This document shows, one piece after another, positions 1 to 64,000 of a stretch of 64,000 nt of DNA. The DNA is from Filifactoraceae bacterium (lineage in GTDB: Bacteria; Bacillota; Clostridia; Peptostreptococcales; Filifactoraceae): positions 867 through 64,866 of the forward strand of contig JBGZSM010000069.1 of NCBI GenBank assembly GCA_041853585.1, given 5' to 3'. The notes beneath the pieces are model-generated. The model searched no databases. It worked only from the letters and a program-made list of their open reading frames with translations, and had not been told where the DNA came from. Within the stretch, counting starts at the first letter, position 1. Every line of letters starts with the position of its first letter. The position numbers were made by a program, and so were the translations under genes.

Positions 1-500
1 CGGGAGAGTCCTTCCCGATTTGTAATCGCATCCTGAACGACGGTTTTTTCGGCAATTTTGGCATTGACCTTTTCTTCAATTTCGCCCAGGGTTTCCCAAC
101 TCATTTTCGGAATGTCGATGTCGATAGTCACAAAATCCGCACCCATGTGGAATCCGCGATTGTTACCCCCACATTCTCTGAGAATGATTCCGGACAGCAA
201 ATGCTCGCCCGTATGTTGCTGCATGAAGTCAAATCGTCGCTGCCAATCAATCGACATCTCGGCAATTTCCCCCTGCACTTTGTCCGCCATAATATGATGA
301 ATGATGCCATCCTTCTCCTGCACATCGAGCACCTCGACGCCGTTGATTGTTCCTTTGTCCGATGGTTGTCCTCCGCCTTCGGGATAAAAAATCGTCGCAT
401 CGCATATCAATTCATAATGTTTTCCATCTTCAATCCGCTTGATGATATTCGCGCGATATTGCGTCCGATAAGCATCTTCGTAAAATATTTTTTTCGTCAT
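1..500 (-). CDS. AlaX-like alanyl-tRNA editing protein (N-terminal part; gene runs off the window start)
   Basis: Absent from the ORF track because it is open at the window edge. Reverse translation from the ATG at 500-498 gives MTKKIFYEDAYRTQYRANIIKRIEDGKHYELICDATIFYPEGGGQPSDKG...DWQRRFDFMQQHTGEHLLSG. This matches the AlaX/tRNA_SAD pattern, including the HxxxH zinc motif. Confidence 0.7.
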   Translation of the reverse strand, partial: MTKKIFYEDAYRTQYRANIIKRIEDGKHYELICDATIFYPEGGGQPSDKGTINGVEVLDVQEKDGIIHHIMADKVQGEIAEMSIDWQRRFDFMQQHTGEHLLSGIILRECGGNNRGFHMGADFVTIDIDIPKMSWETLGEIEEKVNAKIAEKTVVQDAITNREGLS

Positions 501-743
501 TTGACTTCTTGCTCCTTTTATTTTTGTTTCCTGATTTCTTCCATGATTTCAAATTACAAAGAGTTTTTTCTTAATATCTATTTTGATTCCTTTATTTCCA
601 TTTTCCGTTTAATATCTTCCGTCAATTATATCATTTTTTATTCTTATTTCCAACTTCTCCCCTTTTCAAATGGTGTGCGCGCATCCGATTTTCATCAAAA
701 ATTTGTATGCAAACAATCCTATATCGTTTGTATGCAGAAAATG

Positions 744-767
744 CTATATAATAGGAAGAGATTTTTT
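744..767 (+). repeat. Copy 1 of a recurrent intergenic motif, ctatataataggaagagatttttt
   Basis: 24-nt exact match to 39204-39227. Related copies lie at 19767-19782(-), 39029-39046(+) and 48997-49021(-). All copies are intergenic. Confidence 0.8.
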
Positions 768-1004
768 AAGTGTCTTTATGAACAAAAAAGTTAAAGTGAA
801 TTTTGTAAAAAATAGCTAAAAATTCTTTTTGTATGTTACAATATAATCAAATCAATCGAATGACATGACACAATAAGAACGGATTTTAGTTGAAAAATTG
901 CAGTAAGGAAAGTGAAATTTGATTGATGCAAGAATGGACCTTTGTAATGTAGGCTTTAGCAGAACAGAAAATTGATTTCCTTTTGCTCAAAACAAGGAGG
1001 ATTT

Positions 1005-2042
1005 ATGACGGCGGATTTTTATAAAAAAGCACTCGACTGCTCTTCCGACGGTATTTTAATTACGGATGAGCAGGGCAATGTTATTTATGTCAACGAGCAA
1101 TATGAAGAAGTCACCGGATTGCAAGCATCCGATTTGCTCGGTCGGAATTTGGCGAAATTGCTGGAAGAAGGAATCATCAGCCGCGCCATATCGCTGGAAG
1201 TCATCGAAACGGGTCAAAGGGTATCGACCATACATAGTTACATCACCGGAAAATCGGCGCTCAGTACGGCAAATCCGATTTATGATAATGAAAACAAGCT
1301 TCGCGGAGTGGTAAACAACACGAGGAATCTCAATACGCTAATCGCTTTGCGTGAAGAGCTCAAGCAAAGTCAAGAGTAAACCAAACATTTTCCCGCAGAG
1401 GTTGTCCATCTGCGCCAGGTTTTGTCCAAGACCAAAAGTTTTATCTATCGCAGCAAACAGATGCAGCGCATCATCGATTTGTCTCAGCGCGTCGCATTGT
1501 ACGACAGCACCGTTTTGATCGAGGGCGAATCCGGAACGGGAAAAGAAGTGATGGCACGGCTCATCCACTACAGCAGTCCGAGGCGGGAAGAACCTTTTAT
1601 CAAGGTCAACTGCGCGGCGATTCCAAGCGAGCTTTTCGAATCCGAATTATTCGGTTATGAAAAAGGAGCTTTCACCGGCGCGAGTGCTATCGGTAAAATC
1701 GGTATGTTTGAATTGGCAAACAAAGGCACGCTTTTGATGGATGAAATCGGAGAGCTTCCTTCCAAAATCGTCGGATTATATCCTCAAAAAGGAGTGCTTC
1801 AAATCGGTTCGGATGCGGATATCGTCGTTTTCAATCCGGATTTTGAAGGTGTTATTACACATGCCGACAGCTATGAGGGAACGGACTATGCAGCCTATGA
1901 AGGCTTCCCGCGAAAAGGAATTGCCGAAAAAGTATTCCTGCGTGGAAAACTGATGACGGAAAACGGAAAACTCGTGGCGGAAAAAGGTAAAGGTCAATAT
2001 ATCAAGCCGAAACCTTATGCCTATGTATATCAGGTAAGATAG
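1005..2042 (+). pseudogene. Decayed PAS / sigma54-interacting AAA+ activator with an in-frame TAA, fused in frame to the C-terminal ~90 aa of a dihydropyrimidinase/D-hydantoinase
   Basis: The PAS-like N-terminus (ORF 972-1379, RBS-supported ATG at 1005) and ORF 1422-2042 are in the same frame, separated by TAA at 1377-1379. The second ORF has the Walker A motif GESGTGKE and Walker B motif [10 protein letters not shown]. It then switches abruptly at about nt 1760 to [26 protein letters not shown]...[23 protein letters not shown], which is a cyclic amidohydrolase C-terminus. Confidence 0.7.
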
Positions 2043-2057
2043 TTGTGAATCAAAAAA

Positions 2058-2079
2058 AGAGTCCAAGGACTCTATTTTT
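2058..2079. terminator. Bidirectional rho-independent terminator
   Basis: Hairpin agagtc-caag-gactct, flanked by an A-run upstream and a T-run downstream. It can serve both the + pseudogene and the minus-strand operon that ends at 2207. Confidence 0.55.
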
Positions 2080-2206
2080 GATTTGAATTTTTATTTTGCT
2101 TTTTGTATTTGAATTTCGATTTTGTTTCGCTCGTAAATTTTAGAATTTTGCTTTGCGTTTTCAAATTCGGATGTTCATTTCTCATTCCTAAATCCGATTT
2201 TGGATT

Positions 2207-2713
2207 TTACGCTGCCGGTTTGCTCATGCTGAATGATTTTTCAATTTCTACGACAATTCTTGTCGCTTTTTCAGCCGACACATTCAGTACGACGGCATGG
2301 ATGACATTTTCCGAATCGGCAAAGACCCAAGCTATCGATTTGTCGTCGTCTGCCACCACGCTCGCTTTTTGTGCGTCATATTCACCGATTTTGATATCTT
2401 TTTCGACTTTAAATTGCTCTCTCGTAACGCTGTTGTTCTCCATCGCAGAATCCATAAAAGCTTCCAGTGCAATATCGGTTGTCGTCTCTTCATCCGCCGG
2501 ACCGAAGTTCAAAAATCCAATCGTTGCGCCCGACATATTGTCCGTAAAAAATGCGCTGTTGTCATCTTTTTTGCCCTCTACCCAATCGCCTTTCACGGAA
2601 GCATATCCCAATCCATCTGCTCCAATCGTCATCAGCTTGGAGTGGGTACATGCCGTAACTAAAACAAGAATCAGCAAGATAGCCGACAGTTTGTAAATTT
2701 TTGTTTTTTTCAT
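2207..2713 (-). CDS. Lipoprotein of unknown function
   Basis: An RBS (aaaggagg) precedes the ATG at 2713. The protein begins MKKTKIYKLSAILLILVLVTAC, a lipobox signal peptide. It lies 45 nt downstream of the radical SAM operon. Confidence 0.65.
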   Translation of the reverse strand: MKKTKIYKLSAILLILVLVTACTHSKLMTIGADGLGYASVKGDWVEGKKDDNSAFFTDNMSGATIGFLNFGPADEETTTDIALEAFMDSAMENNSVTREQFKVEKDIKIGEYDAQKASVVADDDKSIAWVFADSENVIHAVVLNVSAEKATRIVVEIEKSFSMSKPAA

Positions 2714-2757
2714 TTGTTTTTCTCCTCCTTTTGTAATAAACAATTCCGCATAATGCA

Positions 2758-4080
2758 TCAAATAATATTTGGCGTGATGCGTCGTTTGATTTGGTAGCGA
2801 TAGTACAGATTCGCGCCCAAGTAAAACAGATAGCGTGCCGGTTGTTTGAAAAATTCTTTTCGAAGAATCGTCCGCTCCAAAATCGATCTCAGCTCAAACA
2901 CTTTGTTGTAGAGCGCCCAATATTCCTCCGTCAATTCTTCCGGCGTCATATTCTTCGGGATATGCACCGCCTGACTGCCATTGTAGGAATACATATCCTG
3001 AATGTAGATTCGATTCTGCGCCTTCATCTCATCATAGTATTTCGTGCCCGGAATCGGTGTCAAAATATAGAATCTCGGAACCACAATTTTGTTTTTACGA
3101 ATAAAATCCGCCGTTTGCCGAATCGATTCAATCGTATCTCCATCGGCGCCGACGACCATTTCGGTGGAAATGTCGATACCATGCCTTTGAATATTGCAAA
3201 TGAGCTTAGGATAGTCCTGTACCCTCGCCCATGATTTGTTCATGCTGTCCAAGCTCTCCTGCAAAATGCTTTCCAATCCGAAGCTGAGCGTTGTGCATCC
3301 GCTCTTCGCCAATTTTTCCAAAAGTTCATCGTCCTTGCCGATCTCGATGGAGCATTGGCTCATCCACTGCATCCTAAGCGGAATGATATAGTCGAGCAAT
3401 TCCATCATATAGCTGCGGTCGGACATGATATTGTCGTCCAGCAGCATGAATTTGCGAAAGCCGAGCGAGCGAATATGCTCTATATCGCGCACGACATCTT
3501 GAATCGGACGACGAATGTATTTGTTCTTATACAGACAATACACCGAGCAGAAGCTGCAGGACTTCGGGCATCCTCGTCCCGCCTGAACGGGAAGCATGTC
3601 ACCGATTTTTTTGTCGAGCACCAATTCGAATCGCGGCAATGGCGTATTGATTTCGGAAATCGGCATTTGATACTCGGATTTCAAATTGCCTTCTTCAAAA
3701 TCCTTTATCATTTGCGGATAGGAAAACTCGCCGTCGCCGATGATGACGGTATCGCAATATTTTTTTGCTTCCTGTGCCATCAGACTGACCATGTAGCCGC
3801 CCATAAATACGGTCTTGCCGCGCCTTTTAAATTCTTTGGCGATGTCGATGCTTCGAACGACCGCATGCCCCATGCTGCCGATGCCGATGAGGTCCGCATC
3901 GGTGTCGAAGGGAATATCCTCGATGGTTTCAAATATGATTTCAACCGTCCAGTCGGGCGGCGTGAGCGCTGCCAAAAGCGGCATTGCCAAGCCGACAAAG
4001 TATAGTCTCGATTTTTTAATCGGATTCTTGTCATTGTCATAGGGCGACGATTGAATCAACAGGATTTTTTTCTTTCTCAT
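2758..4080 (-). CDS. B12-binding-domain radical SAM protein (paralog 4 of the cluster, most divergent)
   Basis: N-terminal Rossmann-like segment (KKILLIQSSPY...DLIGIGSM), radical SAM motif CPKSCSFC, and a later FYILTPIPGTKYY segment. The ATG at 4080 overlaps the upstream TGA by 1 nt. Confidence 0.8.
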   Translation of the reverse strand: MRKKKILLIQSSPYDNDKNPIKKSRLYFVGLAMPLLAALTPPDWTVEIIFETIEDIPFDTDADLIGIGSMGHAVVRSIDIAKEFKRRGKTVFMGGYMVSLMAQEAKKYCDTVIIGDGEFSYPQMIKDFEEGNLKSEYQMPISEINTPLPRFELVLDKKIGDMLPVQAGRGCPKSCSFCSVYCLYKNKYIRRPIQDVVRDIEHIRSLGFRKFMLLDDNIMSDRSYMMELLDYIIPLRMQWMSQCSIEIGKDDELLEKLAKSGCTTLSFGLESILQESLDSMNKSWARVQDYPKLICNIQRHGIDISTEMVVGADGDTIESIRQTADFIRKNKIVVPRFYILTPIPGTKYYDEMKAQNRIYIQDMYSYNGSQAVHIPKNMTPEELTEEYWALYNKVFELRSILERTILRKEFFKQPARYLFYLGANLYYRYQIKRRITPNII

Positions 4081-5453
4081 CAACAACCTCTTATCATTTT
4101 CATAAAGTATTGTCGGCTGACAAAAGCGCTTCCCCACGACATTTTGAGCACTTCTTTGAGACCGTATTTTTTTATCATCTTAACGATGCTGCGCGGACGC
4201 ATCACAATGCGATAGTAGAGCAAAATGATTTGCCAATAATATGCTCGAATGCTCATATGCGCCGGTTGCAGAACGATATGCGCCAAATCCCACTTCGGAT
4301 AATCTTCGCGCGTGACGATGATGTCGTCGGCATAGCTCTCAAAAATATCCGTCCCCGGCAATGGGGTGAGCGGCTGCAAATTGACAAAGGTGATATCCAT
4401 CTCTTTGATATGTTTCTCCAGCTCGCGAAAATCATTCTTGCTGTAATCCAAATTGAGTATCATCGTCGCATACAGCTCAATCTGATATTTTTTGAGAATA
4501 TCGACCGCTTTGCGATTGGTTTCGACCGTCGTCTTTTTGTTGAAATTCTGCAAATCTTTTTTTCGAACGGATTCGATGCCGACGATGACGGCGCGCAATC
4601 CGTTTTTGGAAAGCCGCTCTATCAGCGCTTCGTTGTTGGCAATAAAATCCGCTCTGCCGTAAACCAAAAATCGCTTATCCAATCCTTCACGCTCGAGCAA
4701 ATCGCAAAATGTATTCAATCGTTTCGGATTGTATAAAAAATCATCATCCACAATGTAAATTTCCTGCTCCGGTATGCTTTTGAGCTCATCGATGACATCG
4801 TGAATGTCTCGCGCAAAATATTTGCCGTCGGTCACCTCTTTGCAGAAACAAAAGCTGCAATCGAAAGGACAGCCGAAGGAAGTTTTGACCAGAGCGCAGG
4901 GATTGTGGAACATATAATAATATCGCGCGCGATACTTCGCCACCTTGTGACGAGCGGGTGGATGATAAGGAAAGCTCGCAAGCTTCTCCTGCTTCATGCC
5001 GGCGCGATAGGTTCCGCGAATATGCTCATCGCTTAAATCATTTTGTTTTTTCTCCATCGCTCTGTCAACGATGCGCGAGAAAGTACCAATCGGGTCCGCG
5101 CAGATAATATAGTCGATATAATCGTCCAAAAAATCTTCGGGCACGACTTCCGCATGCACCCCGCCCGCCACCGTAATCGTTTGAGGCGAAATTTCTTTTA
5201 TAATGCGCGCATATTCTTTGACAACGCCGACATGGGTGATATATCCGGTAATCCCGACCACATCGGGACGGTATTTTTCGATATAAAATTCCAGCGGCTT
5301 TTTCTCCAAAATCATATCCAAGATTGTCACTTCCGCCTTTTTGTCGGAAATGTTGGCAGCCACATACTCGAGCTCCAGCGGCTCGCAAATCATGACATGC
5401 TGCAAACCGATGGTCTCTTTCGGAGGCCTCGGTCTAATCAACAGAATCTGCAT
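4080..5453 (-). CDS. B12-binding-domain radical SAM protein (paralog 3)
   Basis: MQILLIRPRPP...DVVGITGY...GGVHA, followed by TSFGCPFDCSFC (CxxxCxxC). RBS aaaggag. Clearly paralogous to the ORFs at 6078-7448 and 8355-9779. Confidence 0.8.
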   Translation of the reverse strand: MQILLIRPRPPKETIGLQHVMICEPLELEYVAANISDKKAEVTILDMILEKKPLEFYIEKYRPDVVGITGYITHVGVVKEYARIIKEISPQTITVAGGVHAEVVPEDFLDDYIDYIICADPIGTFSRIVDRAMEKKQNDLSDEHIRGTYRAGMKQEKLASFPYHPPARHKVAKYRARYYYMFHNPCALVKTSFGCPFDCSFCFCKEVTDGKYFARDIHDVIDELKSIPEQEIYIVDDDFLYNPKRLNTFCDLLEREGLDKRFLVYGRADFIANNEALIERLSKNGLRAVIVGIESVRKKDLQNFNKKTTVETNRKAVDILKKYQIELYATMILNLDYSKNDFRELEKHIKEMDITFVNLQPLTPLPGTDIFESYADDIIVTREDYPKWDLAHIVLQPAHMSIRAYYWQIILLYYRIVMRPRSIVKMIKKYGLKEVLKMSWGSAFVSRQYFMKMIRGC

Positions 5454-6078
5454 CTTTTCTCCTTTTTCGAAAAACGCTTACCAAAATCGTAGGCATCCAT
5501 CGCCTTACCCGAATCACGAACATATCCTGAATAACCAAATCGGGATTGCAAAGCGATATCACTTCCTGCTTGGAGAGATACTTCGCCATGCCTGTCGTCG
5601 TCTTGGTCAAGGTGAATGCGATTTTGTCATACCAATTGTTAACCGAGCCATGCGCCAGTATGAGCAGCCCGTCCTCTTTCAAAAGCGTCGTCATATCGCG
5701 CACCGCCTTTTGCTGATTCTCATAATAGGGCAAGGAATGTGTGCAGGTGATGATGTCAAATCGCTCCCCGATGCTCAAAAGTTCTCCGACATCCTTGAGC
5801 AAAAATTTGGCAGCGGTATTTTTTTGCGTCGCGACATCAATCATCCCCTGCGAATAGTCGATGCCGAGTAGGGAAACATCCTTTCCGAAGCGCTGCTCAA
5901 TATCCACCAAAAGCTGCCCCGTTCCGCAGCCGATGTCGAGCAGCTTCTTCCATTCCTCTGACCGGTATTTTGCAATCGTTGAGAGCACCGCTTCTCTCGT
6001 TACGGATAAAGAATATTTTTGCATCCACAACCGCTCGTAGCGTCTCGACCAGTAATTCCAAATTTTTTTATTCGACAT
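5434..6078 (-). CDS. Class I SAM-dependent methyltransferase
   Basis: Motif I LLDIGCGTGQL, with a downstream FDIITCTHSLPY segment. It overlaps both neighbours (1 nt and 20 nt). Confidence 0.75.
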   Translation of the reverse strand: MSNKKIWNYWSRRYERLWMQKYSLSVTREAVLSTIAKYRSEEWKKLLDIGCGTGQLLVDIEQRFGKDVSLLGIDYSQGMIDVATQKNTAAKFLLKDVGELLSIGERFDIITCTHSLPYYENQQKAVRDMTTLLKEDGLLILAHGSVNNWYDKIAFTLTKTTTGMAKYLSKQEVISLCNPDLVIQDMFVIRVRRWMPTILVSVFRKRRKDADSVD

Positions 6079-7448
6079 CAGTCCAAATACATCTTTCTCA
6101 GCAAGTATCGCGACAGCATTCTTTTGAAATATTTCAAATCCAAAAAGTCATACAGCCCCGCCTTGCGTGCTCTCTTGTAAAGTTTCATAAACAAATCGTA
6201 ATAATGACGATAGAATTGCTTTTTCGTCAAATTTTTCGGCTCGAGCACGAGATGTAAAAAATCCCAGTCCTCAATATTGTCCGAGATGATTTCATCCTTG
6301 TATTCTTCATACAGCGGCGTGCCCGGAATCGGTGTGAAAATCGAAATCGTGACATGCATCACCTGATTTTGAACAACCCAATCGTAAATTCTGTCAAAAT
6401 CCTCCTTGGTCGCTTCGACACCGACAATCATCAGCGCAATACATTCGCCGCCCGCTTCCCGAATGACGCGCACCGCCTGCTCATTGTTGGTTACGGAAGT
6501 TCGCTTATTGTACGCGAGCAATTCTTTGTCGCTCGTCGCTTCGAGTCCGACCAAAAAATATTTGAATCCGATATCGACAAGCGCTTGGACGATTTCTTTA
6601 TTTTGTGACACGAAATCGGCTCGGGCGTAACAAGTGTAGGTTTTTTGAATTCGATTCTCTTTGACCAGACGAATGAACTCCCACAGTCTTTTTTTATCCA
6701 CCAAAAAATCATCATCGACGATTTGAATATTATCGACCTCTATCCCGCGAAGCTCCTCGATGACCAAATCCAAATCGCGCACCTGATAGCTGCCCTGATT
6801 GAGCAAGGTGCAATAACAGAATTTGCAATCGAAGGGACAGCTGAACGATGTCTTGAGCGTCGCCATCGGCGTCATATCCAAATATCGAAATCGATGCTTA
6901 TGCTCGTAGAAAAAACTTCGCTCGGGAATCGGCAAGCTGTTGATATCGACTCGCTCATACGGATTGACAATCCAATTTCCCGATTTATCCCGATGACAAA
7001 GCCCGTTGATTTCCGATGGAGAAATCGCCGGCTTCACTTTCTTTTTCAGAGATTCAATCATCCTTATCAAGTCAACGAAGCCGTCCACCGATTCGCTGCG
7101 TACGATAAAATCGATGTTTTCATCATAGAAACGCTGATAATTCAGCTGCGCATGGACTCCTCCGACCAGCGTGACGATGCTCCTGCGAAACTTTTTCGCT
7201 TCGGCAAACATTCTCTTCATCACATTTTCATGAGTCAGATAGCCGGTGATGGCGACCACATCGGGATCGTATTTTTTTAATACCTTTCTAAAAGGCTTGT
7301 TCTCACAAATATAGTCAAAGATATAATCTTCGTAGCCTGCCTGCATCAAGCCCGTATGCAAATACTCCAACTCCAAAGGCTCATTGTCAAGCATGCCTGT
7401 AAAACTCAATTTATTCGGTGCCGGTGGTCTTACCAAGAGCACTTTCAT
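6078..7448 (-). CDS. B12-binding-domain radical SAM protein (paralog 2)
   Basis: MKVLLVRPPAPN...DVVAITGY...GGVHA, followed by TSFSCPFDCKFC. The start at 7448 was chosen from the RBS aaaagga. Confidence 0.8.
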   Translation of the reverse strand: MKVLLVRPPAPNKLSFTGMLDNEPLELEYLHTGLMQAGYEDYIFDYICENKPFRKVLKKYDPDVVAITGYLTHENVMKRMFAEAKKFRRSIVTLVGGVHAQLNYQRFYDENIDFIVRSESVDGFVDLIRMIESLKKKVKPAISPSEINGLCHRDKSGNWIVNPYERVDINSLPIPERSFFYEHKHRFRYLDMTPMATLKTSFSCPFDCKFCYCTLLNQGSYQVRDLDLVIEELRGIEVDNIQIVDDDFLVDKKRLWEFIRLVKENRIQKTYTCYARADFVSQNKEIVQALVDIGFKYFLVGLEATSDKELLAYNKRTSVTNNEQAVRVIREAGGECIALMIVGVEATKEDFDRIYDWVVQNQVMHVTISIFTPIPGTPLYEEYKDEIISDNIEDWDFLHLVLEPKNLTKKQFYRHYYDLFMKLYKRARKAGLYDFLDLKYFKRMLSRYLLRKMYLD

Positions 7449-7476
7449 AATATCCATCCTTTTCCAATTGAAGCGA

Positions 7477-8313
7477 CTACCGATGCTCTTCGCTCGGCAC
7501 CAAGTCAATCACCACATATTCCGGACGATTGTAAAAACGCGGAATTCTTGTCGATTCTCTCGCCAATCCGCGACTGACAATCATCTTGTAATTCTCAAAT
7601 TCATACAGCCCGCCCGCATATTTCGGAAACAATCCCTGATTCGGTGCGAGCAATCCGTTGAGCACACCGGGAATTCGCCATTGTCCTCCATGAGCATGCC
7701 CTGCCATCAAGAGATCAAAATCGCGATATTGCTCGTAGCGCTCCGGACGATGAGTCAGCAGAAGCGAATAGATGTCGGGCTCGATTGTTGACTTGGCTTT
7801 TTCCAGTTGATTTTGCCAAGCGGACTCCCCGATATCGACATCATCGATGCCGAACAAATTGACGCGCTCTCCGCGAATGTTCAGTTCCACTTTGTCGCCT
7901 TCAAGCACCGTGATATTGTAATCGAGAATCGCAGATTTTAATCGAAGCAGCTCCTTTGTCCAACATTCATGATTGCCCGACACATAGTAACTCGGATATT
8001 TTTCTCCCGCCCAGCTCAAAAATTCCCATGCCTTGTCCTCTGGCAAATTGTCGTCGATGATATCGCCCGCGAGGAGCAGCACATCGGGTCTGCTCTGCTC
8101 GATGGCTTCGGTCAAAGTATGCTGTTTTTCTCCGTAATTGCAGCTGTGCAAATCCGCAACGAGCGCAATTCGAATCGGTTTTTGAATTCTTGAATCGGCG
8201 ATGGTGTAGTTCACCACCTCAAGTCGTTGGTCCAATCCCATGCCCAGCAGCAAGGCAGCCGCTCCGGCAACCACCAACATTCGTTTATTCTTTCTTCTTT
8301 TGTTCTTCTTCAT
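7477..8313 (-). CDS. Membrane-anchored metallophosphoesterase (calcineurin-like, YkuE/YaeI type)
   Basis: N-terminal basic plus transmembrane segment, then the motifs IALVADLH, AGDIID, SGNHE and GHAHGGQ. Confidence 0.8.
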   Translation of the reverse strand: MKKNKRRKNKRMLVVAGAAALLLGMGLDQRLEVVNYTIADSRIQKPIRIALVADLHSCNYGEKQHTLTEAIEQSRPDVLLLAGDIIDDNLPEDKAWEFLSWAGEKYPSYYVSGNHECWTKELLRLKSAILDYNITVLEGDKVELNIRGERVNLFGIDDVDIGESAWQNQLEKAKSTIEPDIYSLLLTHRPERYEQYRDFDLLMAGHAHGGQWRIPGVLNGLLAPNQGLFPKYAGGLYEFENYKMIVSRGLARESTRIPRFYNRPEYVVIDLVPSEEHR

Positions 8314-8354
8314 CTTGCTCCCACTCTGCTGAATCTCATTTTGCGAAATTCAGC

Positions 8355-9779
8355 TTATTCCATTTCCAAATCGCGCCAATTCGCTTTGATGGCTCTTTCT
8401 CTTTTTCCGGCAGTCCAAAAATTTTTGATATAGACCGAAATCAATGTGTTGAATCCGAAAAGCATGCGCATCGTGTTGCCGATTGGAAATGCTTTGACGG
8501 TATACTTAACGGAATGTAAATTGAGATTAACGCCGAAAGTGAATTTAAGCACTTCCCAATAGTATCTGCGCAAGCTCATTTTGGACGGCATGATAAGCAC
8601 ATCGCCGAAATTCCATTTGTCATAATCCGTTTCGTCGTAGAGCAGTCGGCTCTTGTACTGCTCAAAAAGCGGGGTGAGCGGGTGCGGATTGAGCGGCGAA
8701 AAGGTCAGCAAGTCCGGCTTGAGCAATTTTTTGTACGCATTGAGCTTTTTGAAATCCGATTTATCCCAATCCGGATGCAAAATGAAGGAGCCCCAACATG
8801 CGATATTATGCGCGCGCAAAATTTCGGTCGCCTTCAAATTCTCGTCCACTGTCGCCGATTTATTATATTTTTTAAGCTGCGCATCGTCAAAGCTTTCATA
8901 GCCGACGATGACCGCAGTCAATCCGTTTTTTCTCAGTCTTGTAAAAAGTTCCGGCTTCTCTAAAATCGAATTGACGGAGCCGTAGCAGATATATTCTTTG
9001 CGAATATTTTTTTCTTCGAGCAGCTCGCAAAAACGCTCCAAACGCTTTCGATTGATTAAAAAGTCATTGTCGCAAATCATGATATAGGGCTCTTCCAAAT
9101 CGCCCAGCTGTTTGACGATGTCCTCAATCGGCACCTCGCGAAGCGCTGCTCCTTCAAGTTTCCAGCGCACGCAAAATTCGCAGCGATTTCGACAGCCGAA
9201 GGAAGTTTGAATCACCGCGCAGGGCTGAAATCCGACATAGCGATATTCCTTGCGATAGCGCTTGGTCGATTCGGTGTCCGGCACGATGTATTCGTTGAAA
9301 CAAAATTCCTTTTCATTTATAAAATCAAGCTCTTGACTGAAAATCCCTTCAATTGCTTCCGTCAGTTTTTCTCCCGTTTCAATTTTTTGCATCAATTCCT
9401 TGTAATTGGCTCTGGTCGTTGATTTGAATACATGATCGACCGACTCGTCAAAAAACGAATTCGGATAGACCGTCGCCTGCACGCCGCCGACGATGACCGC
9501 CGTATTCGGATTGTGTTTTTTTACGATTTTTGCAATGCCGAGCACATTTTCCACATCGGTGCATTGCGATGTAATCCCGACCGCATCGGGTAAAAATTTG
9601 TCCAAGTAGGCTTCGACTTTCGCATTCGTCTCCACCATAAAATCGGCGAGCAATACCTCATGCCCCTGCTCTTTCAAAATCGTCGAAACACATTCTATTC
9701 CGAGCGGCTCACCGAACAGAAAGTTTTTAACCGTTGTAATCTTCTTGTTGACCCAAGGTCTTATCAGTAAAATTCTCAT
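8355..9779 (-). CDS. B12-binding-domain radical SAM protein (paralog 1)
   Basis: MRILLIRPWV...DAVGITSQ...GGVQA, followed by TSFGCRNRCEFC. RBS gaggaaggga precedes the ATG at 9779. Confidence 0.8.
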   Translation of the reverse strand: MRILLIRPWVNKKITTVKNFLFGEPLGIECVSTILKEQGHEVLLADFMVETNAKVEAYLDKFLPDAVGITSQCTDVENVLGIAKIVKKHNPNTAVIVGGVQATVYPNSFFDESVDHVFKSTTRANYKELMQKIETGEKLTEAIEGIFSQELDFINEKEFCFNEYIVPDTESTKRYRKEYRYVGFQPCAVIQTSFGCRNRCEFCVRWKLEGAALREVPIEDIVKQLGDLEEPYIMICDNDFLINRKRLERFCELLEEKNIRKEYICYGSVNSILEKPELFTRLRKNGLTAVIVGYESFDDAQLKKYNKSATVDENLKATEILRAHNIACWGSFILHPDWDKSDFKKLNAYKKLLKPDLLTFSPLNPHPLTPLFEQYKSRLLYDETDYDKWNFGDVLIMPSKMSLRRYYWEVLKFTFGVNLNLHSVKYTVKAFPIGNTMRMLFGFNTLISVYIKNFWTAGKRERAIKANWRDLEME

Positions 9780-9837
9780 TCCCTTCCTCACTTTATTCAC
9801 TACTCCCGTTGCATTGTATCATATTTTTGTAGAATTT

Positions 9838-10800
9838 TTATAGTTTCATACAATGAATTTCACTTCTCTCCCCTCGATGCTCCAATCGCCTAGCAAGAAT
9901 ATCCAAAATTTTTCGCGGTAAATACCGGGAAGCGATATGCAGATGCAGCGCCTTCTCCCGCGCACCGACACGCAATTTCGAATATGCCGTCGTCTGCCCG
10001 AGATGAATTTTGTCAAACCCTTCGCCGAGTTTTAAAATCTCCAGCAGAATATTTATATACAAATCATATTTTTTGTTCTGAGCATGTGCAAAGCCGCAAA
10101 AGAGAAAAATCAGCTCCTTGTCGAAGGCTCTGGTTTGGAAAAAACCGATGAGCTCCTTTTTTTCATTTGAGATTCGATACAGATTCGCATCGCATCTTTT
10201 GAAAAAATCGATGCCGAGCTTTTCCAGCTTCCCCTCGGAGCGCTCATAGACTTCTTCATAAAAAGCATAGAGTTTCTCATCGAAATTTGACGGATGAATG
10301 GATTCAAACACAAGATTTTTTCCTCTGTCCATCGCCTTACGAATTCGGTAGCGATAGTGGCTGCGCATCTTGCTCAAATAAATTTCAAAATCGTCCACCA
10401 CCGTGTGAAAACTCGGCAGGGTCTTACCCTTGGCAAGCCGAAGTCCTCCATCGGTGTTAAGCACGAGCAGCAGCGCAAAGCTCGAAAGATATTTTTCCAA
10501 TATCGGCAAATTCTCCCTCGGGCAAGCATACCCGGCGCTCGCGACCGAAAGCGGAATGCCGGCAATTTCTATCGGCAAACGAAGCGATAATGTTTGGCTG
10601 AAGGTCAGAATATCCAATTTCAAACGATAAGTAATGAGCAGGATTTGATATTTTTCATGGAAATGATATCGCTGATGACAGGGATTGACCTCCTCCATAA
10701 AACTCAAAAATTCTCTTTTCAAAAAAGGATTGCTCGAGCATTCATCCCAACGAGCCGGCAAATCCTTCGCGCTGTCAAAAATCACAAATTCCGTCTTCAT
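9838..10800 (-). CDS. FemAB-like / DUF482-type GNAT-fold acyltransferase
   Basis: N-terminal W..C..NPFLKREFLSFMEE signature, and a C-terminal half resembling the BioF2/FemAB-like acyltransferase fold. ATGA overlap with the upstream GNAT gene. Confidence 0.5.
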   Translation of the reverse strand: MKTEFVIFDSAKDLPARWDECSSNPFLKREFLSFMEEVNPCHQRYHFHEKYQILLITYRLKLDILTFSQTLSLRLPIEIAGIPLSVASAGYACPRENLPILEKYLSSFALLLVLNTDGGLRLAKGKTLPSFHTVVDDFEIYLSKMRSHYRYRIRKAMDRGKNLVFESIHPSNFDEKLYAFYEEVYERSEGKLEKLGIDFFKRCDANLYRISNEKKELIGFFQTRAFDKELIFLFCGFAHAQNKKYDLYINILLEILKLGEGFDKIHLGQTTAYSKLRVGAREKALHLHIASRYLPRKILDILARRLEHRGERSEIHCMKL

Positions 10801-11867
10801 AGATTGATTTCAAACACTTTGTAATGCTTGCTTTCTTTTTTTATAAAATGAGTTGTCACATTTTTGGAGCTTGAATTGTCATCCAATATCCAGCCCGACT
10901 CGATGAAACGGTATTTTTCTTTGTTGAGCTCATAGCAATGCTTGAGCAGCGCATAGAGCGCCGCCGAGCGACGGTACTTCGGGATGATGCCGAATTCCGT
11001 AAACTTCAGCGTATCAATCAGCCCCGGCAGGAATCGGCTCTTCAAAAAGGCCATCAATCCCAGTTCCTGTCCTCCGCTGATGAGCTGATTGAAATCGGGA
11101 TACCAAAGAATGAATCCGACCGGCAAATCATCCTTGTAGGCGAAAAGCAAATTTTCCGGTTTCAAAAAGAGTTTGTATTCATTAAACAGCTCGATATCTT
11201 CCGCCTCTCTGCTCTCATAATAATATTCATGCTCGGCGAATGCGAGATTGTTGATTCTCCCGTAAATCTTGGCCGTCTTTTCGATATGTTGAAAATCCGC
11301 ATGGCGAACTTCAAACTGCGCCATTCGTTGCTCCAGCGCGGGCGATGGATTGAGCTTGATGTCCTCAATCAACCCTTTGTAGCTCACGAGATTTTTTGTC
11401 GTCGTCGCCAATTTTTCCAAATGCTCGGTATAATATGCGGGATTGTACGCGCTGCCGATGCTCTGCACTTTGTCAAAATCGCTCGCAAGCAGACCCAAAC
11501 CATAGTTGACATGAAAATTGAGTCCGATGAGAATGCTTCGAATCCGTCGTTCTTTTGCAAATTCCTTGGCGAAATCGACGATGGCTTTGGCAATCTCAAA
11601 ATCATTTCTCATTTCCAAAAAAGCGATTTGCAACTTGTCCGCCATTCTGTCAATCACCGCCAAAAATGCCATGCCTACGATTTGATTATTTTTCTCCGCC
11701 ACAATCGGCACGATTTCGGATTTTTTCTGAATCTCCATCTTTCCGGCGAACAATGCTTTCAGCGTTCTGCTCTGATGGTCCCGATAATTTGAATTGCCTC
11801 GATAGATTTCCTTTTGAAAATGCAGCATCGCTACAAAATCCTCCGGCTTTGCGAATCGTACAATCAT
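10797..11867 (-). CDS. Long (~356 aa) GNAT-family acyltransferase, paralog of 26913-27977
   Basis: Shared architecture and the YNP.YY motif with the second copy. GNAT-like C-terminal half (GIIPKYRRSAALYALL). First gene of the radical SAM operon. Confidence 0.6.
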   Translation of the reverse strand: MIVRFAKPEDFVAMLHFQKEIYRGNSNYRDHQSRTLKALFAGKMEIQKKSEIVPIVAEKNNQIVGMAFLAVIDRMADKLQIAFLEMRNDFEIAKAIVDFAKEFAKERRIRSILIGLNFHVNYGLGLLASDFDKVQSIGSAYNPAYYTEHLEKLATTTKNLVSYKGLIEDIKLNPSPALEQRMAQFEVRHADFQHIEKTAKIYGRINNLAFAEHEYYYESREAEDIELFNEYKLFLKPENLLFAYKDDLPVGFILWYPDFNQLISGGQELGLMAFLKSRFLPGLIDTLKFTEFGIIPKYRRSAALYALLKHCYELNKEKYRFIESGWILDDNSSSKNVTTHFIKKESKHYKVFEINL

Positions 11868-11881
11868 TTTTGCTCCCCTAC

Positions 11882-11912
11882 GAAAAAAGGATAGGGCTGC
11901 TTTCCTATCCTT
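11882..11912 (-). terminator. Terminator/attenuator hairpin immediately upstream of the radical SAM operon
   Basis: On the minus strand, aaggatagg-aaagcagc-cctatcctt is followed by TTTTTT. It lies only about 15 nt before the first start codon at 11867. Confidence 0.55.
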
Positions 11913-11953
11913 AAAAGTTATCTAGCTATGCCCATCGGCATCATTTGTTATTT

Positions 11954-12400
11954 TTATTTTACAGTAAATCCTTGAGCTGTCAACGCCTCTTCAACTTTTT
12001 GCATGCTTGTCACCTGCTCAGGGTCAATTGTCATTCCGCCTGCAATCTCAGAGATTTTTTCCAAATCCACTTTAGAATAATCTACCGATGAAGTCATCAC
12101 GATAGTTTCTCCGTCAATCACATATTCATTAGTAATACCTTCTACCGGCTGAACCGCAGACTTCATTGTCTCGACTGTTTTTTCAGCCTGCTCTTTGTTT
12201 TCAATCATCATCGATGCGAAAGGCATTACCGTTTTCATATCCAACTTTGTGATCTTATCACCTTCATGAGTATAAGTCATCTCTGTTGCTATTCCGTTAT
12301 CTTCATGTGTAAATGTTTTTGTTGCTGATTTTGAACCACATGCTGTAAGGGCAAGCATAAGCACCATCACAGCTACCAAACCTTTCAATAGTTTTTTCAT
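11954..12400 (-). CDS. YehR/DUF1307-like lipoprotein
   Basis: MKKLLKGLVAVMVLMLALTAC lipobox. The mature sequence pattern (TF..E.NG....MTYTH.GDKI.K) is typical of DUF1307. Confidence 0.6.
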   Translation of the reverse strand: MKKLLKGLVAVMVLMLALTACGSKSATKTFTHEDNGIATEMTYTHEGDKITKLDMKTVMPFASMMIENKEQAEKTVETMKSAVQPVEGITNEYVIDGETIVMTSSVDYSKVDLEKISEIAGGMTIDPEQVTSMQKVEEALTAQGFTVK

Positions 12401-12740
12401 TTTGTCCTCCTCATTCATAAATAACAAATCCATCGTGTTGTCAATCCGCACATTGCGCTTGCACTAGATAACCTGAAAGTTCAATCTTCAAAACTCAATG
12501 CTTGTGAAAAATTCTAATGGATTAACAAAATACGATGTCTTGTGCATTATACCCTTTATTACAAATTGATGTCAATAGAAAAGAATTTACAAAACAGTAA
12601 CAAAATCAGTCAATTCGTGACCAAGAATTATTCATTCGGCTCGCATCGAGAGATTTTTAATACAAAAAACTCTTTTCGATTCGCTCTTTATTTTTATCTT
12701 CCCTTGTTTTCATATCCGCACAAAATCCTGTAACGACAAT

Positions 12741-13487
12741 CTATCCGAGCTCTCCATCCGTCATATCTTCGACGAGATGACGCCAATAATATTTCGGCAA
12801 ATTGCTCTGCTGCAATTTTTTATTTTGACGCTCGCGAATCGAAATGCTTTTATGAAAAACATTCCACAAAAATGCGTATTCCAATTCGGCATCGCTCCAC
12901 TTGATTTCGACTTTTTCGGTAAAAAATAAATCGATGCGCTGTCCGTCATAGTATGCGAGCATATTTCTTTTTTTGTCATAGATAGCAAATCGCTCTCGCA
13001 CCAGTCGATTTTTAAAATGGGAAAGCAGTATCGGCAACACATTATTTTTCGGCTCAATGGTCGAAAACAATGTGCCGTCGTGCATTTCTCGAAATCGCAG
13101 AAGTCCCAGATAGCGATGACGCTCACGCAACACATTGCGCACCAACTTGTTCATTTGCAAGGCATATTCGTCCACCGATTCCAAAATCCCTTCTCCACAT
13201 TCCATCGCCCGAAAAATCATCCGCACGATGATTTCGTCTTTGTGCGGCTCGCAGGACAAAAAACAGGCTTGCAAATCCGCAAAAAATTGATACGAAAATT
13301 TTTCGCGCAGATATTTTTCAACGCGCCGCGCTTTTTCAACATCGGTCGCCACATAGATTTCGCTCGTGTCAAAGGCGAGCTGCTCCGGCTCGGCGCTGAT
13401 TCTTCCTAGTTCTTTACGGTGTTTGTAGGATTCAAAGACGACGCTCAACAGACCGTCAAAATCCCCGTCATAGTAATAATGATACAT
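12741..13487 (-). CDS. DUF4130 / TIGR03915-type probable DNA metabolism protein
   Basis: MYHYYYDGDFDGLLSVVFESYK N-terminus and RF.E..DG.L....EP...V C-terminal half. It overlaps the stop of the radical SAM partner gene. Confidence 0.7.
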   Translation of the reverse strand: MYHYYYDGDFDGLLSVVFESYKHRKELGRISAEPEQLAFDTSEIYVATDVEKARRVEKYLREKFSYQFFADLQACFLSCEPHKDEIIVRMIFRAMECGEGILESVDEYALQMNKLVRNVLRERHRYLGLLRFREMHDGTLFSTIEPKNNVLPILLSHFKNRLVRERFAIYDKKRNMLAYYDGQRIDLFFTEKVEIKWSDAELEYAFLWNVFHKSISIRERQNKKLQQSNLPKYYWRHLVEDMTDGELG

Positions 13488-14767
13488 TACTCCCCTCCAT
13501 TTCCCAATAATGAAGCGGCATTTGCTTTGTCAAAAAAACCGATTTGCTGAACCGCAGGCTTTTCTCCTTCGAGCAAAAGATTTCGGATGCTGCTCGGATT
13601 TTCCTTATACAAACCGTAATATTTCCCATCGACCGTAATAAAATACTTCGCGCGTTTGAGCACCACGCCGATTTTCTTCAAATGCTCGTATTGAATTTTA
13701 CTATGCTTTCGCGCTTTGATGATGCGCAGCGCTGAAGTGACACCCAAACCGGGAATGCGTAGCAAATCATTATAGGACGCCGTATTGATCTCCATCGGGA
13801 AGCGATGCCAGTTGTGAATCGCCCAATTCGCCTTCGGGTCGAGCAGCGGGTCGAAAAAAGCATTCTGCTCGCTGAGCAATTCGTCGGCGCGAAATTTATA
13901 AAACCGCAGCAACCAATCCGCTTGATACAGGCGATGCTCACGAAGCATCGGCGCAGCACCGACATGAGCCAGCGCGCCCGTTTTGTTCACCGGAATGTAG
14001 GCGGAATAATACACTCTTTTGAGTCCGAAACCATTGTAAAGTTGCTCGCTCTTGTTTAAAATCGTGTAATCGCTTTCGCCGCTCGCGCCGATAATCATCT
14101 GCGTCGTCTGTCCCGCCGGCACAAAACTCGGCGTGCTCTTAAACAATGCTTTCTCCTGAAAGCGCTGAATCTGATGACTATAAATCCGGCTCATCGATGT
14201 GATGATGTCGCTCACTTTTTTATCCGGTGCAAGCAGCTGCAGTCCCTGATTGTCCGCCATCTCAACATTCACCGAGACTCTGTCGACATACATGCCCAAG
14301 GTCTGTATCAATTCTTGGCTCGCTCCCGGAATCACCTTCATGTGAATGTAGCCGTTGAATTTTTCTTCGACGCGCAATCGTCGGGCAACGGCAATCAATC
14401 TTTCCATCGTGTAATCCGGATTTTTCAAAATGCCGGAGCTTAAAAAAAGTCCTTCGATATAATTTCGACGATAGAAGTTGATGGTCAAATCGACGATTTC
14501 ATCCGGCGAAAGTGTCGCCCGCTCGATATCGTTGCTGCGTCGGTTGACGCAATAAGCGCAATCGTAAGCGCAATGATTGCTCATCAATATTTTGAGCAAT
14601 GAAATGCATCGCCCGTCCGCCGACCATGAATGACAGATGCCGCTCTTTGCCGCGTTTCCGATTCCATCCGTCGTATTTTTTCGCTCGCTGCCGCTGGATG
14701 AGCAAGACACATCGTATTTTGCCGCGTCGCTGAGAATTCTTAACTTGTCCTGTGTCGATTGATTCAT
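13487..14767 (-). CDS. Putative DNA modification/repair radical SAM protein (HhH C-terminus)
   Basis: DAAKYDVSCSSSG...CAYDCAYCVNR radical SAM motif, with a C-terminal LLRIPGLGVTSALRIIKAR helix-hairpin-helix. The start ATG at 14767 is supported by the RBS aaggaggag. Confidence 0.8.
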   Translation of the reverse strand: MNQSTQDKLRILSDAAKYDVSCSSSGSERKNTTDGIGNAAKSGICHSWSADGRCISLLKILMSNHCAYDCAYCVNRRSNDIERATLSPDEIVDLTINFYRRNYIEGLFLSSGILKNPDYTMERLIAVARRLRVEEKFNGYIHMKVIPGASQELIQTLGMYVDRVSVNVEMADNQGLQLLAPDKKVSDIITSMSRIYSHQIQRFQEKALFKSTPSFVPAGQTTQMIIGASGESDYTILNKSEQLYNGFGLKRVYYSAYIPVNKTGALAHVGAAPMLREHRLYQADWLLRFYKFRADELLSEQNAFFDPLLDPKANWAIHNWHRFPMEINTASYNDLLRIPGLGVTSALRIIKARKHSKIQYEHLKKIGVVLKRAKYFITVDGKYYGLYKENPSSIRNLLLEGEKPAVQQIGFFDKANAASLLGNGGE

Positions 14768-15193
14768 TTGCTCCTCCTTGCTCAATTTCCGGATTCGAAT
14801 CGGGATTGCAGACGGACTTTACCGCCTCCGTTGATTTATATATCCAATTAAACTTGATTTCGAATCTCGCTTCTTTTCCATTCCGTATTTACTTTTACAT
14901 TTCACTTGCAATTGTGATTTCGGTTTTCTATTCGATTCTTATTCCGATTTAAAGTGCACTCACTTTTCGAAAAAATTCATCCGCAACTTTTCCCGAAAAT
15001 ACATCATAACTATTCTTTTTAATTTCTTTTTTTCTTATATTTTTCCGTTTACGATATTATATCACGCGAAAAAGAAAAAAACCGGAAATCTTGAAAATTT
15101 TTTCGATAAATTTTTTGAAAGGCTTGCCAAGGATATTTTTTTGCGATACTGTTAAAGAAAGGAATACGAAAAAATTTATAAGGACGGAGAACT

Positions 15194-15697
15194 ATGAAAA
15201 CAGCGCTATGTATTCAAAGGATGATTGACTTTTACAATGGGGATGTACGCGAAATCAATCATTTCTTAAAGGTGTATGCTTTTGCACGAACGATTGGAAG
15301 AGCGCAGGGTCTTGATGAACGAATGCAGGAAATTTTGGAAGTCGCGGCAATCGTTCATGACATCGCCTGCCCTTTGTGCCGAGCAAAATACGGACATGCG
15401 GATGGAAAAATGCAGGAATTGGAAGGACCGCCGCTCGCGAAGGATTTTTTGATATCGCTCGGTTATGAGGATGATTTCATTTCAAGAATTTGTTTTCTGG
15501 TCGGGCATCATCACAGCTACGACGAGGTCGATAACATCGATTATCAAATTTTGCTGGAAGCCGATTTTTTGGTCAATGCTTTTGAGAGTAACTACTCGGC
15601 AAATGCGATTGAAAAGGCGGCGGCAAATATTTTCAAAACCGAAACGGGATTGCAGCTTTTAAAATCCATGTATATTGCCAAATCCGTGGGAATATAG
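15194..15697 (+). CDS. HD-domain phosphohydrolase
   Basis: AAIVHDIA (H-D motif) and a downstream GHHH segment. Complete ORF with an RBS. Confidence 0.6.
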   Translation: MKTALCIQRMIDFYNGDVREINHFLKVYAFARTIGRAQGLDERMQEILEVAAIVHDIACPLCRAKYGHADGKMQELEGPPLAKDFLISLGYEDDFISRICFLVGHHHSYDEVDNIDYQILLEADFLVNAFESNYSANAIEKAAANIFKTETGLQLLKSMYIAKSVGI

Positions 15698-15803
15698 TAT
15701 AAAAGGTATCGCTGCGGTTTTCATCGATTCGCAAACGAACACATCGCAGGATACCTTTTTTACATTCTCTTTTTTACAAGTTACAGCGCGATTTCCGTAC
15801 GGA

Positions 15804-16187
15804 TTATTTCTTGCCGTCGGTTTTCTCTTGGAATTTCCGATTGTTGATAATAAAGCGCTCATGTGTTCCTTCACCAATCAAGCCTTTTTCATCATAGGCT
15901 TTGAGTTCGAATTTGAGTTTGCGCTCATCAATTGCCACCAATTCGCTTTCGCAATACACTTTCATGCCGAGCGGAGTCGCCGCAATATGTTTTACATCGA
16001 GCGAAATGCCGACGGTTCCATCGCCCTCCGGCAAAAATTCGCTCATGCTCATCCATGCCGTTTTTTCCATCAGCGCAATCATCGCCGGTGTCGCAAACAC
16101 ATCCAGCGTTCCGCTGCCCAAGGTTTTTGCCGAATTGTTTTCACTTACCGTAATTTCCTGTCTTCCTTTGATTCCGATTTTCAACAT
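15804..16187 (-). CDS. Hotdog-fold thioesterase (FlK-like family)
   Basis: 127 aa; V...NSA..LGSGTLDVFATPAMIALME...GTHERFII resembles FlK-type acyl-CoA thioesterases. Confidence 0.6.
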   Translation of the reverse strand: MLKIGIKGRQEITVSENNSAKTLGSGTLDVFATPAMIALMEKTAWMSMSEFLPEGDGTVGISLDVKHIAATPLGMKVYCESELVAIDERKLKFELKAYDEKGLIGEGTHERFIINNRKFQEKTDGKK

Positions 16188-16219
16188 AATATTTCCTTTC
16201 CAAGTTTTTTAATACATTT

Positions 16220-16257
16220 TTATTTTCCGTTTCGAATTTTATTTTCCATTTCGAATT
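16220..16257. repeat. Tandem 19-bp direct repeat (ttattttccgtttcgaatt / ttattttccatttcgaatt)
   Basis: Two adjacent units with one mismatch, each carrying a TTCGAA palindrome. They lie between the phaC terminator and the thioesterase start. Confidence 0.8.
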
Positions 16258-16311
16258 TCGTTTTTCAAATCCGATTTTATTTCAACTATATGGTATCAAA
16301 TCCCGGATGGA

Positions 16312-16356
16312 ATGTAAATAAAAATACCTACACTTCATTTGAAATGTAGGTATTTT
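16312..16356 (-). terminator. Rho-independent terminator after phaC
   Basis: On the minus strand, aaatacctaca-loop-tgtaggtattt is followed by TTTTATTT. Confidence 0.7.
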
Positions 16357-16406
16357 AAATTTGAGATGCGCCCGTCCTTGAACAGAGCAGTGCAGCCATC
16401 TTCATT

Positions 16407-17477
16407 TTATTTTGTCTTTGATTTCTCTTTCAGCCATTTGGAAATAAGTGGAGCGACTTCTTTTTTCGCTTTGGAACTCACATACATTCCGATATGTCCC
16501 GTCGGTATTCCGTGAGTCTCAATATCTTTCGTTCCGACATATTTTGCAAGCGGAATACTTGCAGCCGGCGGCACGATATGGTCTTTTTCCGCATATACAT
16601 TGAGTACGGGCATTGTGATATTTTTCAAATCCACCTTCGCATCGCCAATCATCATCTTGCCTTTAATCAATTTGTTTTCTTTGTAAAGGTCATTGATGAA
16701 TTGTCGAATTGTTTCTCCCGCTTGACCCGGACTGTCAAAAATCCAGTTCTCCATACGCAGGAAGTTGTTCATCACTTCCGGTTTGTCAAAGTCATCAATG
16801 AGGTTGAGATATTTTCCAACCATCAGCGAAATCGGCTTCATTGTCAAGAATCCGTTGTTCATAAAATCGCCCGGAATGACTCCGTACGCATCGACCATCT
16901 TGTCAATGTCCAGATATTTTCCCCATCGGAACAACAATCCGTCATCCGTTGAGAAATCCACCGGTGCAACCATCGTTACCAACGCATTGATATTTTGCGG
17001 ATGAAGTGAAGAGTACATTAAAGAGAAAGTTCCGCCCTGACATACGCCGAGCATATTGATTTTCTCTTTTTTGGAATGTGCCTTGACCGCCTCGACCGCA
17101 TTATCGATATAGCCTTGAATATAATCTTCCAAAGTCAGATATCTGTCTTCCGCTGTCGGATATCCCCAGTCGATAATATACAGATCCTGCCCGTCTCTGA
17201 GCATATTCTGCACAAAGCTCGTATCTTCCTGCAAGTCCATCATGGTCTCGCGATTTACCAAAGCATAGACAATCAGAGTCGGTACTTTGTTGATGCTTCG
17301 AACAAGCGGTTTGTATCGATACACTTTCATCTTGTCTTCCGAATAAATCAATGTTTTCTCGGAGAAACCCGGCTCCGGGTCTCCTGCATGAAGCATCGTT
17401 TCAAATCCCTCAAGCAATTTTTTCTGAGTTTGTATGCTTTCCTCAAAGCTTTTCTTCCAATCAAATGTTTTGTCCAT
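16407..17477 (-). CDS. phaC: Class III poly(R)-hydroxyalkanoate synthase catalytic subunit
   Basis: About 355 aa alpha/beta hydrolase with the lipase-box-like GVCQGG (Cys nucleophile) and a conserved C-terminal H (TGHIGMYVS). Confidence 0.8.
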   Translation of the reverse strand: MDKTFDWKKSFEESIQTQKKLLEGFETMLHAGDPEPGFSEKTLIYSEDKMKVYRYKPLVRSINKVPTLIVYALVNRETMMDLQEDTSFVQNMLRDGQDLYIIDWGYPTAEDRYLTLEDYIQGYIDNAVEAVKAHSKKEKINMLGVCQGGTFSLMYSSLHPQNINALVTMVAPVDFSTDDGLLFRWGKYLDIDKMVDAYGVIPGDFMNNGFLTMKPISLMVGKYLNLIDDFDKPEVMNNFLRMENWIFDSPGQAGETIRQFINDLYKENKLIKGKMMIGDAKVDLKNITMPVLNVYAEKDHIVPPAASIPLAKYVGTKDIETHGIPTGHIGMYVSSKAKKEVAPLISKWLKEKSKTK

Positions 17478-17507
17478 TAAAAATTCTCCCTTCAAGATAC
17501 ACATAAT

Positions 17508-18806
17508 CTACTCCTGAGTCTGAACCGGAACAACGGCCTGCGCTTTTTTCATTGCTTTCAGTTCTTTTTTCAATTCGTAAATCGTTTTATACAGGCTGTC
17601 AATCTCACTTCTTGTCACGATTGGTGTATCCGAGAGATATCTTTCAACCAATTTTTGCATCTCGATTTTGTAATCCATCGCCGCAGAAGAAAGTTGACCC
17701 AACATCTTCGCATATTCCGGAGTGGCAAAGTAAGAATCGAAAACCCCTTCCAATTCATTGGACCAGTAAGTGTAGAACTCATTGAAAGTTTTTGGCTGTG
17801 TTCCCTGCTCCGCCATTTCAAGATACTTTTTAATCATATCATCCAGATTCTCATTTTGCACCGCAAAAATTCTGGAAGTGAAATCCGTACTGAGCAATAC
17901 CATATCCACATAGGTGTCAAAAGCCTTGCTCTGTTGCTCAATAAGCTCCTTGTTTATGCCCAGCGAAGGAGAAAGCAAAATCGCTCCGAAAGTTCTGTCA
18001 AACTGTGCTCGCCAAAGCTCAAAGAACTCGCCGAGTTTGGTTTTGTCCGTCAGCACACCTTCAACGAACAAATCACGAAGCTGTTTTGCATTGCTTGTCC
18101 ACGGCTCAAAGAAATTGCCATTTGTTTTTGCATACGCTTTGAACAGCTCAAACGGATCTTTAGCAAAAGATTGGAACTCCTGAGGAAGCATCGGCAATAC
18201 CATATCTTTGAACATCACATCATATTTTTCAGCTAAAGTGGATGCATATTTTTTCACTTCATCGGAAATCGGTTTGATATGCGTATCTTCCAACTCTTTC
18301 CAGAACTTATATACATTCAGATAATATGTGTTCGCCTGCATCATTTTTTCCAGTAAATCTTTCGCCGCCGGGGTAAATGCCTTACCCATCTCCAGCGGAT
18401 TGTAATATCCTCTCAGCTTGTCAAAATATTCGTGGATGCTCTCCTGAGACTCTGCCCATTTGCTCATATCTACAAATGGAAAAGCGCCGGACTTTCCGAA
18501 GTTGGAAAAATCGGCCATATATTTGGACATCTGCTCCATATAATTCTTTTGCATATCCACGAAAAACTCAAATGCTTTCGGGTCAAAAGCCGGATTCTTA
18601 AAGTAATCCGTAAAAATCTTGCTCAACTCCGCCGGATTGTTTGTCCCCATCGTTTCCATAAATTTCTTTTGCATTTCAAAAAAGTCGCTCATAGATTTTG
18701 TATAAGGATTCTCGGAAACATTGGACATCTTTTTATACATATCCTGCCAAGATTCCATCATACTCTTTTGGCTATCCATCATCGTTTTGAAAAAATCATT
18801 GCTCAT
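17508..18806 (-). CDS. phaE: PhaE-like subunit of class III PHA synthase
   Basis: Immediately upstream of phaC. A repetitive F/W/M-rich helical protein with a C-terminal coiled segment (RSEIDSLYKTIYELKKELKAMKK), as in PhaE. Confidence 0.5.
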   Translation of the reverse strand: MSNDFFKTMMDSQKSMMESWQDMYKKMSNVSENPYTKSMSDFFEMQKKFMETMGTNNPAELSKIFTDYFKNPAFDPKAFEFFVDMQKNYMEQMSKYMADFSNFGKSGAFPFVDMSKWAESQESIHEYFDKLRGYYNPLEMGKAFTPAAKDLLEKMMQANTYYLNVYKFWKELEDTHIKPISDEVKKYASTLAEKYDVMFKDMVLPMLPQEFQSFAKDPFELFKAYAKTNGNFFEPWTSNAKQLRDLFVEGVLTDKTKLGEFFELWRAQFDRTFGAILLSPSLGINKELIEQQSKAFDTYVDMVLLSTDFTSRIFAVQNENLDDMIKKYLEMAEQGTQPKTFNEFYTYWSNELEGVFDSYFATPEYAKMLGQLSSAAMDYKIEMQKLVERYLSDTPIVTRSEIDSLYKTIYELKKELKAMKKAQAVVPVQTQE

Positions 18807-18818
18807 AGCTACCTCCCA

Positions 18819-19226
18819 TTAAAGTTTCTTCATTACAGCTTGTCCCGAGATGACCTCCGTCTGTCCATTATTAGTCGTTACTGTCGTCTTCATTACGACA
18901 ATCTGTTTGTCATCCCTTTTCGATAACACCTCTACCTCAGCCGTACATTCTTCACCGATATAAACCGGCTTCAGAAATTTCAGCTCTTGGCTCATATAAA
19001 TTGAGCCCTCTCCCGGAAGCTGCGTTCCAAGTGCGGAAGAAATCAGCGATGATACCAAAATACCATGCACGATATTCTTCTTGAAAAATGTTTTTTCGGC
19101 ATATTCTTTATCCAAGTGAATTGGATTTTTGTCCGTCGAAAGCTCCGCAAAATTTGCTACATCCTCTGCCGAAAAAGCTTTCGTAACCTGCGCCCTGTCA
19201 CCAACTTTAATGTCTACATAATTCAT
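18819..19226 (-). CDS. phaJ: MaoC-like (R)-specific enoyl-CoA hydratase
   Basis: SAEDV..FAELS.D.NPIHLD...A..T.F...IVHG hydratase motif. RBS ggaaggggg precedes the ATG at 19226. Confidence 0.7.
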   Translation of the reverse strand: MNYVDIKVGDRAQVTKAFSAEDVANFAELSTDKNPIHLDKEYAEKTFFKKNIVHGILVSSLISSALGTQLPGEGSIYMSQELKFLKPVYIGEECTAEVEVLSKRDDKQIVVMKTTVTTNNGQTEVISGQAVMKKL

Positions 19227-19766
19227 TAGATTACCCCCTTCCGTTTTTATTTTCAATTCATCTATTTTTTCAAAATGCTACCTACCTGCGTCTTGAATTG
19301 AAATCCCGATAAAAAATTCTATGATATATTTAAAAATATAGCTTGTTCTTGATTTATGTCATCAGCACTTAACGAGTTTATATAAATTTATTATACCCAT
19401 TCCAGCACAATTTTCAAACTAATTCGAAGAAACAATTTTGTTTTTATTCTTCATCAATCAAGTTTTTTAAAGTGATTTTTCATATATGGTTGAAGTATAG
19501 ACCTTATTTTTAAAAAAATCATATACTATGTTTGGTAAAATTGTAGATTTTACATAGATTTTTAATGTTCAATAAAATATTTCGACCGAATCTTATTAAA
19601 GTTTATCTCTTATAGACAAAAAGAGCCCCATCGCTCAGATAGGCTCTCCATTTTCGCTAAGGCGAATAAAAAATGAATTTTTACTCAGATAGAATTTTAA
19701 GTTTCAAACTCTCAGCGCAAACAAAACTCATCCTCAAGGATTTTTTGATTGTTTCTTGAAAGAGTT

Positions 19767-19782
19767 TCTTCCTATTATATAG
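19767..19782 (-). repeat. Partial copy (16 nt) of the ctatataataggaaga motif
   Basis: The plus strand reads tcttcctattatatag, the reverse complement of the motif core. It lies about 540 nt upstream of phaJ. Confidence 0.6.
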
Positions 19783-19927
19783 GCGGCTGAGAATCAAATC
19801 TCCATCTGAAATTTTTTCAAGCATTCTTTGGATTTTATAAATCGAAACATCAACCGCTCAATTTTAAAAGTTTTTCGCAGATGGCGAAACGCTTCTTGAA
19901 ATAAAATTCAAAATCAGCCTCAACCAT

Positions 19928-20716
19928 CTAAAGTAAAAAACGATAGACAAGTCCGATCAACAACAGATGCGCCGGATAGAAAATATAGAATATCCATTTG
20001 GAAAATGCGCTGTCGCTTCCTCGCTCCCCGTTGTAAAAAGAGAGCAGGATGATCGGCAATATCATCCCGAATTGCACAAAATGATATTCAAAAAAACTTT
20101 CCCAAGTGATTGCACCCTCAAACCCGAAATACCATGACTCAATCGGGTCCACAAGCGCATCCCAAAGTCCCTGACCGAAAAACAGCAGCAACAGATAGGC
20201 AAAAGCCTGCTTCTTAAAATCGCCGTAGTAATAATCAAACAACATAATCATCACAAAGCCGACGATTCCCCAGTCCGCCGTGAATGTCAAAAAACACATC
20301 AGCGCAATAATCATCCATTTGAGAATCGGATGCTGCATCTCACGCCGAATATGAATTGCCAACACCCCCATGAAAATCGTGTAGATTACATTCAGGTGCA
20401 GATAATCTCGATAATCGGAGCTTGGAATTTGCTCAAAGCAAAAAATAAACGGAAAGTAGCTGATGAGTGTAAAAATACCCAGCCGCATCAAATATTTTCG
20501 GATATCCCTCGTATGATGATAACCCTCGACCGCCGCGTAAAACATGACCGGCCCGGTGATGCGTCCGATAAAACGCATAACGATATAAAGCATCGTGCCA
20601 TAAGGCAAAAACACATGGGCGATATGGTCCAAAAGCATGGCAAAGATTGCAATATACTTCAGCGTATTCATCGACACCCCTGAATTTTGCGTTTTCAAAA
20701 CTGCATTTTCGCTCAT
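19928..20716 (-). CDS. TraX-family membrane protein
   Basis: LKYIAIFAMLLDHIAHVF...RFIGRITGPVMFY polytopic pattern, typical of TraX. Confidence 0.65.
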   Translation of the reverse strand: MSENAVLKTQNSGVSMNTLKYIAIFAMLLDHIAHVFLPYGTMLYIVMRFIGRITGPVMFYAAVEGYHHTRDIRKYLMRLGIFTLISYFPFIFCFEQIPSSDYRDYLHLNVIYTIFMGVLAIHIRREMQHPILKWMIIALMCFLTFTADWGIVGFVMIMLFDYYYGDFKKQAFAYLLLLFFGQGLWDALVDPIESWYFGFEGAITWESFFEYHFVQFGMILPIILLSFYNGERGSDSAFSKWIFYIFYPAHLLLIGLVYRFLL

Positions 20717-20844
20717 AAATCCTCCAAATGTTGTGCCCAATGTCCGCATCTGAAACGATGCCTACTTAGGAAAAAATCATCCCGAAAATTTTTCTAAATC
20801 TCTGTAACGACATCATAATCCATCGACCTCGACAAATCCAAGCT

Positions 20845-21357
20845 CTATTTCGGCTCCGGTCGCGGAATCGGGGTCGGCAATTTGTAAATCGGGTCGCCCG
20901 GAGGCGTCACATCTTTGTTCGGAACGGTAACATAGTACGCGTTATCTTTCAAATCAATGCTATATCCCATACTCTCTGCCAAAAATCGTACCGGCACATA
21001 GGTTCTTCCGTCAATCACAGTCGTATTGTAATTGGATGTAAGTTGTAAACTCATACCGTTGTGGTGTAAAATGACGGATTGGCTTTTGACATAAAACTCC
21101 AAAACACGCTGTGAAAACTTGTCTCGAAGATGAACAACTTTAGCTTGTCCTTCCGTCGAGAATCCCAATTCAAAACCGAGCGCTTCCGCAAAAGTTCTCA
21201 CTTCCATAAGCGATACGCCGTCATAGATGACGGTATTCACTTTGTTTGCTTTATTCTCATAATACAATACTTTTTCAACAGGCTTTTGCTTTGGTGCAGC
21301 CAAAGAAAGCGTTGGCAATAAAGTAACTAAAAGCATCGTCTTCAATATCTTTTTCAT
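20845..21357 (-). CDS. Secreted protein with copper-amine-oxidase N-terminal (stalk) domain
   Basis: Signal peptide, then two half-repeats (MEVRTFAEALGFEL and TYVPVRFLAESMGYSI) and a Pro-rich tail. Confidence 0.55.
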   Translation of the reverse strand: MKKILKTMLLVTLLPTLSLAAPKQKPVEKVLYYENKANKVNTVIYDGVSLMEVRTFAEALGFELGFSTEGQAKVVHLRDKFSQRVLEFYVKSQSVILHHNGMSLQLTSNYNTTVIDGRTYVPVRFLAESMGYSIDLKDNAYYVTVPNKDVTPPGDPIYKLPTPIPRPEPK

Positions 21358-21641
21358 ATAAACCTCCCTCTTTGTCTCTATCATACCATTCTTTAGATGA
21401 TTTCTCAATCCGCTTTTAAGTTCAGCACCTTGAGAAGCTTTCTAAAAATCAGTAAAACCAGTCTTTCGGTTTGATTTAAAATATAAAATTAAATTTTAAT
21501 GACAAGTTTTTGAAAAAGAAGCTTTCACGCAAAAATTTTTCTAAAAGAAAAACCGACCGCCACTCGCTAGAATTCGTCCAACGGTTGGGGTCGGTATATC
21601 TTTATAATCTCAAGCGATGCCGTCGTTCGCTTAAATTTTAT

Positions 21642-22631
21642 TTATGATTGTGTGCCGGATTTTACTTGCGTTCCTTCCGTTGTCTCCGTCTCTTCTTCCG
21701 GAAGCTCCACGATGCCTGACATCAGGCGGTCAATCAATTCGTATTTTGCCGAATCATCAACTAAGAAATAAGAAACATTCCCGATATATTCCGGCACGCC
21801 CGGCAGCATCACCCGCTCCATTTTGCTCGGGTCAAACTTGCCAAGCATCGCCGATGAAAGCTCCAGCATCTGCTTTTTGCTCATATTGGTTTCAACATTT
21901 TCTTCCAAAATATTGATATAGGTCGGAACATTGCTCACCATCGAAGGCGAAAGCACTTTTTCCATCAACAATTTTACAAAGCCCTGCTGAACATCGATTC
22001 GGCCGAGGTCACCGGTTTTATAACTTCGATATCGAAGATACTTGACTGCCTGCTCGCCATTCAAAGTCTGCACGCCACTTTTGAAATTGATTTGCAAGGC
22101 GCCATAATACATATTTTGCGGAATATCCACTTCAACCCCGCCCACAGCGTCCACAAGCTGAGTGACCGCATTGTAATCCACTTTTACATAATGATGAATC
22201 GGAATGTCCAGCAAGTCTGAAATCGTCTGAATCGCTAAATCCGTTCCACCGTAAGAATGTGCATGATTGATTTTGTCCAAGCCGTGCCCCGGAACATTCA
22301 CACGCGAATCGCGCGGGATGGAAAGCAAAAACGAAGTCTCCGTCTTAGGGTCAAAGCTGAACAACATAATCGTATCCGTTCTCGTTCCGCGCTGACCTTC
22401 CGTTTCACTCAGATGAAGAAAATCCACCCCCATGACCAAGATATTGACGCGCTCCTGCAACTGCGGCTCCGGAGCATTCTCCAAACTCTGAATATTATTA
22501 TCCATATTCTCCTGCATCTTCGCCTGGTGGTCACGCTCCAAATAGTAGCTGATGCCCGCGCCGAACATTACGGAAAAACCAAAAAACAAACCTAAAAATA
22601 AAATAATTCCTTTTCTAAAACTCTTTCTCAT
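21642..22631 (-). CDS. LCP (LytR-CpsA-Psr) family protein
   Basis: N-terminal transmembrane segment, then NILVMGVD...RTDTIMLFS...SIPRDS...KINHAHSYGG. Confidence 0.8.
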   Translation of the reverse strand: MRKSFRKGIILFLGLFFGFSVMFGAGISYYLERDHQAKMQENMDNNIQSLENAPEPQLQERVNILVMGVDFLHLSETEGQRGTRTDTIMLFSFDPKTETSFLLSIPRDSRVNVPGHGLDKINHAHSYGGTDLAIQTISDLLDIPIHHYVKVDYNAVTQLVDAVGGVEVDIPQNMYYGALQINFKSGVQTLNGEQAVKYLRYRSYKTGDLGRIDVQQGFVKLLMEKVLSPSMVSNVPTYINILEENVETNMSKKQMLELSSAMLGKFDPSKMERVMLPGVPEYIGNVSYFLVDDSAKYELIDRLMSGIVELPEEETETTEGTQVKSGTQS

Positions 22632-22761
22632 AAATGCCTCTTTCAATTAGGATTTGTACCCGTCCATTTTATCATAATATCGACCGTTCATACAATAAAA
22701 CTAAAGCGTTTTTCTTTTTGTCATTGAAATTTAACATTTTACAGTTGTCGAAGGATACAAG

Positions 22762-24453
22762 CTAATCAAAAAAACCGGAACGATCCTCACTGATGGTTTT
22801 TGCGACGCTTCGTCCTGCGCTGTCCAAACGAATAAGACCCTTGCTGATGGATGCGCTCAATCTTTCCGAAAAATGCAGCGAGGCGATAATGTCAAATCCC
22901 TTCGAGTTGATGGCGGAATTGGAAACGAAGGAAGGATAGAGCCTTCCCATCTCGGCGCTCACCTCGTCGGCAATCCCGAACAAGCCGGCAAATACCAAAT
23001 ATTCATCCCACAATTCCACTTCTCTTGTCTCGCGCTCTGCCAATAAAGTGAAGTCTTCCAAATATTTTTTGAAACCGAGCGCTTGGATAATCAGCTGCCT
23101 TCCGGTATCCGTCATTCGATATCCTCTCGTGCGCCCGTAGGTCGTATCCTCCCGTTGCACATAATATCCGTTTCGTTTACGAAATCCCAGTTCGCCACGC
23201 GCATCAACCGTTCGATACCAGTATTCCAATTTGTTGGTATTACGAGATGACCAGGCATCCATCTCCTTCGCCACCAAAACATTATCCACGCCCGATGCGC
23301 TCACGATTAAATCGAAAAGCTCCTTGGTCGATTGGTCATGAATCGGTGTATTGCGATTGATGACGAGCGAAATTTTTTCATTGGTTTCCCCTAATGCGCC
23401 GACCTTGATTTCTTTTTTTATTTCAATCGCATTGGCAAGCATCATTCGCAAAATATATGCATTGAGCACATTCTGCGGTGAAATGTATTCTCCGCCATTG
23501 GTCAGCGCAAACAGATTCTGCTCAATCGAGTGGTCCATCGGCACTCGGCGGTTGTAGTTGATATCCTTGTAATCAACTCCCCGATGGCGAAACTGATTCG
23601 CGAGCGGAATGCTCCAGCGACTCGCTGTTTTTTTGAGCAACAAGATGACAACGCAGACGACAATGACCTTGAGAAAAAATTTCACTGCCGGATGTAAACC
23701 GCTCTCTTCTTCCTCATAAATTTCCTCCGACATAAATTCGGAATACAAGGTGGAAAAACTTTTGTCCTCTATATACGACGGGTTGAGCCATCCTTTTTTG
23801 AAGCGGGCTAAAATTTTCATCGAATTCTCTACCGTCATCGGCTTTTCGGTGCTCGCTACAATCAAGCCGTTCTTCAGGCCGATATTTCCTTCAAAGCCAT
23901 CTTTCCACAGAATCGTGTTGGTGTCGAAGAAGCTTTTACCCTCCGCCGCTTTGTCACGAGAAATACTAATCGACGCCTGCTTCACATTGATTTTTTTGCC
24001 GAAGACATCCATCATAAATGCATCGCCATCCTTGTAAGCGCGTACGAAGTTGGTCAATGTATATTTGATTGTATATTGATGTCCCCCATAATTGTCCCTG
24101 CCCCAACGCAGCTTCCAATAATCATCGTCCGAATAAATACCGTTCCTCATCAACTTACTTTCAGCCGATCCATGGTGATCCCAATTTTTCTGAAATGAAT
24201 AGAGCTTTCCTCTTTCATTCTCCACGGTGAAATTTTGAATCTCCATCCCGGGCATTTTTTTAATCGGAATACTATATTCTCCGAATTCCTCAACGCCCAT
24301 TTTCCAAATCTGCGTAACCTCCACCGTTCCGTTATTATGTATCTTCATAAACACTTTGATATTGTCGATGGTTTCAGCGCCAAAAACATTCGTCGTCATC
24401 AGCATCAAAAACAAAAAAATAAAAACCCGAATCAATTTCGTCCATCTTCTCAT
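22762..24453 (-). CDS. DUF2207-like membrane protein
   Basis: Signal peptide, about 240 aa extracellular domain, a central transmembrane segment and a large C-terminal domain. Assigned from overall architecture only. Confidence 0.45.
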   Translation of the reverse strand: MRRWTKLIRVFIFLFLMLMTTNVFGAETIDNIKVFMKIHNNGTVEVTQIWKMGVEEFGEYSIPIKKMPGMEIQNFTVENERGKLYSFQKNWDHHGSAESKLMRNGIYSDDDYWKLRWGRDNYGGHQYTIKYTLTNFVRAYKDGDAFMMDVFGKKINVKQASISISRDKAAEGKSFFDTNTILWKDGFEGNIGLKNGLIVASTEKPMTVENSMKILARFKKGWLNPSYIEDKSFSTLYSEFMSEEIYEEEESGLHPAVKFFLKVIVVCVVILLLKKTASRWSIPLANQFRHRGVDYKDINYNRRVPMDHSIEQNLFALTNGGEYISPQNVLNAYILRMMLANAIEIKKEIKVGALGETNEKISLVINRNTPIHDQSTKELFDLIVSASGVDNVLVAKEMDAWSSRNTNKLEYWYRTVDARGELGFRKRNGYYVQREDTTYGRTRGYRMTDTGRQLIIQALGFKKYLEDFTLLAERETREVELWDEYLVFAGLFGIADEVSAEMGRLYPSFVSNSAINSKGFDIIASLHFSERLSASISKGLIRLDSAGRSVAKTISEDRSGFFD

Positions 24454-24549
24454 TGTTTTCTCCTTGCTCCCTTTTTAAGAATTCCTTCTAATTATACCAA
24501 ATCTCGTATCAAAAATAACATTCTTTTGACAAAATCTCATTTATTTGCA

Positions 24550-24583
24550 CATAAAAAGAGTAAAAAGCGCTGCTTTTTACTCT
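24550..24583 (-). terminator. Rho-independent terminator after the DUF1292 gene
   Basis: Perfect 12-bp stem (agagtaaaaagc / gctttttactct) followed by TTTTTAT on the minus strand. Confidence 0.7.
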
Positions 24584-24594
24584 TTGTTCGCAAT

Positions 24595-24897
24595 TTAAGC
24601 TTCGTCGTCCGGCATAAAATCTTCATCTCCGAAGATATCCCAAAACGCCTCCGTCACTTTGTCAAATTCCACATCGTCTTCAATGTTTTGAAGGTCGATT
24701 TCGTCATTCTCCAACTCCTGATATTTGTAAATCAATACTCTATCGTCATTTTCAGGAAGAAGCGCGATATACTCATTTCCTTCCACTTCAAAAATTCCAA
24801 TCACTTCACTTGGAAGCTCTTCTCCATTTTCCAGCGTGAGATTAAGCACAACCGGCTCATCATCCTCAAAATCTTTTTTAAAATCCTGATCGCTCAT
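24595..24897 (-). CDS. DUF1292 family protein
   Basis: 100 aa acidic protein with the pattern L.DE.G.E..FEV...FEVEG.EY.AL.P. Confidence 0.65.
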   Translation of the reverse strand: MSDQDFKKDFEDDEPVVLNLTLENGEELPSEVIGIFEVEGNEYIALLPENDDRVLIYKYQELENDEIDLQNIEDDVEFDKVTEAFWDIFGDEDFMPDDEA

Positions 24898-25066
24898 AAA
24901 CCCTCCTTATTCTTTTGGTTTTAACTTATTATATCATTACCGAACAATTTATTCAACAATCAGCACTTGGAAAAATCTGTAAATCAATCTATGGCGAATA
25001 TGGCGGATACCATAACGGCGGCTCGATTTCCTCAAGCTCAATTGGCGAAAACCATGCTCCGAGCTT

Positions 25067-25399
25067 TTAGAACGATTGTTTTTTTGTGAATTTTATTACC
25101 GCATACGAAAAAGCCGGATAAATGATTGCCATCATAGCTGCTGCCAAAATCATATATGACTCAGGACTGAAAATATATTTCAGTAATCCGGACCATCCGA
25201 TTGCAAAAGCTGCCGCCTTGGTAATCATATCGTCGTCCTCATAATCAAAATATGAAATAATCAATTTCCCCGCAAAATATCCTGCAGCTGCCATCCCTCC
25301 CCAATTTGCTAAAAGTCCGCTTCTCGTTGCAAGAAAGATGATTTGTCCCAGAATAGTCCTCCCAAAATAACAACCGATAATAAATAATGCCTTTTTCAT
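25067..25399 (-). CDS. Small membrane protein, unknown function
   Basis: 110 aa with three to four hydrophobic helices. Directly downstream of the acyl-AMP ligase gene. Confidence 0.45.
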   Translation of the reverse strand: MKKALFIIGCYFGRTILGQIIFLATRSGLLANWGGMAAAGYFAGKLIISYFDYEDDDMITKAAAFAIGWSGLLKYIFSPESYMILAAAMMAIIYPAFSYAVIKFTKKQSF

Positions 25400-25452
25400 T
25401 TTCTTCTCCTTCTTTAAAAGTTACATTTTCTAAAATTTGACCCTAATGGCTA

Positions 25453-26916
25453 CTATTGTTTCAATCTGTTATCCACCGAATCGACAAAGACTTCAAATTT
25501 TACAATTCGCTCCCGTTTCGGTGAATTGAGATTGTATTCCTCGATGATTTTTTTATAATCCGTCGGAGTTTCTTCCTTTATATATAGATGCGCACACAAA
25601 TCCTCTTTTTCCAAAAACACTTTCACCTTGTTGATGTTTGCACTTTTGGCTTGAATTCGATTTTCGACATCGTCGGGATAGATATTTTCCCCCTTACTCG
25701 TCAGCAAAGTGTTCTTTATTCTGCCCGTCAGATACAGATTGTTCTGTGCATCGATATAGCCGATGTCGCCGGTTTTGAAAAATCCGTCGACAAATGCTTG
25801 TCGGGTCGCCTCCGGATTGTTCATATATCCCAAAAATACATTGTCTCCTTTTACCAACAATTCGCCCTCTCCATTTTCATTCGGATTATCAATTTTGACG
25901 ATGATATCTTCAAAAATTGTGCCCACGCTCGATGGATCTCGACTGCCCGAGTATTCGATAGAAAAAGAAGATGCCGTTTCGGAAAGCGCGTAGGCGACCA
26001 ACAGATTAAGACCCGATTCTCGATAAGCCAGCCGAATCTTTTCGTCCAAATAAGCTCCCCCGGTGAACAAATATTTTGCTCTCTTGCCGAAAGCATTTGC
26101 CAGCTTGTTCAAATCGCCGGCACAAAAATCATAAATCGTTTTAAAAATCAGCGGCACCGCACAAAAAACTGTCGGCTCGACCTCAAGCAGCTCGGCGGCG
26201 ATATTTTCCGTCGCAGAGCTCAAATAAATCTGCATCCCGGAAATCAGCGAATAAATGAAATTATAGATGCCGCCATAGGTATGATGGAGCGGCAGGAACA
26301 GATAGCATACATCGCTCGTATCCATCGGCGCCCGCTTTTTCAAACTCTCCCATCCCGCAAAAATATTCCTCTGCGAAAGCATCACCGCCTTCGGAAAAGA
26401 AGTCGTTCCCGATGTCATCACGACCTTGACACATTCATCCATGCTCTTTTTCGCAAAATCAAAAATCGAATTTTTTCGTTGAGCGAGCTCTTTACCGATG
26501 CCTATCAGATTTTCCCAATCGTCCGTCGAATAATATTTTAAATCGGGAAATCTCTCTCGAATCGGTTCAATCACTTTCTTTTTTCGTGATGAAAAAATAA
26601 TTGCATCCGCTTCGAGTTTTTCAACAATATTTTCAATATCCTCGCACCGATACTCCTTGCTCAGCCCGATGCTGATGCCGACATAGCTCATAATTGCAAT
26701 ATCCGCAATCATCCACTCGATTGAATTTTCCCCATAGACGATGATTTTTTTACCGAGCAATCCATCTTTTATCAGCGTCTCCGCCAAATAAACCGCCTGC
26801 TCGATAAAATCCCCGAAAGTTATCGGGTAATAGATACCTTCTCTCTTTTGAAAAACAAATTCTCGTTCTCTCCACTTTTGATAATCTTCTGCAAGCAACT
26901 GCTCAAATCGCATCAC
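25453..26916 (-). CDS. AMP-dependent synthetase/ligase (fatty-acyl-CoA/AMP ligase-like)
   Basis: MTSGTTSFPKAV (TSGTTG.PK core), YALSETAS and FKTGDIGY motifs. ATGA overlap with the upstream GNAT gene. Confidence 0.8.
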   Translation of the reverse strand: MMRFEQLLAEDYQKWREREFVFQKREGIYYPITFGDFIEQAVYLAETLIKDGLLGKKIIVYGENSIEWMIADIAIMSYVGISIGLSKEYRCEDIENIVEKLEADAIIFSSRKKKVIEPIRERFPDLKYYSTDDWENLIGIGKELAQRKNSIFDFAKKSMDECVKVVMTSGTTSFPKAVMLSQRNIFAGWESLKKRAPMDTSDVCYLFLPLHHTYGGIYNFIYSLISGMQIYLSSATENIAAELLEVEPTVFCAVPLIFKTIYDFCAGDLNKLANAFGKRAKYLFTGGAYLDEKIRLAYRESGLNLLVAYALSETASSFSIEYSGSRDPSSVGTIFEDIIVKIDNPNENGEGELLVKGDNVFLGYMNNPEATRQAFVDGFFKTGDIGYIDAQNNLYLTGRIKNTLLTSKGENIYPDDVENRIQAKSANINKVKVFLEKEDLCAHLYIKEETPTDYKKIIEEYNLNSPKRERIVKFEVFVDSVDNRLKQ

Positions 26917-27977
26917 AACCCCCTTTTCAAAAGCACATATTCATATCTTTTTTCAATCAGCTCATTGACATAGCTCTGCGTAATTTTTCCATCCCGCTGC
27001 AGAGCGCCGATACTCCCCAGTCCTGATTCTTTCAGCTCATTCATAATGCTCTGCACCAACACTTTACCCAAGCCCTGATGCTCCGGCAACACGCCCATGT
27101 AGAGCATCACATACTCTGTGGGATTTTTTCGAAGCCGCAAAATGCGAAGGATGTTCAGCGGATTGCTCGTATGATAGACCGAATTGTTGTAATTCGGAAT
27201 GCTGATGTAAAATCCGACCGCCTTTCCCCGATAATATGCCATCTTCACCATGCGCAAATCGACAATGGATTTGTAGCTTGCAAAATAGGTGCAAAAATCC
27301 TTTTTGGTAATGCTTTTGTAAATCGGAAAATCTTGATAAAGAATCGTTATCAGCTCATGGATTTCCGCCATCGTCTTATCCCAATCCCGCATCGACGGAC
27401 TGACAATCTCATAGCCCTTTTGCACAAATTCATCATAACGGTTTCGGTACTTCTCCAGCTCAAAATCCTTCTCCACTCTTTTATATACCGACGAGATATA
27501 ATGCTCCGCCACCGCAAATCCGTTTTGCAAAAACAATCGCTCATAATACTTCGGATTGTAAGGCTCTCCGGTGTAAGCTCTTTCGTCAAACAGATTTGTT
27601 TTCAATCGGTAGCCAATCCAAAAAGACGCATTTACCGGTCCGAGAATTTGCTTGAATCCGCACGACTTGGCAAAGGCGACCGCCTGCTCGAACAAAAATT
27701 TCGCCACTTCGTCTTCATCGACACATTCAAAGAATCCCAAATAAGCCGTGTCGTCATTCGGATAGACGGTAAAAGCAAAACGCGCCACGATTTCATTTCC
27801 TCGATAGATGCAGAATTTATGTAAGACAAAATATTTGCTCAGCGGATGCTCGCCGAGCAGCAAAGACTTCAGCTCTTTGTCATTCTGCATATTGCCGGAG
27901 CTCTCGTAAATTTTTTTGCTCAAAGAAATAAAATCTCGAATATACTTTTTCTCATCGGTAAACTCAATGCATCTCAT
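26913..27977 (-). CDS. Long (~354 aa) GNAT-family acyltransferase, paralog of 10797-11867
   Basis: Same length class and the same YNPKYY motif. GNAT core MGVLPEHQGLGKVLV. RBS gggaggatggg. Confidence 0.6.
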   Translation of the reverse strand: MRCIEFTDEKKYIRDFISLSKKIYESSGNMQNDKELKSLLLGEHPLSKYFVLHKFCIYRGNEIVARFAFTVYPNDDTAYLGFFECVDEDEVAKFLFEQAVAFAKSCGFKQILGPVNASFWIGYRLKTNLFDERAYTGEPYNPKYYERLFLQNGFAVAEHYISSVYKRVEKDFELEKYRNRYDEFVQKGYEIVSPSMRDWDKTMAEIHELITILYQDFPIYKSITKKDFCTYFASYKSIVDLRMVKMAYYRGKAVGFYISIPNYNNSVYHTSNPLNILRILRLRKNPTEYVMLYMGVLPEHQGLGKVLVQSIMNELKESGLGSIGALQRDGKITQSYVNELIEKRYEYVLLKRGL

Positions 27978-28384
27978 CCCATCCTCCCGGCCCAAAAGCT
28001 CTTAGAGCTTCCGCCACTTTCCAGGCGTTTTTAATTTTTATTCATTGCTTGTGTTGTTCAATTCTATTATGCTGTTATCTTCCCGTTCTGTTCAGTTCCG
28101 CTCTGTTTTATTCTATTTTTTCTTTTCTTTTGTGTTATTCATCTTATCTTTTCAATTCTGTCTTGTTGTGTTGTGTTTAATTCTACTCTACTGTTCTATT
28201 TTCTTTTTTCTTTTTTTACTCTTTCTTTACTATATCACAAAGCAAATTTATTTTTCAAGTTGCAGCATATAAATTGAAACATCGTTTCAAACAACTTTTC
28301 ATTTTTCATTCCTAATCATATAAATCAAGAACGACAACATCCCATCCTGCCTCAAAAATTTTGCCATTAAAAAGCAATTTTGCA

Positions 28385-28421
28385 ATAAAAAACGGAAACT
28401 TCGACTCAACCGAAATTTCCG
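28385..28421 (-). terminator. Rho-independent terminator after rpiB
   Basis: On the minus strand, cggaaatttcg-gttgagt-cgaagtttccg is followed by TTTTTTATT. Confidence 0.65.
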
Positions 28422-28477
28422 CTTTCTAATTATTAAAGAATTCACTTGGGTTTTGCGAATCACAAATGATTTTTGTT

Positions 28478-28924
28478 TTATAACGCCTGTCCTTTGCTGA
28501 GCAAATCAATCTGCTCCACTCGCTTTTGATGTCTGCCGCCTTCGTAGTCCGTCTCAAGCCAAATTTTGACAATCATCTTCGCAAGCTCTTCTCCAATCAC
28601 TCGTGAGCCGAATGCCAAAATATTGGTGTCGTTATGCTCTCTGGAAAGTTTTGCCGAATACGGCTCACTGCAAACCACCGCACGAATGCCGTCTATCTTA
28701 TTGGCGGCGATTGAAATGCCGACCCCTGTTCCGCAAATCAAAATTCCTTTTTCACATTCTCCCGAGGTTACCGCTTTGGCGACCTTCTCAGCGTAAATCG
28801 GATAATCGGTGCGCTCTTCATTATGCGTTCCGAAATCCCGATATGCCACTCCCCATTCTTCAAGCTGCTTTATAATTTTTGATTTCATTTCATAACCGGC
28901 ATGGTCACTTCCTATTGCAATCAT
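28478..28924 (-). CDS. rpiB: Ribose-5-phosphate / allose-6-phosphate isomerase B
   Basis: MIAIGSDHAGYEMK...ILICGTGVGISIAANK...TNILAFG, the RpiB/LacAB pattern. Confidence 0.85.
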   Translation of the reverse strand: MIAIGSDHAGYEMKSKIIKQLEEWGVAYRDFGTHNEERTDYPIYAEKVAKAVTSGECEKGILICGTGVGISIAANKIDGIRAVVCSEPYSAKLSREHNDTNILAFGSRVIGEELAKMIVKIWLETDYEGGRHQKRVEQIDLLSKGQAL

Positions 28925-28932
28925 AACTCCTC

Positions 28933-29841
28933 CTATAATCTGCCGAGCTGTTTATATCCATAGATCCCCGCCCCGATAACACCGCTTTGTTGATTCGCTT
29001 GCGAATAGTTGAACGAAAGGGTATCATGCGGATAAGGCTTGCGTGTGTGCTTGAGCACAAATTTTTCCAAAAGTGCTTTTGGAAAATTTTTCATAGCGAG
29101 CACGCCCCCGCCCAATATGATATGGTCCGGGTCAAAAATATTGATCTCGGATGCAATCGGAGCCGATAAATTCTCGATAAAGGCGATGATTTTTTCATCC
29201 TTCGATTTCAAAGTAAAAATATCATCGATTGCGATGTCCGAAAAATATTTTTTGTGGATTTCCTGCAAATACTTGCCTGACGCATAACCTTCCATGCAGC
29301 CTTGATTTCCACAAGAGCATAATTTGTCATCGCCGAGTACGACGGTATGGCCGAGTTCGCCCGCAACTCCGTTTTTTCCAACGAGCAAGCCGCCGCCAAC
29401 TTGAATCGCATTGCCGAAACCGGTGCCGATATAAAATCCGAGCACGATTTTTTGCTTGTCGAATTTTTTTTCAAACATGTCATATTCAAAAATCAGATTG
29501 ACATCCTTCTCCAAAAAAACGGGTTGCTCAAAATATTTTCCAAGTCCGTCTACGACCGGCATATTGTCCAATCCTGCAATATTGGGTGTCGAAAGTACGA
29601 TTTTGCGCTCTCTGTCAATCGTCGAGGGAAAACCCGCCACAATCGCTTCGATTCGATAGTCCTGATGATGAGCGATGTATTCCCGGATTTGCTCCGCCAA
29701 CGACTGGACGGGATTCTTTCCGAACACTTCGGCACTTTTTTTCATTACAAAATGCTCCAGATTCCCGCCTTCATCGACCATCCCAAATCGAACATTGGTT
29801 CCTCCGATATCAAATCCCAATATTCTCGCGTTATCTTTCAT
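28933..29841 (-). CDS. alsK: ROK-family sugar kinase (allose kinase by context)
   Basis: ILGFDIGGTNVR ATP motif and ROK zinc motif GHTV...CSCGNQGCMEGY. Position within the als operon supports the call. Confidence 0.6.
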   Translation of the reverse strand: MKDNARILGFDIGGTNVRFGMVDEGGNLEHFVMKKSAEVFGKNPVQSLAEQIREYIAHHQDYRIEAIVAGFPSTIDRERKIVLSTPNIAGLDNMPVVDGLGKYFEQPVFLEKDVNLIFEYDMFEKKFDKQKIVLGFYIGTGFGNAIQVGGGLLVGKNGVAGELGHTVVLGDDKLCSCGNQGCMEGYASGKYLQEIHKKYFSDIAIDDIFTLKSKDEKIIAFIENLSAPIASEINIFDPDHIILGGGVLAMKNFPKALLEKFVLKHTRKPYPHDTLSFNYSQANQQSGVIGAGIYGYKQLGRL

Positions 29842-29848
29842 AATTCCT

Positions 29849-30523
29849 CTACATTGTTTCTTTCTTAAAAATTTCTTCCATCTTATCGTATGCTCTGTTC
29901 AAATCTTCATCCAGGCTGAACAATCCCGAGCTTCCTACGATAAAAACTTCCGCTCCCGCTTCATGCAGTCTCTTGAAAGTTCTCTGATTGGCAGAGCCGT
30001 CGATTTCCAATAAGAAATTCAATCCTTTTTCTTCTTTATATCTCTTCGCTTCTTTGATTTTATCCAGCATTTCCGGAATAAAAGGCTGACCGGCAAATCC
30101 CGGATCTACCGTCATAATCGTCAACTTGTCAATCAAATGGATATAATGCTTGATATAGTCCAGCGGCGTCGCCGGATTGATGACGATGCCGACCTTCGCT
30201 CCCGCATTTTTAATCAGATTGATGATTCGAAACGCGTCCTTATTGATGGTTTCCGCATGAGGACAAATATAGCTCGCGCCGGCTTTTGCCAATTCCTCAA
30301 TATAGTCGGACGGATACTCCGTCATCAGATGAACATCGATTGGAATCTTTGTCACCTTGCTGATTGCCTCCACGAACATCGGCGACAGAGTAATATTTTT
30401 TACATAATGTCCGTCCATGATATCGACATGTAGCATATCTGCCCGCTCATTCAAAATTTCAAGTTGCTCCTTGAGTTTGAGCAAATCCATACACATCAGT
30501 GATACGGAAAATTGTGCTTTCAT
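29849..30523 (-). CDS. alsE: D-allulose-6-phosphate 3-epimerase
   Basis: SLMCMDLLKLKEQLE...HVDIMDGHYV.N.TLSP...TVDPGFAGQPFIPEMLDKI matches remembered E. coli AlsE almost motif for motif. Confidence 0.8.
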   Translation of the reverse strand: MKAQFSVSLMCMDLLKLKEQLEILNERADMLHVDIMDGHYVKNITLSPMFVEAISKVTKIPIDVHLMTEYPSDYIEELAKAGASYICPHAETINKDAFRIINLIKNAGAKVGIVINPATPLDYIKHYIHLIDKLTIMTVDPGFAGQPFIPEMLDKIKEAKRYKEEKGLNFLLEIDGSANQRTFKRLHEAGAEVFIVGSSGLFSLDEDLNRAYDKMEEIFKKETM

Positions 30524-30677
30524 TCTTTTCTCCTTTTGAAACTTCTGAAACCGATTCAAAATCAATCGCAGAATATTTTTCTATTATTTTAAGCCGCTCA
30601 ACCGAATCTTCGATTGAGGGCGACTTTACAAAACTGAATCTTGCAATTCGCTGCAAAAATCCGCTCATAATTTCGAT

Positions 30678-31637
30678 TTATTCTTTCACTTTGATTCCCG
30701 CAAACACTCTTTCCAGCGTAACCACTCCGATAATCAGCGAGCCCATGACGATTTGCTGATAATAGGTCGGTACGGAAAGCATATTGAGGCCATTGCTGAT
30801 GGCTCCGATGATAATTCCTCCGACAACCACCTTCATCACGACCCCTTTCCCTCCGAAAAAGCTCGTTCCTCCGATGATGGCGGATGCGATGGCAAAAGTT
30901 TCATATCCCGTTGCCGCGAGCGGTTCCGCAGAACCAAGTCTTGCAGTAAATACGACTCCGGCAATCCCTGCACAAACTCCCGAAATAATAAATACAATCA
31001 GCGTGTGCAAATTTACATTGATTCCGGAATACCAAGCCGCTTCTTTATTGCCGCCCATCGCATAAATATTTCTGCCCAATCGCGTTTTGGTCGTCAAGAA
31101 AGTAAGCACCAATCCGACGAACAGCGCAATCAATACCGGAATGGGAACGGGGCCGAGCCATCCCGCAACCAATTTGCCGAAGGCGGGCGGAAATTTGAAC
31201 ACCGGCGATGCGTTGGAGATGATGAGTGTCAACCCTCGATAAATTGACAGAGTCCCCAGCGTAATGATGAAGGGATGCAGTTTCGTGACATTTACCAAAA
31301 AACCGTTGAACGCTCCCAAAAGTGCCCCGAGCAAAATACCGCCGATCAAAATCGCAACAATCGGATGCCAGCCGAACACCATCAACTTTGCCGTCACCAT
31401 GCCTGTCAGCGCAATGATGGAACCGACGGAAAGATCGATGCCGGCAATGAGGATCGCAAAAAACTCCCCGCAGGCAATCAATATCGTCACCGAACTTTGC
31501 AACAGAATCTGCACAAAATTCCCCTTTGTAAAAAATGTTTCAGGAGAAATCAATCCGAACACGATAACCATCACAATGAGAATAGCAAAAGTTCCGTATT
31601 TCTCCCAAATCTGACTGAACTCGATTTTTTTCTTCAT
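30678..31637 (-). CDS. alsC: Sugar ABC transporter permease (AlsC/RbsC type)
   Basis: 319 aa polytopic protein of the RbsC-family. Operon context supports the call. Confidence 0.7.
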   Translation of the reverse strand: MKKKIEFSQIWEKYGTFAILIVMVIVFGLISPETFFTKGNFVQILLQSSVTILIACGEFFAILIAGIDLSVGSIIALTGMVTAKLMVFGWHPIVAILIGGILLGALLGAFNGFLVNVTKLHPFIITLGTLSIYRGLTLIISNASPVFKFPPAFGKLVAGWLGPVPIPVLIALFVGLVLTFLTTKTRLGRNIYAMGGNKEAAWYSGINVNLHTLIVFIISGVCAGIAGVVFTARLGSAEPLAATGYETFAIASAIIGGTSFFGGKGVVMKVVVGGIIIGAISNGLNMLSVPTYYQQIVMGSLIIGVVTLERVFAGIKVKE

Positions 31638-31645
31638 CTCTCCTC

Positions 31646-33154
31646 CTAACTCGTTGCCAGCTCCATAATTTTTTCTTCCGTAATGCCGTCGCCCGACAAA
31701 GTGCCTTGAATTTTCCCCTTGTTGAAAACAACTACGCGGTCACAGATCGAAAGCAATTCCGGAAGCTCCGACGAAACCATGATGACGACTTTTCCGGAAT
31801 CGGCAAGCTCTCGCATGATGCGATAAATCTCCGACTTGCTTCCGATATCGATTCCTTTTGTCGGCTCATCAAAAATCAGCATTTTCGCATCCGACGCCAT
31901 CCATTTTCCGATGATGACCTTCTGCTGATTGCCGCCCGAAAGTTCGGTAATGTTTTGCTTGACCGATCGCGCCTTCACGCTGAGATTGCTCGTTTGAGCG
32001 CTCGCTATGTCAAAATCATTTTTGCGATTGATAATTCCTCCGATACCGCCCTTCGTCGAATCTTTGATACCGCGAATAAAAGTGATATTTTCCTCAATCG
32101 TAAAATTGTGAAAAAATCCCGTTTCTCGCCGATTTTCCGTCAAAAGTCCGATACCGCTTTTGATAACCTGATACGGATTTTTGTTATTGACCGCCTCCTT
32201 ATATAGAAAGATTTTTCCGGAAGATAGCGGCACCGCTCCGAAAATCGCCTCCATCAATTCGGTTCTTCCCGAGCCGACCAAACCCGCAAATCCGAGAATT
32301 TCTCCTTTTTTAACAAAAAAGCTGACATCCTTTACTTTTTCATCGCGTCTCGTTATATTCTTCGCTTCAAAAATTATTTCACTCTGCTCGAAATCATGAT
32401 CCGACATATAGCGATTTTGAACCTCACGGCCGACCATCATCTTTATCAACTCATTGATTTCGACATTCTCAATTTCACGCGTACCGACATATTTTCCGTC
32501 TTTGAGTACGGAAACTCTCGTGCCGATTTTTTTCAGCTCGTCCATCTTGTGCGAAATATAGACGATGCCATGTCCTTCTTTTTGCAAAGTGCGTATAATT
32601 TCAAATAATTTTTCCACCTCTTCATTCGTAAGCGATGAAGTTGGCTCATCCATAATAATCACTTTGGCGTCGAAGGCAATCGCCTTTGCAATTTCAACCA
32701 CTTGCTTTTCGGAAATGCTGAGCGTTTCGACAAGGGTTTCGGGATTTTTGTTCAGACCGAGCTTTTTCAAAATTTCACTCGCTCTCCTATTCATCCTTTC
32801 CATGTCCACGATTTCGATGCCGAATTTCTTCTTGGTCAATAACTTGCCCATAAAGATATTTTCGGTAATCGAAAGCTGTCCGCATAAGCTTAACTCTTGG
32901 TAGATGATGCTGATTCCATGCTCAAAGGATTCTTTCGGTGTCAATCGGGAATAGTGCTTTCCTTCGATAATGATTTCTCCGCTTGTCGGCTCATAGGCTC
33001 CGCTCAGAATTTTCATCAGCGTGGATTTGCCCGCTCCATTTTCTCCAAGAAGGATATGCACTTCGCCCTGCTCAACCGTAAAACTGATATTTTCAAGTGC
33101 GACGACACCCGGAAATGTTTTGGTAATATTCTTCATCTCAACCAAGGTTTTCAT
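31646..33154 (-). CDS. alsA: Sugar ABC transporter ATP-binding protein, duplicated ATPase (AlsA/RbsA type)
   Basis: Two nucleotide-binding domains: GENGAGKST / LSISEKQ and GLVGSGRT / LSGGNQQK. Confidence 0.75.
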   Translation of the reverse strand: MKTLVEMKNITKTFPGVVALENISFTVEQGEVHILLGENGAGKSTLMKILSGAYEPTSGEIIIEGKHYSRLTPKESFEHGISIIYQELSLCGQLSITENIFMGKLLTKKKFGIEIVDMERMNRRASEILKKLGLNKNPETLVETLSISEKQVVEIAKAIAFDAKVIIMDEPTSSLTNEEVEKLFEIIRTLQKEGHGIVYISHKMDELKKIGTRVSVLKDGKYVGTREIENVEINELIKMMVGREVQNRYMSDHDFEQSEIIFEAKNITRRDEKVKDVSFFVKKGEILGFAGLVGSGRTELMEAIFGAVPLSSGKIFLYKEAVNNKNPYQVIKSGIGLLTENRRETGFFHNFTIEENITFIRGIKDSTKGGIGGIINRKNDFDIASAQTSNLSVKARSVKQNITELSGGNQQKVIIGKWMASDAKMLIFDEPTKGIDIGSKSEIYRIMRELADSGKVVIMVSSELPELLSICDRVVVFNKGKIQGTLSGDGITEEKIMELATS

Positions 33155-33250
33155 AATCCATTCCTCTCATTAACATCAAATTGTGCCATGCACAATCAAG
33201 CTCAATCAAAAGAGGGTTGTCCATCCCAGACAACGGACAACCCTTTGCAG

Positions 33251-34249
33251 TTACTCTTTTGTTATCAAATTTGATTCTACCGGTGTAGCTTCCGGAATCG
33301 CCATCGGATCCATCGCCGGCTTATCTTGCAATGCTTTGTGCAAAAGTCGAAGTGACTCCGCTCCGATTTCCGCCGGATCCTGCGCAACCGTTGCCGCCAT
33401 GCCGTCCGCTTGGATGGATTCGATTGCCTCCGGTGCTCCGTCCGTTCCTACAACCATAATCTGTCCTTTTTTGCCGGCATTTTCAACCGCTTGTTGCGCA
33501 CCGAGCGCCATCGTGTCGTTGCATGCATAGATAGCAACCAAGTCCGGATTTTTTGTAATCATATTGGTTGCAACATCCAATGCCTTCGCTCTGTCCCAAT
33601 CAGCCGGTTGACTATCCACCAATTCAAATTTATCATTCGCTTTGAACACGCCGGTTGCTCCGTCTCTTCTGTCATTTCCGGATGCATTTCCCGCTTTTCC
33701 TTCAATGATGGCAACTTTACCGCCTTCCGGATTCTTCTCCACGATAAAATCCGCAGCCTTTGCACCCACCGCAACATTATCCGTTGTTACAAAGAACAAA
33801 ATGCTTCCGCCAAGTCCCTGAAGCTGCTCCACATCGATTTTTTCATCAATGTTTCCGACATAGATTCCTTTTTTGTTTGCCTCTGCAATCGCATTGTTCA
33901 AGTTTGCCGGTGACAAAGGTGCAATACCGATTGCTTTGTAATTTTTAGAAATTGCCGTTTCAACCAGATTCAACTGACCTTGCAAATCATCTTCTGATTG
34001 TGCGGCGTAAATATCCACTTTGATTCCTAACGCTTCCGCCTCAGCCTCAATGCCTTCCTTCATTTCAACCCAGAACGGATTTGCCAAAGTTTTAAGTACA
34101 ATGGCAATTTCAGCACCCTCTTCTGTTGTTTCAGCCGGCGGTGTCGTATTTCCATTCGTTCCTTCGGATGTCTTCGCTCCGCATCCCGTTAGCACAAGCA
34201 TTCCAGCTAATAGTAAGCTGAAAACTCCTTTTGCAAATTTGCTCTTCAT
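33251..34249 (-). CDS. alsB: D-allose-binding lipoprotein
   Basis: Lipobox LTGC. The mature part (IAIVLKTLANPFWVEMKEGIE...VTTDNVAVGAKAADFI...IIEGKAGNASG...QPADWDR.KALDVATN) is very close to remembered E. coli AlsB. Confidence 0.8.
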   Translation of the reverse strand: MKSKFAKGVFSLLLAGMLVLTGCGAKTSEGTNGNTTPPAETTEEGAEIAIVLKTLANPFWVEMKEGIEAEAEALGIKVDIYAAQSEDDLQGQLNLVETAISKNYKAIGIAPLSPANLNNAIAEANKKGIYVGNIDEKIDVEQLQGLGGSILFFVTTDNVAVGAKAADFIVEKNPEGGKVAIIEGKAGNASGNDRRDGATGVFKANDKFELVDSQPADWDRAKALDVATNMITKNPDLVAIYACNDTMALGAQQAVENAGKKGQIMVVGTDGAPEAIESIQADGMAATVAQDPAEIGAESLRLLHKALQDKPAMDPMAIPEATPVESNLITKE

Positions 34250-34304
34250 AAAGTACCTCCAAAAATTTTTCTATGATAAATTCTTTGAAAAGAATTTCAT
34301 CCGA

Positions 34305-34318
34305 TGTAATCGTTTACG
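34305..34318. promoter_or_regulatory. LacI-family/cre-like operator upstream of alsB
   Basis: tgtaatcgtttacg approximates TGWAANCGNTNWCA. It shares the 12-mer gtaatcgtttac with the site at 35469-35482. Confidence 0.5.
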
Positions 34319-34333
34319 CATCCAAAGAGAAGC

Positions 34334-35332
34334 TTAGCAGCTCTCTCTTCTTATCAAGGTCACCGGTGTGTGATAAGTTTTGATTTCAATATCCTGACCA
34401 TTCATCATCTCCATTAAAAGATGCACCGCTTCCTCCGCCATTTTGTAAAAATCCTGCGAAATCGTCGTAATCGGCAAGGATGAAAATTTGGAAATTGAAA
34501 TATTGTCAAAGCCTACAACCTTGACATCGTCCGGTAATTTTCTTCCGCTCTCTCGAAGTGCATCAATTGCACCAAGCGCCATCCAATCCGTCGTTGCAAA
34601 AACGCCGTCAAATTCGACGCCCTGCGCAATCAACTTTTTCATACCTTCCTTCGCCGATTGATAACTGATAGGATAAACGCGCATCACCAATTTCTCATCG
34701 ACTTCGATTCCCGCTTTCTTGAGTGCAAAACAATATCCTTGGTAACGATCTTGAATGGTCGATATCTGTCTTTCGTCACGAATCAGCACAATTTTTTTGC
34801 AGCCTTTGGCAAGCAGTTCTTCCGTCGCCATAATCCCGCCGCGAAAATTGTCGGATTCGATTACGATATTTTTTTGGTCACTCGGAATCGTACGGTCGAT
34901 GAAAATCGTCGGCACGCGCGCCAAATTATCCGACTTGGAAACTTTTCCCGACAGATAAATCAATCCGTCCACTCCTTTGGAGCATAAATCCCAATAATAT
35001 TTGTTTTCAATTTCCTCCGATTCGTCGGTGTTGCAGATAAATGCGGTATATCCTTTTTGAAACAACAACATCTCCAATTCTCGTACGATGGATGAAAAAA
35101 ATTCATTCGTAATATCCGGAATGATGATGCCGATGCTCTTGCTGACATTGGTACGCAAACCTTTTGCAATCATGTTGGGTTTGTAATTGTACTTTTTTAT
35201 AATGTCCAACACCTTGCGCTCGGTCTCCGCAGAAAATCGACCGTTCCCGTTGATGACGCGAGAAACCGTCGCCACCGAAACGCCCGCCAACTCGGATATC
35301 GTCTTTATCGATAATTTCGTAGAATTTTTCAT
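34334..35332 (-). CDS. LacI-family transcriptional regulator of the als operon
   Basis: Helix-turn-helix IKTISELAGVSVATVSRVINGNG followed by a periplasmic-binding-fold sugar sensor domain. Confidence 0.8.
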   Translation of the reverse strand: MKNSTKLSIKTISELAGVSVATVSRVINGNGRFSAETERKVLDIIKKYNYKPNMIAKGLRTNVSKSIGIIIPDITNEFFSSIVRELEMLLFQKGYTAFICNTDESEEIENKYYWDLCSKGVDGLIYLSGKVSKSDNLARVPTIFIDRTIPSDQKNIVIESDNFRGGIMATEELLAKGCKKIVLIRDERQISTIQDRYQGYCFALKKAGIEVDEKLVMRVYPISYQSAKEGMKKLIAQGVEFDGVFATTDWMALGAIDALRESGRKLPDDVKVVGFDNISISKFSSLPITTISQDFYKMAEEAVHLLMEMMNGQDIEIKTYHTPVTLIRRESC

Positions 35333-35468
35333 CCCCTTTGAGGATTGCTTTTCCAATCTAATCACTCTTTCTATCTTTCTATTGTTGTTTGCCGATTGGG
35401 CAAACAACTCCGGCAAATAAAATCGGTTTGCTGTCCGATTTCATTTTTGCGATTCTCAATTTCGCATG

Positions 35469-35482
35469 AGTAATCGTTTACA
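35469..35482. promoter_or_regulatory. Second LacI-family/cre-like operator, upstream of the regulator gene
   Basis: agtaatcgtttaca lies next to a minus-strand TATAAT (plus 35484-35492). Confidence 0.5.
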
Positions 35483-35600
35483 TGTATTATACAATAGAAA
35501 AGCGTTCTTTGCAATCATTTTTTGACCGCAGAACGCTTTTGCCATTTTGACTGCAATCCCGCGAGGATTACAAGCCGTTCTTATTCAAAAATTTGATGAA

Positions 35601-36539
35601 TTATCCAAGTTCTTCGATGTGATATCGATTCCTCACTTCACGATATAATCTTACAATCGTGACGATGCCGACAACCAAGGACAGACCGCCCCATACGAAG
35701 AAATCAAAATAAAACTCACTTTTTAGGCCATAGTATTCAAGGATATTAAACAAATTTATAAATACTTCCGGGAAAGTTAAGTCCGGCGTTTCCACACGAA
35801 GCTCTCTAAAAGCAGCCCAAGACCAATCGCTCAGAATTGCAACGATGACGCCGATGCTTCCCGCTACAAAAGAAATAATTGTGCCGAGCAGCCCGATTTT
35901 GCCGGCGAATTTTTCATAGCCCTTGAAAGCTAAGAAATACACGACCATCCCTGCAAGCCACGCCCAGATTCCCAGCAGGGAAACCAGAAAATAAATCACC
36001 GCTCCGATGACTGAACCGCCGATTGCACCTAAAATTCCTAAAACGACATTTTCTGAACGCCCGTCGATTTCCTTTTGATATTCCGCCATCTGCCCCGACA
36101 TGTGAACGCGCGCATCCTCGGACAGATAGTGATATTCCATATTTGCCTTTACCAATCTGACTGTCCCGTCATCAACGCCAAGCGCAAAGCATCCCGTTGT
36201 ATATTCATTTCTTGAGAGATACTCGGTCAACTCTTCCAACGCATTGCTCAGGTGCTTCTTCAGTTTACCGGAAAAAAGAGTATTCTTCCCCTCAATAACG
36301 ATGGTATTTACGGATTGATAAGCCTTTCGAATGACTTTTCCATCGACCAGCGATTCCAACTTTGTCTTCAATCGGTTATCATCATACGGGCGGCTCGCCC
36401 CTATACGAACTAAAAAAAATCCGGTTCCTTCATCAAAAAGAAGCGTCGTGTAATAGCCGTTCACCTTGCCATAGTACACATTTTCTTTAAATGCCAAATT
36501 GTAATCTTTCTTCAAAAAACCATAATTGTTCAGTTGCAT
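35601..36539 (-). CDS. Membrane protein, unknown function
   Basis: 312 aa with a soluble N-terminal half followed by about 5 transmembrane helices. No recognisable motif. Confidence 0.5.
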   Translation of the reverse strand: MQLNNYGFLKKDYNLAFKENVYYGKVNGYYTTLLFDEGTGFFLVRIGASRPYDDNRLKTKLESLVDGKVIRKAYQSVNTIVIEGKNTLFSGKLKKHLSNALEELTEYLSRNEYTTGCFALGVDDGTVRLVKANMEYHYLSEDARVHMSGQMAEYQKEIDGRSENVVLGILGAIGGSVIGAVIYFLVSLLGIWAWLAGMVVYFLAFKGYEKFAGKIGLLGTIISFVAGSIGVIVAILSDWSWAAFRELRVETPDLTFPEVFINLFNILEYYGLKSEFYFDFFVWGGLSLVVGIVTIVRLYREVRNRYHIEELG

Positions 36540-36590
36540 TGTAACCCCCTTAAAAATTTATACTTTTCTATTTTAACCGATTAGAAAAAT

Positions 36591-37301
36591 CTAATCAAGC
36601 TCTTTTGCAATTTTTCGCACGACAAAAGATGCCATCATCAGCCCGGCAACCGGCGGTACAAAAGCACAGCTCGCCGGAATTTCTCTTTTGCCCGCCGATG
36701 CAATACTCTGCTTCGGCTTTCTCGGCGGTTCATCCGAAAAGACCACATCCAAGTCAGCGATACCTCTATCCTTTAGCTCCTTGCGCATCACTTTCGCCAA
36801 AGGGTCGGTATGAGTCTTTGCCAATTTTGTAATCTGAATTCTCGTCGGGTCGATTTTGTTTCCCATGCCCATTGAGCTGATGATAGGAATATTTTTCTCC
36901 TTGCAGGTCTTTATCAAAAAGATTTTGGAAGTGATGATATCAATTGCATCAACGACAAAATCAAAATCCGCCGCAAAAAATTCGTCGCTGTTCTCCGGCA
37001 GATATTTCTTATCAAAAATATGCAGTTTGATCTGCGGATTGATTTGCAAAATGCGCTCCGCCATCACCGACACCTTGCTCTTGCCCACAGTTTCCATCAA
37101 CGCGGGAATTTGTCGATTCAAATTGCTGGTATCAATCCGGTCAAAATCCACAATGCTCATCTCGCCCACGCCCGAGCGCGCAATCGCCTCCGCAGCAAAA
37201 CTTCCCACGCCGCCGATGCCGAAAATTGCCACATGCGATAACGACAGTCTTTGCATCGCTTCTTTTCCAATCAATAACTCCGTTCTAAAAAATTGCTCCA
37301 T
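36591..37301 (-). CDS. tcdA: tRNA threonylcarbamoyladenosine dehydratase (ThiF/E1-like)
   Basis: VAIFGIGGVGSFAAEAIARSGVGEMSIVDFDRID.SNLNRQ, plus the TcdA length and C-terminus. Confidence 0.75.
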   Translation of the reverse strand: MEQFFRTELLIGKEAMQRLSLSHVAIFGIGGVGSFAAEAIARSGVGEMSIVDFDRIDTSNLNRQIPALMETVGKSKVSVMAERILQINPQIKLHIFDKKYLPENSDEFFAADFDFVVDAIDIITSKIFLIKTCKEKNIPIISSMGMGNKIDPTRIQITKLAKTHTDPLAKVMRKELKDRGIADLDVVFSDEPPRKPKQSIASAGKREIPASCAFVPPVAGLMMASFVVRKIAKELD

Positions 37302-37514
37302 AAACTCTCCACTTATCTATTATACTTCATGCCATACCGCTCCGATTCAAACAACATGAAATTGCGTTGATTCGTCTGTGATTCTCCGCAAAGAAAGACA
37401 GAAAAATTGCTGTTTTGAATGAAGTTCTGCATTTCATTTCTCATACTTTGTTACTATAAAGCAAAAAATCGAGTTTTGCAAGATAAAATCGCCGGATGCA
37501 TATCAATCATCAAC

Positions 37515-37554
37515 ATAAAAAAGCTGTTGCAGAACGTAAAATCTCTTTCTGCAA
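37515..37554 (-). terminator. Terminator after the orphan gene 37659-38336
   Basis: On the minus strand, ttgcagaa-loop-ttctgcaa is followed by TTTTTTAT. A second hairpin (aggcaat/attgcct) is adjacent at 37561-37584. Confidence 0.5.
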
Positions 37555-37658
37555 TCTCCCGAGGCAATGTTTCTCATTGCCTGAAGAATATTCTTATTTT
37601 ACAACAGATTCCGGACTTGACTAGTATCATTAAAACGGTTGATGCAAAGCCAAAACTT

Positions 37659-38336
37659 CTATCTCCACCAACCGAGGAATTTATAACCGTCAATAACTTC
37701 GATATAAAACCAATCCACCATTTTACTTAGAGCTAAAATATTTTTATCTCTCTTGATTTCTTCAAATGTAAAACCCGAAATTATAATCTGTCTCTCAATG
37801 CAATTTATACTTGGATCTAAATAATATTCAAAAAAAGGATCTCTTCCCATCTTTTCAATCTGCTTAGCAATTTCATCCTCACCCATGTCCACATCGCTTT
37901 TGAATCTAAACTTGCCATATATTATATCCGTATCAATGCAATTCTCTCTAATTTCTCTTAAAGTGAAGTATTCCAACCACTTATTAATGCGCCCTTCTTT
38001 CTTTAATTCTAAAAAAAGATTCATCACACACGGATCCACTCCGATTACATTACAAAATCTCTTTCCATTATACAACTCCGCAAAAGATAATTTATCAAAG
38101 ATTTTTCTAAACATGTCAATTTCTTTCTCAATATCAGCAGTTAAAAAGCATGCTTTTCCTACAAGGCTTTCGTCCGGAGATTGACACCGTTCTTTAAATA
38201 CAAAAAAGTAAGCCAGAGATATTTGTATGTTGATATTTTTTTCGATAATATCTTTCATTTCGTTTTGATCGATTAACTTCTTATCATAACATTTAAAGGT
38301 CTCCAATACTTTAACGCGTTCTCCATTTGGAATCAT
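37659..38336 (-). CDS. Orphan cytoplasmic protein in an AT-rich islet
   Basis: 225 aa clean ORF with no recognisable motif. Flanked by about 900 nt of non-coding DNA. Confidence 0.45.
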   Translation of the reverse strand: MIPNGERVKVLETFKCYDKKLIDQNEMKDIIEKNINIQISLAYFFVFKERCQSPDESLVGKACFLTADIEKEIDMFRKIFDKLSFAELYNGKRFCNVIGVDPCVMNLFLELKKEGRINKWLEYFTLREIRENCIDTDIIYGKFRFKSDVDMGEDEIAKQIEKMGRDPFFEYYLDPSINCIERQIIISGFTFEEIKRDKNILALSKMVDWFYIEVIDGYKFLGWWR

Positions 38337-39028
38337 AGTAATTAACTCCTATCAAATTTTATTATCTAAAATAACCGAACCGAATCGGCGCCATCGAACC
38401 AACCCTTTCATAGTTATCTGCAAAGATTGAATTTGTCAGCAGAAATCGAACTCAATCCGCAACCCGCATACATGCTATTTCCTCATACAAAGTTGTCATT
38501 GCGAATCGTTCGGTCTCTCAAAAATATATAAAACAGGTTTTTGATTCATAGTGGCTTACTCTCCCCGATAATCTCTTTTCCTCCGTCGGGATATCACTTA
38601 TAAATATTCTACGGCACTATGAGTGACCGAAAACTCGGAGCATGAGTTTAAGCGATAGCTCTACGAGTAGCTCTGCCCAAAAATTCTTCCTGTTCTTCTT
38701 TTATCATCGTAAAAAGTCTTTTACTTCCAATTTTTTATTTTTCAACATATCAAAGCTCTTTTCAAACATTTTTACGGTTAATTAGATTGTATTACATGGC
38801 AGTAAATTTTTCAACAACTTCAAAAGCAAAGTAAATAACGACTGATTATAAATATTGCTAAGCGGCACAGAGTTAAAAATCAAGACTTCTTTTCTCTTTT
38901 TATTTGCAAGAAAAAAAGAGCAGTGTGACCGCTCTTTTCAAATTTAAAAATCAATTTTTATAATCACCCTAATTTGAATGACCATTTCGTCTGAATCACT
39001 ATCCCATTTCTCAATCTCATAGCCTAAC

Positions 39029-39046
39029 AATAGGAAGAATTTTTTC
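39029..39046 (+). repeat. Degenerate copy of the aataggaagagatttttt motif (1-nt deletion)
   Basis: aataggaagaattttttc compared with aataggaagagattttttc. Confidence 0.6.
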
Positions 39047-39203
39047 CAAAGAATACAATCACATTCCTTTCTCCATCAGAACTATAAGCCGCTATTTCAG
39101 CTCAGACTACAACTTCATTGAAAATTTCGCCATGCGAATTCTAATGGCGTTTACCATTTGCTATTGAATCTGATTGACGCTCGTCAAAAATCACAATTAC
39201 CCC

Positions 39204-39227
39204 CTATATAATAGGAAGAGATTTTTT
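39204..39227 (+). repeat. Copy of the 24-nt motif ctatataataggaagagatttttt
   Basis: Exact 24/24 match to 744-767. It lies 10 nt beyond the stop of the aspartokinase N-terminal fragment. Confidence 0.8.
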
Positions 39228-39237
39228 CAGAGAATGA

Positions 39238-39561
39238 TTAAGAAGGGATTTTTTCGAGTTCGTACTCGTTAAAACGATTTAGTTTTTCCTGCTGCATATC
39301 ATACAGTTGAATCAATAAATCGGTCACCTTGATGTCATCATCAAATCTTTTGCCCGGTGCGGAAACGACGATACAGCATCGCTCCTCCTGACACTCAACG
39401 ATGGCCTTCACTTTTCGAAATTGAATCGAATCGCACAAAGAAGAGCCGCCGAATTTCGCGACAGTCTTTTTACAAACGACTTGTTCGCTCGTCATCGTTA
39501 CCATGCTCCCCCCGTTATTTGTGTTTTGCAATAATAATCTTTCCATTGGCTCTCCTTTCAT
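39238..39561 (-). pseudogene. Detached N-terminal fragment (about 60 homologous residues) of an aspartate kinase
   Basis: VAKFGGSSLCDSIQFRKVKAIVE...CIVVSAPGKRFDDDIKVTDLLIQL is the AK nucleotide-binding N-terminus. The ORF then ends after about 20 unrelated residues. Confidence 0.7.
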
Positions 39562-39721
39562 TAAAATTTTTTTTGGGTTTTTGTTTTAGTTTTGTCCGTA
39601 ATATAAAGACTGTTGTTTTTTAATTATAGACAATTATAACAAAGCATTTTAAAAAATGCAAGCACTTTTGAATTTTTTTATTCAAAAAATGTCCTTGTGA
39701 GCATTATTGCTGCTCAATTTT

Positions 39722-40684
39722 TTATTTTTGTTTCTGATTTTGAAGCTCTCCTTCCCTTGATGTCGGCAAGACATCCGACGAAATCCGCTCGATGTCAAAT
39801 GGTGTTTCCTGATACACAAAATAGTTGAGCCAGTTGGAAAAAAATAAATTGGCATGCGCTCGCCAGCGCACATGAATTTTCTCCTGCTCGTCTTCAAAAT
39901 AATTGCTCGGCATCGCAGTCGCCAATCCCAAATCCCTGTCGCGCAAATATTCCTGATACAAGGTATCGGCATTGTATTCAAAATGTCCTGATACGAAAAT
40001 TTGGCGATTGTCCTTGGATGTTACGATGGCGGCACCCGTCTTTTCACAGCCGGCTATCAGCGTAAGCGCCGGATGATTCATTATGGAATCCAGCGGATTG
40101 AGCGTATATCTTGACTGCGGAATAAAAAATTCATCATCGAATCCTTTCGTAATCAGCGAAGATGCTCGCAGCTTGTACGGAAAGATGCCGAATATTTTTT
40201 CCGTTCGCTCCTGTTTTCCAATTCCGTAATAATGATAAAGTCCCGCCTGCGACGCCCAACAGATAAACATCGTCGAAAAGACATTGGTTTTGGCAAAATC
40301 AAAAATTTCGCCGAGCTCTTTCCAATAATCTACTTCTTCAAAATCCATTTTTTCAACCGGCGCTCCGGTCACAATCATCGCATCGTATTTGTTGCGCCGA
40401 ATGTCGCCGAAAGTTTTGTAAAATCGTGCCAAATGCGAAGCGCTCGTGTTCTTGGATTGATAGCTGTCCGTTCGTACAAAGTCAACCGACACTTGCAAAG
40501 GCGTGTTGGAAAGCATGCGAAGCAATTGCGTTTCCGTTTCTTCTTTTTTCGGCATCAGATTCAAAATTGCAACGCGCAGCGGTCGAATATCCTGCGTTTT
40601 TGCTCTTTGCGGCGTTATTGTAAAAATTTGTTCCTCTTGTAAAATGCCGTTTGCCGGCAAATCTTGCGGTATGATGAGTGGCAT
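39722..40684 (-). CDS. metA: Homoserine O-acyltransferase
   Basis: LRVAILNLMP.K..TE.Q..R.L..TPLQV...FICWA.QA.L.H.YGI, the MetA pattern. Confidence 0.85.
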   Translation of the reverse strand: MPLIIPQDLPANGILQEEQIFTITPQRAKTQDIRPLRVAILNLMPKKEETETQLLRMLSNTPLQVSVDFVRTDSYQSKNTSASHLARFYKTFGDIRRNKYDAMIVTGAPVEKMDFEEVDYWKELGEIFDFAKTNVFSTMFICWASQAGLYHYYGIGKQERTEKIFGIFPYKLRASSLITKGFDDEFFIPQSRYTLNPLDSIMNHPALTLIAGCEKTGAAIVTSKDNRQIFVSGHFEYNADTLYQEYLRDRDLGLATAMPSNYFEDEQEKIHVRWRAHANLFFSNWLNYFVYQETPFDIERISSDVLPTSREGELQNQKQK

Positions 40685-40695
40685 AGTTCCTCCTA

Positions 40696-41982
40696 CTAAA
40701 TTCGAGCGAGCGCCTGCTCCAAATCTCGAATAATATCCTGCGCGTCTTCAATTCCGCAGGACAATCGCAATCCGTTGGGCTTGATTTGCGCTTTTTTCAA
40801 ATCTTCTTCGGAAAGCTGTCGATGGGTCGAGCTTGCCGGATGTAAAATATGCGTTCGCACATCGCAAACATGTACGACCAAGGTCGCCAGCTCCAATGAA
40901 TCGATAAATTGTTTCGCTTGCTGTGCACCGCCGCAAACTCCAAACATAATGACCCCGCCGCCGCCGCGCAGATATTTTTTTGCATTCTCATAAGTCGGCG
41001 AATTCTCCAGTAAAGGATAATTCACAAAATCGACTTTGGGATGCTTCTGCAAAAACTCGGCAACCGCCAGTCCGTTTTGCGAATGTCTTTCCATACGCAA
41101 AGCCAGCGTTTCGATTCCGAGCGTTGTCAAAAACGCGTTGAACGGACTCATCGTCGCTCCCAAATCTCGCAGAAAAACCACTCTCGCCTTCGTGATAAAG
41201 GCGGCATTGCCGAAGCTTTGTGTGTAGCTGAGTCCGTGATATGCCGAATCCGGCTCGGTGAGATGCGGAAACTTTCCATTCGTCCAATCAAATTTTCCCG
41301 CATCGACAATCAAACCGCCGACGCTGGTCGCATGCCCGTCCAAATACTTCGTCGATGAATGGATGATGACATCCGCTCCCCATTCAACCGGGCGACACAG
41401 ACAAGGTGTCGCGAAAGTATTATCCACAAAAAGCGGCAAGCCGTTGCGATGTGCAATTTCGGCGAGTCGCTCGACATCAAGCACATCGACATTCGGATTT
41501 CCGATAATCTCGGTGTAAATCAGCTTCGTATTCGGACGAATGGCTCGCTCGATTTCTTCATCACTTGAATCAAATCCGACAAAACTGACCTCTATCCCGA
41601 ATTTCTTGAAAGTCGTCCCGAGCAAGGTGAAAGTTCCGCCATACAAATTGTTGAGTGCCACGATATGCTCGCCCGTATTACAAATCGTGAGTATCGAAAG
41701 TAAAATCGCCGCCTGCCCCGACGAGGTTGCCAAAGCGCCGACTCCTCCTTCGAGCGTTGCAATTTTGGATTCCAAACTTGCCACCGTCGGATTGGAAATT
41801 CTGCTATACATGTGACCTTCTTTTTGCAAATCGAACAATGCGGCAACCTCATCCGCGCTGTCGTATTGATAGGTCGTACTTTGAACAATCGGCAATATTC
41901 TCGGCTCTCCGTTTTTCGCTTCATAGCCCGCCTGCACGCATAAAGTATCGGTGCTGAACTTTCCAAATTCAAACTTCGTCAT
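40696..41982 (-). CDS. metY: O-acetylhomoserine sulfhydrylase (PLP-dependent Cys/Met metabolism family)
   Basis: GHMYSRISNPT...SSTKYLDGHATSVGG (PLP lysine). The start at 41982 follows the RBS aaggagga. The longer track ORF runs into the T-box terminator. Confidence 0.8.
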   Translation of the reverse strand: MTKFEFGKFSTDTLCVQAGYEAKNGEPRILPIVQSTTYQYDSADEVAALFDLQKEGHMYSRISNPTVASLESKIATLEGGVGALATSSGQAAILLSILTICNTGEHIVALNNLYGGTFTLLGTTFKKFGIEVSFVGFDSSDEEIERAIRPNTKLIYTEIIGNPNVDVLDVERLAEIAHRNGLPLFVDNTFATPCLCRPVEWGADVIIHSSTKYLDGHATSVGGLIVDAGKFDWTNGKFPHLTEPDSAYHGLSYTQSFGNAAFITKARVVFLRDLGATMSPFNAFLTTLGIETLALRMERHSQNGLAVAEFLQKHPKVDFVNYPLLENSPTYENAKKYLRGGGGVIMFGVCGGAQQAKQFIDSLELATLVVHVCDVRTHILHPASSTHRQLSEEDLKKAQIKPNGLRLSCGIEDAQDIIRDLEQALARI

Positions 41983-42004
41983 AAAATCCTCCTTGCAATT
42001 TCCA

Positions 42005-42285
42005 ATAAAAAAAGCTCCTATCCCAAAAGGACAGAAGCTACTCCGTGATACCACCTTTATTTATTTTTGCCTCGCGACAAAAAACTCCGCGGGTACAATC
42101 ATACCCCGACGCTGTAACAGGCGCACCCGTCCGAGCCTACCTATCGACCCGGCCCACAAAAAGACCATCTTCCACACGATTTTTGTTATCCCCTCACACC
42201 CAACGGGGACTCTCTGAAACATACTTTCGAATGTACTCTTCTTTCTATAAGGTTTATTCGCGATCTCTCGCTTGATTTAATTTCG
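42005..42285 (-). promoter_or_regulatory. T-box leader, probably Met-specific, controlling metY-metA
   Basis: Minus strand reads: gaaagaagagta (S-turn/AGUA), cagagag (AG bulge), ttgggtgtga distal loop, ggaagATGgtc candidate specifier (42166-42168), T-box aaaggtggtatcacgg, then terminator agcttctgtcc-tttt-gggataggagct plus T7. Confidence 0.75.
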
Positions 42286-42288
42286 TTC

Positions 42289-42317
42289 ATTCTAGCAAAG
42301 AACAATAAAATTGTCAA
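42289..42317 (-). promoter_or_regulatory. SigA-type promoter for the T-box leader
   Basis: TTGACA, 17-nt spacer, TAGAAT on the minus strand. Confidence 0.65.
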
Positions 42318-42456
42318 TACATTTTTTAAATTTTAAAATATGATTCTGTTTTCTGATTTTACATTTTGAAATACGATTTTTTTGGATTTCCAATTTGCGA
42401 TTTATATTTTATTTTTCATTTTGTATTATGAATTTCAAATTTCAAATTCGGCTTCA

Positions 42457-43533
42457 TCAATCCAAATAGCCCATCGCCTTAATCATTTCGGCAACCAACA
42501 ATGCCCCGCCCGCCGCGCCGCGCAAAGTATTGTGCGACAATCCGACGAATCGGTAGTCAAAAATCGAATCCTCGCGCAAACGACCCGCCGACACCTGCAT
42601 TCCTTTTTGTGCCTCACGCTCCAACTTGGTCTGCGGTCGGTTGTCCTCTTCAAAATATACGATAAAAGGCTTCGGCGCCGATGGCAAATTCAGCTTGTCG
42701 ATGGCGGTTTCAAAATTTTTCCATCGTGCCAAAATTTCTTCCCTTCTCGGCTTCTTGTCAAATTTGACCGAAACGGTCGCCATATGTCCGTCGCTCACCG
42801 GCACGCGAATACATTGCGCTGAAATAACCGGCTCGCTTGCAGGCAGAATTTCCCGCTCGATTACTTCACCCAAGATTCGAAGCGGCTCCTTCTCGCTTTT
42901 TTCTTCTTCGCCGCCGATAAAAGGAATCACATTGTCCACCATCTCGCTCCAAGTGTCAAAAGTTTTTCCCGCACCCGAAATCGCCTGATAGGTGCTGACG
43001 ACAACCTCCTTCAAACCGAAATCTCTAAGTGCAAAGAGCATCGGCACATAGCTTTGGATGGAGCAATTCGGTTTTACCGCAATAAATCCTTTTTTTGTGC
43101 CCAATCTTTTCTTTTGCGCCTCCACAATTTCGATATGATTTTTATTCAGCTCCGGAATAATCATCGGCACATCCTTGGTCCAACGATTCGCCGAATTGTT
43201 CGATACGACGATGACTTCAGCTTTGGCATATCTTTCCTCCAGCTCGACAATCGCCTGCTTGTCCATATCCAACGCACAGAGCACGAGCTCGACCTGCGGC
43301 ACGATTTTTTCCAAGTTGTGCACATCCTCCACAATCATATCCTTGACATAGTTCGGCATCGGCGATTTCAAATTCCAACGACCGCGCACCGCTTCCTGAT
43401 AGGATTTTCCCTCGGACGATGCACTCGCCGCCAATACTTTGACATCGAAATACGGATGATTTTCAAGCAGTTGGATAAAGCGCTGCCCAACCATTCCGGT
43501 CGCACCCAAAATTGCAATATTTGTCTTTTTCAT
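42457..43533 (-). CDS. asd: Aspartate-semialdehyde dehydrogenase
   Basis: NIAILGATGMVGQRF N-terminus, active-site PNCSIQ region, and a C-terminus with SHNTLRGAAGGA. Confidence 0.85.
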   Translation of the reverse strand: MKKTNIAILGATGMVGQRFIQLLENHPYFDVKVLAASASSEGKSYQEAVRGRWNLKSPMPNYVKDMIVEDVHNLEKIVPQVELVLCALDMDKQAIVELEERYAKAEVIVVSNNSANRWTKDVPMIIPELNKNHIEIVEAQKKRLGTKKGFIAVKPNCSIQSYVPMLFALRDFGLKEVVVSTYQAISGAGKTFDTWSEMVDNVIPFIGGEEEKSEKEPLRILGEVIEREILPASEPVISAQCIRVPVSDGHMATVSVKFDKKPRREEILARWKNFETAIDKLNLPSAPKPFIVYFEEDNRPQTKLEREAQKGMQVSAGRLREDSIFDYRFVGLSHNTLRGAAGGALLVAEMIKAMGYLD

Positions 43534-43565
43534 ATCGACTCCATTCTCTTACAAGCGATTGGTCA

Positions 43566-45248
43566 TCATGATTTGAGCAACATTCTCGCAATATTGATAA
43601 TGTCGCTGACTACTGCGGACGCCGTCGGTCTTGAACCGGCTCCCTGTCCTTGTAAAAATAAGACGCCGGCATTGTCGCAGCTGATTTGAATTGCGTTGCC
43701 CGCCCCATCGACATGCGCCAGCGGCAACTCCTTCGGCACTTCCATCGGCTCTACGGCAACATGCGGCTCTCCGTCTTTCAAAAATGCGCGCCCAATCAAT
43801 TTAACAACGGTATGATTTTGTTTCGCCAACTCGAGTTGCTCCTTGGTCAATTCACAGATTCCCTCGCGCGTGATATGCTCCGGTTTCGGATATTCCCCAA
43901 AGCATTGCTTGCACAAGATACACATTTTATAAACCGAATCGTAACCTTCGACATCCGATGTCGGGTCCGCCTCTGCAAATCCGAGCGCCTGCGCATTTTT
44001 GAGCGCTTCTTCATAATCGGTGCCCTCTTTGGTCATCGAGCTTAAAATATAATTGGTCGTTCCATTGATGATTCCCGACAATTCCAAAATTCGATTGCCT
44101 TCCAGCGATTCGTTGATGGTTCGAATAATCGGAATCGCACCGCCCACCGATGCCTCAAATAAAAATTCCACCTTGTTCTTCTGCGCGATCTCTTCCAATT
44201 CGCCTTTGGCAGCGGCAATCGCCAATTTGTTTGCCGTCACGACATGCTTTTTGTTCTGCATGCTCGCAATCATAAATTCGCGCGCGTCTTCGTCCCCGCC
44301 AATCAACTCGACCACAATATCAATCGAATCGTCTTTTAAAATTTCGTCAAAATTATCCGCCAGCAATTTTTTCGGCACATTGCCATGCTTCTTCCGGTCC
44401 TTGACCAAAATCTTTTTGATAACAATATGCGCATCTTCCCCCGTCGTTTCTTTGAGACGAGAAGAAATCTGCTGCGCATTTTCACGCAGAATCGCCTCGA
44501 CACCTTTTCCTACTGTACCGAAACCAAGCAATGCTACACAAATCATTTTTTTCTTAGTATCTGAAATCATCGTTCCTTCATCCTCCGGTTTGTTTGTATT
44601 TTTGATTTGGATGGGAATGTTCTTTTCCTGCGCCGGCTTGATTGCGTCCTTGTGATACACCTGTGCCCCGTCTTGCGTAATCTTCATCAGTTCTTCATAA
44701 CTCAAATGCTCAATCGTCGTCGCCGATTTGTCTTTTCGCGGATCCGCCGTCATAATCCCCGACACATCCGTCCAATTTTCATACAAATCCGCACTGAGTC
44801 CCCTTGCCATGATAGAGCCCGTAATATCCGAACCGCCACGCTCGAAGGTTTTGATATTGCCTTCTTTGTCAATTCCGTAAAAACCCGGTATCACTACATT
44901 CTTTTTATCGCCGACGCGTTTTTCAATCGCTCGATAAGTTTTTTCCTCATCCAATTTGCCACTGCTATCAAAATAAATCAATTCTTTTGCGTCAATAAAT
45001 TCATACCCTAAATACTCCGCCATTATCTTTGCATTTAAAAATTCTCCGCGGCTCACGATGAAGTCACGCTGGTCACACAATAGCAATTTCTCGATTTCCG
45101 CCTCGATTTCCGAGCGAAAAGCAGGACTCAAATCCAGTGAATTACAAATTTCCGCATATCGCGATTTCAAATGCTCAATCAGCTTTCGAATTTCTTCATC
45201 CGCCTTCATTTCCTCAAAAATATTTTTACTGAAATAGTTTTTGCTCAT
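43566..45248 (-). CDS. Aspartokinase catalytic domain lacking its N-terminal about 60 residues and its ACT domains, fused to homoserine dehydrogenase
   Basis: The AK core (SRGEFLNAKIMAEYLGY...VIPGFYG...ERGGSDITGS...YENWTDVSGIMTADPR) runs directly into HSD (LLGFGTVGKGV...EASVGGAIPII...NGTTNYIL...DP..DVEG.D). There is no KFGGSS motif; that motif is found at 39238-39561. Confidence 0.75.
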   Translation of the reverse strand: MSKNYFSKNIFEEMKADEEIRKLIEHLKSRYAEICNSLDLSPAFRSEIEAEIEKLLLCDQRDFIVSRGEFLNAKIMAEYLGYEFIDAKELIYFDSSGKLDEEKTYRAIEKRVGDKKNVVIPGFYGIDKEGNIKTFERGGSDITGSIMARGLSADLYENWTDVSGIMTADPRKDKSATTIEHLSYEELMKITQDGAQVYHKDAIKPAQEKNIPIQIKNTNKPEDEGTMISDTKKKMICVALLGFGTVGKGVEAILRENAQQISSRLKETTGEDAHIVIKKILVKDRKKHGNVPKKLLADNFDEILKDDSIDIVVELIGGDEDAREFMIASMQNKKHVVTANKLAIAAAKGELEEIAQKNKVEFLFEASVGGAIPIIRTINESLEGNRILELSGIINGTTNYILSSMTKEGTDYEEALKNAQALGFAEADPTSDVEGYDSVYKMCILCKQCFGEYPKPEHITREGICELTKEQLELAKQNHTVVKLIGRAFLKDGEPHVAVEPMEVPKELPLAHVDGAGNAIQISCDNAGVLFLQGQGAGSRPTASAVVSDIINIARMLLKS

Positions 45249-45268
45249 TGATTCCTACCTTTTCTGTA

Positions 45269-45333
45269 TAAAAAAAAGACTGCAAGCAGTCTTTCGCACA
45301 CAAAAACATGAGTTTCCGCTCATAGCGGAACTC
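45269..45333 (-). terminator. Two tandem terminator-like hairpins immediately upstream of the AK-HSD start codon
   Basis: On the minus strand, gagttccgc-tatga-gcggaaactc is followed by atgtttttg, and aagactgc-tt-gcagtctt is followed by T8. The second ends about 20 nt before the ATG at 45248. Confidence 0.6.
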
Positions 45334-45396
45334 TAATACAAAACTAAAACAAAAACTAGCTTTAATATACTACATTTTTTGTCTTTTGTAAATGTT

Positions 45397-45444
45397 TTTT
45401 TTGCGCCGCAAGTTGCATAATTTGTTGTATAGCAGTTCTCATAG
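45397..45444. repeat. 48-nt imperfect direct repeat, copy A
   Basis: ttttttgcgccgcaagttgcataatttgttgtatagcagttctcatag; 38/48 identical to copy B. Nine of the ten differences are transitions. Confidence 0.75.
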
Positions 45445-45522
45445 TTGGTCTTGTATATTAACCTAAGAAAAAGTTCTTAACTCCCAAATGAAGAAATCTA
45501 AATATCACTTAATATTTCGTTC

Positions 45523-45550
45523 ATTGTATCATTGAAAAAAATTCTGTCAA
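45523..45550 (-). promoter_or_regulatory. Strong SigA-type promoter (extended -10) inside the AK-HSD upstream region
   Basis: Minus strand: TTGACA, 16-nt spacer ending in TG-a, then TACAAT. Confidence 0.55.
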
Positions 45551-45573
45551 TAACTTGACACGACCTTTTAGTA

Positions 45574-45621
45574 TTTTTTGTACCACGAGTAGCATAATTT
45601 GTTGTATAATAGTTTCTATAG
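45574..45621. repeat. 48-nt imperfect direct repeat, copy B
   Basis: ttttttgtaccacgagtagcataatttgttgtataatagtttctatag; shares the exact 17-mer gcataatttgttgtata with copy A. Confidence 0.75.
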
Positions 45622-45826
45622 AGATTTCTCCTTTGTAAGATGATTTTTGTGTTCAAATCTATTTTACCACATTGGAGCCAATCTCTATTTCTTTTCTAAA
45701 ACTCCCACAACTATTTTACACTATCGTCGCTTTATGAAAAATTATTTCAGAAATCATCTGTAATATTTTCTTTCTCCATATTAAAATTTCTCCTATTATC
45801 TCCTGCTACAGATTTTGAATCGGTTA

Positions 45827-46732
45827 TCAAATGACTACATTATAAAAAAATATCCATAGACGAGCATAATCCAACAGAGTCATCTCCTCTTTCGATTTAG
45901 AATCCAAACTGGAGATGTCCCGCGAAGATTCCAAATTGTCCTGAGAGTTTTGCTCAATAAGCCCGTTTTCATGATTGGTGTTTTTTATCGGCTTCGGCGG
46001 CGTGACAGTACCACTTCTCAATCCGCCTCTCGAACCGGAATCGGAGCGATCCAAAAGATTCTTGTCTGCACTATATAAGCTTATCAATTTTTGCATCAGA
46101 TCTCTTCCTGACAAATGATTATCTTTCGCTTTCATCAGTATATCAAAAGGTAGGTCCTCGACTGCAGCGCGGAAAGAAAGAACTTCTTTTGTGTTCTCTA
46201 ATTGTAGGATAAGAGATATTTCTTTATTTTTGTTGTCAATCCAAAATCGAACAAAATGAATACCGGAAGAATCTCTCATTTCAGCAAGCAGCAAATTTTC
46301 ATAAGAAAAAAGCGCAGGGTCTCCATCGCTTGAATACATTAGACCGACAGAATTCATCTTGTAAATTGTCTTATTATAGTCCAAAAGCGCTTCAAACAAA
46401 ACTTCGCCTTCCAAAACATCAATTTTCAAATTCAACAACTTCGGCATCTTCGATAAATCCTGCTGATTTAAGGCATGACCTTTTTTCAAATCTTGAATTC
46501 TCGCCGCCTCATTTTCAAACAGCATCACTAAATCATCGCCACGATTTCCTAAAATCTCCGGCACTTCAATCAACGCTTTTTTGGCTTGATTGGAAGCAAC
46601 CTCATTCGACTTGCCGGGGTTCTTCACAAAGATTTTGTTTTGAGCAAATCCGGTTGAAAACTGTAGTGCCGATAATATCAATACAAAGCTGATTACCATG
46701 AGTTTCTTAATCGTTTTTTTCACCGCAATCAT
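45827..46732 (-). CDS. Secreted protein, unknown function
   Basis: Signal peptide MIAVKKTIKKLMVISFVLILSALQFSTGFA. 301 aa with no recognisable domain. Confidence 0.5.
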   Translation of the reverse strand: MIAVKKTIKKLMVISFVLILSALQFSTGFAQNKIFVKNPGKSNEVASNQAKKALIEVPEILGNRGDDLVMLFENEAARIQDLKKGHALNQQDLSKMPKLLNLKIDVLEGEVLFEALLDYNKTIYKMNSVGLMYSSDGDPALFSYENLLLAEMRDSSGIHFVRFWIDNKNKEISLILQLENTKEVLSFRAAVEDLPFDILMKAKDNHLSGRDLMQKLISLYSADKNLLDRSDSGSRGGLRSGTVTPPKPIKNTNHENGLIEQNSQDNLESSRDISSLDSKSKEEMTLLDYARLWIFFYNVVI

Positions 46733-47050
46733 CTCCTTTCAATCGAATCGAAGACTTCAAAAATATCCAAGGGAATATCAACTTTTCTTATACTCAACAT
46801 ATCATCGCAAAAAATAATCGTCAATATCTCGCCGGCTTTTCACTGATTTTCTATCTTGATAAATATAGTTGATAAAGAAATAAGTTCATCGAATTAAAAA
46901 TTTCTCCTTGCGATTCGATTTTATTTTTGAGCGACTTGCTACCAACCCAAAGACGCATAACGAAAAAAATTTTCTTCTATTATTATGAATTCAATGATAT
47001 AATGAGAATAAGTTGGTGTATATTCTCAAAACACACCAAAGGAGGCTAAC

Positions 47051-48739
47051 TTGGAAAGAAATCCCAATTTTACAAAAGAAAAAGCGGATTTTGTTTTCAA
47101 CAAAATCCAAAAGTATTTTGAGCAAAATGCTTACCGACTCGCGCTTTCCGAAATCATTTCAAATCGCGAATTGCTCGGCTCGGTGCTTAATATCGGAAGT
47201 CAGCTCAAGCTCAATAAGATTTTTTCCCAATCCGTTGTTAATTTGATGCTCGATGCGTTTGAAGTAGATGGCGACCTAAGTCGTTTCAACGAACTGTTCT
47301 CGCAAAATCAAACGGTGCTCGAACTACATACCGAGCAAAAAACCTTTGAGCTTCTGAATAAATATTATAACGAAAAGGATAGTAATCCGAATTTTAAATC
47401 GAAAACACAACATTACGATAACAAATCCGTCCCGCCGGATGACAGCATTTTTCCGGAAGAGGGCGCTGTTCAGATTTCTATAAAAAGTTCATCCGCCAAA
47501 TTGCCTGAGGCGATTGATATTGAGCGAGATTTTTTGGACTCGATTGAATCCCCGAGCTTTCATCATTCACCGCTGAGCGAGGATGAAATGAAGGATGACG
47601 GAGAAATCATCAAATCCAATATCGACACCAAGGCGATTCATGCCGATTTCTTCGACTCGATTCGTCCGCCGAACATGTCCAGCTCATCCATTTTGCCAAG
47701 CGATGATTATGAGCAAATCGCTTTTGATGACAAATTGCTGGAACCGACGCAAAAGGAAAAAATTACAAAAGAAAAATCACAAGTCGATGCTTTTGAGCCG
47801 ATTTCGATTGAAAAAACCATCTTAGGCAAAAAAGAGGACGATACGGTACAGGCATTGCGCGCAAAAATTCAGAGCATCGAGGCAAAAGCAAGCGGAAAAA
47901 CGGAAGAACCTCCGCAGCCGAGCTATACCGAGAGCATTGTTAAAGAAAGACGCGAGATTGTCGAAAACGGTGAAGTCCGAACCGAAACCATCAACAAATC
48001 GGGCGGCAAGGTGACGGAAATCACATTGGACAACTACGAGTTCTCGGAATATCATGCGGAAACGGAATCGAACGAGGATAAGAAAAGCAATAAAAAATCC
48101 AAAAAGAAAAAGAAACAGCCTGCCGATGTAGAGGAAATCAAGAAAGAAATCGAATCGCTCAAGGCGGAAAAGCCGCGAAAGAAACAACCTGCCAAGGCTC
48201 AAAAACAAAAGAAAAGCCAGGAGCAAAGACCTCGCCGAAAACGAAAGCGGGAGCTCAACTATCCTTTTATTGCGCTCATCGCCGTCGTAGCATTGCTTCT
48301 GCTGTTCGGCGGTTACAAAGCCGTCTCGTATTTCAGCAACAAAGCGCCGAATACGCAGAGCCAAAAGCAGCCGAGCGAAAACAAACCGAGCGACAAGGAT
48401 AAAGATAAACAAAACCCCGGCAGCCAAGCCGGCAATCAAACCACGACACCGCCGGCGGAAAACAAACCGAAATATATCTTGCCGACCGACGAGCGTGAGA
48501 TAACGGATGCGGATTTTGAAGGAATGACCAAAGCGCAGGTGCGATTGGCACTCAACGAAATGTTTGCACGACATGGTTGGAATTTCGGGAAAAACGGAGA
48601 GCTATACGATTATTTCTCCAAGCAAAGCTGGTACAAACCGGATATGTCGATGACATCCACCGCTGCTGCGGAAAAGAAATTTAATGAATTTGAAAAGAAA
48701 AATCTGCATATCCTGAAAGAGAAATTCAATTCGATGTAA
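47051..48739 (+). CDS. YARHG-domain membrane protein
   Basis: TTG start after the RBS aaaggagg. Long K/E/P-rich linker, one transmembrane segment (FIALIAVVALLLLFGGY), and a C-terminal LNEMFARHGWNF...YF..Q.WYKP (YARHG motif). Confidence 0.65.
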   Translation: MERNPNFTKEKADFVFNKIQKYFEQNAYRLALSEIISNRELLGSVLNIGSQLKLNKIFSQSVVNLMLDAFEVDGDLSRFNELFSQNQTVLELHTEQKTFELLNKYYNEKDSNPNFKSKTQHYDNKSVPPDDSIFPEEGAVQISIKSSSAKLPEAIDIERDFLDSIESPSFHHSPLSEDEMKDDGEIIKSNIDTKAIHADFFDSIRPPNMSSSSILPSDDYEQIAFDDKLLEPTQKEKITKEKSQVDAFEPISIEKTILGKKEDDTVQALRAKIQSIEAKASGKTEEPPQPSYTESIVKERREIVENGEVRTETINKSGGKVTEITLDNYEFSEYHAETESNEDKKSNKKSKKKKKQPADVEEIKKEIESLKAEKPRKKQPAKAQKQKKSQEQRPRRKRKRELNYPFIALIAVVALLLLFGGYKAVSYFSNKAPNTQSQKQPSENKPSDKDKDKQNPGSQAGNQTTTPPAENKPKYILPTDEREITDADFEGMTKAQVRLALNEMFARHGWNFGKNGELYDYFSKQSWYKPDMSMTSTAAAEKKFNEFEKKNLHILKEKFNSM

Positions 48740-48996
48740 TGAATGAAAGATTGCCAAAAGGGCTGAATAATTTCAGCTCTTTTTTGATTGCCAAAATTGA
48801 TTTCGCTTTTACAAAATGTGATTTATACTATTTTAGAAAAGCCGGTTGGCAATATCTTGAATAGCTTGTCGGGAACGAAAATTTATTCTATGATTATTAA
48901 TGGATATTAGTAGTAATTGCAAATCGAAATTTGTAAGTCACGATATGATTTTATATGAAATTTAATTTTAGAAAAGCCGTTTTTAATTTTTATATT

Positions 48997-49021
48997 AAAA
49001 AATTCCTTCCTAATTATATAG
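48997..49021 (-). repeat. Degenerate copy of the 24-nt motif (reverse orientation, 2 mismatches plus a 1-nt insertion)
   Basis: The plus strand reads aaaaaattccttcctaattatatag, compared with the reverse-complement consensus aaaaaatctcttcctattatatag. Confidence 0.6.
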
Positions 49022-49353
49022 CTGAATTTTACACCCGAAATTTTATACTGTTTTCTCGTCTCTCAACTTTTATCTATTGTATTTCGTGTTTTATCTTTCA
49101 GCTTTATTTTGTTTTCGTGTGATTCATCAACTTTTATTCCCGCGCTCAAACTTGCTTAAACTCTCATCCTTCTTCCCAAGGAATCTCACTTCCTTTTGGG
49201 TAATTCTCCATCGTTTTTTGTTTGGCTGTCCCCATCCATCTTGTAATTTCCGATTTTATTTTTATTTTCTTTTTTGGTAAATATTTTTCTTGTTTCAGGG
49301 TATTATTTAATATTGTGAGAAAAAATGAAAGAGAAAGAAAGGAAGTGTTGCTT

Positions 49354-49980
49354 TTGAAACCGGAAATTCCAAACCTAAATTCAAAATTTGAAAAACAAGC
49401 GGCGGACAGATGGAAGGACAGAGCAAAGAATTTCAAAGACAATTCATACGATGAGATTGACGAATTGCTTCATCGTGCAAAAAACGGGGACTTGAGTGCG
49501 GAAGGCGAACTGATTGAAAAGTTCGAGCCGTTGATTATCAAACGATGCCGATATTATTTCGGAAAAGTGGACGACGATTTGCTCCAAATCGGACGAATCA
49601 AATTGCTCGAGCTGATTCGTCAATTCGATTCTTCGAAAACTGAAGTGAAATTTTCCGGTTATCTCTCGAAATTCTTGGGTTATTTCTATTGGGATATGAA
49701 AAAATCGGAAATGAAACATCAGGACAAAGAAATTATTTCAACACATGATAAAGATTTGCCGCCGGAAGCATCCTATGAGGACAGCGGATTCGAAAGAGTG
49801 GAAATTGAGGACTTGCTTGATTCGCTGGATGAAAAACAACGCTTCATCATAGTAAATCATGTAATGTTGGGCGCAACCATTTCCAATGTCGGCAAAAAAC
49901 TCAATCTCACGAATGAGCAGGTCAAATATCTGAAGAAAAAAGCATTGTGGCAACTTCGTGAAGCAAAACTGATTCGATAA
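49354..49980 (+). CDS. Sigma-70 family RNA polymerase sigma factor (start uncertain: GTG 49315 or TTG 49354)
   Basis: Region-2-like segment LLHRAKNGDLSAEGELIEKFEPLIIK and region-4 helix-turn-helix LDEKQRFIIVNHVMLGATISNVGKKLNLTNEQVKYLKKKAL. Confidence 0.55.
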   Translation: MKPEIPNLNSKFEKQAADRWKDRAKNFKDNSYDEIDELLHRAKNGDLSAEGELIEKFEPLIIKRCRYYFGKVDDDLLQIGRIKLLELIRQFDSSKTEVKFSGYLSKFLGYFYWDMKKSEMKHQDKEIISTHDKDLPPEASYEDSGFERVEIEDLLDSLDEKQRFIIVNHVMLGATISNVGKKLNLTNEQVKYLKKKALWQLREAKLIR

Positions 49981-50024
49981 CAAAAGGCAGTTCCAGAAAA
50001 TCTCATTCTGAAACTGCCTCTCTT

Positions 50025-51998
50025 TTACCAAACGCGCAATCTGTCCTGCGGTTTTACATACATCGGGTCACCTTCTTTTACTTGAAAGTCGATATAGAAC
50101 TGATCCATCTGATTGACAATATTGTTCACGCGATATTTTCCCGGCGGATGCTCATCCGACAAATCCGCAATCGCCGCCTCCGGAGTTTTGAGCTCACGCC
50201 ACACTTTGCCATAGGACTCGAAAACTTTTTTAGTGTCATATCCTTTTTCTTTTGAAATGTCGAGCACCACCGTCAATCCGCCGAGGTCCGCCAAGATTTC
50301 ACCGGTTGAAATTTTCCCGTTGACCTTATAGCCCGGTGCCACTTCCAATGCGGAATAAATGTCCGCCGCTTGCTGAACCTTGCTTGAGAATTTTTTGTAG
50401 TCCTCGCTCTTCCACCAGTTGACATGATTTCCTTTTTCGTCAAACTGTGCTCCGCTGTCGTCGAAAGCATGCGAAATTTCATGCCCGATGACCGCACCGA
50501 TGCCGCCCAAGTTTTCTTCTTTGGACGCTTGCGGGTCATAGAACGGTGGCTGCAAAATCCCCGCCGGAAACACGATTTCATTGTTCACCGGATTATAGTA
50601 CGCATTGACGGTCTGCGGATACATTCCCCATTGTATTTTATTCGGCGGAAGATTGAGCTGACCGACCGATTGCAAAATCGAAAGTTGTATAATCGCCTCG
50701 ACATTCGAAACGACGGTTCCGCCCTGCTCACTCGTCTTGATTTTTACACGCTTATAGCTCGACCATTGATCCGGATAACCGATTTTCACATTCATCGTCT
50801 CCAGTTTTTTCAGCGCCTTCGCCTTGGTCTCGCCGGACATCCAATCGAGATTCTCAATTCGCTTCCTGTAAGCGGACTTAATTTCCTTGACCATCGCCAG
50901 AACATCCTGCTTGGTATTTGCGGAAAAATATTTTTTGACATAGACCTTGCCCATCAGCTCGCCGAATATCTGAGTCGTAATCTCAAATGCAATTTCTTCA
51001 TCGGACGGCACGCGATAAGCCCCCGTAAAGGATTGACGAAATTTCATCACGCTTTTGATAACATCCTTGGACAGGTACATCGCATTGTCACGAATGATGC
51101 GAAGTTCCATCTGCGCCTGAATCGCCAAACGGTTTTGCTCATGATACATGCTGTTCAATTTTTGAATCGCCTTGGGCTGACTGACCACGATTTTTTTGGC
51201 ATGATCGACCTTCATCGCTTTGATGGTCGTAACGATAGGAAGCTTCGGACTGATTTTCTCCAGCTCCGAGAGCGTCATCGTATTGTATTGTGACTCGAAA
51301 TTCGAGCTGTCCTCTTTTGACAAAACCGCCGTCGACAATTCCTTTTCAAAATTGAATACCGCATCGGCTTTTCGCTTTGCCTCGTCTTTGGAATTACCGT
51401 TGAGCACAAGCAGCTCGCTCAAATAATTTTTGTATGCCTTCTGAACTTTGAGCGAAAATTCGTCCTTGCCCTCCAAATACACTTTCGGCAAACCGATGCT
51501 CGGCTCTTTCACATACAAAATATTCATCCGATTGTCCTTAATATCCTGGTCGATTGCCAGCGATATGACGGTGCCGTAATTTTTTTGATACAAAGTTACC
51601 ATCGCCTGATTGACCTGCTCCATCGATTGAGCCGAAGTAATCTTGTCCAGCAAATGTTTTATCGGCGTAAGCTTTTGAGCATCTCGCGTTTTGAAATCCA
51701 CAGCCATATTGTAAAAGTCGATGAGCTTTTTCTCATCGCTGCCCTCTTTCAGCTTCGCGTAATTGGCACGCAGCTCCTGAATCATCTCATGCAGATGCTG
51801 CTCCGTCTTTTCATTGATTTGATAAAAATTTCCGGTGGAAGACCTCCCCTCCGGGATTTTCGTTTGTTTAAGCCACTCTTCATTGACATAACTATAAAAA
51901 TCCGTCTGAGGTGTCGCTTTTTCTTCCGCATAGACCACGCTCGACAGCAACAAAACCCAAGCCATCAATAGCGCCAACATTTGCGTTCTTCTCTTCAC
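50025..51998 (-). CDS. pepO: M13 family metallopeptidase (PepO/neprilysin-like)
   Basis: VIGHEISHAFD (HExxH), GEILADLGG (GENIAD-like) and N-terminal NFYQ..N segment. A GTG start at 51998 after the RBS aaggag gives the signal peptide MKRRTQMLALLMAWVLLL. Confidence 0.8.
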   Translation of the reverse strand: MKRRTQMLALLMAWVLLLSSVVYAEEKATPQTDFYSYVNEEWLKQTKIPEGRSSTGNFYQINEKTEQHLHEMIQELRANYAKLKEGSDEKKLIDFYNMAVDFKTRDAQKLTPIKHLLDKITSAQSMEQVNQAMVTLYQKNYGTVISLAIDQDIKDNRMNILYVKEPSIGLPKVYLEGKDEFSLKVQKAYKNYLSELLVLNGNSKDEAKRKADAVFNFEKELSTAVLSKEDSSNFESQYNTMTLSELEKISPKLPIVTTIKAMKVDHAKKIVVSQPKAIQKLNSMYHEQNRLAIQAQMELRIIRDNAMYLSKDVIKSVMKFRQSFTGAYRVPSDEEIAFEITTQIFGELMGKVYVKKYFSANTKQDVLAMVKEIKSAYRKRIENLDWMSGETKAKALKKLETMNVKIGYPDQWSSYKRVKIKTSEQGGTVVSNVEAIIQLSILQSVGQLNLPPNKIQWGMYPQTVNAYYNPVNNEIVFPAGILQPPFYDPQASKEENLGGIGAVIGHEISHAFDDSGAQFDEKGNHVNWWKSEDYKKFSSKVQQAADIYSALEVAPGYKVNGKISTGEILADLGGLTVVLDISKEKGYDTKKVFESYGKVWRELKTPEAAIADLSDEHPPGKYRVNNIVNQMDQFYIDFQVKEGDPMYVKPQDRLRVW

Positions 51999-52062
51999 AT
52001 CTTTCTCCTTCTGCACAAAATAAGATGCAGCCAAGCTGCAATCTCATTTATTCTCTATTCTT

Positions 52063-52575
52063 TTATTCGTTGCGATTTTTCCATTCGCTTTGAAGCATGC
52101 TCATCAAATTGAAATTGTAAAAAGCGCCGTCCTTGTAACCCGCTTCTCTCGCAACTCCTTCAAACGCAAATCCCAACGCTTCGTACATCGCTTGCGCCGG
52201 ATTGCCGTCGAAATAATCCAGCGTAACCCGATTGAGTTCCAATTTTTCAAAACAAAAACGCATGAGCGCAAGCATCATCACACGACCCAGACCCTTGCCG
52301 CGATGCTCCTGCTCGCCGATATAAATTCTTGTGATATCAATCGATTTCGTATTTTTGTCATAGCGACTCAAATACGCTCGCCCAATCATTTCACCGTTAA
52401 GCAAAACGGCAAAATCCATCATCGTATCATCCTGCTCCCGCTTGATAAATTCGCGTACGACTTCTTCATAAGTCTTGCCTTTGGGAATGCTCAAAAACTG
52501 AATGACATTATCGTCACTCTCCCATTTGTGAAAATAGGTGCAGTCATCAAATTTTGCCTTTCGTAATGTAATCAT
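52063..52575 (-). CDS. GNAT N-acetyltransferase (RimJ/RimL-like)
   Basis: 170 aa; IGEQEHRGKGLGRVMM acetyl-CoA motif. Confidence 0.7.
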   Translation of the reverse strand: MITLRKAKFDDCTYFHKWESDDNVIQFLSIPKGKTYEEVVREFIKREQDDTMMDFAVLLNGEMIGRAYLSRYDKNTKSIDITRIYIGEQEHRGKGLGRVMMLALMRFCFEKLELNRVTLDYFDGNPAQAMYEALGFAFEGVAREAGYKDGAFYNFNLMSMLQSEWKNRNE

Positions 52576-52642
52576 AAAAGCTCCTTTCGTCTCAAAACTT
52601 TCTTTCTTTAATATACTATGATTCTACCCAAAAATAAAGACC

Positions 52643-53884
52643 CTATGAACAATAAGGTCTTACATTATCTAAAATATTTTCAGCAACGGCTTGCCAAGAA
52701 AATTTCTCCATCGGAAGAATGATTTTTTCAAAATTCCGCGCTGAAATTCGATTCATCTGCTCCTCAATCGCCTGAGCGAATCTTTTTTCATAATCCGGCA
52801 GCTCGCTCGGAATCGGCTTATCCATTTCAAGCATTCTCGGAAGCGGTACAAAAACAATCGGCGGCTCGGGAATCTTGCTCGTAATCCAAGATTTGAGTCC
52901 CGGCGTATCCGATGCCACAACGGGCAAACCGCAAGCCATCGCCTCGATGCTCACCAAACCCAATCCTTCATAATACGACGGAAAAACGAATAAATCACAG
53001 TTGCGATACAGCTCCGCAAGCTCCGTCTGCGGAATCATCCCCAAAAACTCAATCGGATAATCCGCCCGACTCGCCAGATTTTTGATTTCGGCAAACTCTT
53101 TTTCATCGCCGCCGCCACCCGCCAAATACAGCTCAATATTTTTGCTTTGCAAAAGCGCCAACGCTCGAAGCAAGGACAAAAGACCTTTGTTGACCGCAAT
53201 CTTGCCGGCATAAGCCATTCGAATCGGACGATGAGATTCCTCATTTTTTCTTTTTTCGTCGCCGGGATAAAAAATCGCCGGATTGTATCCGTTGCCGACA
53301 GCGACAATTTGCTCCTTCGGCAGACCGACAATCTGCCGAATTTCCTCCCGCTGCTCCTCCTGAAGTGCAAAAATCGTCGGGATTTTTTGTATCGCGCGCA
53401 GAATACGCTCCCGCTCAAACGAATTGCTCTCCAGTTGCCGTAAACAAGTTCCGTGACAGATGGCCGCGATGGAATGCTGAGGAAAATTTTCCACAACGAG
53501 CGCCGTCAAAAAATACAGATGATGACAAAGTATCAAATCCGGCTGAAACGATTCGACCATCTGTTTGAGCTTCTGCACAAATACATGCTCAAAACGCTTT
53601 GCCATCTCAGCGCTCAAATCCCGATATCTCGTTGACGGATACGGCATCACATCGCTCATCCCAAGCGGCGCGAACGGAAGCTCCTCGTTGCCGAAAATCA
53701 CCGGCTCGATTATAATATCCGAAAAAGTATCGGCGAAATTCGCGAAATACGGCTCCTCTTTGTCGATGCCGCAAATAATTGCCTGCGTGTGATTCATTTT
53801 TTGAAACTCGCGCACCAATTCGCTCAAATACACTCCGCTTCCCGTGGCATAAGGCTTTTGCGCAATGACACTCAAAATTTTCAT
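52643..53884 (-). CDS. Glycosyltransferase family 4 (GT-B)
   Basis: N-terminus MKILSVIAQKPYATGSGVY and C-terminal FVFPSYYEGLGLVSIEAMACGLPVVAS (E-x7-E region). Confidence 0.7.
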   Translation of the reverse strand: MKILSVIAQKPYATGSGVYLSELVREFQKMNHTQAIICGIDKEEPYFANFADTFSDIIIEPVIFGNEELPFAPLGMSDVMPYPSTRYRDLSAEMAKRFEHVFVQKLKQMVESFQPDLILCHHLYFLTALVVENFPQHSIAAICHGTCLRQLESNSFERERILRAIQKIPTIFALQEEQREEIRQIVGLPKEQIVAVGNGYNPAIFYPGDEKRKNEESHRPIRMAYAGKIAVNKGLLSLLRALALLQSKNIELYLAGGGGDEKEFAEIKNLASRADYPIEFLGMIPQTELAELYRNCDLFVFPSYYEGLGLVSIEAMACGLPVVASDTPGLKSWITSKIPEPPIVFVPLPRMLEMDKPIPSELPDYEKRFAQAIEEQMNRISARNFEKIILPMEKFSWQAVAENILDNVRPYCS

Positions 53885-53894
53885 AGCTCCCCCA

Positions 53895-54377
53895 TTATTT
53901 ATGATAGATTTCGTTCGCATTGATTTTGCACGCACGATAAATTTGCTCCAACAACATCACACGAAACAGTTGATGCGGAAAGGTCATTTGGCTGAAACTG
54001 ATTTTCATATCGCCACGCTCCCTCACCGCATCACCCAGTCCGAGACTTCCGCCAATCAACAGCGTCAAATTGCTCACGCCTTGAACCGCTTTTTGCTCAA
54101 ATAGTTCGGCAAAACCCTCCGAAGTCATCGCCTTTCCCTCCGGCGACAACAAAATGACAAATTCATTTTCTTTGATTTTGGAAAGCATGCGTCTCGCTTC
54201 CGCATCCTTGACCTGCTCTTCTTCCTTCGCCGATGCCTTTTCCGACAATTTTTCTTCCGGCAATTCCAAAACACTCAGTTTGGCAAAACGACTCAAACGC
54301 TTTTGATATTCCTCACTCGCCGCCTGCCAAAAACTCTCTTTCAATTTCCCTATCGCTATAATTTTTATGCTCAACAT
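53895..54377 (-). CDS. rlmH: 23S rRNA (pseudouridine1915-N3)-methyltransferase
   Basis: IKIIAIGKLKE...YQKRL...LLIGGSLGL...SFSQMTFPHQL.RVML.EQIYRA. Confidence 0.85.
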   Translation of the reverse strand: MLSIKIIAIGKLKESFWQAASEEYQKRLSRFAKLSVLELPEEKLSEKASAKEEEQVKDAEARRMLSKIKENEFVILLSPEGKAMTSEGFAELFEQKAVQGVSNLTLLIGGSLGLGDAVRERGDMKISFSQMTFPHQLFRVMLLEQIYRACKINANEIYHK

Positions 54378-54766
54378 TATTCGTAATCATCCTCATAAAT
54401 CGGTTCGTAAAAATCTTCTTCATAATCATACTCGAATCGTCGTTGATTTTGCCGATGCTCTTCCTCCCAATACGCTTTGCGCTGAGGATTTCCGGATTGC
54501 TCGAACCGCTCCATAAGCTCAGATTGCTCTTTGAAATACTGCTCCTCTTTCATCTGCTCAATCACTGCATCAATATGACGCTCCAACATCGGATTCGGCT
54601 TCTTGTCCAAATCACTCGCGCCCTCCGGCATTTTTCCCGCCGGATTTGGCAATGCATCCTCTTTTTGATGCCCGCGCATATCCATTGTGTTTTCAGATTC
54701 GTCGACAGCTTTGGCTTGAACTTGCTTCTCTCTATCGACGCCTTCATTTTTCTCTATCTTTTTCAT
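54377..54766 (-). CDS. Acidic hypothetical protein
   Basis: RBS gagaggag precedes the ATG at 54766. 129 aa, E/D/Y-rich C-terminus. Confidence 0.45.
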   Translation of the reverse strand: MKKIEKNEGVDREKQVQAKAVDESENTMDMRGHQKEDALPNPAGKMPEGASDLDKKPNPMLERHIDAVIEQMKEEQYFKEQSELMERFEQSGNPQRKAYWEEEHRQNQRRFEYDYEEDFYEPIYEDDYE

Positions 54767-54911
54767 CACAAACTCCTCTCTCAAGTAGTTGTTCTTACTT
54801 TGATTATACGATTTTTCAGGCGCAATTACAAGCCAAAGCGAACGCAAATAAAAAGTCACTGCTCAAAACTCCTTGGACTGTCATTTCAAATCAGGACTTT
54901 TCAAACAGTGA

Positions 54912-55538
54912 CTATCTTTCGTTAAGTCGAATGGAGAATGTTTTTTCCGCCACCTCAAACGCTTTCTCAACCGGAAGGCAATAAGTGTTTTCCTTATCCT
55001 CCTCCGCAATACCGTTATAATACTCTTCCATGTGTTTCTTTGAACCAAAGAAATTCATGATATTTCAACAATTTGCCGCCCAATTTTCTACTTTTGATAA
55101 ATCAACATGGATGGCACATAATGAGTGTGGCTGATACTCCGTCAATTCCCCATTGCAAATTGAAACTTGGATTTTCTCGCCGGAAACGGGACATACCGAC
55201 TCAATATTGATATCCTGATTGAATACAAATGCCGAACCCATCGCATCAATTGCGCACATTGAATAGAATTCTCTTCCGTCCTTAAGCTTTACATGATGAC
55301 TGGTCGGTAAATTGGACACCGGATATGCAAATAGAATCTCTTCGCCGTCCGTTACAATAGTTTCCTTCTCTATCAGGCTATCGATGATACTGCGATTATC
55401 TCCGCAAAATTTTTCCTCCGTAAGCGGTTTTCGTTTCTCAATCATCGCATTGAGCAATTCGATGCGAAGCTTACTTTCTTTTTCATCTAATTTCGCATCA
55501 ATGTTAATGACCTTTTCTAAATCAATTTTCGTATTCAC
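54912..55538 (-). CDS. MerB-like organometal lyase, candidate selenoprotein (in-frame UGA at 55065-55067, C-U motif)
   Basis: FYSMCAIDAMG aligns with MerB YAWCALDTL (Cys/Asp). The track ORF stops at ...WAANC-TGA, but the same frame continues for 50 codons: NIMNFFGSKKHMEEYY...PVEKAFEVAEK. That matches MerB [9 protein letters not shown]...VHEAFGLGQ. GTG start at 55538 overlaps the ATPase stop. Confidence 0.75.
55035..55053 (-). promoter_or_regulatory. SECIS-like hairpin for the MerB-like UGA
   Basis: Minus strand: tttcttt-GGTTC-aaagaaa, starting 11 nt after the TGA. Confidence 0.6.
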
Positions 55539-56290
55539 ACAATTACTCCCTTTTCTGAAATTTTTTGAACCAGTTTCATGCAATAGTCCTTATATTGCTC
55601 ACAGTAGCGATTGCGTGGTCTCGGAAGATTATTTTCCAATTCATATACAATCTTTCCTGCATTCGTTGACATCAAAATAACTTTATCACTCAAATATACT
55701 GCCTCATCCACATCGTGCGTTACCATGAGTGCGGTAATCTTTTCTTCACGCCAAATATTTTCAATCTCCATCTGGAGCGATTGGCGCATCATCAAATCCA
55801 ATGCTCCAAGCGGTTCATCCATCAATAAAACCTTCGGCTTACTTGCCAAAGCTCGAACCAAAGCCGTTCTCTGTTTCATTCCACCTGATATCTGATGAGA
55901 ATATAATTCTTCATGTCCTTTTAATTTAGAAATCTCCAACAGATATTCCAGCCTTTGCCGTTGTTCATTATCCGGAATCTTCATTTGTTTCATCGGGAAC
56001 AAAATATTGTCTTTGACCGTCATCCAAGGGAACAACGCATAGTTCTGGAATACAAATGCTCTATCGGGATTCGGACCATTTATTATGTCGCCATCCAATT
56101 TCACCATTCCCGAATCGCTTTTTTCAAATCCGGCAATTATTGAAAGCATTGTTGTTTTTCCACATCCGGATGGACCGAGTAATGTTACAAACTGCCCCTC
56201 TTCTAAAGTGAATGAAATATTTTCCAGCACTTTCTTATGTTTGTTTTGATTTTTAAATGTCTTTGATATATTATTTACTTCCAGTTTCAT
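55535..56290 (-). CDS. ABC transporter ATP-binding protein (nitrate/sulfonate/taurine NitT-type)
   Basis: GPSGCGKTT, ISGGMKQR and LLMDEPLGALD motifs. The ATG at 56290 forms an ATGA overlap with the permease stop. Confidence 0.85.
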   Translation of the reverse strand: MKLEVNNISKTFKNQNKHKKVLENISFTLEEGQFVTLLGPSGCGKTTMLSIIAGFEKSDSGMVKLDGDIINGPNPDRAFVFQNYALFPWMTVKDNILFPMKQMKIPDNEQRQRLEYLLEISKLKGHEELYSHQISGGMKQRTALVRALASKPKVLLMDEPLGALDLMMRQSLQMEIENIWREEKITALMVTHDVDEAVYLSDKVILMSTNAGKIVYELENNLPRPRNRYCEQYKDYCMKLVQKISEKGVIV

Positions 56291-57054
56291 GATACAAATC
56301 TCCACTTGGTAAGATATCTATTTGTTATTTGTAAAAGAATATCAATCGCATATCCTATAATAGCTGACATAAACATCAGCGCAATCAGCACATCGGTTTG
56401 CATCATCGATTGTGCTTCCACCATTGAGTAGCCCAGACCGGCACTTGTCGCTATGAACTCCGCTCAGATTACTGACATCCATCCGCTGCCGATTGCCAAT
56501 CTCGCTCCTACTAGAATATCCGGTAACGCTCCGGGTATCACCACATTCCAAAAAATGCTCCATTTCCCGGCGCCCATACTTTTAGCTGCATTATAATAGT
56601 CTTTGGAAATATTTGATACCCCTTGATTCGTATTCAATATTACTTGGAACAGACCATTGATTGCAATCATGAAAAGAGTTGGTCCATCTCCAATTCCCAA
56701 CCAGATAATTGTAAGAGGAACCCATGCCATCATCGGAATTTGACGAAGAGAATTCATCAGGCCACCAAAAACATAATTAAATTTTTTTGATAAGCCCATT
56801 CCGATTCCTAAAGGGATACCGATGATAAGTGCAATTAACCATCCTTTCAATACGCGTACCATAGTAATTCCAACATTGGTCATAATTTTTAAATCAAAGA
56901 TACTTTGAAAAAATGCTTTTGCCGTTGCATACGGCGTCGGTAAAAGTAATGGAATGGCGATTCTTTTTGCCGCAATGTACCATCCAAGCAACAAAATGCA
57001 GTAAAAAGCTAATTTCAAAATAGCATCTTTATAGTTGATTTTTAGATTCTGCAT
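56287..57054 (-). CDS. ABC transporter permease (SsuC/TauC type) interrupted by an in-frame TGA at 56464-56466; Sec-recoded or a pseudogene
   Basis: ...AIGSGWMSVI-TGA-AEFIATSAGLGYSMVEAQSMMQTDVLIALMFMSAIIGYAIDILLQITNRYLTKWRFVS, all in one frame. The gene ends in an ATGA overlap with the ATPase start. Confidence 0.6.
56427..56445 (-). promoter_or_regulatory. SECIS-like hairpin for the permease UGA (weaker)
   Basis: Minus strand: agtgcc-GGTCTG-ggc(t)act, starting 18 nt after the TGA. It overlaps the conserved AGLGY codons, so it may be coincidental. Confidence 0.35.
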
Positions 57055-57818
57055 TATTTTATTGTCAGTAGTTTTACTTTCCAATCTTTTATCCTCTCCT
57101 CCTTTAAGTTCGTATAATTTGCAATTTGTCTTTGCATTTCCAACGAATCTTCATTAAGAATATTCACCGCTTTGTTGTAGGCTTTAACAAAGTTTTTGTA
57201 TTCCTTTGTTCCGATATAGTTTTTATCCGCAACCAATACAAAAGTGTCATTAAGCATCGGATAGTCGGTCTCTCCACTCAAGCTTCCACTCTTGGCAACA
57301 TCTAAAAAAACAGCATCCACTTGACCGCTTTCATAAGCATAGCCCAATGCATTACGACCGGTTTGATGAATTTCTATTGTTTTTTCAAATTTCGCCCTTA
57401 AATATTCTTCATGGAACATTTTATTTTCTTGAATTGCAATGCTCTTTATTTTGTCATTCCTTTTTATAATGACATCCGTATTTTGAAATAGCGGACATAC
57501 AACTACAAGGTCTGAATTCGATTGTGTAAGATTACTTGCCGCATCTTTACATAATATCGCCATGGAATAAATATCTGTGCTCAATGCCCATTGAGCCGTT
57601 TTTGCTCAACAGTCCCGAATGAAGAACGGTTTTACTTTCCCCTCCGTGTAAATTTCGTTGTGAATCATATAATCCACCACAAAACCGGACATATCATCCG
57701 AGACCCCTATTGCTACTTGATTTTCAGTATTGTTTTTTTGATTCAAATTTTGATGGTAAACAAAGAAACTCATGCCTATCAACACAAAAATCAAAAATAC
57801 ACTACGATTCAATTTCAT
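57054..57818 (-). CDS. Membrane-anchored periplasmic-binding-like protein, candidate selenoprotein (in-frame UGA at 57606-57608, C-U motif)
   Basis: Track ORFs 57606-57842 and 57054-57584 are in the same frame: ...KVKPFFIRDC-TGA-AKTAQWALSTDIYSMAILCKDAASNL... The signal anchor is present only in the upstream piece. TAATG overlap with the permease start. Confidence 0.65.
57579..57596 (-). promoter_or_regulatory. SECIS-like hairpin for the binding-protein UGA
   Basis: Minus strand: gctcaat-GGGC-attgagc (perfect 7-bp stem), starting 9 nt after the TGA. Confidence 0.6.
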
Positions 57819-58914
57819 TTGCCTTTTTTTCAAATTCCTCAAAAGTCATTCCTACCGGAAAATCCTTTTCAATTTTCTCTTGAATGTATTTGTCAAAATC
57901 ATCCAGTCCCGCGTCGTTATAGATATCTCTTTCTATAACATCCTCAACCGGCGGTAAAGTCTTCACCAAATTGTATTTTTTATACACCTCATAAGCATGA
58001 TTAAACTGCTTTTCATTTAACTGCCAAGTAAGCGTTCTTCCTTCTTCATTGCATTTTTTATAAATGGTCATCAATGATACTTCGTACGGCACATTATAGT
58101 ATTGTGAAAAAATCTCTGCCGCTTTTTTGGGATGTTCATAGATATATTTAATACTGTCCTGATGCGCCTTCAAAAGTTCGACAGCAAGTTCTCTATGCTC
58201 TTTAATGAAGTTTTTGTTCAATGCAAATCCGCAACAAATCCCCATTTCATCATCCATGTCACGATAAGTTGCCATTATTTTCCCAACCTTTTGATGCTCC
58301 GCCATCGAGCCCCAAGGGTCACAACAGGTATATCCTTTTATCTGGCCGGTACTCAAAGCCAAAAAACTGTCCGAATCCGAGCCGGTATTAACCAATTCAT
58401 AGTCTTCTGCTTTTGTTGAGAGATTAAGAATCTGAGAATATCCCGCAAGCCAATCCTCACTTGTTGAGGGGGCGCCCATCGCAACTTTTTGACCATATAA
58501 ATCTTCCGGTTTTTTAATATCATTGGACACAACCAGATACATTGAGCCGCCGATATGATTGTTTGCCGCATAAACAATCGGAGAACCTTCTCCGTTTGCC
58601 GCAACCAATCCTCGCGCGCCGATATATCCGGCATCCATTTGTCCTGCAGCCATCGCCTGTGGAACTTTGCCGTTTCCGGTCAACTTTACTTTGAGATTAT
58701 GGGCTTTATATATTCCCGCCGCTTCTCCAACCGGTCCTGCAACCATGTGGTCACAATTGTAGTAGCCCAAATTAATCTCATAATCACTGTTCACATCCGT
58801 CTGTTCCGGCGGTGTGCTGCTATTGGAATCTCCGCCTTGATTGCTTTTGCTGCATCCAAAAAATCCCGTTACCAAAATCATGCTCAATAATATAGTTGCT
58901 ATTTTTCTTTTCAT
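57802..58914 (-). CDS. Cys-rich ABC substrate-binding lipoprotein (NMT1/SsuA-like)
   Basis: Lipobox VTGFFGC. NMT1-like fold pattern with unusual Cys clusters: YYNCDHM, GYTCCDPWG, MGICCGFAL. Confidence 0.7.
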   Translation of the reverse strand: MKRKIATILLSMILVTGFFGCSKSNQGGDSNSSTPPEQTDVNSDYEINLGYYNCDHMVAGPVGEAAGIYKAHNLKVKLTGNGKVPQAMAAGQMDAGYIGARGLVAANGEGSPIVYAANNHIGGSMYLVVSNDIKKPEDLYGQKVAMGAPSTSEDWLAGYSQILNLSTKAEDYELVNTGSDSDSFLALSTGQIKGYTCCDPWGSMAEHQKVGKIMATYRDMDDEMGICCGFALNKNFIKEHRELAVELLKAHQDSIKYIYEHPKKAAEIFSQYYNVPYEVSLMTIYKKCNEEGRTLTWQLNEKQFNHAYEVYKKYNLVKTLPPVEDVIERDIYNDAGLDDFDKYIQEKIEKDFPVGMTFEEFEKKANEIES

Positions 58915-58922
58915 ATTGCCTC

Positions 58923-59396
58923 CTAACAACAATTGTCCATATCCTCACTAAACAAATCTCGAACTGTCATATCCGCTTGCATGCGATAAATGGCATATCC
59001 GTAATTTCCATCTTTCGAGCCTGATATTATAAATTCGATAGGCTCTTTTTCATCAATGTTTTTAAACTGAATATCTACATTCTCTCTTGGGGCTAAAAAC
59101 TTTTCCGTCGCTTGATATTGTGTATTATCTTTATTGAGCAGTACTACCGCATAATTTTTTTCTTCTTCTTGAGGATGGTATATGACCAACAAATCTTTTT
59201 TCCCGTCATCATTCACATCTTCACTTTTTGCCATCAGCAAATCATAATTTTTATTTGTTTCTAAAAAATGAATGAGGTAAGGATGGTCTTTTTCTCCAAA
59301 ATCATTATTTTCCTGAATGGATTTGTTTCGACTATAAAGCTGAAAGCCTACCACAAAAATGACGAAAACTGCAATAATTTTTTTCAGTTCTTTCAT
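58923..59396 (-). CDS. Membrane-anchored protein with an FG-GAP-like DxDxDG motif and a C-terminal Cys-Cys
   Basis: N-terminal transmembrane segment, DVNDDGKKDLLV, and a C-terminus ending ...DMDNCC-TAG. ATGA overlap with the upstream permease gene. Confidence 0.5.
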   Translation of the reverse strand: MKELKKIIAVFVIFVVGFQLYSRNKSIQENNDFGEKDHPYLIHFLETNKNYDLLMAKSEDVNDDGKKDLLVIYHPQEEEKNYAVVLLNKDNTQYQATEKFLAPRENVDIQFKNIDEKEPIEFIISGSKDGNYGYAIYRMQADMTVRDLFSEDMDNCC

Positions 59397-60478
59397 TGCA
59401 ATCTCCTTTTCTCTATATAACTCATGATTCTATGATACATTGCCAGCGCAAAGAATATCAGAATAACGGATGAAGCTGCATAACGAAATCCCGTCGGGAA
59501 AATAACTATCAACCGATTGGCACTTTGAATTGAATAGTCGATTGTATCAATACTTATCTGCGGTTTATAACTCGGCATCAAAATTAAATTCGTAATATAG
59601 CCTAGAACAACAGCCATCGCCGTAACAACTCCACCGTAAATGATTGCCGATCGCTTCCCTATCATTCGATAAATACTGATTAGTTCCGCGATATTGGTAG
59701 ATGCGCCCGCAATCAAAAAAGTTACTGCAGAACCCGGTGACGCTCCCGCTGCAATCAGGGCAGCAATAAACGGAATATGACCGACCGCACAAACATACAT
59801 TACCGTTGCCAATATCGCTACATTTAATAATGACAATGCACTTGGATTTCCTAAATATTTCTGAATTACGGATGATGGAAAAGTTACCATAATGAATCCG
59901 GCTACAAACATCCCTGTAACAACATATTTACTTATTACTAAAGCAAAATCGTTCACCATCCAAACAAATCCCGATTTTATTTTTTCAGGTATGCTTCTAG
60001 TATCCATCCGCTCACTCATCTCGATATTTTGAGAATAAGCCTGTGGATAATACAATTCTTTTCCGGCGGTGCTGTTTGCAATCCATCCAATCATCATCGG
60101 AAAAATTAAACCAATTACAAAATATATTGCGGTCAGTTCTTTCCCAAATAATCCGTACGACAAAATCAGCGCAATCGGATTGATAACCGGCGTGGATGTC
60201 ATAAAACAAAGTACCGGACCGATATAAGCGCCGGAATAATACATACTGATTCCCAACGGAACGGTTCCGCAACTGCAAATAGGCAAGACAAATCCCGACA
60301 GTGTAACTTTCATCAAAGCTGAAAAACTCTTATTCCCCAAATGATGATGCAGCTTTTCGACAGGAATTAAATCATGCAGAATCGCTGCGATGAGGTAGCT
60401 GATTACAATCCAAGAAGACGCGGTGTTCAATAAATTAAAAGAAACGCGAAGAATATTCCAAAGATACTCTCTCATCAT
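59393..60478 (-). CDS. ArsP-like / DUF318-type permease
   Basis: Polytopic protein with two homologous halves and an LPICSCGTVPLG motif in the first half, typical of this permease family. ATGA overlap with the thioredoxin-like gene. Confidence 0.65.
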   Translation of the reverse strand: MMREYLWNILRVSFNLLNTASSWIVISYLIAAILHDLIPVEKLHHHLGNKSFSALMKVTLSGFVLPICSCGTVPLGISMYYSGAYIGPVLCFMTSTPVINPIALILSYGLFGKELTAIYFVIGLIFPMMIGWIANSTAGKELYYPQAYSQNIEMSERMDTRSIPEKIKSGFVWMVNDFALVISKYVVTGMFVAGFIMVTFPSSVIQKYLGNPSALSLLNVAILATVMYVCAVGHIPFIAALIAAGASPGSAVTFLIAGASTNIAELISIYRMIGKRSAIIYGGVVTAMAVVLGYITNLILMPSYKPQISIDTIDYSIQSANRLIVIFPTGFRYAASSVILIFFALAMYHRIMSYIEKRRLQ

Positions 60479-60750
60479 CCATCTCCTCCTTCATTCAATT
60501 TTGAAACGGCGTCATCAATAGCTCGGTCAATCATCATTTTGTTGGGATTTTTAATAAATATTTTTTCATCAATTATCAAAGTTCCAACATAAATCATGCC
60601 ATACTTTTTTATGTATTCCATATCCCTTCCTGCATAATACAATTTTAAATCAATTTTTTCTTTGTATCTGGCTGCTGAAGATTGAACCAATCTTCCAATC
60701 GAATCACAGGATGGTCATGTATTCACAAATTCCACTTTTACTTTTTTCAT
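60475..60750 (-). CDS. Small thioredoxin-fold protein (redox-active disulfide protein 2 / Thioredoxin_3 type), candidate selenoprotein with UxxC (UGA at 60715-60717)
   Basis: RBS aagagga precedes the ATG at 60750. Translation: MKKVKVEFVNT-TGA-PSCDSIGRLVQ...KYGMIYVGTLIIDEKIF. The track ORF 60475-60690 is the same frame downstream. The UPSC sits exactly where this family carries CxxC. Confidence 0.7.
60677..60695 (-). promoter_or_regulatory. SECIS-like hairpin for the thioredoxin-like UGA
   Basis: Minus strand: gaagatt-GGTTC-aatcttc (perfect stem), starting 19 nt after the TGA. The loop is identical to that of the MerB-like hairpin. Confidence 0.6.
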
Positions 60751-60975
60751 ATCATCCTCTTAACCTTTAACACTTAATTTTTCCTAATTACAATCTACCA
60801 CAAGAAAATTCAAATTGCTATGTCTATCACAAAATCATCAATCGAAAATTTTTATAAAAAACATAAACTTCATCTATCAATTCGCGTAAAAATTATACAA
60901 AGTTTGCGTCAATCATCTGTACTTTATGACGCTTTTGCGATACAATAGTTTTAATAAAACAATATGGAGGTAATT

Positions 60976-62451
60976 ATGAAGATACAACTACTTGACAATC
61001 TTGAAATCATGCGTGATTACGATTCTTATGTCATTCCATTTAATGCTGATGTGCAATTGGGTGACTTTTTTGATGAAGACTTTAGAGAAATGCTTCAACC
61101 ATATATTGATGCAAAATTGTTTGAAGGAAAAAAAGAGCAGATTTATTCATTCACCAGCTTTTACAAAAATTCGTCCAAACATGTTCACATCGTATTGGTC
61201 GGACTTGGCGCTCATGAAAAATTGAACAATGAAATCGTGATGAATTCTTTTGGAAAAGCGGTAAAGGAGATTCAAAAACTCAAATCCAAAACGCCTATTT
61301 TCATGTTCCAAAATGCGAAAAAAGAACTCAATCATGTCGATAATTTCCTAAAAGCCGTGAAAGCGATGCTTTTGGCGGAATACGGTTTTGAAAAATATCA
61401 AACGAAGGAAGATAAATTGCATGAGCTAGGCGATGTGGCAATTTATACGGAATTTGCGGATGCTCATAAATGCTTGAAGAGAGCGGAAATGCTTGCAGAA
61501 AACATCATCTTGGCGCGTAACTTGGTCAACGAGCCGGCGAATGTTATCAAGCCTGCCAATTTGGCAACTTTGGCGACGGAGGCTCTTGCAGGACTTCCGG
61601 TCGATGTGAAAATTCGCAACAAGTCGGAGATTGAAAAACTCGGCATGAAGGCTTATCTTGCCGTTGCGCAAGGCTCGGATGCGGAGCCGAGATTGATTGT
61701 CATGAACTATCAGGGCAATCCGGGCAGCGACAAAAAATTGGCGCTCGTCGGAAAAGGACTCACTTTCGACAGCGGCGGATATTCCATCAAACCGACGGAC
61801 GGAATGATGAATATGAAAACCGACATGGCGGGCTCGGCTGCAGTTATCGGAGCAATTCGTGCGATTGCACAATCCAAACTCAAAGTCAATGTCGTTGCCA
61901 TCGTCGCTGCAGCGGAAAATATGATTTCCGGTCATTCTTATTTGCCGGGCGACATCATCGGCTCCATGGCGGGCAAAACGATTGAAATCGTCAACACGGA
62001 TGCAGAAGGAAGATTGACTCTCATCGACGCGGTGACTTATGCGATTGAAGAAGAAAAAGCAACAAAAATTGTGGATATTGCAACTTTGACAGGCGCTGTG
62101 CTGGTAGCACTCGGAACGGATTATGCCGGAATTGTGACCAATGATGAAGAATTCTACCAAGTATTCGAAAAAGCGGCAAAGGTTTCGTTTGAAAAAATCT
62201 GGCGTCTTCCACTCGATGATGCGGGCAAAGAGCTCAACAAGTCGAAGATCGCGGATTTGAAAAACTCCGGCGGTCGTTTCGGCGGCTCGCAGGTTGCCGG
62301 TGCTTTTATCGGCGAATTCGTACAGGATATTCCTTGGATTCATGTCGATATCGCAGGCACTTCGGATGTGAGCGAGGACAAACCTTATTGCCGTCGCGGT
62401 GCAACGGGATATGGTGTCGAACTTCTGTTCACCTTAGCGTCCATGCTGTAA
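60976..62451 (+). CDS. pepA: Leucyl aminopeptidase (M17)
   Basis: VGKGLTFDSGGYSIKP, MKTDMAGSAAV and NTDAEGRL motifs. The start at 60976 follows the RBS ggagg. Confidence 0.85.
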   Translation: MKIQLLDNLEIMRDYDSYVIPFNADVQLGDFFDEDFREMLQPYIDAKLFEGKKEQIYSFTSFYKNSSKHVHIVLVGLGAHEKLNNEIVMNSFGKAVKEIQKLKSKTPIFMFQNAKKELNHVDNFLKAVKAMLLAEYGFEKYQTKEDKLHELGDVAIYTEFADAHKCLKRAEMLAENIILARNLVNEPANVIKPANLATLATEALAGLPVDVKIRNKSEIEKLGMKAYLAVAQGSDAEPRLIVMNYQGNPGSDKKLALVGKGLTFDSGGYSIKPTDGMMNMKTDMAGSAAVIGAIRAIAQSKLKVNVVAIVAAAENMISGHSYLPGDIIGSMAGKTIEIVNTDAEGRLTLIDAVTYAIEEEKATKIVDIATLTGAVLVALGTDYAGIVTNDEEFYQVFEKAAKVSFEKIWRLPLDDAGKELNKSKIADLKNSGGRFGGSQVAGAFIGEFVQDIPWIHVDIAGTSDVSEDKPYCRRGATGYGVELLFTLASML

Positions 62452-62462
62452 TTTAAAAAACA

Positions 62463-62510
62463 AAACCGACCTTTCAGACTGTTATCGTCAAGGTCGGTTT
62501 TTTTGTTTTT
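62463..62510 (+). terminator. Rho-independent terminator after pepA
   Basis: aaccgacctt-loop-aaggtcggtt followed by a T-run. Confidence 0.7.
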
Positions 62511-62677
62511 GTTTTTTTTTCGGTTTTTGTTTCAAAATGACGAATCAAAATTTAAAATCTCGATTTTTATTCACTTTTTACTTTCAGAATATATTTTTCT
62601 TCAATCCGCTTCTGATTTCCTGCATTTTTCCGTAAAGAATCGGCTCGGATTTCATCATCTTTAAATTTATTATTCGA

Positions 62678-63109
62678 TTACGCATCAAATTTTTCTCGAT
62701 ATATGTTGAGATGTAATTCAACCGGTGACAGCATTTTTTCGATTGCCGATGCTTCCTCCTCGCTCAAATCGGAAAAACATAACTCACTGCCGTAATGCGT
62801 ACACCATATTTTGCCGACCGAGATGGTAAAAAACTTTCCCCACTCTTTATCCCTTTTATTATTGTCAAAAACCTCTTTTATCATTTCTTCTGTCACAATC
62901 CCCTCAATAACCGTTTCCGTATCGCTTTGCTCAATCATCTTCCCGTAACGCAAGGCGACTTCGACCATTTCTTTATCTTCTTTCCAATGACGGATTTGAA
63001 AAGGCAAACCGACAAGAAGATAAGTTCTTAAAATCTCCCGAAGAAGTAAACGCGTTTGTTCGTCATCCTCGATACAATAAACATGAATGAATACCGGTTT
63101 TTTCTCCAT
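62678..63109 (-). CDS. Hypothetical protein
   Basis: 143 aa clean ORF with no recognisable motif. Confidence 0.4.
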   Translation of the reverse strand: MEKKPVFIHVYCIEDDEQTRLLLREILRTYLLVGLPFQIRHWKEDKEMVEVALRYGKMIEQSDTETVIEGIVTEEMIKEVFDNNKRDKEWGKFFTISVGKIWCTHYGSELCFSDLSEEEASAIEKMLSPVELHLNIYREKFDA

Positions 63110-63266
63110 AAGTCTCCTTTCGCTGCGGCGCTTCTGTCTCTAAGAAACTCCAATTTATAATTTCATCTTTATTGTATCATATTCTTTACGCGAAATATGT
63201 TCTTTCAAAATGATTATTTGCACAAAAAAAGTTGTCTTCGATTCGAAAACAACTTTTGAATTCTTA

Positions 63267-63656
63267 TCAATTTTTTGCGAGCAGCTGCTCGATTTGCTCT
63301 CTGCTTTCGTAAACCTCCGGCTCTGCAAAACGACTCATATAGTAGCTCATCTGCTCCGGTGTGAGCGAGCTTGCACACATTCCGTTGTAATCAAAACCGA
63401 AAATAACAAATGTCCCGAAAATCATATCCTTGTGTCCGTCTCCGTAGTCCAAAAATCGATTCCCTTTGAATCGACTTGCTTTGGAATTTGCATTATGGTA
63501 AAACAATCCGCCGATTTGCTTGGACTCCGGAAATGCGCTGGACTCATACTGTCCACCAACCAATTCCTTCCAAGTTTCCGGTTTGTTCTCCACGCTTTTT
63601 TCGTACGGTGGCTTGCCGGGCTCCACCACCAAAACACGAATTAATCCCTTTTTCAT
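63267..63656 (-). CDS. DUF3846-like protein
   Basis: MKKGLIRVLVVEPGKPPYEKSVENKPETWKELVGG resembles the DUF3846 N-terminus, a domain common on mobile elements. Confidence 0.4.
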   Translation of the reverse strand: MKKGLIRVLVVEPGKPPYEKSVENKPETWKELVGGQYESSAFPESKQIGGLFYHNANSKASRFKGNRFLDYGDGHKDMIFGTFVIFGFDYNGMCASSLTPEQMSYYMSRFAEPEVYESREQIEQLLAKN

Positions 63657-63878
63657 AATCACCAACCCTATCTTTGTTTCAAATTCCGTTTTGAGTTTCA
63701 AAACTTCATTATATATATCGGCCAGTCGGGATTTTTTATAATATCTACAGTAAAAATTTCAGCAAGTTTTTACCCGCTAAAAAATAAATTGAAAGTAAAA
63801 ATCCAAAATCAAAAAAGTGGAAGTCGCTTTTCAAATCGAAAACGAAATCCACTTTCAAGGCTAGTATTGAATTTACTT

Positions 63879-64000
63879 TTAGGAATTGATTTCTTCCGCA
63901 AAATGACAAGCGACGAAATGCTTGCTCATGATTTCGCGAAACTGCGGTCTTTCAAGCTTGCATTGTTCTTTCGCATAGAGGCATCGCGGTGCAAATCGAC
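63879..64000 (-). CDS. Oligopeptide/dipeptide ABC ATP-binding protein, C-terminal end (gene runs off the window end)
   Basis: Reverse translation gives ...APRCLYAKEQCKLERPQFREIMSKHFVACHFAEEINS-stop, the OppD/F C-terminal Cys-rich tail. Confidence 0.55.
   Translation of the reverse strand, partial: RFAPRCLYAKEQCKLERPQFREIMSKHFVACHFAEEINS

Follow-up and report, generated by a model that had tools for sequence, protein, structure and literature searches.

Nine co-directional minus-strand genes, running from position 11867 to position 2207 of the window (the whole stretch of 64,000 nucleotides analysed here, from a Filifactoraceae bacterium), form a clade-specific version of a conserved biosynthetic cassette of six to seven genes. 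Judging from profile and pairwise alignments, its first enzyme, a tandem-GNAT protein, is distantly homologous, over its full length, to the bacterial ceramide synthase YghO/bCerS. Given this relationship of the lead enzyme, the product would more likely be a heavily modified N-acylated amino-lipid than a peptide. Our preferred reading, which we hold tentatively and at somewhat less than even chances, is that the cassette builds an N-acylated amino-lipid or lipoamino acid, which then undergoes radical C-methylation or related chemistry.

Terminator-like hairpins bound the operon at either end (Table 1), and a near-identical copy of the upstream one is present in locus L009. Consecutive genes overlap by 4 nt (GNAT/Fem-like), 1 nt (rSAM2/methyltransferase), 20 nt (methyltransferase/rSAM3) and 1 nt (rSAM3/rSAM4), and the other junctions are gaps of 28-58 nt. 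The ORF coordinates thus agree with an earlier note on this DNA, which had described 1-, 4- and 20-nt overlaps and a terminal lipoprotein gene; its gene content and domain calls (GNAT, FemAB-like protein, methyltransferase, TM-anchored phosphoesterase and radical SAM proteins) were likewise correct. Gene calls elsewhere give 456 aa for rSAM2 in an identical contig (L002) and 440 aa for rSAM4 in L001. A LytR_cpsA_psr gene lies ~10 kb from the cassette in the window.

Table 1. Features of the operon and its boundaries, with positions in the window.
Feature	Position	Strand	Size, family or basis
Putative tandem-GNAT N-acyltransferase, first cassette gene	10797..11867	-	356 aa; Pfam Acetyltransf_1
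Fem-like (FemAB/Acetyltransf_6-like) tandem-GNAT-fold transferase	9838..10800	-	320 aa; weak Pfam FemAB_like
rSAM1, B12-binding + radical SAM, CRNRCEFC	8355..9779 (ATG) or 8355..9800 (GTG)	-	Pfam
Calcineurin-like metallophosphoesterase, N-terminal signal/anchor segment	7477..8313	-	Pfam Metallophos
rSAM2, B12-binding + radical SAM, CPFDCKFCYC	6078..7448	-	Pfam
Class I SAM-dependent methyltransferase	5434..6078	-	214 aa; Pfam Methyltransf_31/25/11
rSAM3, B12-binding + radical SAM, CPFDCSFCFC	4080..5453	-	Pfam
rSAM4, divergent radical SAM, CPKSCSFCSVYC (CPKSCSFC)	2758..4080	-	B12-like N-terminal domain under Pfam threshold
Lipoprotein, lipobox LVTAC, final operon gene	2207..2713	-	sequence reading
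Intrinsic-terminator-like hairpin + T-run	11887..11912	-	ends 20 nt ahead of the first start codon in the operon
Terminator-like hairpin closing the operon	2058..2073	-	sequence reading

The operon had been called an orphan, a description that no longer holds. In a collection comprising one genome per species, relatives of the GNAT protein are encoded at 261 stretches, mostly of Peptostreptococcales/Tissierellales, and the cassette is widely conserved. Its hosts are chiefly anaerobic Clostridia, with a few other lineages; cultured representatives include the oral species Peptoanaerobacter stomatis and Johnsonella ignava and the environmental genera Alkaliphilus, Sedimentibacter and Acidaminobacter. 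Gene presence was counted in the 55 loci whose flanks were complete; 80 related loci were used for the wider neighbourhood comparison. In the 55 loci, the core consists of the GNAT (55/55), the Fem-like protein (54/55), rSAM2 (55/55), rSAM3 (54/55), rSAM4 (52/55), the methyltransferase and usually rSAM1 (44/55). The methyltransferase is a separate gene in 49 loci; another 5 have no separate gene, and in four of these a radical SAM fusion was checked. Fusions of rSAM2 to the methyltransferase occur in L081 and L037, and in other genomes the methyltransferase is fused to rSAM3; the two arrangements arose independently. A minimal module in Electrothrix has rSAM2 as its sole radical SAM enzyme.

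The genomic surroundings of the cassette vary between clades. In many species of Sedimentibacter it has the same neighbours, and this constancy suggests a trait of the housekeeping type. No further gene family conserved across clades accompanies the cassette genes in the 80 related loci, and no riboswitch, transporter, protease or precursor ORF conserved across clades was found; nor does an exporter, resistance gene or regulator follow the cassette in the related loci. The phosphoesterase and the lipoprotein are add-ons confined to the clade of the window. The former is present in 4 of the 55 full-flank loci (overall only in L002, L009-L012 and L014), the latter in one of them (seen nowhere but in the window, L001 and L009). 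The earlier note had rightly identified the domain of the phosphoesterase, but neither it nor the lipoprotein is a core gene. With 51.5 bits for Pfam Metallophos and scores under the NCBIfam cut-offs for YaeI (86.9 vs 188 bits) and LpxG (39.4 vs 350 bits), only its superfamily assignment holds; an N-terminal hydrophobic anchor is predicted. The lipoprotein matches no Pfam or NCBIfam entry. The core cassette proteins have no transmembrane segment and are all predicted to be soluble.

The GNAT protein matches Pfam Acetyltransf_1 at 25.8 bits (cut-off 20.7). Its family aligns end-to-end with YghO over 352 columns (hhalign, probability 99.9%, E 7e-33), and BLASTP finds 26% identity with the Pseudomonas homologue (E 1e-16). 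At the sequence level, its nearest characterised relative is a lipid N-acyltransferase. YghO, or aca, is an acyl-CoA N-acyltransferase needed for dihydroceramide (PMC9386255), and bCerS, a peripheral membrane protein, has 3-ketosphinganine as its acyl acceptor (PMC11087976). As identity to bCerS is only 20-26%, the acceptor and acyl chain length may differ. The best PDB matches of the AF2 model (pLDDT 90.5) are tandem-GNAT small-molecule N-acetyltransferases, namely glucosamine N-acetyltransferase, MshD and the clavulanate tandem GNAT; no bCerS structure is among these matches. The YghO genes compared are set in sphingolipid clusters with spt, ACP, fatty acyl-AMP ligase and cerR genes, and serine palmitoyltransferase and CerR reductase genes adjoin the proteobacterial and Rubrobacter homologues. 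The window operon contains neither of these two genes, nor do they make up a conserved family among the 80 related loci; in or near the cassette, 0/80 loci have a gene for spt, cerR, an acyl carrier protein, a fatty-acid-activating enzyme or a lipid flippase.

The Fem-like protein of the window scores under the gathering score of Pfam FemAB_like (17.4 vs 27 bits). In its family, 18 of 24 members match Acetyltransf_6 at E < 0.01, and two relatives scanned separately exceed the 22-bit cut-off of that entry. No sequence similarity to any PDB chain was found, profile search included. The top 26 Foldseek PDB matches of its AF2 model (pLDDT 92) are L-PGS, A-PGS, MprF, DUF2156 proteins, Sbb17/Sba18 and FemX/FemA, at E values of 1e-8 to 3e-6 and TM-scores of 0.44-0.57; the best, at 0.5-0.57 and E values of 1e-8 to 1e-7, are L-PGS/A-PGS (the MprF C-domain), Sbb17/Sba18 and FemX, with the highest TM-scores for Sbb17/Sba18. 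The predicted fold thus resembles aminoacyl-tRNA-dependent transferases, including lipid aminoacylases, and use of such a donor is putative. The sole distant plasmid homologue belongs to a Nostoc cluster that also holds genes for a fatty acid desaturase, an acyl-CoA dehydrogenase, a glycosyltransferase and a DevBCA exporter.

All four radical SAM proteins match Pfam Radical_SAM at 54.9-67.6 bits (gathering score 29.5; rSAM1 highest) and carry CxxxCxxC motifs (CRNRCEFC, CPFDCKFC, CPFDCSFC and CPKSCSFC in rSAM1 to rSAM4), whose three cysteines are 100% conserved within each orthogroup. Their earlier description as four B12-type enzymes stands for rSAM1, rSAM2 and rSAM3, which exceed the 32.1-bit gathering score of the Pfam B12-binding domain (56.2, 54.2 and 67.3 bits); rSAM4 falls just short of it at 29.3 bits, and its binding of cobalamin is doubtful. 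The ORFs of the window that were scanned include no cobalamin genes. The picture of three close paralogs and a divergent one must be revised, as rSAM1-3 share only 28-33% identity among themselves and 23% with rSAM4. The radical SAM proteins split into four separate orthogroups (49, 69 and 59 members for rSAM1, rSAM2 and rSAM3), which are ancient rather than products of recent duplication. Four old and distinct orthogroups argue for four different steps, not for a single enzyme acting iteratively.

The best named relative of rSAM1-3 in NCBIfam is the hopanoid C-3 methylase HpnR (TIGR04367), although none reaches its cut-off of 650 bits (180.7, 152.1, 175.3 and 58.2 bits for rSAM1 to rSAM4), nor that of BchE (TIGR02026) at 481 bits (133, 141.7, 137.4 and 79.5 bits). 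A GGVH sequence is found in rSAM2 and rSAM3, and rSAM4, a core gene and the most conserved of the cassette, has GGYM in place of GGxH and the additional conserved cysteines C109, C182, C243 and C262. Its nearest solved structures, which match the radical SAM core only, are AprD4 and 9ccb, a B12-dependent radical SAM structure cited in a paper on the MCR glutamine methylase MgmA. The best NCBIfam matches of the methyltransferase, BioC (61 bits) and CpaM (57 bits), are also under their cut-offs. With the NCBIfam equivalog cut-offs unmet and no described pathway matching the cassette found in literature searches, the earlier statement that it is not recognisable as a characterised pathway is upheld; the sources queried gave no named function for it.

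From the gene content, conservation, homologies and fusions observed, we infer a step order, donors, a lipid substrate and a product as follows. The Fem-like enzyme would install an amino-acid-derived amine on a scaffold, and the ceramide-synthase-like GNAT would N-acylate that amine from acyl-CoA, giving an N-acylated amino-lipid or lipoamino acid. The three HpnR/BchE-type cobalamin radical SAM enzymes would then modify unactivated carbons, most likely by C-methylation, and the cysteine-rich rSAM4 may share in this or perform other radical chemistry. Methylation is assumed here over other radical reactions. The class I methyltransferase would work with rSAM2 and rSAM3, its target being either a heteroatom of the same substrate or the cofactor of these two enzymes. 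In the clade of the window, an extracytoplasmic phosphoesterase and a lipoprotein are added, which suggests surface processing of the product or its head group. The acylated small-molecule or lipid substrate proposed in the earlier note is likely, given the full-length homology of the GNAT to bCerS and the aminoacyl-lipid-synthase-like fold predicted for the Fem-like protein. The kinship of rSAM1-3 with a hopanoid methylase and the Nostoc cluster around the plasmid homologue of the Fem-like protein also count in favour of the amino-lipid reading. We count against it the lack of sphingolipid partner genes in the 80 loci and of transmembrane segments in the core proteins, the low identity to bCerS, the small-molecule N-acetyltransferases matched by the GNAT model, the modest fold matches of the Fem-like model and the lack of a PDB relative in its profile search, as well as radical SAM scores that are all far below equivalog cut-offs.

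The same features would suit a soluble secondary metabolite, a possible but somewhat unlikely alternative, in which the Fem-like protein and an acetyl-CoA-type GNAT build an N-acetyl/acyl-aminoacyl small molecule or aminosugar derivative that the radical SAM enzymes C-methylate repeatedly. Models exist for the aminoacyl-tRNA-dependent reaction in Sbb17/Sba18, PacB and DhpK, for the acetyl-CoA-dependent one in MshD and glucosamine N-acetyltransferase, and for repeated radical SAM C-methylation in the bottromycin, gentamicin and carbapenem pathways. The structural matches of the GNAT model, the Sbb17/Sba18 scores of the Fem-like model and the predicted solubility of the core proteins are consistent with it, as is a context that differs by clade, like those of portable biosynthetic clusters. 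Nevertheless, the closest characterised sequence relative of the GNAT acts on lipids, the cassette has no conserved exporter, resistance gene or regulator alongside it, and the neighbours are constant in many Sedimentibacter species.

Modification of the cell envelope at the level of a precursor or polymer, for example a peptidoglycan stem peptide or teichoic-acid-type polymer, with a FemX-like enzyme adding an amino acid and the others tailoring it, is improbable: Mur, glycosyltransferase and flippase genes are not conserved with the cassette, envelope-facing genes are found in only 4/55 loci, and we know of no cobalamin radical SAM enzyme acting on peptidoglycan precursors. FemX and FemA are nevertheless among the structural matches of the Fem-like protein, its Pfam match, although weak, is FemAB_like, and the phosphoesterase, the lipoprotein and the LytR_cpsA_psr gene of the window would fit such a role. 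Enzymes such as PoyB/C, MgmA and Mmp10 C-methylate residues, and rSAM4 is nearest to a structure linked to MgmA, a C-methyltransferase of MCR glutamine; ApyD and rSAM_ocin_1 are among the weak NCBIfam matches. The cassette might act on a peptide (RiPP) or protein encoded elsewhere, with radical SAM enzymes C-methylating its residues and the GNAT acetylating its N-terminus. We consider this very improbable, as every RiPP-family score is far under cut-off and no leader peptidase or other protease, recognition-element protein, transporter or exporter is conserved with the cassette. Among ORFs of 12-110 aa lying up to 1.5 kb to either side in the 80 loci, no precursor family crossed clades, and only shadow ORFs of flanking genes clustered. 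These searches corroborate the earlier remark that a precursor ORF, a protease and an exporter are lacking.

It is unusual for a single conserved pathway to contain four different cobalamin-type radical SAM enzymes, each of them a candidate catalyst of new C-H functionalisation. The bCerS homology offers a concrete, testable entry point to the function of the cassette. A soluble product would represent a new scaffold from tRNA-dependent and GNAT chemistry, and a membrane lipid would extend sphingolipid-like biology to Gram-positive anaerobes. In the boldest form of the amino-lipid reading, which is unlikely as it stands, the product in anaerobic Clostridia and the few other lineages that acquired the cassette would be a previously undescribed class of membrane lipids: an N-acyl amino-lipid made without serine palmitoyltransferase by an aminoacyl-transferase and a ceramide-synthase-like enzyme, in which up to four cobalamin-type radical SAM enzymes methylate, cross-link or otherwise rearrange unactivated carbons. 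If so, it would serve Gram-positive bacteria as a functional analogue of sphingolipids, and could be the source of so far unassigned methyl-branched lipid signals in anoxic sediments, digesters and the oral cavity.

Among known systems, bCerS/YghO (Caulobacter CC_1154; E. coli yghO) shares with the GNAT protein its tandem-GNAT architecture, a size of ~360-380 aa and a C-terminal SWIL-x-x-N motif; bCerS is a soluble, peripheral acyl-CoA N-acyltransferase whose substrate is a lipid amine (PMC11087976, PMC9386255). The cassette differs from spt-acp-aasR-cerR sphingolipid clusters in having no serine palmitoyltransferase, ACP, acyl-ACP synthetase or CerR reductase gene nearby, and the sphingolipid clusters inspected lack its Fem-like transferase, four radical SAM enzymes and methyltransferase. 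The Fem-like protein resembles L-PGS/A-PGS, FemX and Sbb17/Sba18 in predicted fold and size (~300 aa of tandem GNAT-like halves) but has no flippase or transmembrane domain. With an N-terminal B12-binding domain, a CxxxCxxC core and near full-length matches, rSAM1-3 are related to the HpnR/BchE branch of class B radical SAM enzymes; they depart from it by scores far under the cut-offs, by the lack of hopanoid or bacteriochlorophyll genes in the cassette and by the presence of four distinct enzymes in one pathway. The bottromycin pathway has three cobalamin radical SAM methylases and an O-methyltransferase, and like such multi-methylase pathways the cassette brings together, in one operon, a single class I methyltransferase and several radical SAM enzymes that are of the cobalamin type and not redundant. 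It differs from them in that it has no precursor peptide, YcaO, protease or exporter, and its scaffold genes are those of two GNAT-fold transferases.

Although the operon in the window had been described as an orphan in the earlier note, 261 stretches coding for a relative of its first gene product, a GNAT protein, were detected when one genome per species was scanned. Only ~200 GNAT relatives are present in the database, all of ~358 aa, and none of them has a functional name, their labels being 'hypothetical protein' or generic GNAT N-acetyltransferase. The nearest relative belongs to a Peptostreptococcaceae MAG (97% identity). The carriers are mostly Peptostreptococcales/Tissierellales, including Sedimentibacter, Alkaliphilus, Acidaminobacter, Anoxynatronum, Acetoanaerobium and Peptoanaerobacter stomatis. 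Further carriers are Johnsonella ignava, Lutispora, Youngiibacter, Candidatus Electrothrix laxa and MAGs labelled Sumerlaeota and Spirochaetes.

The nine genes of the operon, all on the minus strand, from 11867 down to 2207 of the window
Order	Gene	Position	Strand
1	Tandem GNAT	10797-11867	minus
2	Fem-like transferase	9838-10800	minus
3	rSAM1	8355-9779	minus
4	Metallophosphoesterase	7477-8313	minus
5	rSAM2	6078-7448	minus
6	Class I methyltransferase	5434-6078	minus
7	rSAM3	4080-5453	minus
8	rSAM4	2758-4080	minus
9	Lipoprotein	2207-2713	minus

We mapped the window proteins onto all fetched loci and tallied them over the 55 loci with full flanks. GNAT and rSAM2 are present in all 55, rSAM3 and the Fem-like gene in 54 each, rSAM4 in 52, the methyltransferase as a separate gene in 49 and rSAM1 in 44. 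The most common order, found in 29 loci, is GNAT, Fem-like, rSAM2, methyltransferase, rSAM3, rSAM4 and rSAM1. In another five loci the methyltransferase has no gene of its own; it is fused to a radical SAM gene in the four that we checked, the remaining locus being a close relative. The phosphoesterase was found in only four of the 55 loci, which indicates that this gene and that of the lipoprotein are restricted to the clade of the window. Clustering of all the flanking ORFs of the related loci revealed no other gene family kept across clades, nor any additional transporter, regulator, cobalamin or ACP gene common to different clades. EamA and zf-CDGSH genes neighbour the cassette in Sedimentibacter only, and no cobalamin genes were found among the ~30 flanking ORFs scanned in the window.

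Several loci depart from this organization. That of Candidatus Electrothrix laxa (L083, 9944-14074) harbours only the GNAT, Fem-like, rSAM2 and methyltransferase genes followed by unrelated genes, which suggests a minimal module, possibly a minimal cassette in a cable bacterium far outside the Clostridia. In the contig of the closest relative, a MAG (L009, 14592-17354), rSAM3 and rSAM4 form a single ORF of 920 aa, which is a true fusion or else stems from misassembly; the corresponding genes of the window overlap by 1 base. In Acetoanaerobium pronyense (L016, 12037-14040), the cassette is split between the Fem-like and rSAM2 genes by an opposite-strand gene for a 667-aa protein that, by eye, looks like a methyl-accepting chemotaxis protein. 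Lastly, the Filifactoraceae MAG D-51_MAG_33 has two different GNAT copies, 53 and 50% identical to that of the window, on two short contigs (L013 and L014), one of them next to a phosphoesterase homologue. These copies may represent a duplicated cassette or a mixed bin.

The genes of the window operon are tightly packed, with the overlaps of 4, 1, 20 and 1 nt read in the earlier note and gaps of 28-58 nt at the remaining junctions. For rSAM2 (456 aa) and rSAM4 (440 aa), gene calls on identical public contigs settled the start positions. A strong terminator hairpin (11887-11912, minus strand) lies 20 nt before the first start codon, and a second terminator-like hairpin is found 3' of the lipoprotein gene. 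No promoter-like site is present between the upstream hairpin and the first start codon; the nearest one (TTGACA-16-TAAAAT, 11956-11983, minus strand) coincides in part with the end of the DUF1307 lipoprotein gene located upstream. This hairpin/promoter region is 98% identical in L009. Expression of the operon may rely on read-through past the hairpin, or the hairpin may be an attenuator. A riboswitch or leader RNA was considered as well. The hairpin folds as a plain terminator, Rfam at gathering thresholds detected nothing in the window, and in seven related loci it detected only two c-di-GMP riboswitches, both distant from the cassette, none preceding it.

The structural model of the GNAT protein (pLDDT 90.5) adopts a tandem GNAT fold, and its best PDB matches are acyl-CoA N-acetyltransferases, namely glucosamine N-acetyltransferase, the clavulanate tandem GNAT and MshD; by sequence, profiles included, it matches no solved structure. 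Using tblastn on annotated plasmids, we identified distant full-length homologues labelled YghO or N-acetyltransferase. The YghO-type genes of E. coli, Rahnella, Pseudomonas and Rubrobacter adjoin genes for a PLP-dependent alpha-oxoamine synthase and an NAD-dependent reductase, with ACP and fatty acyl-AMP ligase genes also present at the three proteobacterial loci. This neighbourhood is a bacterial sphingolipid cluster. According to the literature, yghO/CC_1154 encodes the acyl-CoA N-acyltransferase, or ceramide synthase (bCerS), required to make dihydroceramide, a soluble protein located peripherally at the membrane (PMC9386255, PMC11087976, PMC11324152). A profile-profile comparison aligned the window GNAT family with the YghO proteins end to end over 352 columns (probability 99.9%, E 7e-33). 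The window phosphoesterase and that encoded next to the Pseudomonas sphingolipid cluster are related at the superfamily level only.

The model of the Fem-like protein (pLDDT 92) best matches aminoacyl-tRNA-dependent transferases, i.e. L-PGS and A-PGS (the MprF synthase domain), Sbb17/Sba18 and FemX. Its sequence-level matches are weak, to Acetyltransf_6/FemAB_like, and sequence searches, profiles included, yielded no PDB relative. A relationship of this family with GNAT/bCerS was not detectable (hhalign probability <2%), and no extra domains were found in its longer homologues. The sole distant plasmid homologue comes from Nostoc, where its gene shares a cluster with those for a fatty acid desaturase, an acyl-CoA dehydrogenase, a glycosyltransferase and DevBCA.

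All four radical SAM proteins match Pfam Radical_SAM and carry the CxxxCxxC motifs noticed earlier. As for their proposed B12-binding-type N-termini, those of rSAM1-3 pass the Pfam gathering score, whereas that of rSAM4 falls short (29.3 vs 32.1 bits). None of the operon proteins approaches an NCBIfam equivalog cut-off; the best named matches, all below cut-off, are HpnR and BchE for rSAM1-3, and PhpK-type, BchE, HpnJ and 'ladderane' models for rSAM4. Solved structures are matched weakly, over the radical SAM core only. The three proteins regarded as close paralogs are only 28-33% identical to one another and 23% identical to rSAM4. Clustering the four window proteins with 232 radical SAM sequences from the related loci (236 in total) yielded four groups, with exactly one window protein in each. 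The four enzymes are old and non-redundant, and this speaks for a different step for each of them. In rSAM2 and rSAM3 a fourth Cys is conserved (CxxxCxxCxC). The rSAM4 protein has CxxxCxxCxxxC and three more conserved Cys, with GGYM in place of the GGVH of rSAM2 and rSAM3; it may harbour an auxiliary cluster and perhaps not bind cobalamin. Its nearest solved relatives, in the core only, are AprD4 and 9ccb, the latter a B12-dependent radical SAM structure that is cited in a paper on the MCR glutamine methylase MgmA. Acidaminobacter has the methyltransferase fused to the N-terminus of rSAM3, and two other lineages have it fused to the C-terminus of rSAM2; because of these fusions it probably works with both enzymes.

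In the best-supported model, an N-acylated amine is assembled. An amino-acid-derived amine, supplied or attached by the Fem-like enzyme, would be acylated by the bCerS-like GNAT; three HpnR/BchE-type cobalamin radical SAM enzymes, one Cys-rich radical SAM enzyme and the class I methyltransferase would then tailor the product. The ceramide synthase homology, the aminoacyl-lipid-synthase-like fold and the HpnR-like enzymes make us lean towards a lipid or lipoamino acid, a tentative assignment that falls somewhat short of probable. Contrary to it, spt, cerR, ACP and flippase genes are absent, and no core protein has transmembrane helices; hence a soluble metabolite of the N-acyl amino-acid or aminosugar type stays a serious rival. 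A RiPP, a protein modification or a cell-wall product is less likely. In agreement with the lack of a precursor ORF in the earlier note, no small ORF is kept across clades in the related loci, and small-ORF clustering in search of a precursor peptide returned only shadow ORFs of conserved flanking genes.

Other genes of the window deserve mention. At 12741-14785 (minus strand), the genes for a 248-aa DUF4130 protein and for a 432-aa radical SAM protein bearing a helix-hairpin-helix motif share one base. They resemble the known putative DNA-modification/repair pair and appear unrelated to the cassette. At 972-2042 (plus strand), a 135-aa ORF with only a PAS domain precedes a separate 206-aa ORF with only a partial sigma-54 activator AAA domain. 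A DNA-binding domain was not detected. The pair looks like a sigma-54 enhancer-binding protein that is split or has decayed, and the gene calls of contig L001 show this split too. Class III polyhydroxyalkanoate synthase genes, for a PhaE subunit and a PhaC-like alpha/beta hydrolase, are located at 16407-18806 (minus strand), the closest relative of this genome being a Peptostreptococcaceae MAG. Finally, a homoserine/methionine biosynthesis block (39722-45248, minus strand) codes for a homoserine O-acyltransferase, a Cys/Met PLP enzyme, an aspartate-semialdehyde dehydrogenase and a fused aspartokinase-homoserine dehydrogenase. It may be relevant as a supply of methionine and SAM; it is not linked with the cassette in other genomes.

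Literature searches returned nothing for the locus tags Amet_3489-3494 of the compact Alkaliphilus metalliredigens cassette or for several combinations of keywords, and the cluster is not described in reviews of lipid radical SAM enzymes and membrane-spanning lipid synthases. In the earlier note the combination was not recognized as a characterized pathway, and it corresponds to none in NCBIfam, the PDB or the searchable literature. Each of the enzymes is a member of a known superfamily. The cassette would be a cobalamin radical SAM tailoring cluster around a ceramide-synthase-like acyltransferase, with real potential for a new class of lipid and for new radical chemistry.

Follow-up and report, generated by a model that had tools for sequence, protein, structure and literature searches.

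The window analyzed here, a stretch of 64,000 nucleotides, belongs to genome G000 and encodes the catalytic domain of an aspartokinase (AK) in two pieces. The larger one, AKc, is fused to a homoserine dehydrogenase (HSD), and the smaller one, AKn, lies about 4 kb downstream, past asd, T-box-metY and metA. This arrangement raises the question whether the pieces are remnants of a broken gene or parts of a working enzyme. A first-pass annotation had decided for decay and considered the AK domain probably dead. Related genomes and loci used for comparison are given by G and L codes. The features of the locus are as follows:

45249..45392, minus strand: AKc::HSD leader with TTTACA-17-TATATT promoter-like site, U-rich 5' stretch, hairpins and RBS
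45338..45356, no strand assigned: arm 1 of a 19-nt perfect inverted repeat, in the AKc::HSD 5' leader
44553..45248, minus strand: AKc, C-terminal ~3/4 of the AK catalytic domain (residues 1-232 of the 560-aa protein)
43566..44552, minus strand: HSD moiety, in-frame fusion to AKc (PF03447 + PF00742; NF004976)
42457..43533, minus strand: asd, aspartate-semialdehyde dehydrogenase (NF006416, 462.8 bits vs cut-off 232)
42289-42317, minus strand: promoter-like site at the T-box, TTGACA-17-TAGAAT (promoter scan)
42024..42317, minus strand: T-box leader of metY-metA (Rfam RF00230, E=1e-19)
42013-42039, minus strand: terminator of the T-box leader (terminator scan)
40696..41982, minus strand: metY, O-acetylhomoserine sulfhydrylase (TIGR01326, 579.8 bits vs cut-off 495)
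39722..40684, minus strand: metA, homoserine O-acyltransferase, free-standing (PF04204 1-298/298)
39547..39661, minus strand: AKn promoter-like site and 5' leader (promoter scan; perfect -10 TATAAT at 39623-39628; RBS AAAGGAGAG)
39577..39595, no strand assigned: arm 2 of the 19-nt inverted repeat, in the AKn 5' leader
39238..39546, minus strand: AKn, 102 aa (NF006540 positions 2-63)

Two pieces of one catalytic domain

In Pfam searches, the 560-aa ORF (43566-45248, minus strand) matched positions 56-234 of the 234-position AA_kinase profile with its residues 40-217, followed by NAD_binding_3 and Homoserine_dh, and no ACT domain was found in it, neither on the AK nor C-terminal to the HSD. The HSD moiety reached 387 bits against NF004976 (cut-off 205). 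The small ORF covers AA_kinase positions 1-62. The best NCBIfam match of either piece is the same aspartate kinase model, NF006540, at positions 2-63 for AKn and 56-294 for the large ORF, which means that the pieces adjoin, nominally overlapping by a few profile positions, and derive from one subfamily. Each piece alone falls under the family cut-offs, and a tblastn search of the whole genome with a classical AK of 441 aa matched two sites only, AKn with query residues 1-60 and AKc with query residues 69-279. The first-pass description of the two proteins, of their fit and of the order AKc::HSD, asd, T-box, metY, metA, AKn on the minus strand was thus confirmed. Judged from these matches, a single AK catalytic domain is divided into AKn and AKc as complementary halves, placed in the order C-half ... 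N-half.

AKn consists of a 30-aa N-extension, the first ~55 residues of the AK fold (beta1 with the KFGGSS loop, alphaA, beta2 VVSAPGKR and the KVTDLL helix) and a 26-aa tail; the gene caller placed its start (MERLLL, P0121) at 39546, 5 nt past AAAGGAGAG. AKc opens with the second helix of a hairpin insert. In an AF2 model of the AK domain of an intact relative (pLDDT 92; TM 0.87 to 3tvi), helices 52-71 and 77-104 form this hairpin, and the AKn end and the AKc start both fall around its turn at 72-76. The break therefore falls at the tip of this hairpin of two helices, leaving each piece with one of them. The closest PDB match of AKc is 3tvi, with AKc residues 26-243 aligned to 3tvi 74-292. 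The strands beta1 and beta2 are central in the N-lobe, so that complementation would need co-folding, which appears plausible.

The genome is a 104-contig draft, and the contigs of G005 and G004 stop just upstream of AKc::HSD at a repeat, which could point to an artefact of metagenome assembly as the source of the permuted order. This explanation has a negligible probability, because all junctions are reproduced in L026, which was assembled independently from a different sample and matches this sequence at 99.98% identity over 8,648 nt, a segment that starts 399 nt upstream of the 560-aa ORF and extends past AKn. Moreover, the gene order on the G005 contig is identical to that of this locus, the G004-type order occurs in at least 172 assembly blocks, and L023 is a further independent case. 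Repeat-bearing DNA had been proposed next to both breakpoints; this held in part, as the region ~45578-45725 recurs at several contig ends and a 27-nt motif (39204-39230) about five times in the genome.

Gene order in relatives and origin of the split

The sister genera carry the operon metY - MetA::AK fusion - hom - asd. MetA::AK fusions of ~600 aa were found in G003, G008, G010, G012, G015, G019 and L119, and are followed by hom and then asd in G008, G010, G015, G019 and the same-genus G003. The outgroup hom is a separate gene of 325 aa. Compared with this order, the window is a circular permutation broken inside AK. The ancestral partner of the AK N-terminus is thus MetA and not an AK-HSD gene, and the AKc::HSD fusion is derived; the relatives do not bear out the intact metA-(AK-HSD)-asd order that had been envisaged as ancestral.

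The split into AKn and AKc::HSD is present in four deep lineages. These share 55-62% identity and group in one clade (99/98 support), within which they form an unresolved polytomy. AKn is an intact ORF in 4/4 lineages, in four different gene contexts: after metA (G000/G005/L026); after asd with its own promoter-like site (G004 type); 22 nt past asd with the RBS AAAGGAGG (L023); and between the asd terminator and thrC (L118). It directly follows asd in three of the four. The split arose once, from a MetA::AK fusion gene, and has been retained for long.

We propose that the ancestor had metY - metA::AK (an ACT-less fusion) - hom - asd, an operon providing homoserine for both methionine and threonine. 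In a single ancestor of the small clade, the AK would have broken at the tip of the hairpin insert, which separated the KVTDLL helix from the ERFEEI helix. The N-terminal piece, comprising beta1 with the catalytic Lys/Gly loop, alphaA, beta2 and the first hairpin helix, would have become the free AKn of ~100 aa, while the remaining AK from the second hairpin helix on was presumably fused to HSD, metA became free-standing and the order was permuted to AKc::HSD-asd-[T-box-metY-metA]-AKn. The most likely route may be that the operon was duplicated in tandem and the copies were then truncated in a complementary way. Such a duplication with loss of the outer ends had been suggested before and is plausible, but the block concerned would be metY - metA::AK - hom - asd rather than one with an AK-HSD gene.

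Conservation of both pieces and pathway context

dN/dS values were obtained from one close pair, G000 and G005, because dS was saturated between the deep lineages. In this pair, AKn showed 8 synonymous and 1 non-synonymous changes (dN/dS 0.029, P ~2e-5) and AKc 17 and 3 (dN/dS 0.040, P ~3e-10). The values for asd, metY and metA were 0.05-0.09, and purifying selection on AKn and AKc was equally strong. Between G000 and G004, identity was 67% for the AKn core, 60% for AKc and 62% for HSD. Among 50 AKs, 56 columns are invariant, of which AKn retains 15/15 (14/15 in L023, with K44Q at an otherwise invariant position) and AKc 39-40/41 (40/41 in the studied protein).

These data bear on the view that the pieces are what remains of a rearranged, decaying gene, with a dead AK and HSD alone working. 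An interrupted catalytic domain, pieces in the wrong order ~4 kb apart and scores under the family cut-offs would fit it. It is nevertheless very improbable, since both ORFs are intact in all four lineages at dN/dS of 0.03-0.04, the invariant residues are kept, the RBS is conserved, and AKn outlasted three further changes of gene context. The earlier verdicts of a probably dead AK and of decay in place of a functional split gene are thus not supported.

PF00696 matched only the pyrH-like C6 and AKc in G000, so that the suggested search for another lysC/ask gene found none, and no other AK or HSD is present in G005 and G004. The dependent enzymes asd, HSD, metA, metY, MetH, thrB and thrC are intact. 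The DAP/lysine branch is absent from these genomes, without DapF, so that cells importing methionine and threonine would not strictly need AK. A candidate for DHDPS turned out to be NanA and was discarded as a DAP-branch enzyme.

Both pieces might also be kept and translated for a role other than AK activity, with AKc attached to HSD for a structural or regulatory purpose only, AKn serving elsewhere and aspartyl-phosphate-derived metabolites imported or otherwise obtained. The missing ACT domains, the dispensability of AK without a DAP/lysine branch and K44Q in L023 would agree with this. We consider it unlikely, because essentially every catalytic or invariant AK residue is kept on both pieces across 40% divergence, which is unexpected for non-catalytic proteins, because asd, whose sole substrate is aspartyl phosphate, lies directly 3' of AKc::HSD in 4/4 split lineages, and because no other AK is present.

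With respect to expression signals, the T-box scored 92.6 bits against RF00230, slightly under the gathering score of 93, and G004 (L020) likewise has a T-box ahead of metY. The metY product has 428 aa by the L026 gene call, the open frame extending to 42054. The AKn RBS block ATGAAAGGAGA(G/A)CC is conserved in G004, with TTGCAA-17-TATAAT upstream there. The AKc::HSD leader contains, in order, hairpin 1 (45314-45330), UUUGUUUUUGUG, terminator hairpin 2 (45274-45295) and the RBS; it had no Rfam match, and the L023 and L024 leaders have the same layout with different hairpin sequences. As AK and HSD lack ACT domains, control would be exerted at the RNA level, by the T-box for metY-metA and the terminator-bearing leader for AKc::HSD. 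The 19-nt inverted repeat is unique in the genome and 0/500 shuffles reached 19 nt, but it is not conserved in G005 and has no equivalent in G004 or the L024/L118 lineages.

This repeat, located in both leaders of the G000 lineage, hints at an RNA or DNA interaction, and with the C-half before the N-half on the same strand it could suggest that the halves are joined into one chain by split-intein protein trans-splicing, RNA trans-splicing or programmed DNA rearrangement. Such joining is likewise very improbable. Neither piece has a Hint/intein domain, the AKn tails (20-41 aa) and the AKc heads (29-39 aa) are short, and there is no Rfam intron or ribozyme match. The 19-mer, missing from the other lineages, pairs 5'UTR with 5'UTR, the wrong geometry for bringing the AKn 3' end to the AKc 5' end, and since gene contexts differ between lineages, there are no common recombination or splice sites.

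Taken together, the comparisons favor, with a probability of about 0.8, a functional, naturally split heteromeric AK acting by fragment complementation; the split AK is apparently a conserved, working two-piece enzyme and not a product of gene decay. AKn and AKc::HSD would associate non-covalently: the sheet of the N-lobe would receive two strands from AKn, and the helices of the hairpin would pack together, so that an active AK is rebuilt.

Comparison with known systems

The closest system is the uncharacterised MetA::AK operon of the sister genera (PF04204+PF00696, ~600 aa, e.g., P0037, L119). It shares the AK subfamily (AKc 55-57% identical), the ACT-less AK and HSD, the pathway genes and the AK hairpin insert. 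Whereas it has a single-domain AK fused to MetA and a separate hom, here MetA is free, the AK is in two pieces, of which AKc is joined to HSD, and the genes follow a circularly permuted order. G019, of the MetA::AK type, has a SAM riboswitch where the split clade has the T-box.

As in E. coli ThrA/MetL (NF006959, NF007003), AK catalytic sequence precedes HSD in one chain. In ThrA/MetL, however, the AK domain is complete and is separated from HSD by two ACT domains, whereas the chain here is without the first ~60 AK residues and all ACT domains and scores 252 bits against a 726-bit cut-off. The AKc::HSD fusion is independent of ThrA/MetL and derives from adjacent AK and hom genes. The closest solved structure, the C. 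acetobutylicum AK 3tvi (monofunctional, NF006540/PRK09034-type), consists of one chain, carries ACT domains at its C-terminus and, judging by the alignment consensus, has a shorter hairpin insert.

Two different polypeptides also form the alpha/beta-type aspartokinases, such as B. subtilis AKII and C. glutamicum LysC (PDB 3aaw/3ab2). There an internal start in the same gene yields the small subunit, which is the ACT regulatory region, and the catalytic domain remains undivided, whereas here the split runs through the catalytic domain and catalytic residues sit on the small piece. Natural split genes of prokaryotes include the split protein genes of Nanoarchaeum equitans and the cyanobacterial split DnaE with split inteins, where, as here, enzyme halves in separate, non-adjacent genes are both kept. 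To our knowledge, most described gene fissions lie between domains or are healed by inteins. The break considered here differs in lying within a single alpha/beta domain without an intein, and in coming with a partner swap from MetA::AK + HSD to MetA + AKn + AKc::HSD and with reversed gene order, so that the first enzyme of methionine and threonine synthesis would be encoded by two separate genes in reversed order.

The two aspartokinase pieces of the window

The catalytic domain of aspartokinase (AK) is divided in the window between two ORFs about 4 kb apart, one encoding an N-terminal piece (AKn) and the other a C-terminal piece (AKc) fused to homoserine dehydrogenase (AKc::HSD). The locus contains the following features.

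43566-45248, minus strand: AKc::HSD, ORF of 560 aa
42457-43533, minus strand: asd
42024-42258, minus strand: T-box
between the T-box and metA, minus strand: metY
39722-40684, minus strand: metA
39238-39561, minus strand: small ORF (AKn), 102 aa when counted from the RBS-backed ATG at 39546

In Pfam searches, the N-terminal part of AKc::HSD matched positions 56-234 of the AA_kinase profile (PF00696) and ran directly into both HSD domains, and the small ORF matched profile positions 1-62. The NCBIfam aspartate kinase model NF006540 was the best match of both pieces (56-294 in AKc::HSD, 2-63 in AKn). A tblastn search of the whole genome with a classical AK of 441 aa yielded two sites only, residues 1-60 matching AKn and residues 69-279 AKc::HSD; beyond residue 279 no match was found in the genome, and Pfam detected no ACT domain on either protein. 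The first-pass annotation, which had described a split and order-permuted AK, was accurate, since Pfam, NF006540 and tblastn place complementary pieces in these two ORFs.

AKn contains the beta1-Gly loop K-F-G-G-S/T-S and the beta2 strand V-V-S-A-P-G-K/R, and AKc the motifs SRGE, PGFYG, F-x-RGGSD and DLYENWTDVxG...DP. From an alignment of 50 AKs, 56 invariant columns were defined, of which AKn of the window keeps 15/15 and AKc 40/41. With NF006540, AKc::HSD scored 228.7 bits and AKn 80.1 bits, both below the cut-off of 434, and neither piece comprises a complete AK catalytic domain on a single chain. The models for bifunctional AK-HSD proteins were also missed: NF006959 gave 252 bits (cut-off 726) and NF007003 gave 158 bits (cut-off 582). 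The HSD part is a true family member, carrying the NAD-binding and catalytic domains (PF03447 and PF00742) and reaching 387.4 bits with NF004976 (cut-off 205). The latter match covers profile positions 2-322 of 430, showing that the C-terminal ACT part is missing. Judged by sequence, AKn and AKc::HSD resemble aspartate kinase, yet fail conventional membership due to the divided domain, the missing ACT domains and the scores below cut-off.

Retention of both pieces and pathway context

A large protein database contained few AKc::HSD proteins, a handful with 61-65% identity. Based on their loci and the genomes of the genus, four lineages were defined. In all of them both pieces are intact, separate ORFs, and asd is located directly downstream of AKc::HSD.

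Lineages carrying the split AK
Lineage 1 (the window's genome G000, G005, 97% identical, and locus L026): gene order of the window
Lineage 2 (G004 type): aminotransferase - leader - AKc::HSD - asd - AKn (96 aa)
Lineage 3 (locus L023): AKc::HSD - asd - AKn (91 aa), the gap between asd and AKn being just 22 nt with a AAAGGAGG RBS
Lineage 4 (loci L024/L025, with L118 from the same samples): AKc::HSD - asd; asd - terminator - AKn - thrC

The G004-type locus was present in at least 172 assembly blocks; in G004 itself, T-box-metY-metA lies on a different contig from AKc::HSD. Standalone AKn-like proteins found elsewhere were rejected as instances of the same split: these short matches start with MKVVKFGG, continue beyond the split point and resemble ordinary AKs that have been truncated or frameshifted.

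The invariant residues are conserved throughout: AKc keeps 39-40 of its 41 columns in every split lineage, and AKn of L023 keeps 14/15 (K44Q). The ORFs contain no internal stop codons. A comparison of G000 with G005 gave the following dN/dS values.

dN/dS between G000 and G005
AKn: 0.029 (8 synonymous, 1 non-synonymous)
AKc: 0.040 (17 synonymous, 3 non-synonymous)
Comparison genes: HSD 0.059, asd 0.048, metY 0.050, metA 0.089

Under neutrality, so few non-synonymous changes would be expected with a P of about 2e-5 in AKn and about 3e-10 in AKc, and both pieces are under purifying selection. The AKn cores of G000 and G004 share 67% identity and are no less conserved than AKc (60%) and HSD (62%). 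Neither AKn nor AKc behaves as a pseudogene; a decaying remnant, in line with the probably dead AK domain assumed at first reading, is contradicted by the intact ORFs, the dN/dS of 0.03-0.04 and the retention in all four lineages. Misassembly had also been raised as a concern. The independently assembled L026, which originates from another sample, has the same junctions as the window, all internal ones included, and is 99.98% identical over 8,648 nt; the split was also assembled independently in G005, in many assemblies of the G004 type and in L023.

Several repeats were observed around the locus. A segment of about 135-150 nt at 45578-45725, upstream of the AKc leader, has copies of 93-96% identity on five other contigs, terminally on C54, C93 and C4 and internally on C40 and C38; copies also occur at many G005 contig ends. 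It is a dispersed, assembly-breaking repeat, which probably explains why the contigs of relatives end just upstream of AKc::HSD. An internal 44-nt repeat is present at about 45394-45444 and 45571-45621, and the AKn stop codon is closely followed by a 27-nt motif (39204-39230) that recurs with 96% identity at about 744-770 of the window and on C3, C102 and C77. At the end of the G004 contig C137 (L021, 4300-4604), the G004 AKc leader is joined to reverse-complemented AKc residues ~126-159 via about 10 shared nt (ATGAAAATTG), which represents either a chimeric assembly or a population variant carrying an inversion.

A search for another lysC/ask gene found none besides the split AK in G000, G005 and G004: the only other AA_kinase-family gene in G000 is a pyrH-like ORF of 240 aa, and no further AK or HSD was found in G005 and G004. 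The asd, HSD, metA and metY sequences are intact, as are thrB-thrC on contig C103 and the gene for a MetH-type methionine synthase (about 805 aa), which is present in all three genomes; MetE is absent. The product of asd has aspartyl phosphate as its sole substrate. A dead AK would render seven downstream genes useless, yet they are conserved. No DAP/lysine branch was found: NanA is the only DHDPS-family protein, and DapF is absent from four genomes of the genus. DAP/lysine synthesis seems to be completely missing in these organisms, so that AK serves homoserine only. A need for DAP/lysine was therefore rejected as proof of AK essentiality. The nanA gene belongs to a sialic-acid utilisation cluster on contig C85 (~12700-18750) that also encodes NanE, a ROK kinase and an ABC transporter.

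We consider it likely, with a probability of roughly 0.8, that the split AK represents a gene fission with retained complementary halves that is real and probably functional, AK activity being a prediction.

Ancestral operon, position of the break and origin of the permuted order

Five genomes from the same family (G008, G010, G012, G015, G019) encode the AK closest to AKc as part of a protein with a length of about 600 aa, in which MetA makes up the first 300 residues (Pfam architecture HTS + AA_kinase). An ACT domain was not detected by Pfam in these MetA::AK fusions either. The genes are arranged as metY - metA::AK - hom - asd in G008, G015 and G019, where hom is a separate gene encoding 325 aa without ACT domain; G003, which is assigned to the window's genus, also has an intact MetA::AK fusion followed by hom. 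Compared with this order, the order AKc::HSD - asd - T-box - metY - metA - AKn of the window is a circular permutation opened inside AK, and the position of AKn directly after metA mirrors the ancestral MetA::AK junction. Three changes were involved: AK was cut, its C-terminal part was joined to the adjacent hom, and metA became free-standing.

In G019, a SAM riboswitch (L016 10433-10528, 77 bits) controls metY - metA::AK - hom - asd, whereas in the split clade a T-box precedes metY (window 42024-42258; G004 L020 3510-3756), indicating that the regulator was swapped on a homologous operon. On the metagenome contig L119, a MetA::AK fusion (5001-6797) occurs without hom or asd; it adjoins a gene for an Rce1-like protease and a cluster of TerB, BrxC-D and helicase genes resembling a defence island.

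In a tree rooted with the intact relatives, the split forms constitute one clade (99/98 support), within which the four lineages form a polytomy with a mutual identity of 55-62%. The end of AKn and the start of AKc are equivalent in position in all four. One clade and equivalent break positions point to a single fission followed by long divergence with retention of both pieces, and the sequence comparisons suggest that both were kept through at least three later neighbourhood changes.

The position of the break was analyzed with a model of the AK domain of the L119 fusion, folded using a 50-sequence alignment (mean pLDDT 92, pTM 0.90), which superposes on the AK of C. acetobutylicum (3tvi) with a TM of 0.87 and an rmsd of 2.5 Å. 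Its elements are beta1 6-10 (KFGG loop), alphaA 18-29, beta2 34-39 (VVSAPG), a helix 52-71, a turn with a pLDDT dip (72-76) and a helix 77-104. The variable-length charged insert that holds the break thus corresponds to a two-helix hairpin. With numbering from the conserved TD54 and R97, AKn extends to ~74-95 and AKc starts from ~58-68, depending on the lineage; the first hairpin helix is on AKn and the second begins AKc. Combined, the two pieces exceed the intact insert by 9-38 residues. According to the model, the geometry of a hairpin tip would favour non-covalent reassembly of AKn and AKc, and the hairpin remnants would match what two independent truncations of duplicated copies leave behind.

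Such a tandem duplication with complementary truncations had been proposed in the first-pass annotation as the origin of the locus. It agrees with the permuted order, with AKn lying next to metA in G000 and with the extra residues at the break. A one-step excision, circularisation and re-integration is compatible with the gene order too. An overlap between the long AKn tail of L118 and the AKc head of L024 was discarded as a footprint of duplication, the alignment being weak (35% identity across 23 aa; E=0.006 in a very small search space). The G000 gene order is favoured as older than AKc::HSD - asd - AKn on the sole ground that it accounts for the location of AKn behind metA; AKn comes right after asd in three of the four lineages, and the tree is a polytomy. 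Intergenic DNA of G000 and G004 was of no use for polarising the change, as it is too diverged and the RBS block alone aligns.

Leaders, regulation and comparison with known systems

The sequence AAAGGAGAG is located upstream of AKn, and the block ATGAAAGGAGA(G/A)CC is shared with G004. A perfect -10 region lies about 70 nt upstream of AKn (TTGCAT-17-TATAAT by eye, TTAAAA-18-TATAAT by scan score), and AKn of G004 has a promoter-like site TTGCAA-17-TATAAT. AKc::HSD is preceded by a TTTACA-17-TATATT site and a leader with two hairpins, the second being a clear terminator. The layout, consisting of promoter-like site, U-rich start, hairpin 1, conserved UUUGUUUUUGUG, terminator hairpin 2 and RBS, recurs in three diverged lineages (window 45249-45392, L023 60-237, L024 80-250). 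The hairpin sequences vary and the structure is kept, with five pairs changed on both sides among the three sequences. This layout is missing from the G004 leader and replaced in G005; no Rfam family matched the leader. It could be a new attenuator or riboswitch-like element for the Asp-to-homoserine operon. Since AK and HSD lack ACT domains, the main regulation probably occurs at the RNA level via the T-box and this leader.

The 5' leaders of AKn (39577-39595) and AKc::HSD (45338-45356) carry the two arms of a perfect 19-nt inverted repeat, so that the two mRNAs would be complementary there. The repeat is unique in the 2.57-Mb genome even when up to two mismatches are allowed, and its length was reached in 0 of 500 shuffles. 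In the G004 and L024/L118 lineages, leader-leader complementarity did not exceed chance level. In G005, the AKn-leader copy is altered, and the AKc leader is divergent beyond -25 and truncated by a contig end; L026, being nearly identical to the window, is not informative. A general coupling device was therefore rejected, and the repeat may serve regulation in this lineage or be left over from a rearrangement. It appears improbable that AKn acts as a dissociable catalytic subunit whose supply sets AK activity in place of the lost ACT allostery, with the G000 mRNAs additionally coupled by the 19-nt complementarity. AKn would in that case be supplied under its own promoter and, in the G000 lineage, behind metY-metA controlled by the Met T-box.

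Gene fission as such is known, but to our knowledge well-supported cases in which one compact alpha/beta catalytic domain is cut and both halves remain under selection for long are rare. We found no literature report of a split AK catalytic domain or of a MetA::AK fusion. Unusual additional features are the reversed order of the halves and the swap of fusion partners (MetA::AK + HSD to MetA + AKn + AKc::HSD). AKn and AKc represent a putative natural fragment-complementation pair for the amino-acid-kinase fold, whose permissive split site, located in a helical-hairpin tip, may be useful for protein engineering. With intact (G003, g3 genera) and split relatives available, duplication-degeneration-complementation can be studied at the sub-domain level. 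Annotation pipelines will call such genomes AK-negative or mark the pieces as partial or pseudogenes, and metabolic reconstructions would then erroneously make the clade auxotrophic for methionine and threonine.

The arrangement differs from known systems in several respects. ThrA/MetL proteins (NF006959, NF007003) combine a full AK, two ACT domains and HSD on one chain, whereas AKc::HSD lacks the AK N-terminus and ACT domains. In alpha/beta aspartokinases, the small subunit corresponds to the ACT region, whereas the small piece AKn is part of the catalytic domain. Split genes healed by inteins have their products joined via these elements, whereas no Hint/intein domain was detected by Pfam on any AKn or AKc, and the extra sequence flanking the break comprises only 20-41 aa per side.

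Follow-up and report, generated by a model that had tools for sequence, protein, structure and literature searches.

[quoted passage not shown] The operon is carried by an anaerobe that is uncultured and Peptostreptococcaceae-like, and the closest related genome is a Peptostreptococcaceae MAG with 99% identity (JAUNKE010000041). The SaoL family, its CU motif and the SAO operon were described by Haft and Gwadz (bioRxiv 10.1101/2022.07.06.499078; J Bacteriol 2023, 205:e0025922). The window SaoL is an ortholog of this published family, already known and in conceptual terms nothing beyond Haft and Gwadz (2023).

The SaoL gene, its family and its active site

The first-pass annotation, made by reading the sequence, described an open reading frame at 55065-55583 (minus strand) that ends at ...VENWAANC followed by TGA at 55065-55067, and a continuation of the same frame beyond it. 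Both points hold when the sequence is re-read, the continuation being NIMNFFGSKKHMEEYYNGIAEEDKENTYCLPVEKAFEVAEKTFSIRLNER, about 50 codons that run up to a TAG at 54912-54914. The true start of SaoL is most likely the GTG at 55538 (MNTKIDL...), which is favoured by the GTGA overlap with the stop of SaoA and by the N-termini of all close homologues (MNT.I.L). The main features of the gene are as follows.

54912..55538, minus strand: SaoL coding sequence, 208 aa including Sec158, with a GTG start at 55538 and a TAG stop at 54912-54914
55065-55067, minus strand: Sec158 codon, an in-frame TGA, as the second residue of C-U; Cys157 lies at 55068-55070
55245..55256, minus strand: codons of Cys95-Ala-Ile-Asp98, with Cys95 at 55254-55256 and Asp98 at 55245-55247, equivalent to MerB Cys96...Asp99

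The read-through product matches the Pfam MerB family (PF03243) with E=1.6e-28 over residues 75-201, an alignment that spans the TGA and covers profile positions 2-125 of 126 (99.6 bits versus a gathering score of 27). The peptide 3' of the TGA aligns with the last 40 positions of the model, and similarity to MerB thus continues through the post-TGA peptide to residue 201. The NCBIfam model NF040728 ("MerB-like organometallic lyase SaoL") is also matched above its equivalog cut-off (164.8 versus 140 bits), with a score that derives from the N-terminal 157 residues only, as the model stops at the Cys before the TGA. That it ends at exactly this residue indicates that it was built while the proteins were still annotated as truncated. 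Together with the MerB fold of a homologue model described below, these matches uphold the initial description of the protein as a MerB homologue. It is not a canonical MerB. The equivalog cut-offs for that enzyme (NF033555 / NF009710; EC 4.99.1.2) are not reached (65.3 versus 193 and 57.5 versus 200 bits), the canonical triad Cys96/Asp99/Cys159 is incomplete in that the first two residues are present and the Cys159 position is Sec (TGA), and the neighbouring genes are sao genes, rlmH, a glycosyltransferase gene and pepA rather than those of a mer operon (merR, merA, merT/P).

The N-terminal catalytic Cys and Asp that had been noted in the motif YSMCAIDAM are present, and Cys95 and Asp98 align with MerB Cys96 and Asp99. 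The first-pass annotation had also placed C-U on the Cys159-Cys160 pair of MerB, and this was off by one residue. When 48 full-length SaoL sequences were combined into a profile in which X stands for Sec, this profile gave a gap-free alignment to MerB residues 66-176 and placed Sec158 on Cys159 and Cys157 on Phe158, the register also seen in the published superposition, in which Sec162 of Clostridioides difficile SaoL corresponds to MerB Cys159 (bioRxiv 10.1101/2022.07.06.499078). The same profile places Sec158 on Cys165 of MerB2, the sole Cys of that loop, and the phmmer alignment with MerB2 is likewise ungapped with the same correspondence. A pairwise phmmer alignment to MerB R831b (1S6L) that set CC on CC was rejected, as it needs a one-residue gap where the profile and MerB2 alignments are ungapped. 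Because Sec158 falls on Cys159, Sec would replace the catalytic metal-binding Cys itself, and the alignments strongly support a predicted metal-binding catalytic triad of Cys95, Asp98 and Sec158, plus the vicinal Cys157.

The predicted MerB fold of the window SaoL is strongly supported by an AlphaFold model made for the homologue P0014 (39% identity to the window SaoL; pLDDT 87.9, pTM 0.83). The top 11 PDB matches of this model are all MerB or MerB2 (E 1.8e-12 to 2.1e-8, TM 0.54-0.74), with 5c17 the best (E=1.8e-12, TM 0.74) and with 5c17 and 3f0o at TM 0.70-0.74, and they extend over about 195 of 208 residues, the post-TGA part included. MerB of plasmid R831b (PDB 3F0P, 3F0O, 1S6L) therefore has the same fold as the SaoL homologue's model (TM about 0.7) and shares Pfam PF03243 with SaoL, which keeps the Cys96/Asp99 equivalents and a chalcogen ligand at the Cys159 position. 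It differs from SaoL in that SaoL has Sec for Cys159 and has its neighbouring Cys on the N-terminal side (the Phe158 position) and not at position 160, while identity is about 15-18% and SaoL is accompanied by genes for an importer and for an efflux pump rather than by a mer operon. The closest solved structure is that of MerB2 from Bacillus megaterium (PDB 5C17; sequence E=4.7e-13), whose Cys165 is not Sec and is preceded by Thr rather than Cys, and which is the product of a mercury-resistance transposon gene.

Reading of the in-frame UGA

At the given base composition, an open extension of 50 codons has a chance of roughly 5%, which is weak evidence by itself. That the extension is not due to chance follows from the Pfam match across the TGA, from the occurrence of TGA at this column in 70/80 related loci, where the peptide downstream of it is conserved as well, and from a conserved hairpin. 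A search of 5.8 billion proteins gave 24 relatives, 22 of which were aligned, and each of these 22 database proteins either ends at the pre-TGA Cys or shows W at the next position, followed by NIMNFF... (W is printed in P0014, P0015 and P0017). The codon in the Sec column was read in 80 related genome loci spanning Bacillota, spirochaetes, Desulfobacterota, Actinomycetota and Chloroflexota, with the following result.

TGA: 70/80 loci, 67 with a preceding Cys and 3 from Chloroflexota with a preceding Thr
TGT/TGC: 9/80 loci, in Neisseria, Spirabiliibacterium, Staphylococcus simulans and Gaiellaceae
Not aligned: 1/80 loci (L075)

Loci with TGA have an open frame beyond it and keep N[IV]MNFF, and in the Cys-form relatives the reading frame is continuous through the Sec column. 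Cys95 and Asp98 are invariant in 80/80 loci and also in 23 homologous proteins. The survey of Cys versus TGA among homologues, the hairpin and the MerB alignment all support the earlier proposal of a Sec at the C-terminal active-site position.

Gene calls in public databases continue to cut short the SaoL of this lineage at 157 aa (P0001) and its SaoP at 206 aa, and they most likely split SaoB and SaoT likewise. Taken at face value, the 157-aa call would make the TGA a true stop that yields a truncated MerB-like protein, with the downstream 48-50 codons either non-coding or part of a small ORF from the ATG at 55058, which lies three codons past the TGA. We regard this as very unlikely, since 70 loci from different phyla keep the downstream frame and N[IV]MNFF, the downstream peptide fits the end of the Pfam MerB model, and Cys-containing relatives run uninterrupted past the Sec column; moreover, the truncated product would be without the Cys159 equivalent and would lose the strand and the helix at the C-terminal end of the fold. 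Still less credible is that the organism uses table 4 or 25, alternative codes under which TGA specifies Trp or another standard amino acid. The operon has genuine TGA stops in SaoA, SaoP, SaoE and SaoT, and hence TGA is no general sense codon here; non-TGA relatives carry Cys and never Trp, and a position-specific hairpin accompanies TGA only. The W printed at the Sec column in the three proteins named above, which speaks for such a code, is best explained by automatic table-4 gene calling on short contigs. We attach just as little weight to the idea that the gene is a pseudogene or that the assembly contains a sequencing error: in two loci (L046 and L055) the frame is indeed lost directly behind the TGA, but a TGA in the same column is found in 70 independent assemblies, cultured isolates included, and it recurs in a 99%-identical locus (L001) and in independent Logan contigs.

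The recoding of the UGA as Sec is further supported by the RNA structure that follows it.

55029..55059, minus strand: SECIS-like hairpin with core stem UUUCUUUG / CAAAGAAA and apical loop GUU at 55035-55053, and an outer CAUG/CAUG stem

The core is an 8-bp stem that extends from +15 to +33 relative to the U of the UGA. In the window it folds at -9.7 kcal/mol (z -1.68), and stability alone is thus marginal. Within 45 nt 3' of the TGA the hairpin is present at a fixed register in nearly all TGA loci, and it is absent in 9/9 Cys-form loci. In an ungapped alignment of 64 sequences, pairing within a 7-bp stem is kept in 83.9% of cells, and covariation is seen as 24 double-change cells in 5/7 pairs, a level reached by 0/500 shuffles and the best among the slid controls. 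The hairpin arms overlap conserved coding sequence (FF...KK), and their conservation is therefore partly protein-derived. On these comparisons there is strong support for a predicted SECIS-type hairpin, 11 nt downstream, that directs recoding of the UGA at 55065-55067. At gathering thresholds Rfam gave no match in the window, and no curated SECIS model was matched; none of selA, selB, selD and tRNA-Sec was found within the 64-kb window (Pfam annotation of 50 window ORFs; Rfam). The occurrence of four TGA/hairpin sites in one operon nevertheless provides indirect support for a Sec insertion machinery in the host.

Two groups of loci in the survey deserve separate mention. In the Chloroflexota MAG loci (L060:7463, L068:6310 and L071:7463) SaoL has T-U-T where all others have Cys-Sec-Asn, which shows that a vicinal Cys next to the Sec is not universal. 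Haft and Gwadz describe CU and one CC form only (bioRxiv 10.1101/2022.07.06.499078). Read from the sequences, T-U would mean that the vicinal Cys is dispensable and that Sec alone is the key ligand. A TGA-containing SaoL also occurs on a 1.7-kb contig binned as Candidatus Woesearchaeota (DPANN; L024), which is most likely binning contamination and not an archaeal SaoL.

The SAO operon and its other UGA-containing genes

SaoL is the last gene of an eight-gene minus-strand operon, SaoT-E-C-X-B-P-A-L, and each of its seven neighbours scores over its NCBIfam equivalog cut-off.

55535..56290, minus strand: SaoA, ABC transporter ATP-binding subunit (NF040729, 397.6 bits versus 360); its stop overlaps the SaoL start, and it is without an in-frame TGA
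56287..57084, minus strand: SaoP, ABC permease (NF040733, 368.4 bits versus 295); TGA at 56464-56466 (...GWMSVI-U-AEFIATSAG...); start at TTG 57084 or ATG 57054
57054..57842, minus strand: SaoB, substrate-binding protein (NF040727, 194.9 bits versus 140); TGA at 57606-57608 (...FFIRDC-U-AKTAQW...); start uncertain, 57842 or 57818
57802..58914, minus strand: SaoX, second substrate-binding lipoprotein (NF040735, 485 bits versus 300); CC motifs YTCCD and GICCG, no Sec
58923..59396, minus strand: SaoC, signal-peptide protein (NF040734, 159.8 bits versus 80); C-terminus ...DNCC-COOH
59393..60478, minus strand: SaoE, efflux transporter (NF040736, 459.2 bits versus 325); CSC motif; related to SO_0444 Cu/Zn efflux and ArsP
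60475..60750, minus strand: SaoT, thioredoxin-like protein (NF040730, 107.5 bits versus 65); TGA at 60715-60717, motif U-P-S-C
54846..54913, minus strand: long hairpin, a probable terminator, followed by UUUUUAUUU (U-run), directly after the SaoL stop

For SaoP, SaoB and SaoT the Sec call is based on the local hairpins and the alternation of Sec with Cys. Among the related loci the ratio of TGA to Cys at the Sec column is 44/12 for SaoP, 32/23 for SaoB and 24/28 for SaoT, and every stop codon in these columns is TGA. Local hairpins with G-containing apical loops lie 3' of each TGA. That of SaoB is a 7-bp hairpin, GCUCAAU-GGGC-AUUGAGC, at +13 to +30 from the TGA (with an opposite-strand detection at 57579-57596), while SaoT has an 8-bp hairpin, GAAGAUUG-GUU-CAAUCUUC, at +23 to +41, with a compensatory stem change in the related locus L002. 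The whole-stretch MFE z-scores of the 60 nt after the TGAs of these three genes are no better than those of shuffles. Ungapped alifold across clades is weak for the same three because the register of the hairpin differs between clades. In the eight Brachyspira loci (L010, L012, L014, L016, L018, L021, L023 and L028) SaoL has TGA and SaoP, SaoB and SaoT all have Cys, a pattern that marks SaoL as the operon member that retains Sec most stubbornly.

The hairpin that follows the SaoL stop folds at -25.3 kcal/mol (z -3.30), and only 2/200 shuffles fold as well; it is a probable intrinsic terminator at the operon end. Co-transcription of SaoL with the importer genes SaoA, SaoP, SaoB and SaoX is strongly supported. 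Beyond SaoT there are 213 intergenic nt and then the divergent pepA. The flanks are of a housekeeping nature (rlmH, a GT4 glycosyltransferase and methionine/threonine biosynthesis), with no mer gene and no mobility gene beside the operon. Between SaoL and rlmH there is a highly acidic ORF of 160 aa (54377-54859, minus strand) that has no Pfam match and is called in a Logan contig (L081).

The operon is without SaoD, and among the scanned proteins of the 64-kb window there was no match to PF06050, which we take to be the Pfam family expected for double-cubane (8Fe-9S) proteins. Haft and Gwadz described a nine-gene SAO neighbourhood with Sec in SaoP, SaoB and SaoT and with housekeeping-type flanks; they noted that SaoD and SaoL are not universal in SAO loci, that double-cubane genes adjoin about half of these loci, and that SaoL is truncated at the CU, about 50 residues before its C-terminus (bioRxiv 10.1101/2022.07.06.499078). 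The operon in the window differs from the nine-gene set in the absence of SaoD, which the describing paper permits. Its SaoL resembles the published one in its TGA truncation in databases, its Cys/Asp/Sec triad, its place as the last gene after SaoA and its chromosomal, housekeeping-type flanks. The C. difficile protein has 213 aa with the CU at 161-162, as compared with 208 aa, a CU at 157-158 and 50 further residues for the window SaoL.

Proposed function and related systems

In the pathway that we envisage, an ABC importer formed by SaoA, SaoP, SaoB and SaoX would take up an organometal(loid), and the metal, by analogy with the chemistry of MerB, would have the thiolate of Cys95 and the selenolate of Sec158 as its ligands, bound between the two. 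The leaving carbon would then be protonated by Asp98, as in MerB, and the carbon-metal bond would be broken. The metal may be retained on the Cys/Sec pair and then undergo ligand exchange, possibly through Cys157 and SaoT, after which SaoE would export the metal handed over to it. The first-pass annotation had suggested that the enzyme is either a MerB that is hyper-reactive or a lyase with a different organometal(loid) as its substrate, and this matches a hypothesis already in print, the non-mercury substrate being an open hypothesis of Haft and Gwadz (bioRxiv 10.1101/2022.07.06.499078). We consider it possible, though less likely than not, that the substrate is not an organomercurial but another soft organometal(loid) that the Sec-bearing ABC importer takes in on purpose, and the operon would then serve anaerobic energy or cofactor metabolism and not detoxification. 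A 2026 review names the Sao families, and the literature yielded no experimental work on any SaoL.

A different role, as a MerB-fold selenoprotein that is not a lyase and instead provides high-affinity Cys/Sec binding and hand-off of a metal (or of selenium) within the transport system, seems unlikely to us, although several observations speak for it. The non-catalytic transporter subunits SaoB and SaoP have Sec too, and motifs of the type CC or CU come back throughout the operon; Haft and Gwadz themselves raise the matter of binding versus catalysis, and SaoL is lacking in 7/52 published SAO loci (bioRxiv 10.1101/2022.07.06.499078). However, the proton donor Asp98 is invariant together with Cys95 in all of the surveyed loci, which is expected for catalysis and not for mere binding, and the full geometry of the MerB catalytic triad is kept. 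A lyase function of SaoL is therefore the reading that we prefer.

The mercury-methylation protein HgcA offers a further comparison. Like SaoL it has a CU selenoprotein motif, in this case N-terminal, and it has been implicated in carbon-mercury chemistry in anaerobes. It differs in having an unrelated fold and in a corrinoid-dependent methyl transfer that forms, rather than cleaves, the C-Hg bond. HgcA is not present in the window.

In biochemical terms it is striking that a predicted carbon-metal lyase has Sec at its metal-binding catalytic position, and equally striking is the SAO operon, whose Sec-bearing ABC transporter subunits are to our knowledge the only ones known. The system is found in C. 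difficile and in other gut and oral anaerobes, and it is a good experimental target. The case also illustrates that a genuine selenoprotein can be recognised by nothing more than a reading of the sequence.

Other parts of the window contain genes of separate interest. The minus-strand region 2758-11867 has four B12-binding radical SAM genes (2758-4137, 4080-5453, 6078-7508 and 8355-9800) together with a SAM methyltransferase (5434-6078), a metallophosphoesterase (7477-8313) and two ORFs without a Pfam match, and it is possibly a cluster for a modification or for a natural product. On the plus strand at 147-2696, PAS (972-1379) and sigma-54 interaction (1422-2042) domains are found in separate consecutive ORFs flanked by more ORFs, and this looks like a sigma-54 activator fragmented by frameshifts, either as a pseudogene or through assembly errors. 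Finally, the minus-strand region 16407-19256 comprises an alpha/beta-hydrolase ORF (16407-17504), which we read as the class III PHA synthase PhaC, a PhaE subunit (PF09712; 17508-18806) and a MaoC-like dehydratase (18819-19256), and PHA synthase genes are an unusual trait for a Peptostreptococcaceae-like anaerobe.

Follow-up and report, generated by a model that had tools for sequence, protein, structure and literature searches.

The selenocysteine-assisted organometallic (SAO) locus was described by Haft & Gwadz in 2022, who named its ABC transporter permease subunit SaoP (bioRxiv 10.1101/2022.07.06.499078). Most SaoP members contain a single selenocysteine (Sec), and SaoP is delimited by a criterion of >45% identity among members (bioRxiv 10.1101/2022.07.06.499078). 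In an AlphaFold homodimer, the Sec side chains of SaoP are located at the gate position that is held by Met-163 in Escherichia coli MetI (bioRxiv 10.1101/2022.07.06.499078). In the same paper, phylogenetic profiling links the SAO system with SelD and the Stickland selenoproteins, SaoD is one of two non-universal SAO components, and the SECIS elements were inspected by eye only (bioRxiv 10.1101/2022.07.06.499078). SaoP has also been included among the prokaryotic selenoproteins in a 2026 review (PMC13188914). The literature that we searched contains neither an experimental study of SaoP nor an experiment that shows Se to be incorporated into a member of the family.

In the present study, we analyzed a permease gene that contains an in-frame TGA on the minus strand of a 64-kb stretch of DNA, referred to here as the window. 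What does this TGA encode? We conclude with high confidence that the gene is saoP, encoding the sole permease of an SAO ABC importer, and that its UGA at codon 197 is most likely decoded as selenocysteine. The gene and its landmarks are as follows.

56287..57054, minus strand: saoP, ABC transporter permease selenoprotein of 255 codons plus stop, with Sec at codon 197 (translation, NF040733, Pfam BPD_transp_1)
56464..56466, minus strand: in-frame UGA of saoP, read as selenocysteine U197 in the motif GWMSVI-U-AEFIATSAG
56287..56290, minus strand: ATGA in which the saoP stop and the saoA start overlap, seen in the sequence (saoA ATG, 56290..56288)

The saoP frame starts with the ATG at 57054 on the minus strand and translates over a length of 255 codons. 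The residues ahead of the TGA are ...RLAIGSGWMSVI, and the minus-strand translation reads ...LAIGSGWMSVI-TGA-AEFIATSAGLGYSMVEAQ... across it. Exactly 58 sense codons separate the in-frame TGA from the TGA stop at 56289..56287, and the ATGA overlap suggests translational coupling from saoP to saoA. An earlier note on this DNA had reported the frame, the TGA, the 58-codon tail and the overlap with the start of the ATPase gene, and all of them are present in the sequence.

The saoP product, with U replaced by C, scores 368.5 bits on the NCBIfam model NF040733 ("ABC_perm_U, ABC transporter permease subunit SaoP"), which has a curated equivalog cutoff of 295, and SaoP residues 7-253 match positions 4-250 of the 251-position model. 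The runner-up models, TauC (148 bits), SsuC (130) and NtrB (112), all fall well below their own cutoffs, and Pfam recognizes only the generic BPD_transp_1 domain. The window SaoP is 46-85% identical to other SaoP loci and at most 38% identical to paralogues, and it lies within the >45% identity that delimits SaoP. The finding of a selenoprotein permease is real but already known, since the gene is one more member of a family that has been described and curated, an assignment that the earlier note had not made.

The genomic surroundings of saoP are those of an SAO operon. Its seven SAO neighbours each exceed their own NCBIfam cutoff and form with it a contiguous minus-strand run from 60750 to 54912.

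60475..60750, minus strand: saoT, thioredoxin-like selenoprotein with a U-P-S-C motif, UGA at 60717..60715 (NF040730, 107.5 bits, cutoff 65)
59393..60478, minus strand: saoE, efflux transporter with a CSC motif (NF040736, 459.2 bits, cutoff 325)
58923..59396, minus strand: saoC, Cys-Cys-COOH protein, which ends ...NCC and then TAG (NF040734, 159.8 bits, cutoff 80)
57802..58914, minus strand: saoX, second substrate-binding lipoprotein, Cys form with CC motifs (NF040735, 485 bits, cutoff 300)
57054..57818, minus strand: saoB, substrate-binding selenoprotein with a C-U motif, UGA at 57608..57606 (NF040727, 195.1 bits, cutoff 140)
55535..56290, minus strand: saoA, ABC transporter ATP-binding protein (NF040729, 397.6 bits, cutoff 360)
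54912..55538, minus strand: saoL, MerB-like organometallic lyase selenoprotein with a C-U motif, UGA at 55067..55065; its start, a GTG overlapping the saoA stop, is approximate (NF040728, 164.8 bits, cutoff 140; Pfam MerB)

SaoT, SaoB and SaoL each have an in-frame TGA at the known Sec position of their family, and the three stronger Sec candidates that the earlier note had placed in this operon therefore exist. The saoD gene is not adjacent to the window operon, where a plus-strand leucyl aminopeptidase gene is found instead.

The column that corresponds to SaoP codon 197 was scored in genomes and metagenomes, the test that the earlier note had put forward to separate Sec from a nonsense mutation. 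Across 111 SaoP loci, the column contains TGA (52 loci) or Cys (59 loci) and no other residue. When each bacterial species was represented by one genome, the scan yielded 80 loci, of which 78 were taken as SaoP; these have TGA in 22 cases, TGT or TGC in 56 and nothing else, numbers that do not serve as a Sec:Cys ratio because one search pattern (WMSVICAE) favoured Cys-type genes. The scan was therefore repeated on metagenome contigs with the column masked in the search pattern, and its 33 SaoP-like loci (46-85% identity) comprise 30 with TGA and three with Cys. The residue is different outside SaoP. Glycine occupies the column in the one distant locus with a readable motif from the species-representative scan (33% identity) and in 13 of the 14 metagenomic paralogues with a readable motif (31-38% identity), the remaining one having Ala, and the solved relatives CmpB (9u9z) and NrtB (8w9m) also have Ala. 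Five Cys-type proteins from different phyla, those tested from the 59 Cys-type loci, score 358-413 bits on the SaoP model, above its cutoff, whereas a Gly-type paralogue scores 207 bits, under the cutoff of 295. Because only TGA or Cys is found in SaoP loci and Gly or Ala in paralogues, Sec or Cys at this column is a property of the SaoP family. The expectation of the earlier note that a small residue (Ala, Gly or Ser) is normal at this position thus describes the paralogues, CmpB and NrtB, but not the SaoP orthologues. TGA-type genes occur in Johnsonella, a Filifactoraceae MAG, Lagierella, Mediannikoviicoccus, Parvimonas, Tissierella, Paraclostridium, Paeniclostridium, Peptacetobacter and Clostridium, and the downstream frame is kept in all TGA-bearing saoP genes from these genera.

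The 56 codons that follow the TGA were compared between the window and six Sec-type relatives. Their nonsynonymous divergence is low (pN 0.07-0.24) relative to synonymous divergence (pS 0.59-0.78). The downstream constraint is comparable to or tighter than that of 180 upstream codons in five of the six relatives; the exception is locus L004, in which downstream pN is slightly higher (0.238 versus 0.219 upstream). These values indicate that the saoP tail after the TGA is under purifying selection and was translated throughout the divergence of these lineages. Furthermore, a Peptostreptococcaceae MAG (locus L001) contains the same TGA and an identical SaoP protein. Because its nucleotide identity to the window is 99.44% over 12.2 kb, with 67 mismatches, L001 is an independent genome of the window's species. 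The stops of the 48 long open reading frames (ORFs) in the window are TAA in 20, TAG in 18 and TGA in 10, and none of these ORFs contains an in-frame TGA. The only in-frame TGAs are those of the four SAO operon genes, each at the known Sec position of its family. TGA is an ordinary stop in the window's genome, and an alternative genetic code was rejected on the grounds that 10 of the 48 long ORFs end in TGA without an internal TGA.

These observations bear on three other readings of the saoP TGA. If the TGA were a fresh nonsense mutation, the permease would be truncated after residue 196 and the transporter would be dead or decaying. The window alone does present an in-frame stop inside a conserved helix, and the local saoP hairpin described below is thermodynamically unremarkable. 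However, 52 loci from a wide range of genera, including Johnsonella, Tissierella, Paraclostridium, Lagierella, Parvimonas and Clostridium, share a TGA in this column, and the 56 downstream codons are strongly constrained, with synonymous sites almost saturated. The open frame reaches precisely as far as the ATGA shared with saoA, the TGA is also present in the independent genome of the same species, and a TGA falls exactly on the family Sec position in three more genes of the operon. The marks of a pseudogene, namely relaxed constraint, frame decay and a lack of recurrence in orthologues, are not seen in saoP. Since the column is TGA or Cys only in 111 SaoP loci, the branch of the earlier note that took the gene for a pseudogene or the codon for a sequencing error is refuted, and the recurrence of the same TGA in 52 orthologous loci removes the option of a fresh mutation, which we regard as extremely improbable. 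A sequencing or assembly error, or the use of TGA as a sense codon (genetic code 4 or 25), has a probability close to nil. With TGA as a sense codon, the frame of saoP would extend just four codons more, to a TAA, which is compatible with that reading. An error is at odds with the same base triplet in an independent assembly of 99.4% identity, and a sense codon with the TGA ends of 10 of the 48 long ORFs, none of which has an in-frame TGA. Against both, just four genes, all of the SAO operon, have in-frame TGAs, and the columns concerned contain Cys in the family models or, in the case of SaoP, in its orthologues.

A reading without Sec that leaves the gene functional deserves slightly more attention, although it too is very unlikely. 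The UGA might be bypassed by a near-cognate tRNA that inserts Trp or Cys, or it might serve as a functional terminator that yields a shorter permease, perhaps in a selenium-conditional manner. The window hairpin is a minimal 6-bp version, and SaoP lacks experimental study in the searched literature, as noted above. The Sec machinery was likewise not seen in the window: a tRNA search of the 64 kb found no tRNA, tRNA-Sec included, and NCBIfam screening of long ORFs, which covered a partial ORF set with strict E-values of up to 1e-40 for part of it, found no selA, selB or selD. No Stickland reductases or double-cubane proteins were found among the screened long ORFs either, again for a partial set with partly very strict cutoffs. 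On the other side, Sec classically reveals itself by a column in which TGA alternates with Cys and with nothing else, only TGA-type genes retain the downstream hairpin, and the published profile links the SAO system to SelD and the Stickland selenoproteins. Moreover, a 196-residue product would be devoid of the last transmembrane helices, which are kept by every Cys-type orthologue. On this comparative evidence, the in-frame TGA of saoP almost certainly encodes selenocysteine and is neither a mutation nor the mark of a pseudogene.

Decoding of UGA-197 as Sec would call for a cis-acting signal, and a candidate lies immediately downstream.

56427..56445, minus strand: candidate SECIS hairpin AGUGCC-GGUCUG-GGC(U)ACU, which starts 18 nt after the UGA and has a 6-bp stem, one bulged U and a G-G-U apical loop

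The earlier note had pointed to a hairpin 18 nt after the TGA, and this hairpin is indeed present at 56445..56427, though it is weak. Alone, it has a folding energy of -6.5 kcal/mol (z = -0.98). It is absent from the minimum free energy (MFE) fold of the 52 nt after the UGA (z = +0.79), and synonymous recodings of the 54 nt that follow the codon reach a total folding energy at least as good (z = +0.28). Thermodynamics alone gives no support for a SECIS in the window saoP.

The comparison of Sec-type and Cys-type genes gives a different picture at the level of the family. Over distinct sequences, the post-codon structure is more stable than synonymous recodings in Sec-type saoP and not in Cys-type saoP (Mann-Whitney p = 2e-6). 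For pair-by-pair scoring, the structure was defined as one hairpin of 8 pairs and one bulge that spans the codons T-S-A-G-x-G-Y-S; this pair-specific test was chosen after the total-MFE test, which is significant for the Sec-type group but not for the window.

Sec-type class 1: 14 distinct sequences, 91% of cells paired, all 8 pairs in 10/14
Cys-type: 49 distinct sequences, 55% of cells paired, all 8 pairs in 1/49
Gly/Ala paralogues: 15 distinct sequences, 37.5% of cells paired, all 8 pairs in 0/15

Codon usage within the hairpin follows the same division. The Ser codon is AGU in 13 of the 14 Sec-type sequences, whereas Cys-type sequences have AGU in 16 and AGC in 30; the Thr codon is ACG in 9/14 Sec-type versus 6/49 Cys-type sequences, and the Tyr codon is UAC in 12/12 Sec-type sequences. 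These frequencies argue that codon choice, and not the peptide alone, distinguishes the Sec-type from the Cys-type hairpins. In addition, the outermost pair varies among G-C (9), A-U (2) and C-G (1) in Sec-type saoP, the covariation score is reached by 0 of 500 shuffles, and sliding of the 3' partners lowers pairing to 20-57%.

In the window, six of the eight pairs are formed, and only 1.0% of codon-usage-weighted synonymous recodings of the window peptide keep all six contiguous inner pairs (P about 0.01). The window hairpin is the weakest of the class among those that share its register; loci L013 and L018 form fewer of these pairs. The earlier note had suspected that the conserved A-G-L-G-Y codons might give rise to the hairpin by chance and had suggested a comparison of hairpin conservation with synonymous variation. 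That comparison reveals conservation in Sec-type saoP and not in Cys-type saoP, and the suspicion does not hold, given that Cys-type genes with similar peptides lack the hairpin and that about 1% of recodings keep the six inner pairs. Because it is kept in Sec-type genes and missing from Cys-type genes, the hairpin is unlikely to be fortuitous, even if the window copy is minimal.

A second hairpin architecture is found in Peptoniphilaceae-type genes, which encode the peptide ..GIGYEM.. and have no GGU-loop hairpin. Their hairpin is longer (GUGCU-G-GUAUCG / 9-nt loop / UGAUGC-A-AGCAC) and exhibits some compensatory changes. It is a tentative possibility, less likely than not, that the SECIS was rebuilt at least once on the same conserved SaoP peptide, with a short GGU-loop hairpin over the T-S-A-G-L-G-Y-S codons in one form and about 11 bp and a 9-nt loop in the other, and that inefficient Sec insertion, through the ATGA shared by saoP and saoA, could make production of the permease C-terminus and of the coupled ATPase dependent on selenium supply.

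Each of the four UGA sites in the operon is accompanied by a hairpin that starts 12-22 nt downstream.

SaoT hairpin: GAAGAUUG-GUU-CAAUCUUC
SaoL hairpin: UUUCUUUG-GUU-CAAAGAAA
SaoB hairpin: GCUCAAU-GGGC-AUUGAGC
SaoP hairpin: AGUGCC-GGUCUG-GGCUACU

The first base of the loop is G at all four sites, and SaoT and SaoL read GGU when the G of the closing G-C pair is counted. Shared G-led loops are what would be needed if one SelB protein were to read several messages. A search of Rfam came back empty both for the whole window, at the gathering score, and for the operon, at E <= 5.

The original description inspected the SECIS elements by eye (bioRxiv 10.1101/2022.07.06.499078), and what the present analysis adds is codon-level evidence that the hairpin is under selection in Sec-type saoP and not in Cys-type saoP. 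Further small additions are the two hairpin architectures in the SaoP family and the common G-G-U/G loop theme at the four UGA sites of one operon.

We propose that UGA-197 would be decoded as Sec by SelB and tRNA-Sec, with the small coding-sequence hairpin 18 nt downstream and its G-G-U apical loop directing the event. The full 255-residue permease would then be made, up to the stop that overlaps the saoA start. As the literature would predict, the permease may form a homodimer that brings its two Sec side chains together at the substrate gate, where MetI has Met-163. The objection of the earlier note that Sec is unexpected without a partner Cys does not apply here, in that the published homodimer model pairs two Sec residues at the gate. 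This Sec pair may bind or act on a metal-containing substrate that is handed over by SaoB, with its CU motif, or by SaoX. The MerB-like lyase SaoL and the efflux transporter SaoE would complete the cycle, as put forward in the original paper (bioRxiv 10.1101/2022.07.06.499078).

It is unusual for an ABC importer to have a Sec residue in its membrane-spanning gate; such a protein was named SaoP in 2022 and is covered by the NCBI annotation model. For annotation, saoP, saoT, saoB and saoL should be recorded as selenoproteins over their full length, not as ORFs that are split or cut short, and the organism of the window should be counted as a carrier of the SAO system.

The closest counterpart of the window protein is described SaoP itself. 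The window protein shares with described SaoP, of which the Clostridioides difficile protein WP_003430774.1 (Sec-210) is an example, a single Sec in the same motif, WMSVI-U-AEF, and the operon partners SaoT, SaoE, SaoC, SaoX, SaoB, SaoA and SaoL. It differs in that it comes from another species, an uncultured Peptostreptococcaceae near MAG JAUNKE01, and in that its putative SECIS stem is shorter by one to two pairs than those of its nearest SaoP relatives.

The permeases of the NitT/TauT type (TauC, SsuC, NrtB and CmpB) are more distant. SaoP shares with them the fold family Pfam BPD_transp_1 and the motif W-x-x-[IV]-[IV]-x-AE-[MIF]-[IVL]...G-x-G; it is approximately 30-38% identical to metagenome-sampled paralogues of this type and aligns with the solved relatives NrtB (8w9m) and CmpB (9u9z) at E = 3e-26 and 1.8e-20. 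However, TauC, SsuC, NrtB and CmpB have Ala or Gly at the Sec/Cys column of SaoP, fall below the SaoP cutoff and are not selenoproteins.

E. coli MetI (PDB 3DHW) is a homodimeric permease of a type I importer, as is predicted for SaoP, and the superposition in the SaoP paper places Sec on Met-163. Their relationship is distant (profile E = 2.4e-5), and the Met of the MetI gate does not bind metals or take part in redox chemistry as Sec does. In the HMMER alignment to Neisseria meningitidis MetI (7mbz), U197 is located one residue before the gate. Ungapped anchoring at G-L-G on the E. coli MetI sequence (length 217, M163 checked) likewise places U197 one residue before Met-163. This offset by alignment agrees with the remark on sequence alignment in the SaoP paper. 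The hhalign alignment to E. coli MetI has a 13-residue gap at the critical stretch and is unreliable there.

As for the hairpin, the SECIS of E. coli fdhF is the archetypal bacterial Sec insertion element, a hairpin within the coding sequence shortly after the UGA that has a bulged U and a G-G-U-C apex. The saoP hairpin shares all of these features with the fdhF element: it lies in the coding sequence after the UGA, contains a bulged U and presents a G-G-U-C apex. It differs from the fdhF element in having its bulge on the 3' side and a spacing of 18 nt to the stem, and its binding by a cognate SelB is putative.

The four UGA sites of the SAO operon, the minus-strand cluster from saoT to saoL, share a common G-G-U/G theme in the predicted loops of their downstream hairpins. 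The comparison covered the UGA sites of SaoL (55065-55067), SaoB (57606-57608) and SaoT (60715-60717), each with 45 nt downstream on the minus strand, and that of the ABC permease SaoP. One of these genes, broken up in the ORF-caller output, where a 71-aa ORF alone is listed, is the following.

60475-60750, minus strand: saoT, a 91-residue thioredoxin-like selenoprotein with its UGA at 60717..60715 and the motif T-U-P-S-C

The saoT hairpin, GAAGAUUG-GUU-CAAUCUUC, lies 19 nt 3' of its UGA, and its apical sequence, UUGGUUCAA, is identical to that of the SaoL hairpin. The loops are GGGC in SaoB and GGUCUG in SaoP.

The peptide that follows the Sec column of SaoP differs between Sec-type loci (TGA) and Cys-type loci (TGT or TGC). 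Among the SaoP search loci L001-L113, compared at codon +10 from Sec/Cys with three residues on each side, this peptide is A-G-[L/I]-G-Y in the Sec type and A-G-F-G-[F/Y] in the Cys type. Exceptions are few: L028 and L111 belong to the Sec type but have F, and two Cys-type loci, L024 and L101, have I/L. The split could reflect phylogeny, or it could arise from a SECIS loop (GGU CUN) that constrains the peptide. The short hairpin carrying the SaoP loop is absent from the Peptoniphilaceae-type Sec SaoP loci (L004-L011, L090-L098, L106 and L110), which instead contain a longer two-part hairpin of 5 + 6 bp with a 9-nt loop, approximately 22 nt onward from the UGA. Some compensatory changes are found in this hairpin, such as G-U-A-U-C-G/U-G-A-U-G-C versus G-A-A-U-U-G/U-G-A-U-U-C, and the longer hairpin is a putative second SECIS architecture within the SaoP family.

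Elsewhere in the window, a gene cluster at 2758-9818 on the minus strand encodes four paralogous B12-binding radical SAM enzymes; its other members are a SAM methyltransferase and a YaeI-like phosphoesterase. The top partial matches of the radical SAM enzymes (HpnR, BchE and PhpK-like) are all far under cutoffs, and the cluster may serve in modification or in making a natural product. At 1380-2042 on the plus strand, a single stop-to-stop ORF first matches sigma-54 activators in their central AAA+ domain (PrdR-like; residues 17-148) and after that dihydropyrimidinase in its C-terminal 85 residues (residues 125-209). The junction is odd and may represent a rearrangement or a fragment. Upstream of metA lies a 1.4-kb stretch poor in ORFs (38349-39721), which includes a possible gene remnant.

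39561-39238, minus strand: 107-aa ORF resembling the N-terminal part of aspartokinase (..KFGGSS..VVSAPG..)

Rfam returned zero matches across the whole 64-kb window, including no riboswitch upstream of the methionine genes.

The GC content of the SAO operon (54900-60750) is 34-40%, compared with 42-49% in the flanking genes. The nearest relatives of its SaoP (80-85% amino acid identity) come from the Lachnospiraceae species Johnsonella ignava and from a Filifactoraceae MAG, and synteny covers the entire operon. Together, these features suggest lateral transfer of the SAO operon among anaerobes. Cys-type SaoP is numerous among the species-representative genomes (loci L017-L078), including Syntrophomonadaceae, Brachyspira, Synergistaceae, Oscillospiraceae and others. 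Although the ratio is unreliable because one search pattern was biased to Cys, the Cys-type share in these genomes appears to exceed the 15% implied by the 2022 SAO paper (bioRxiv 10.1101/2022.07.06.499078).
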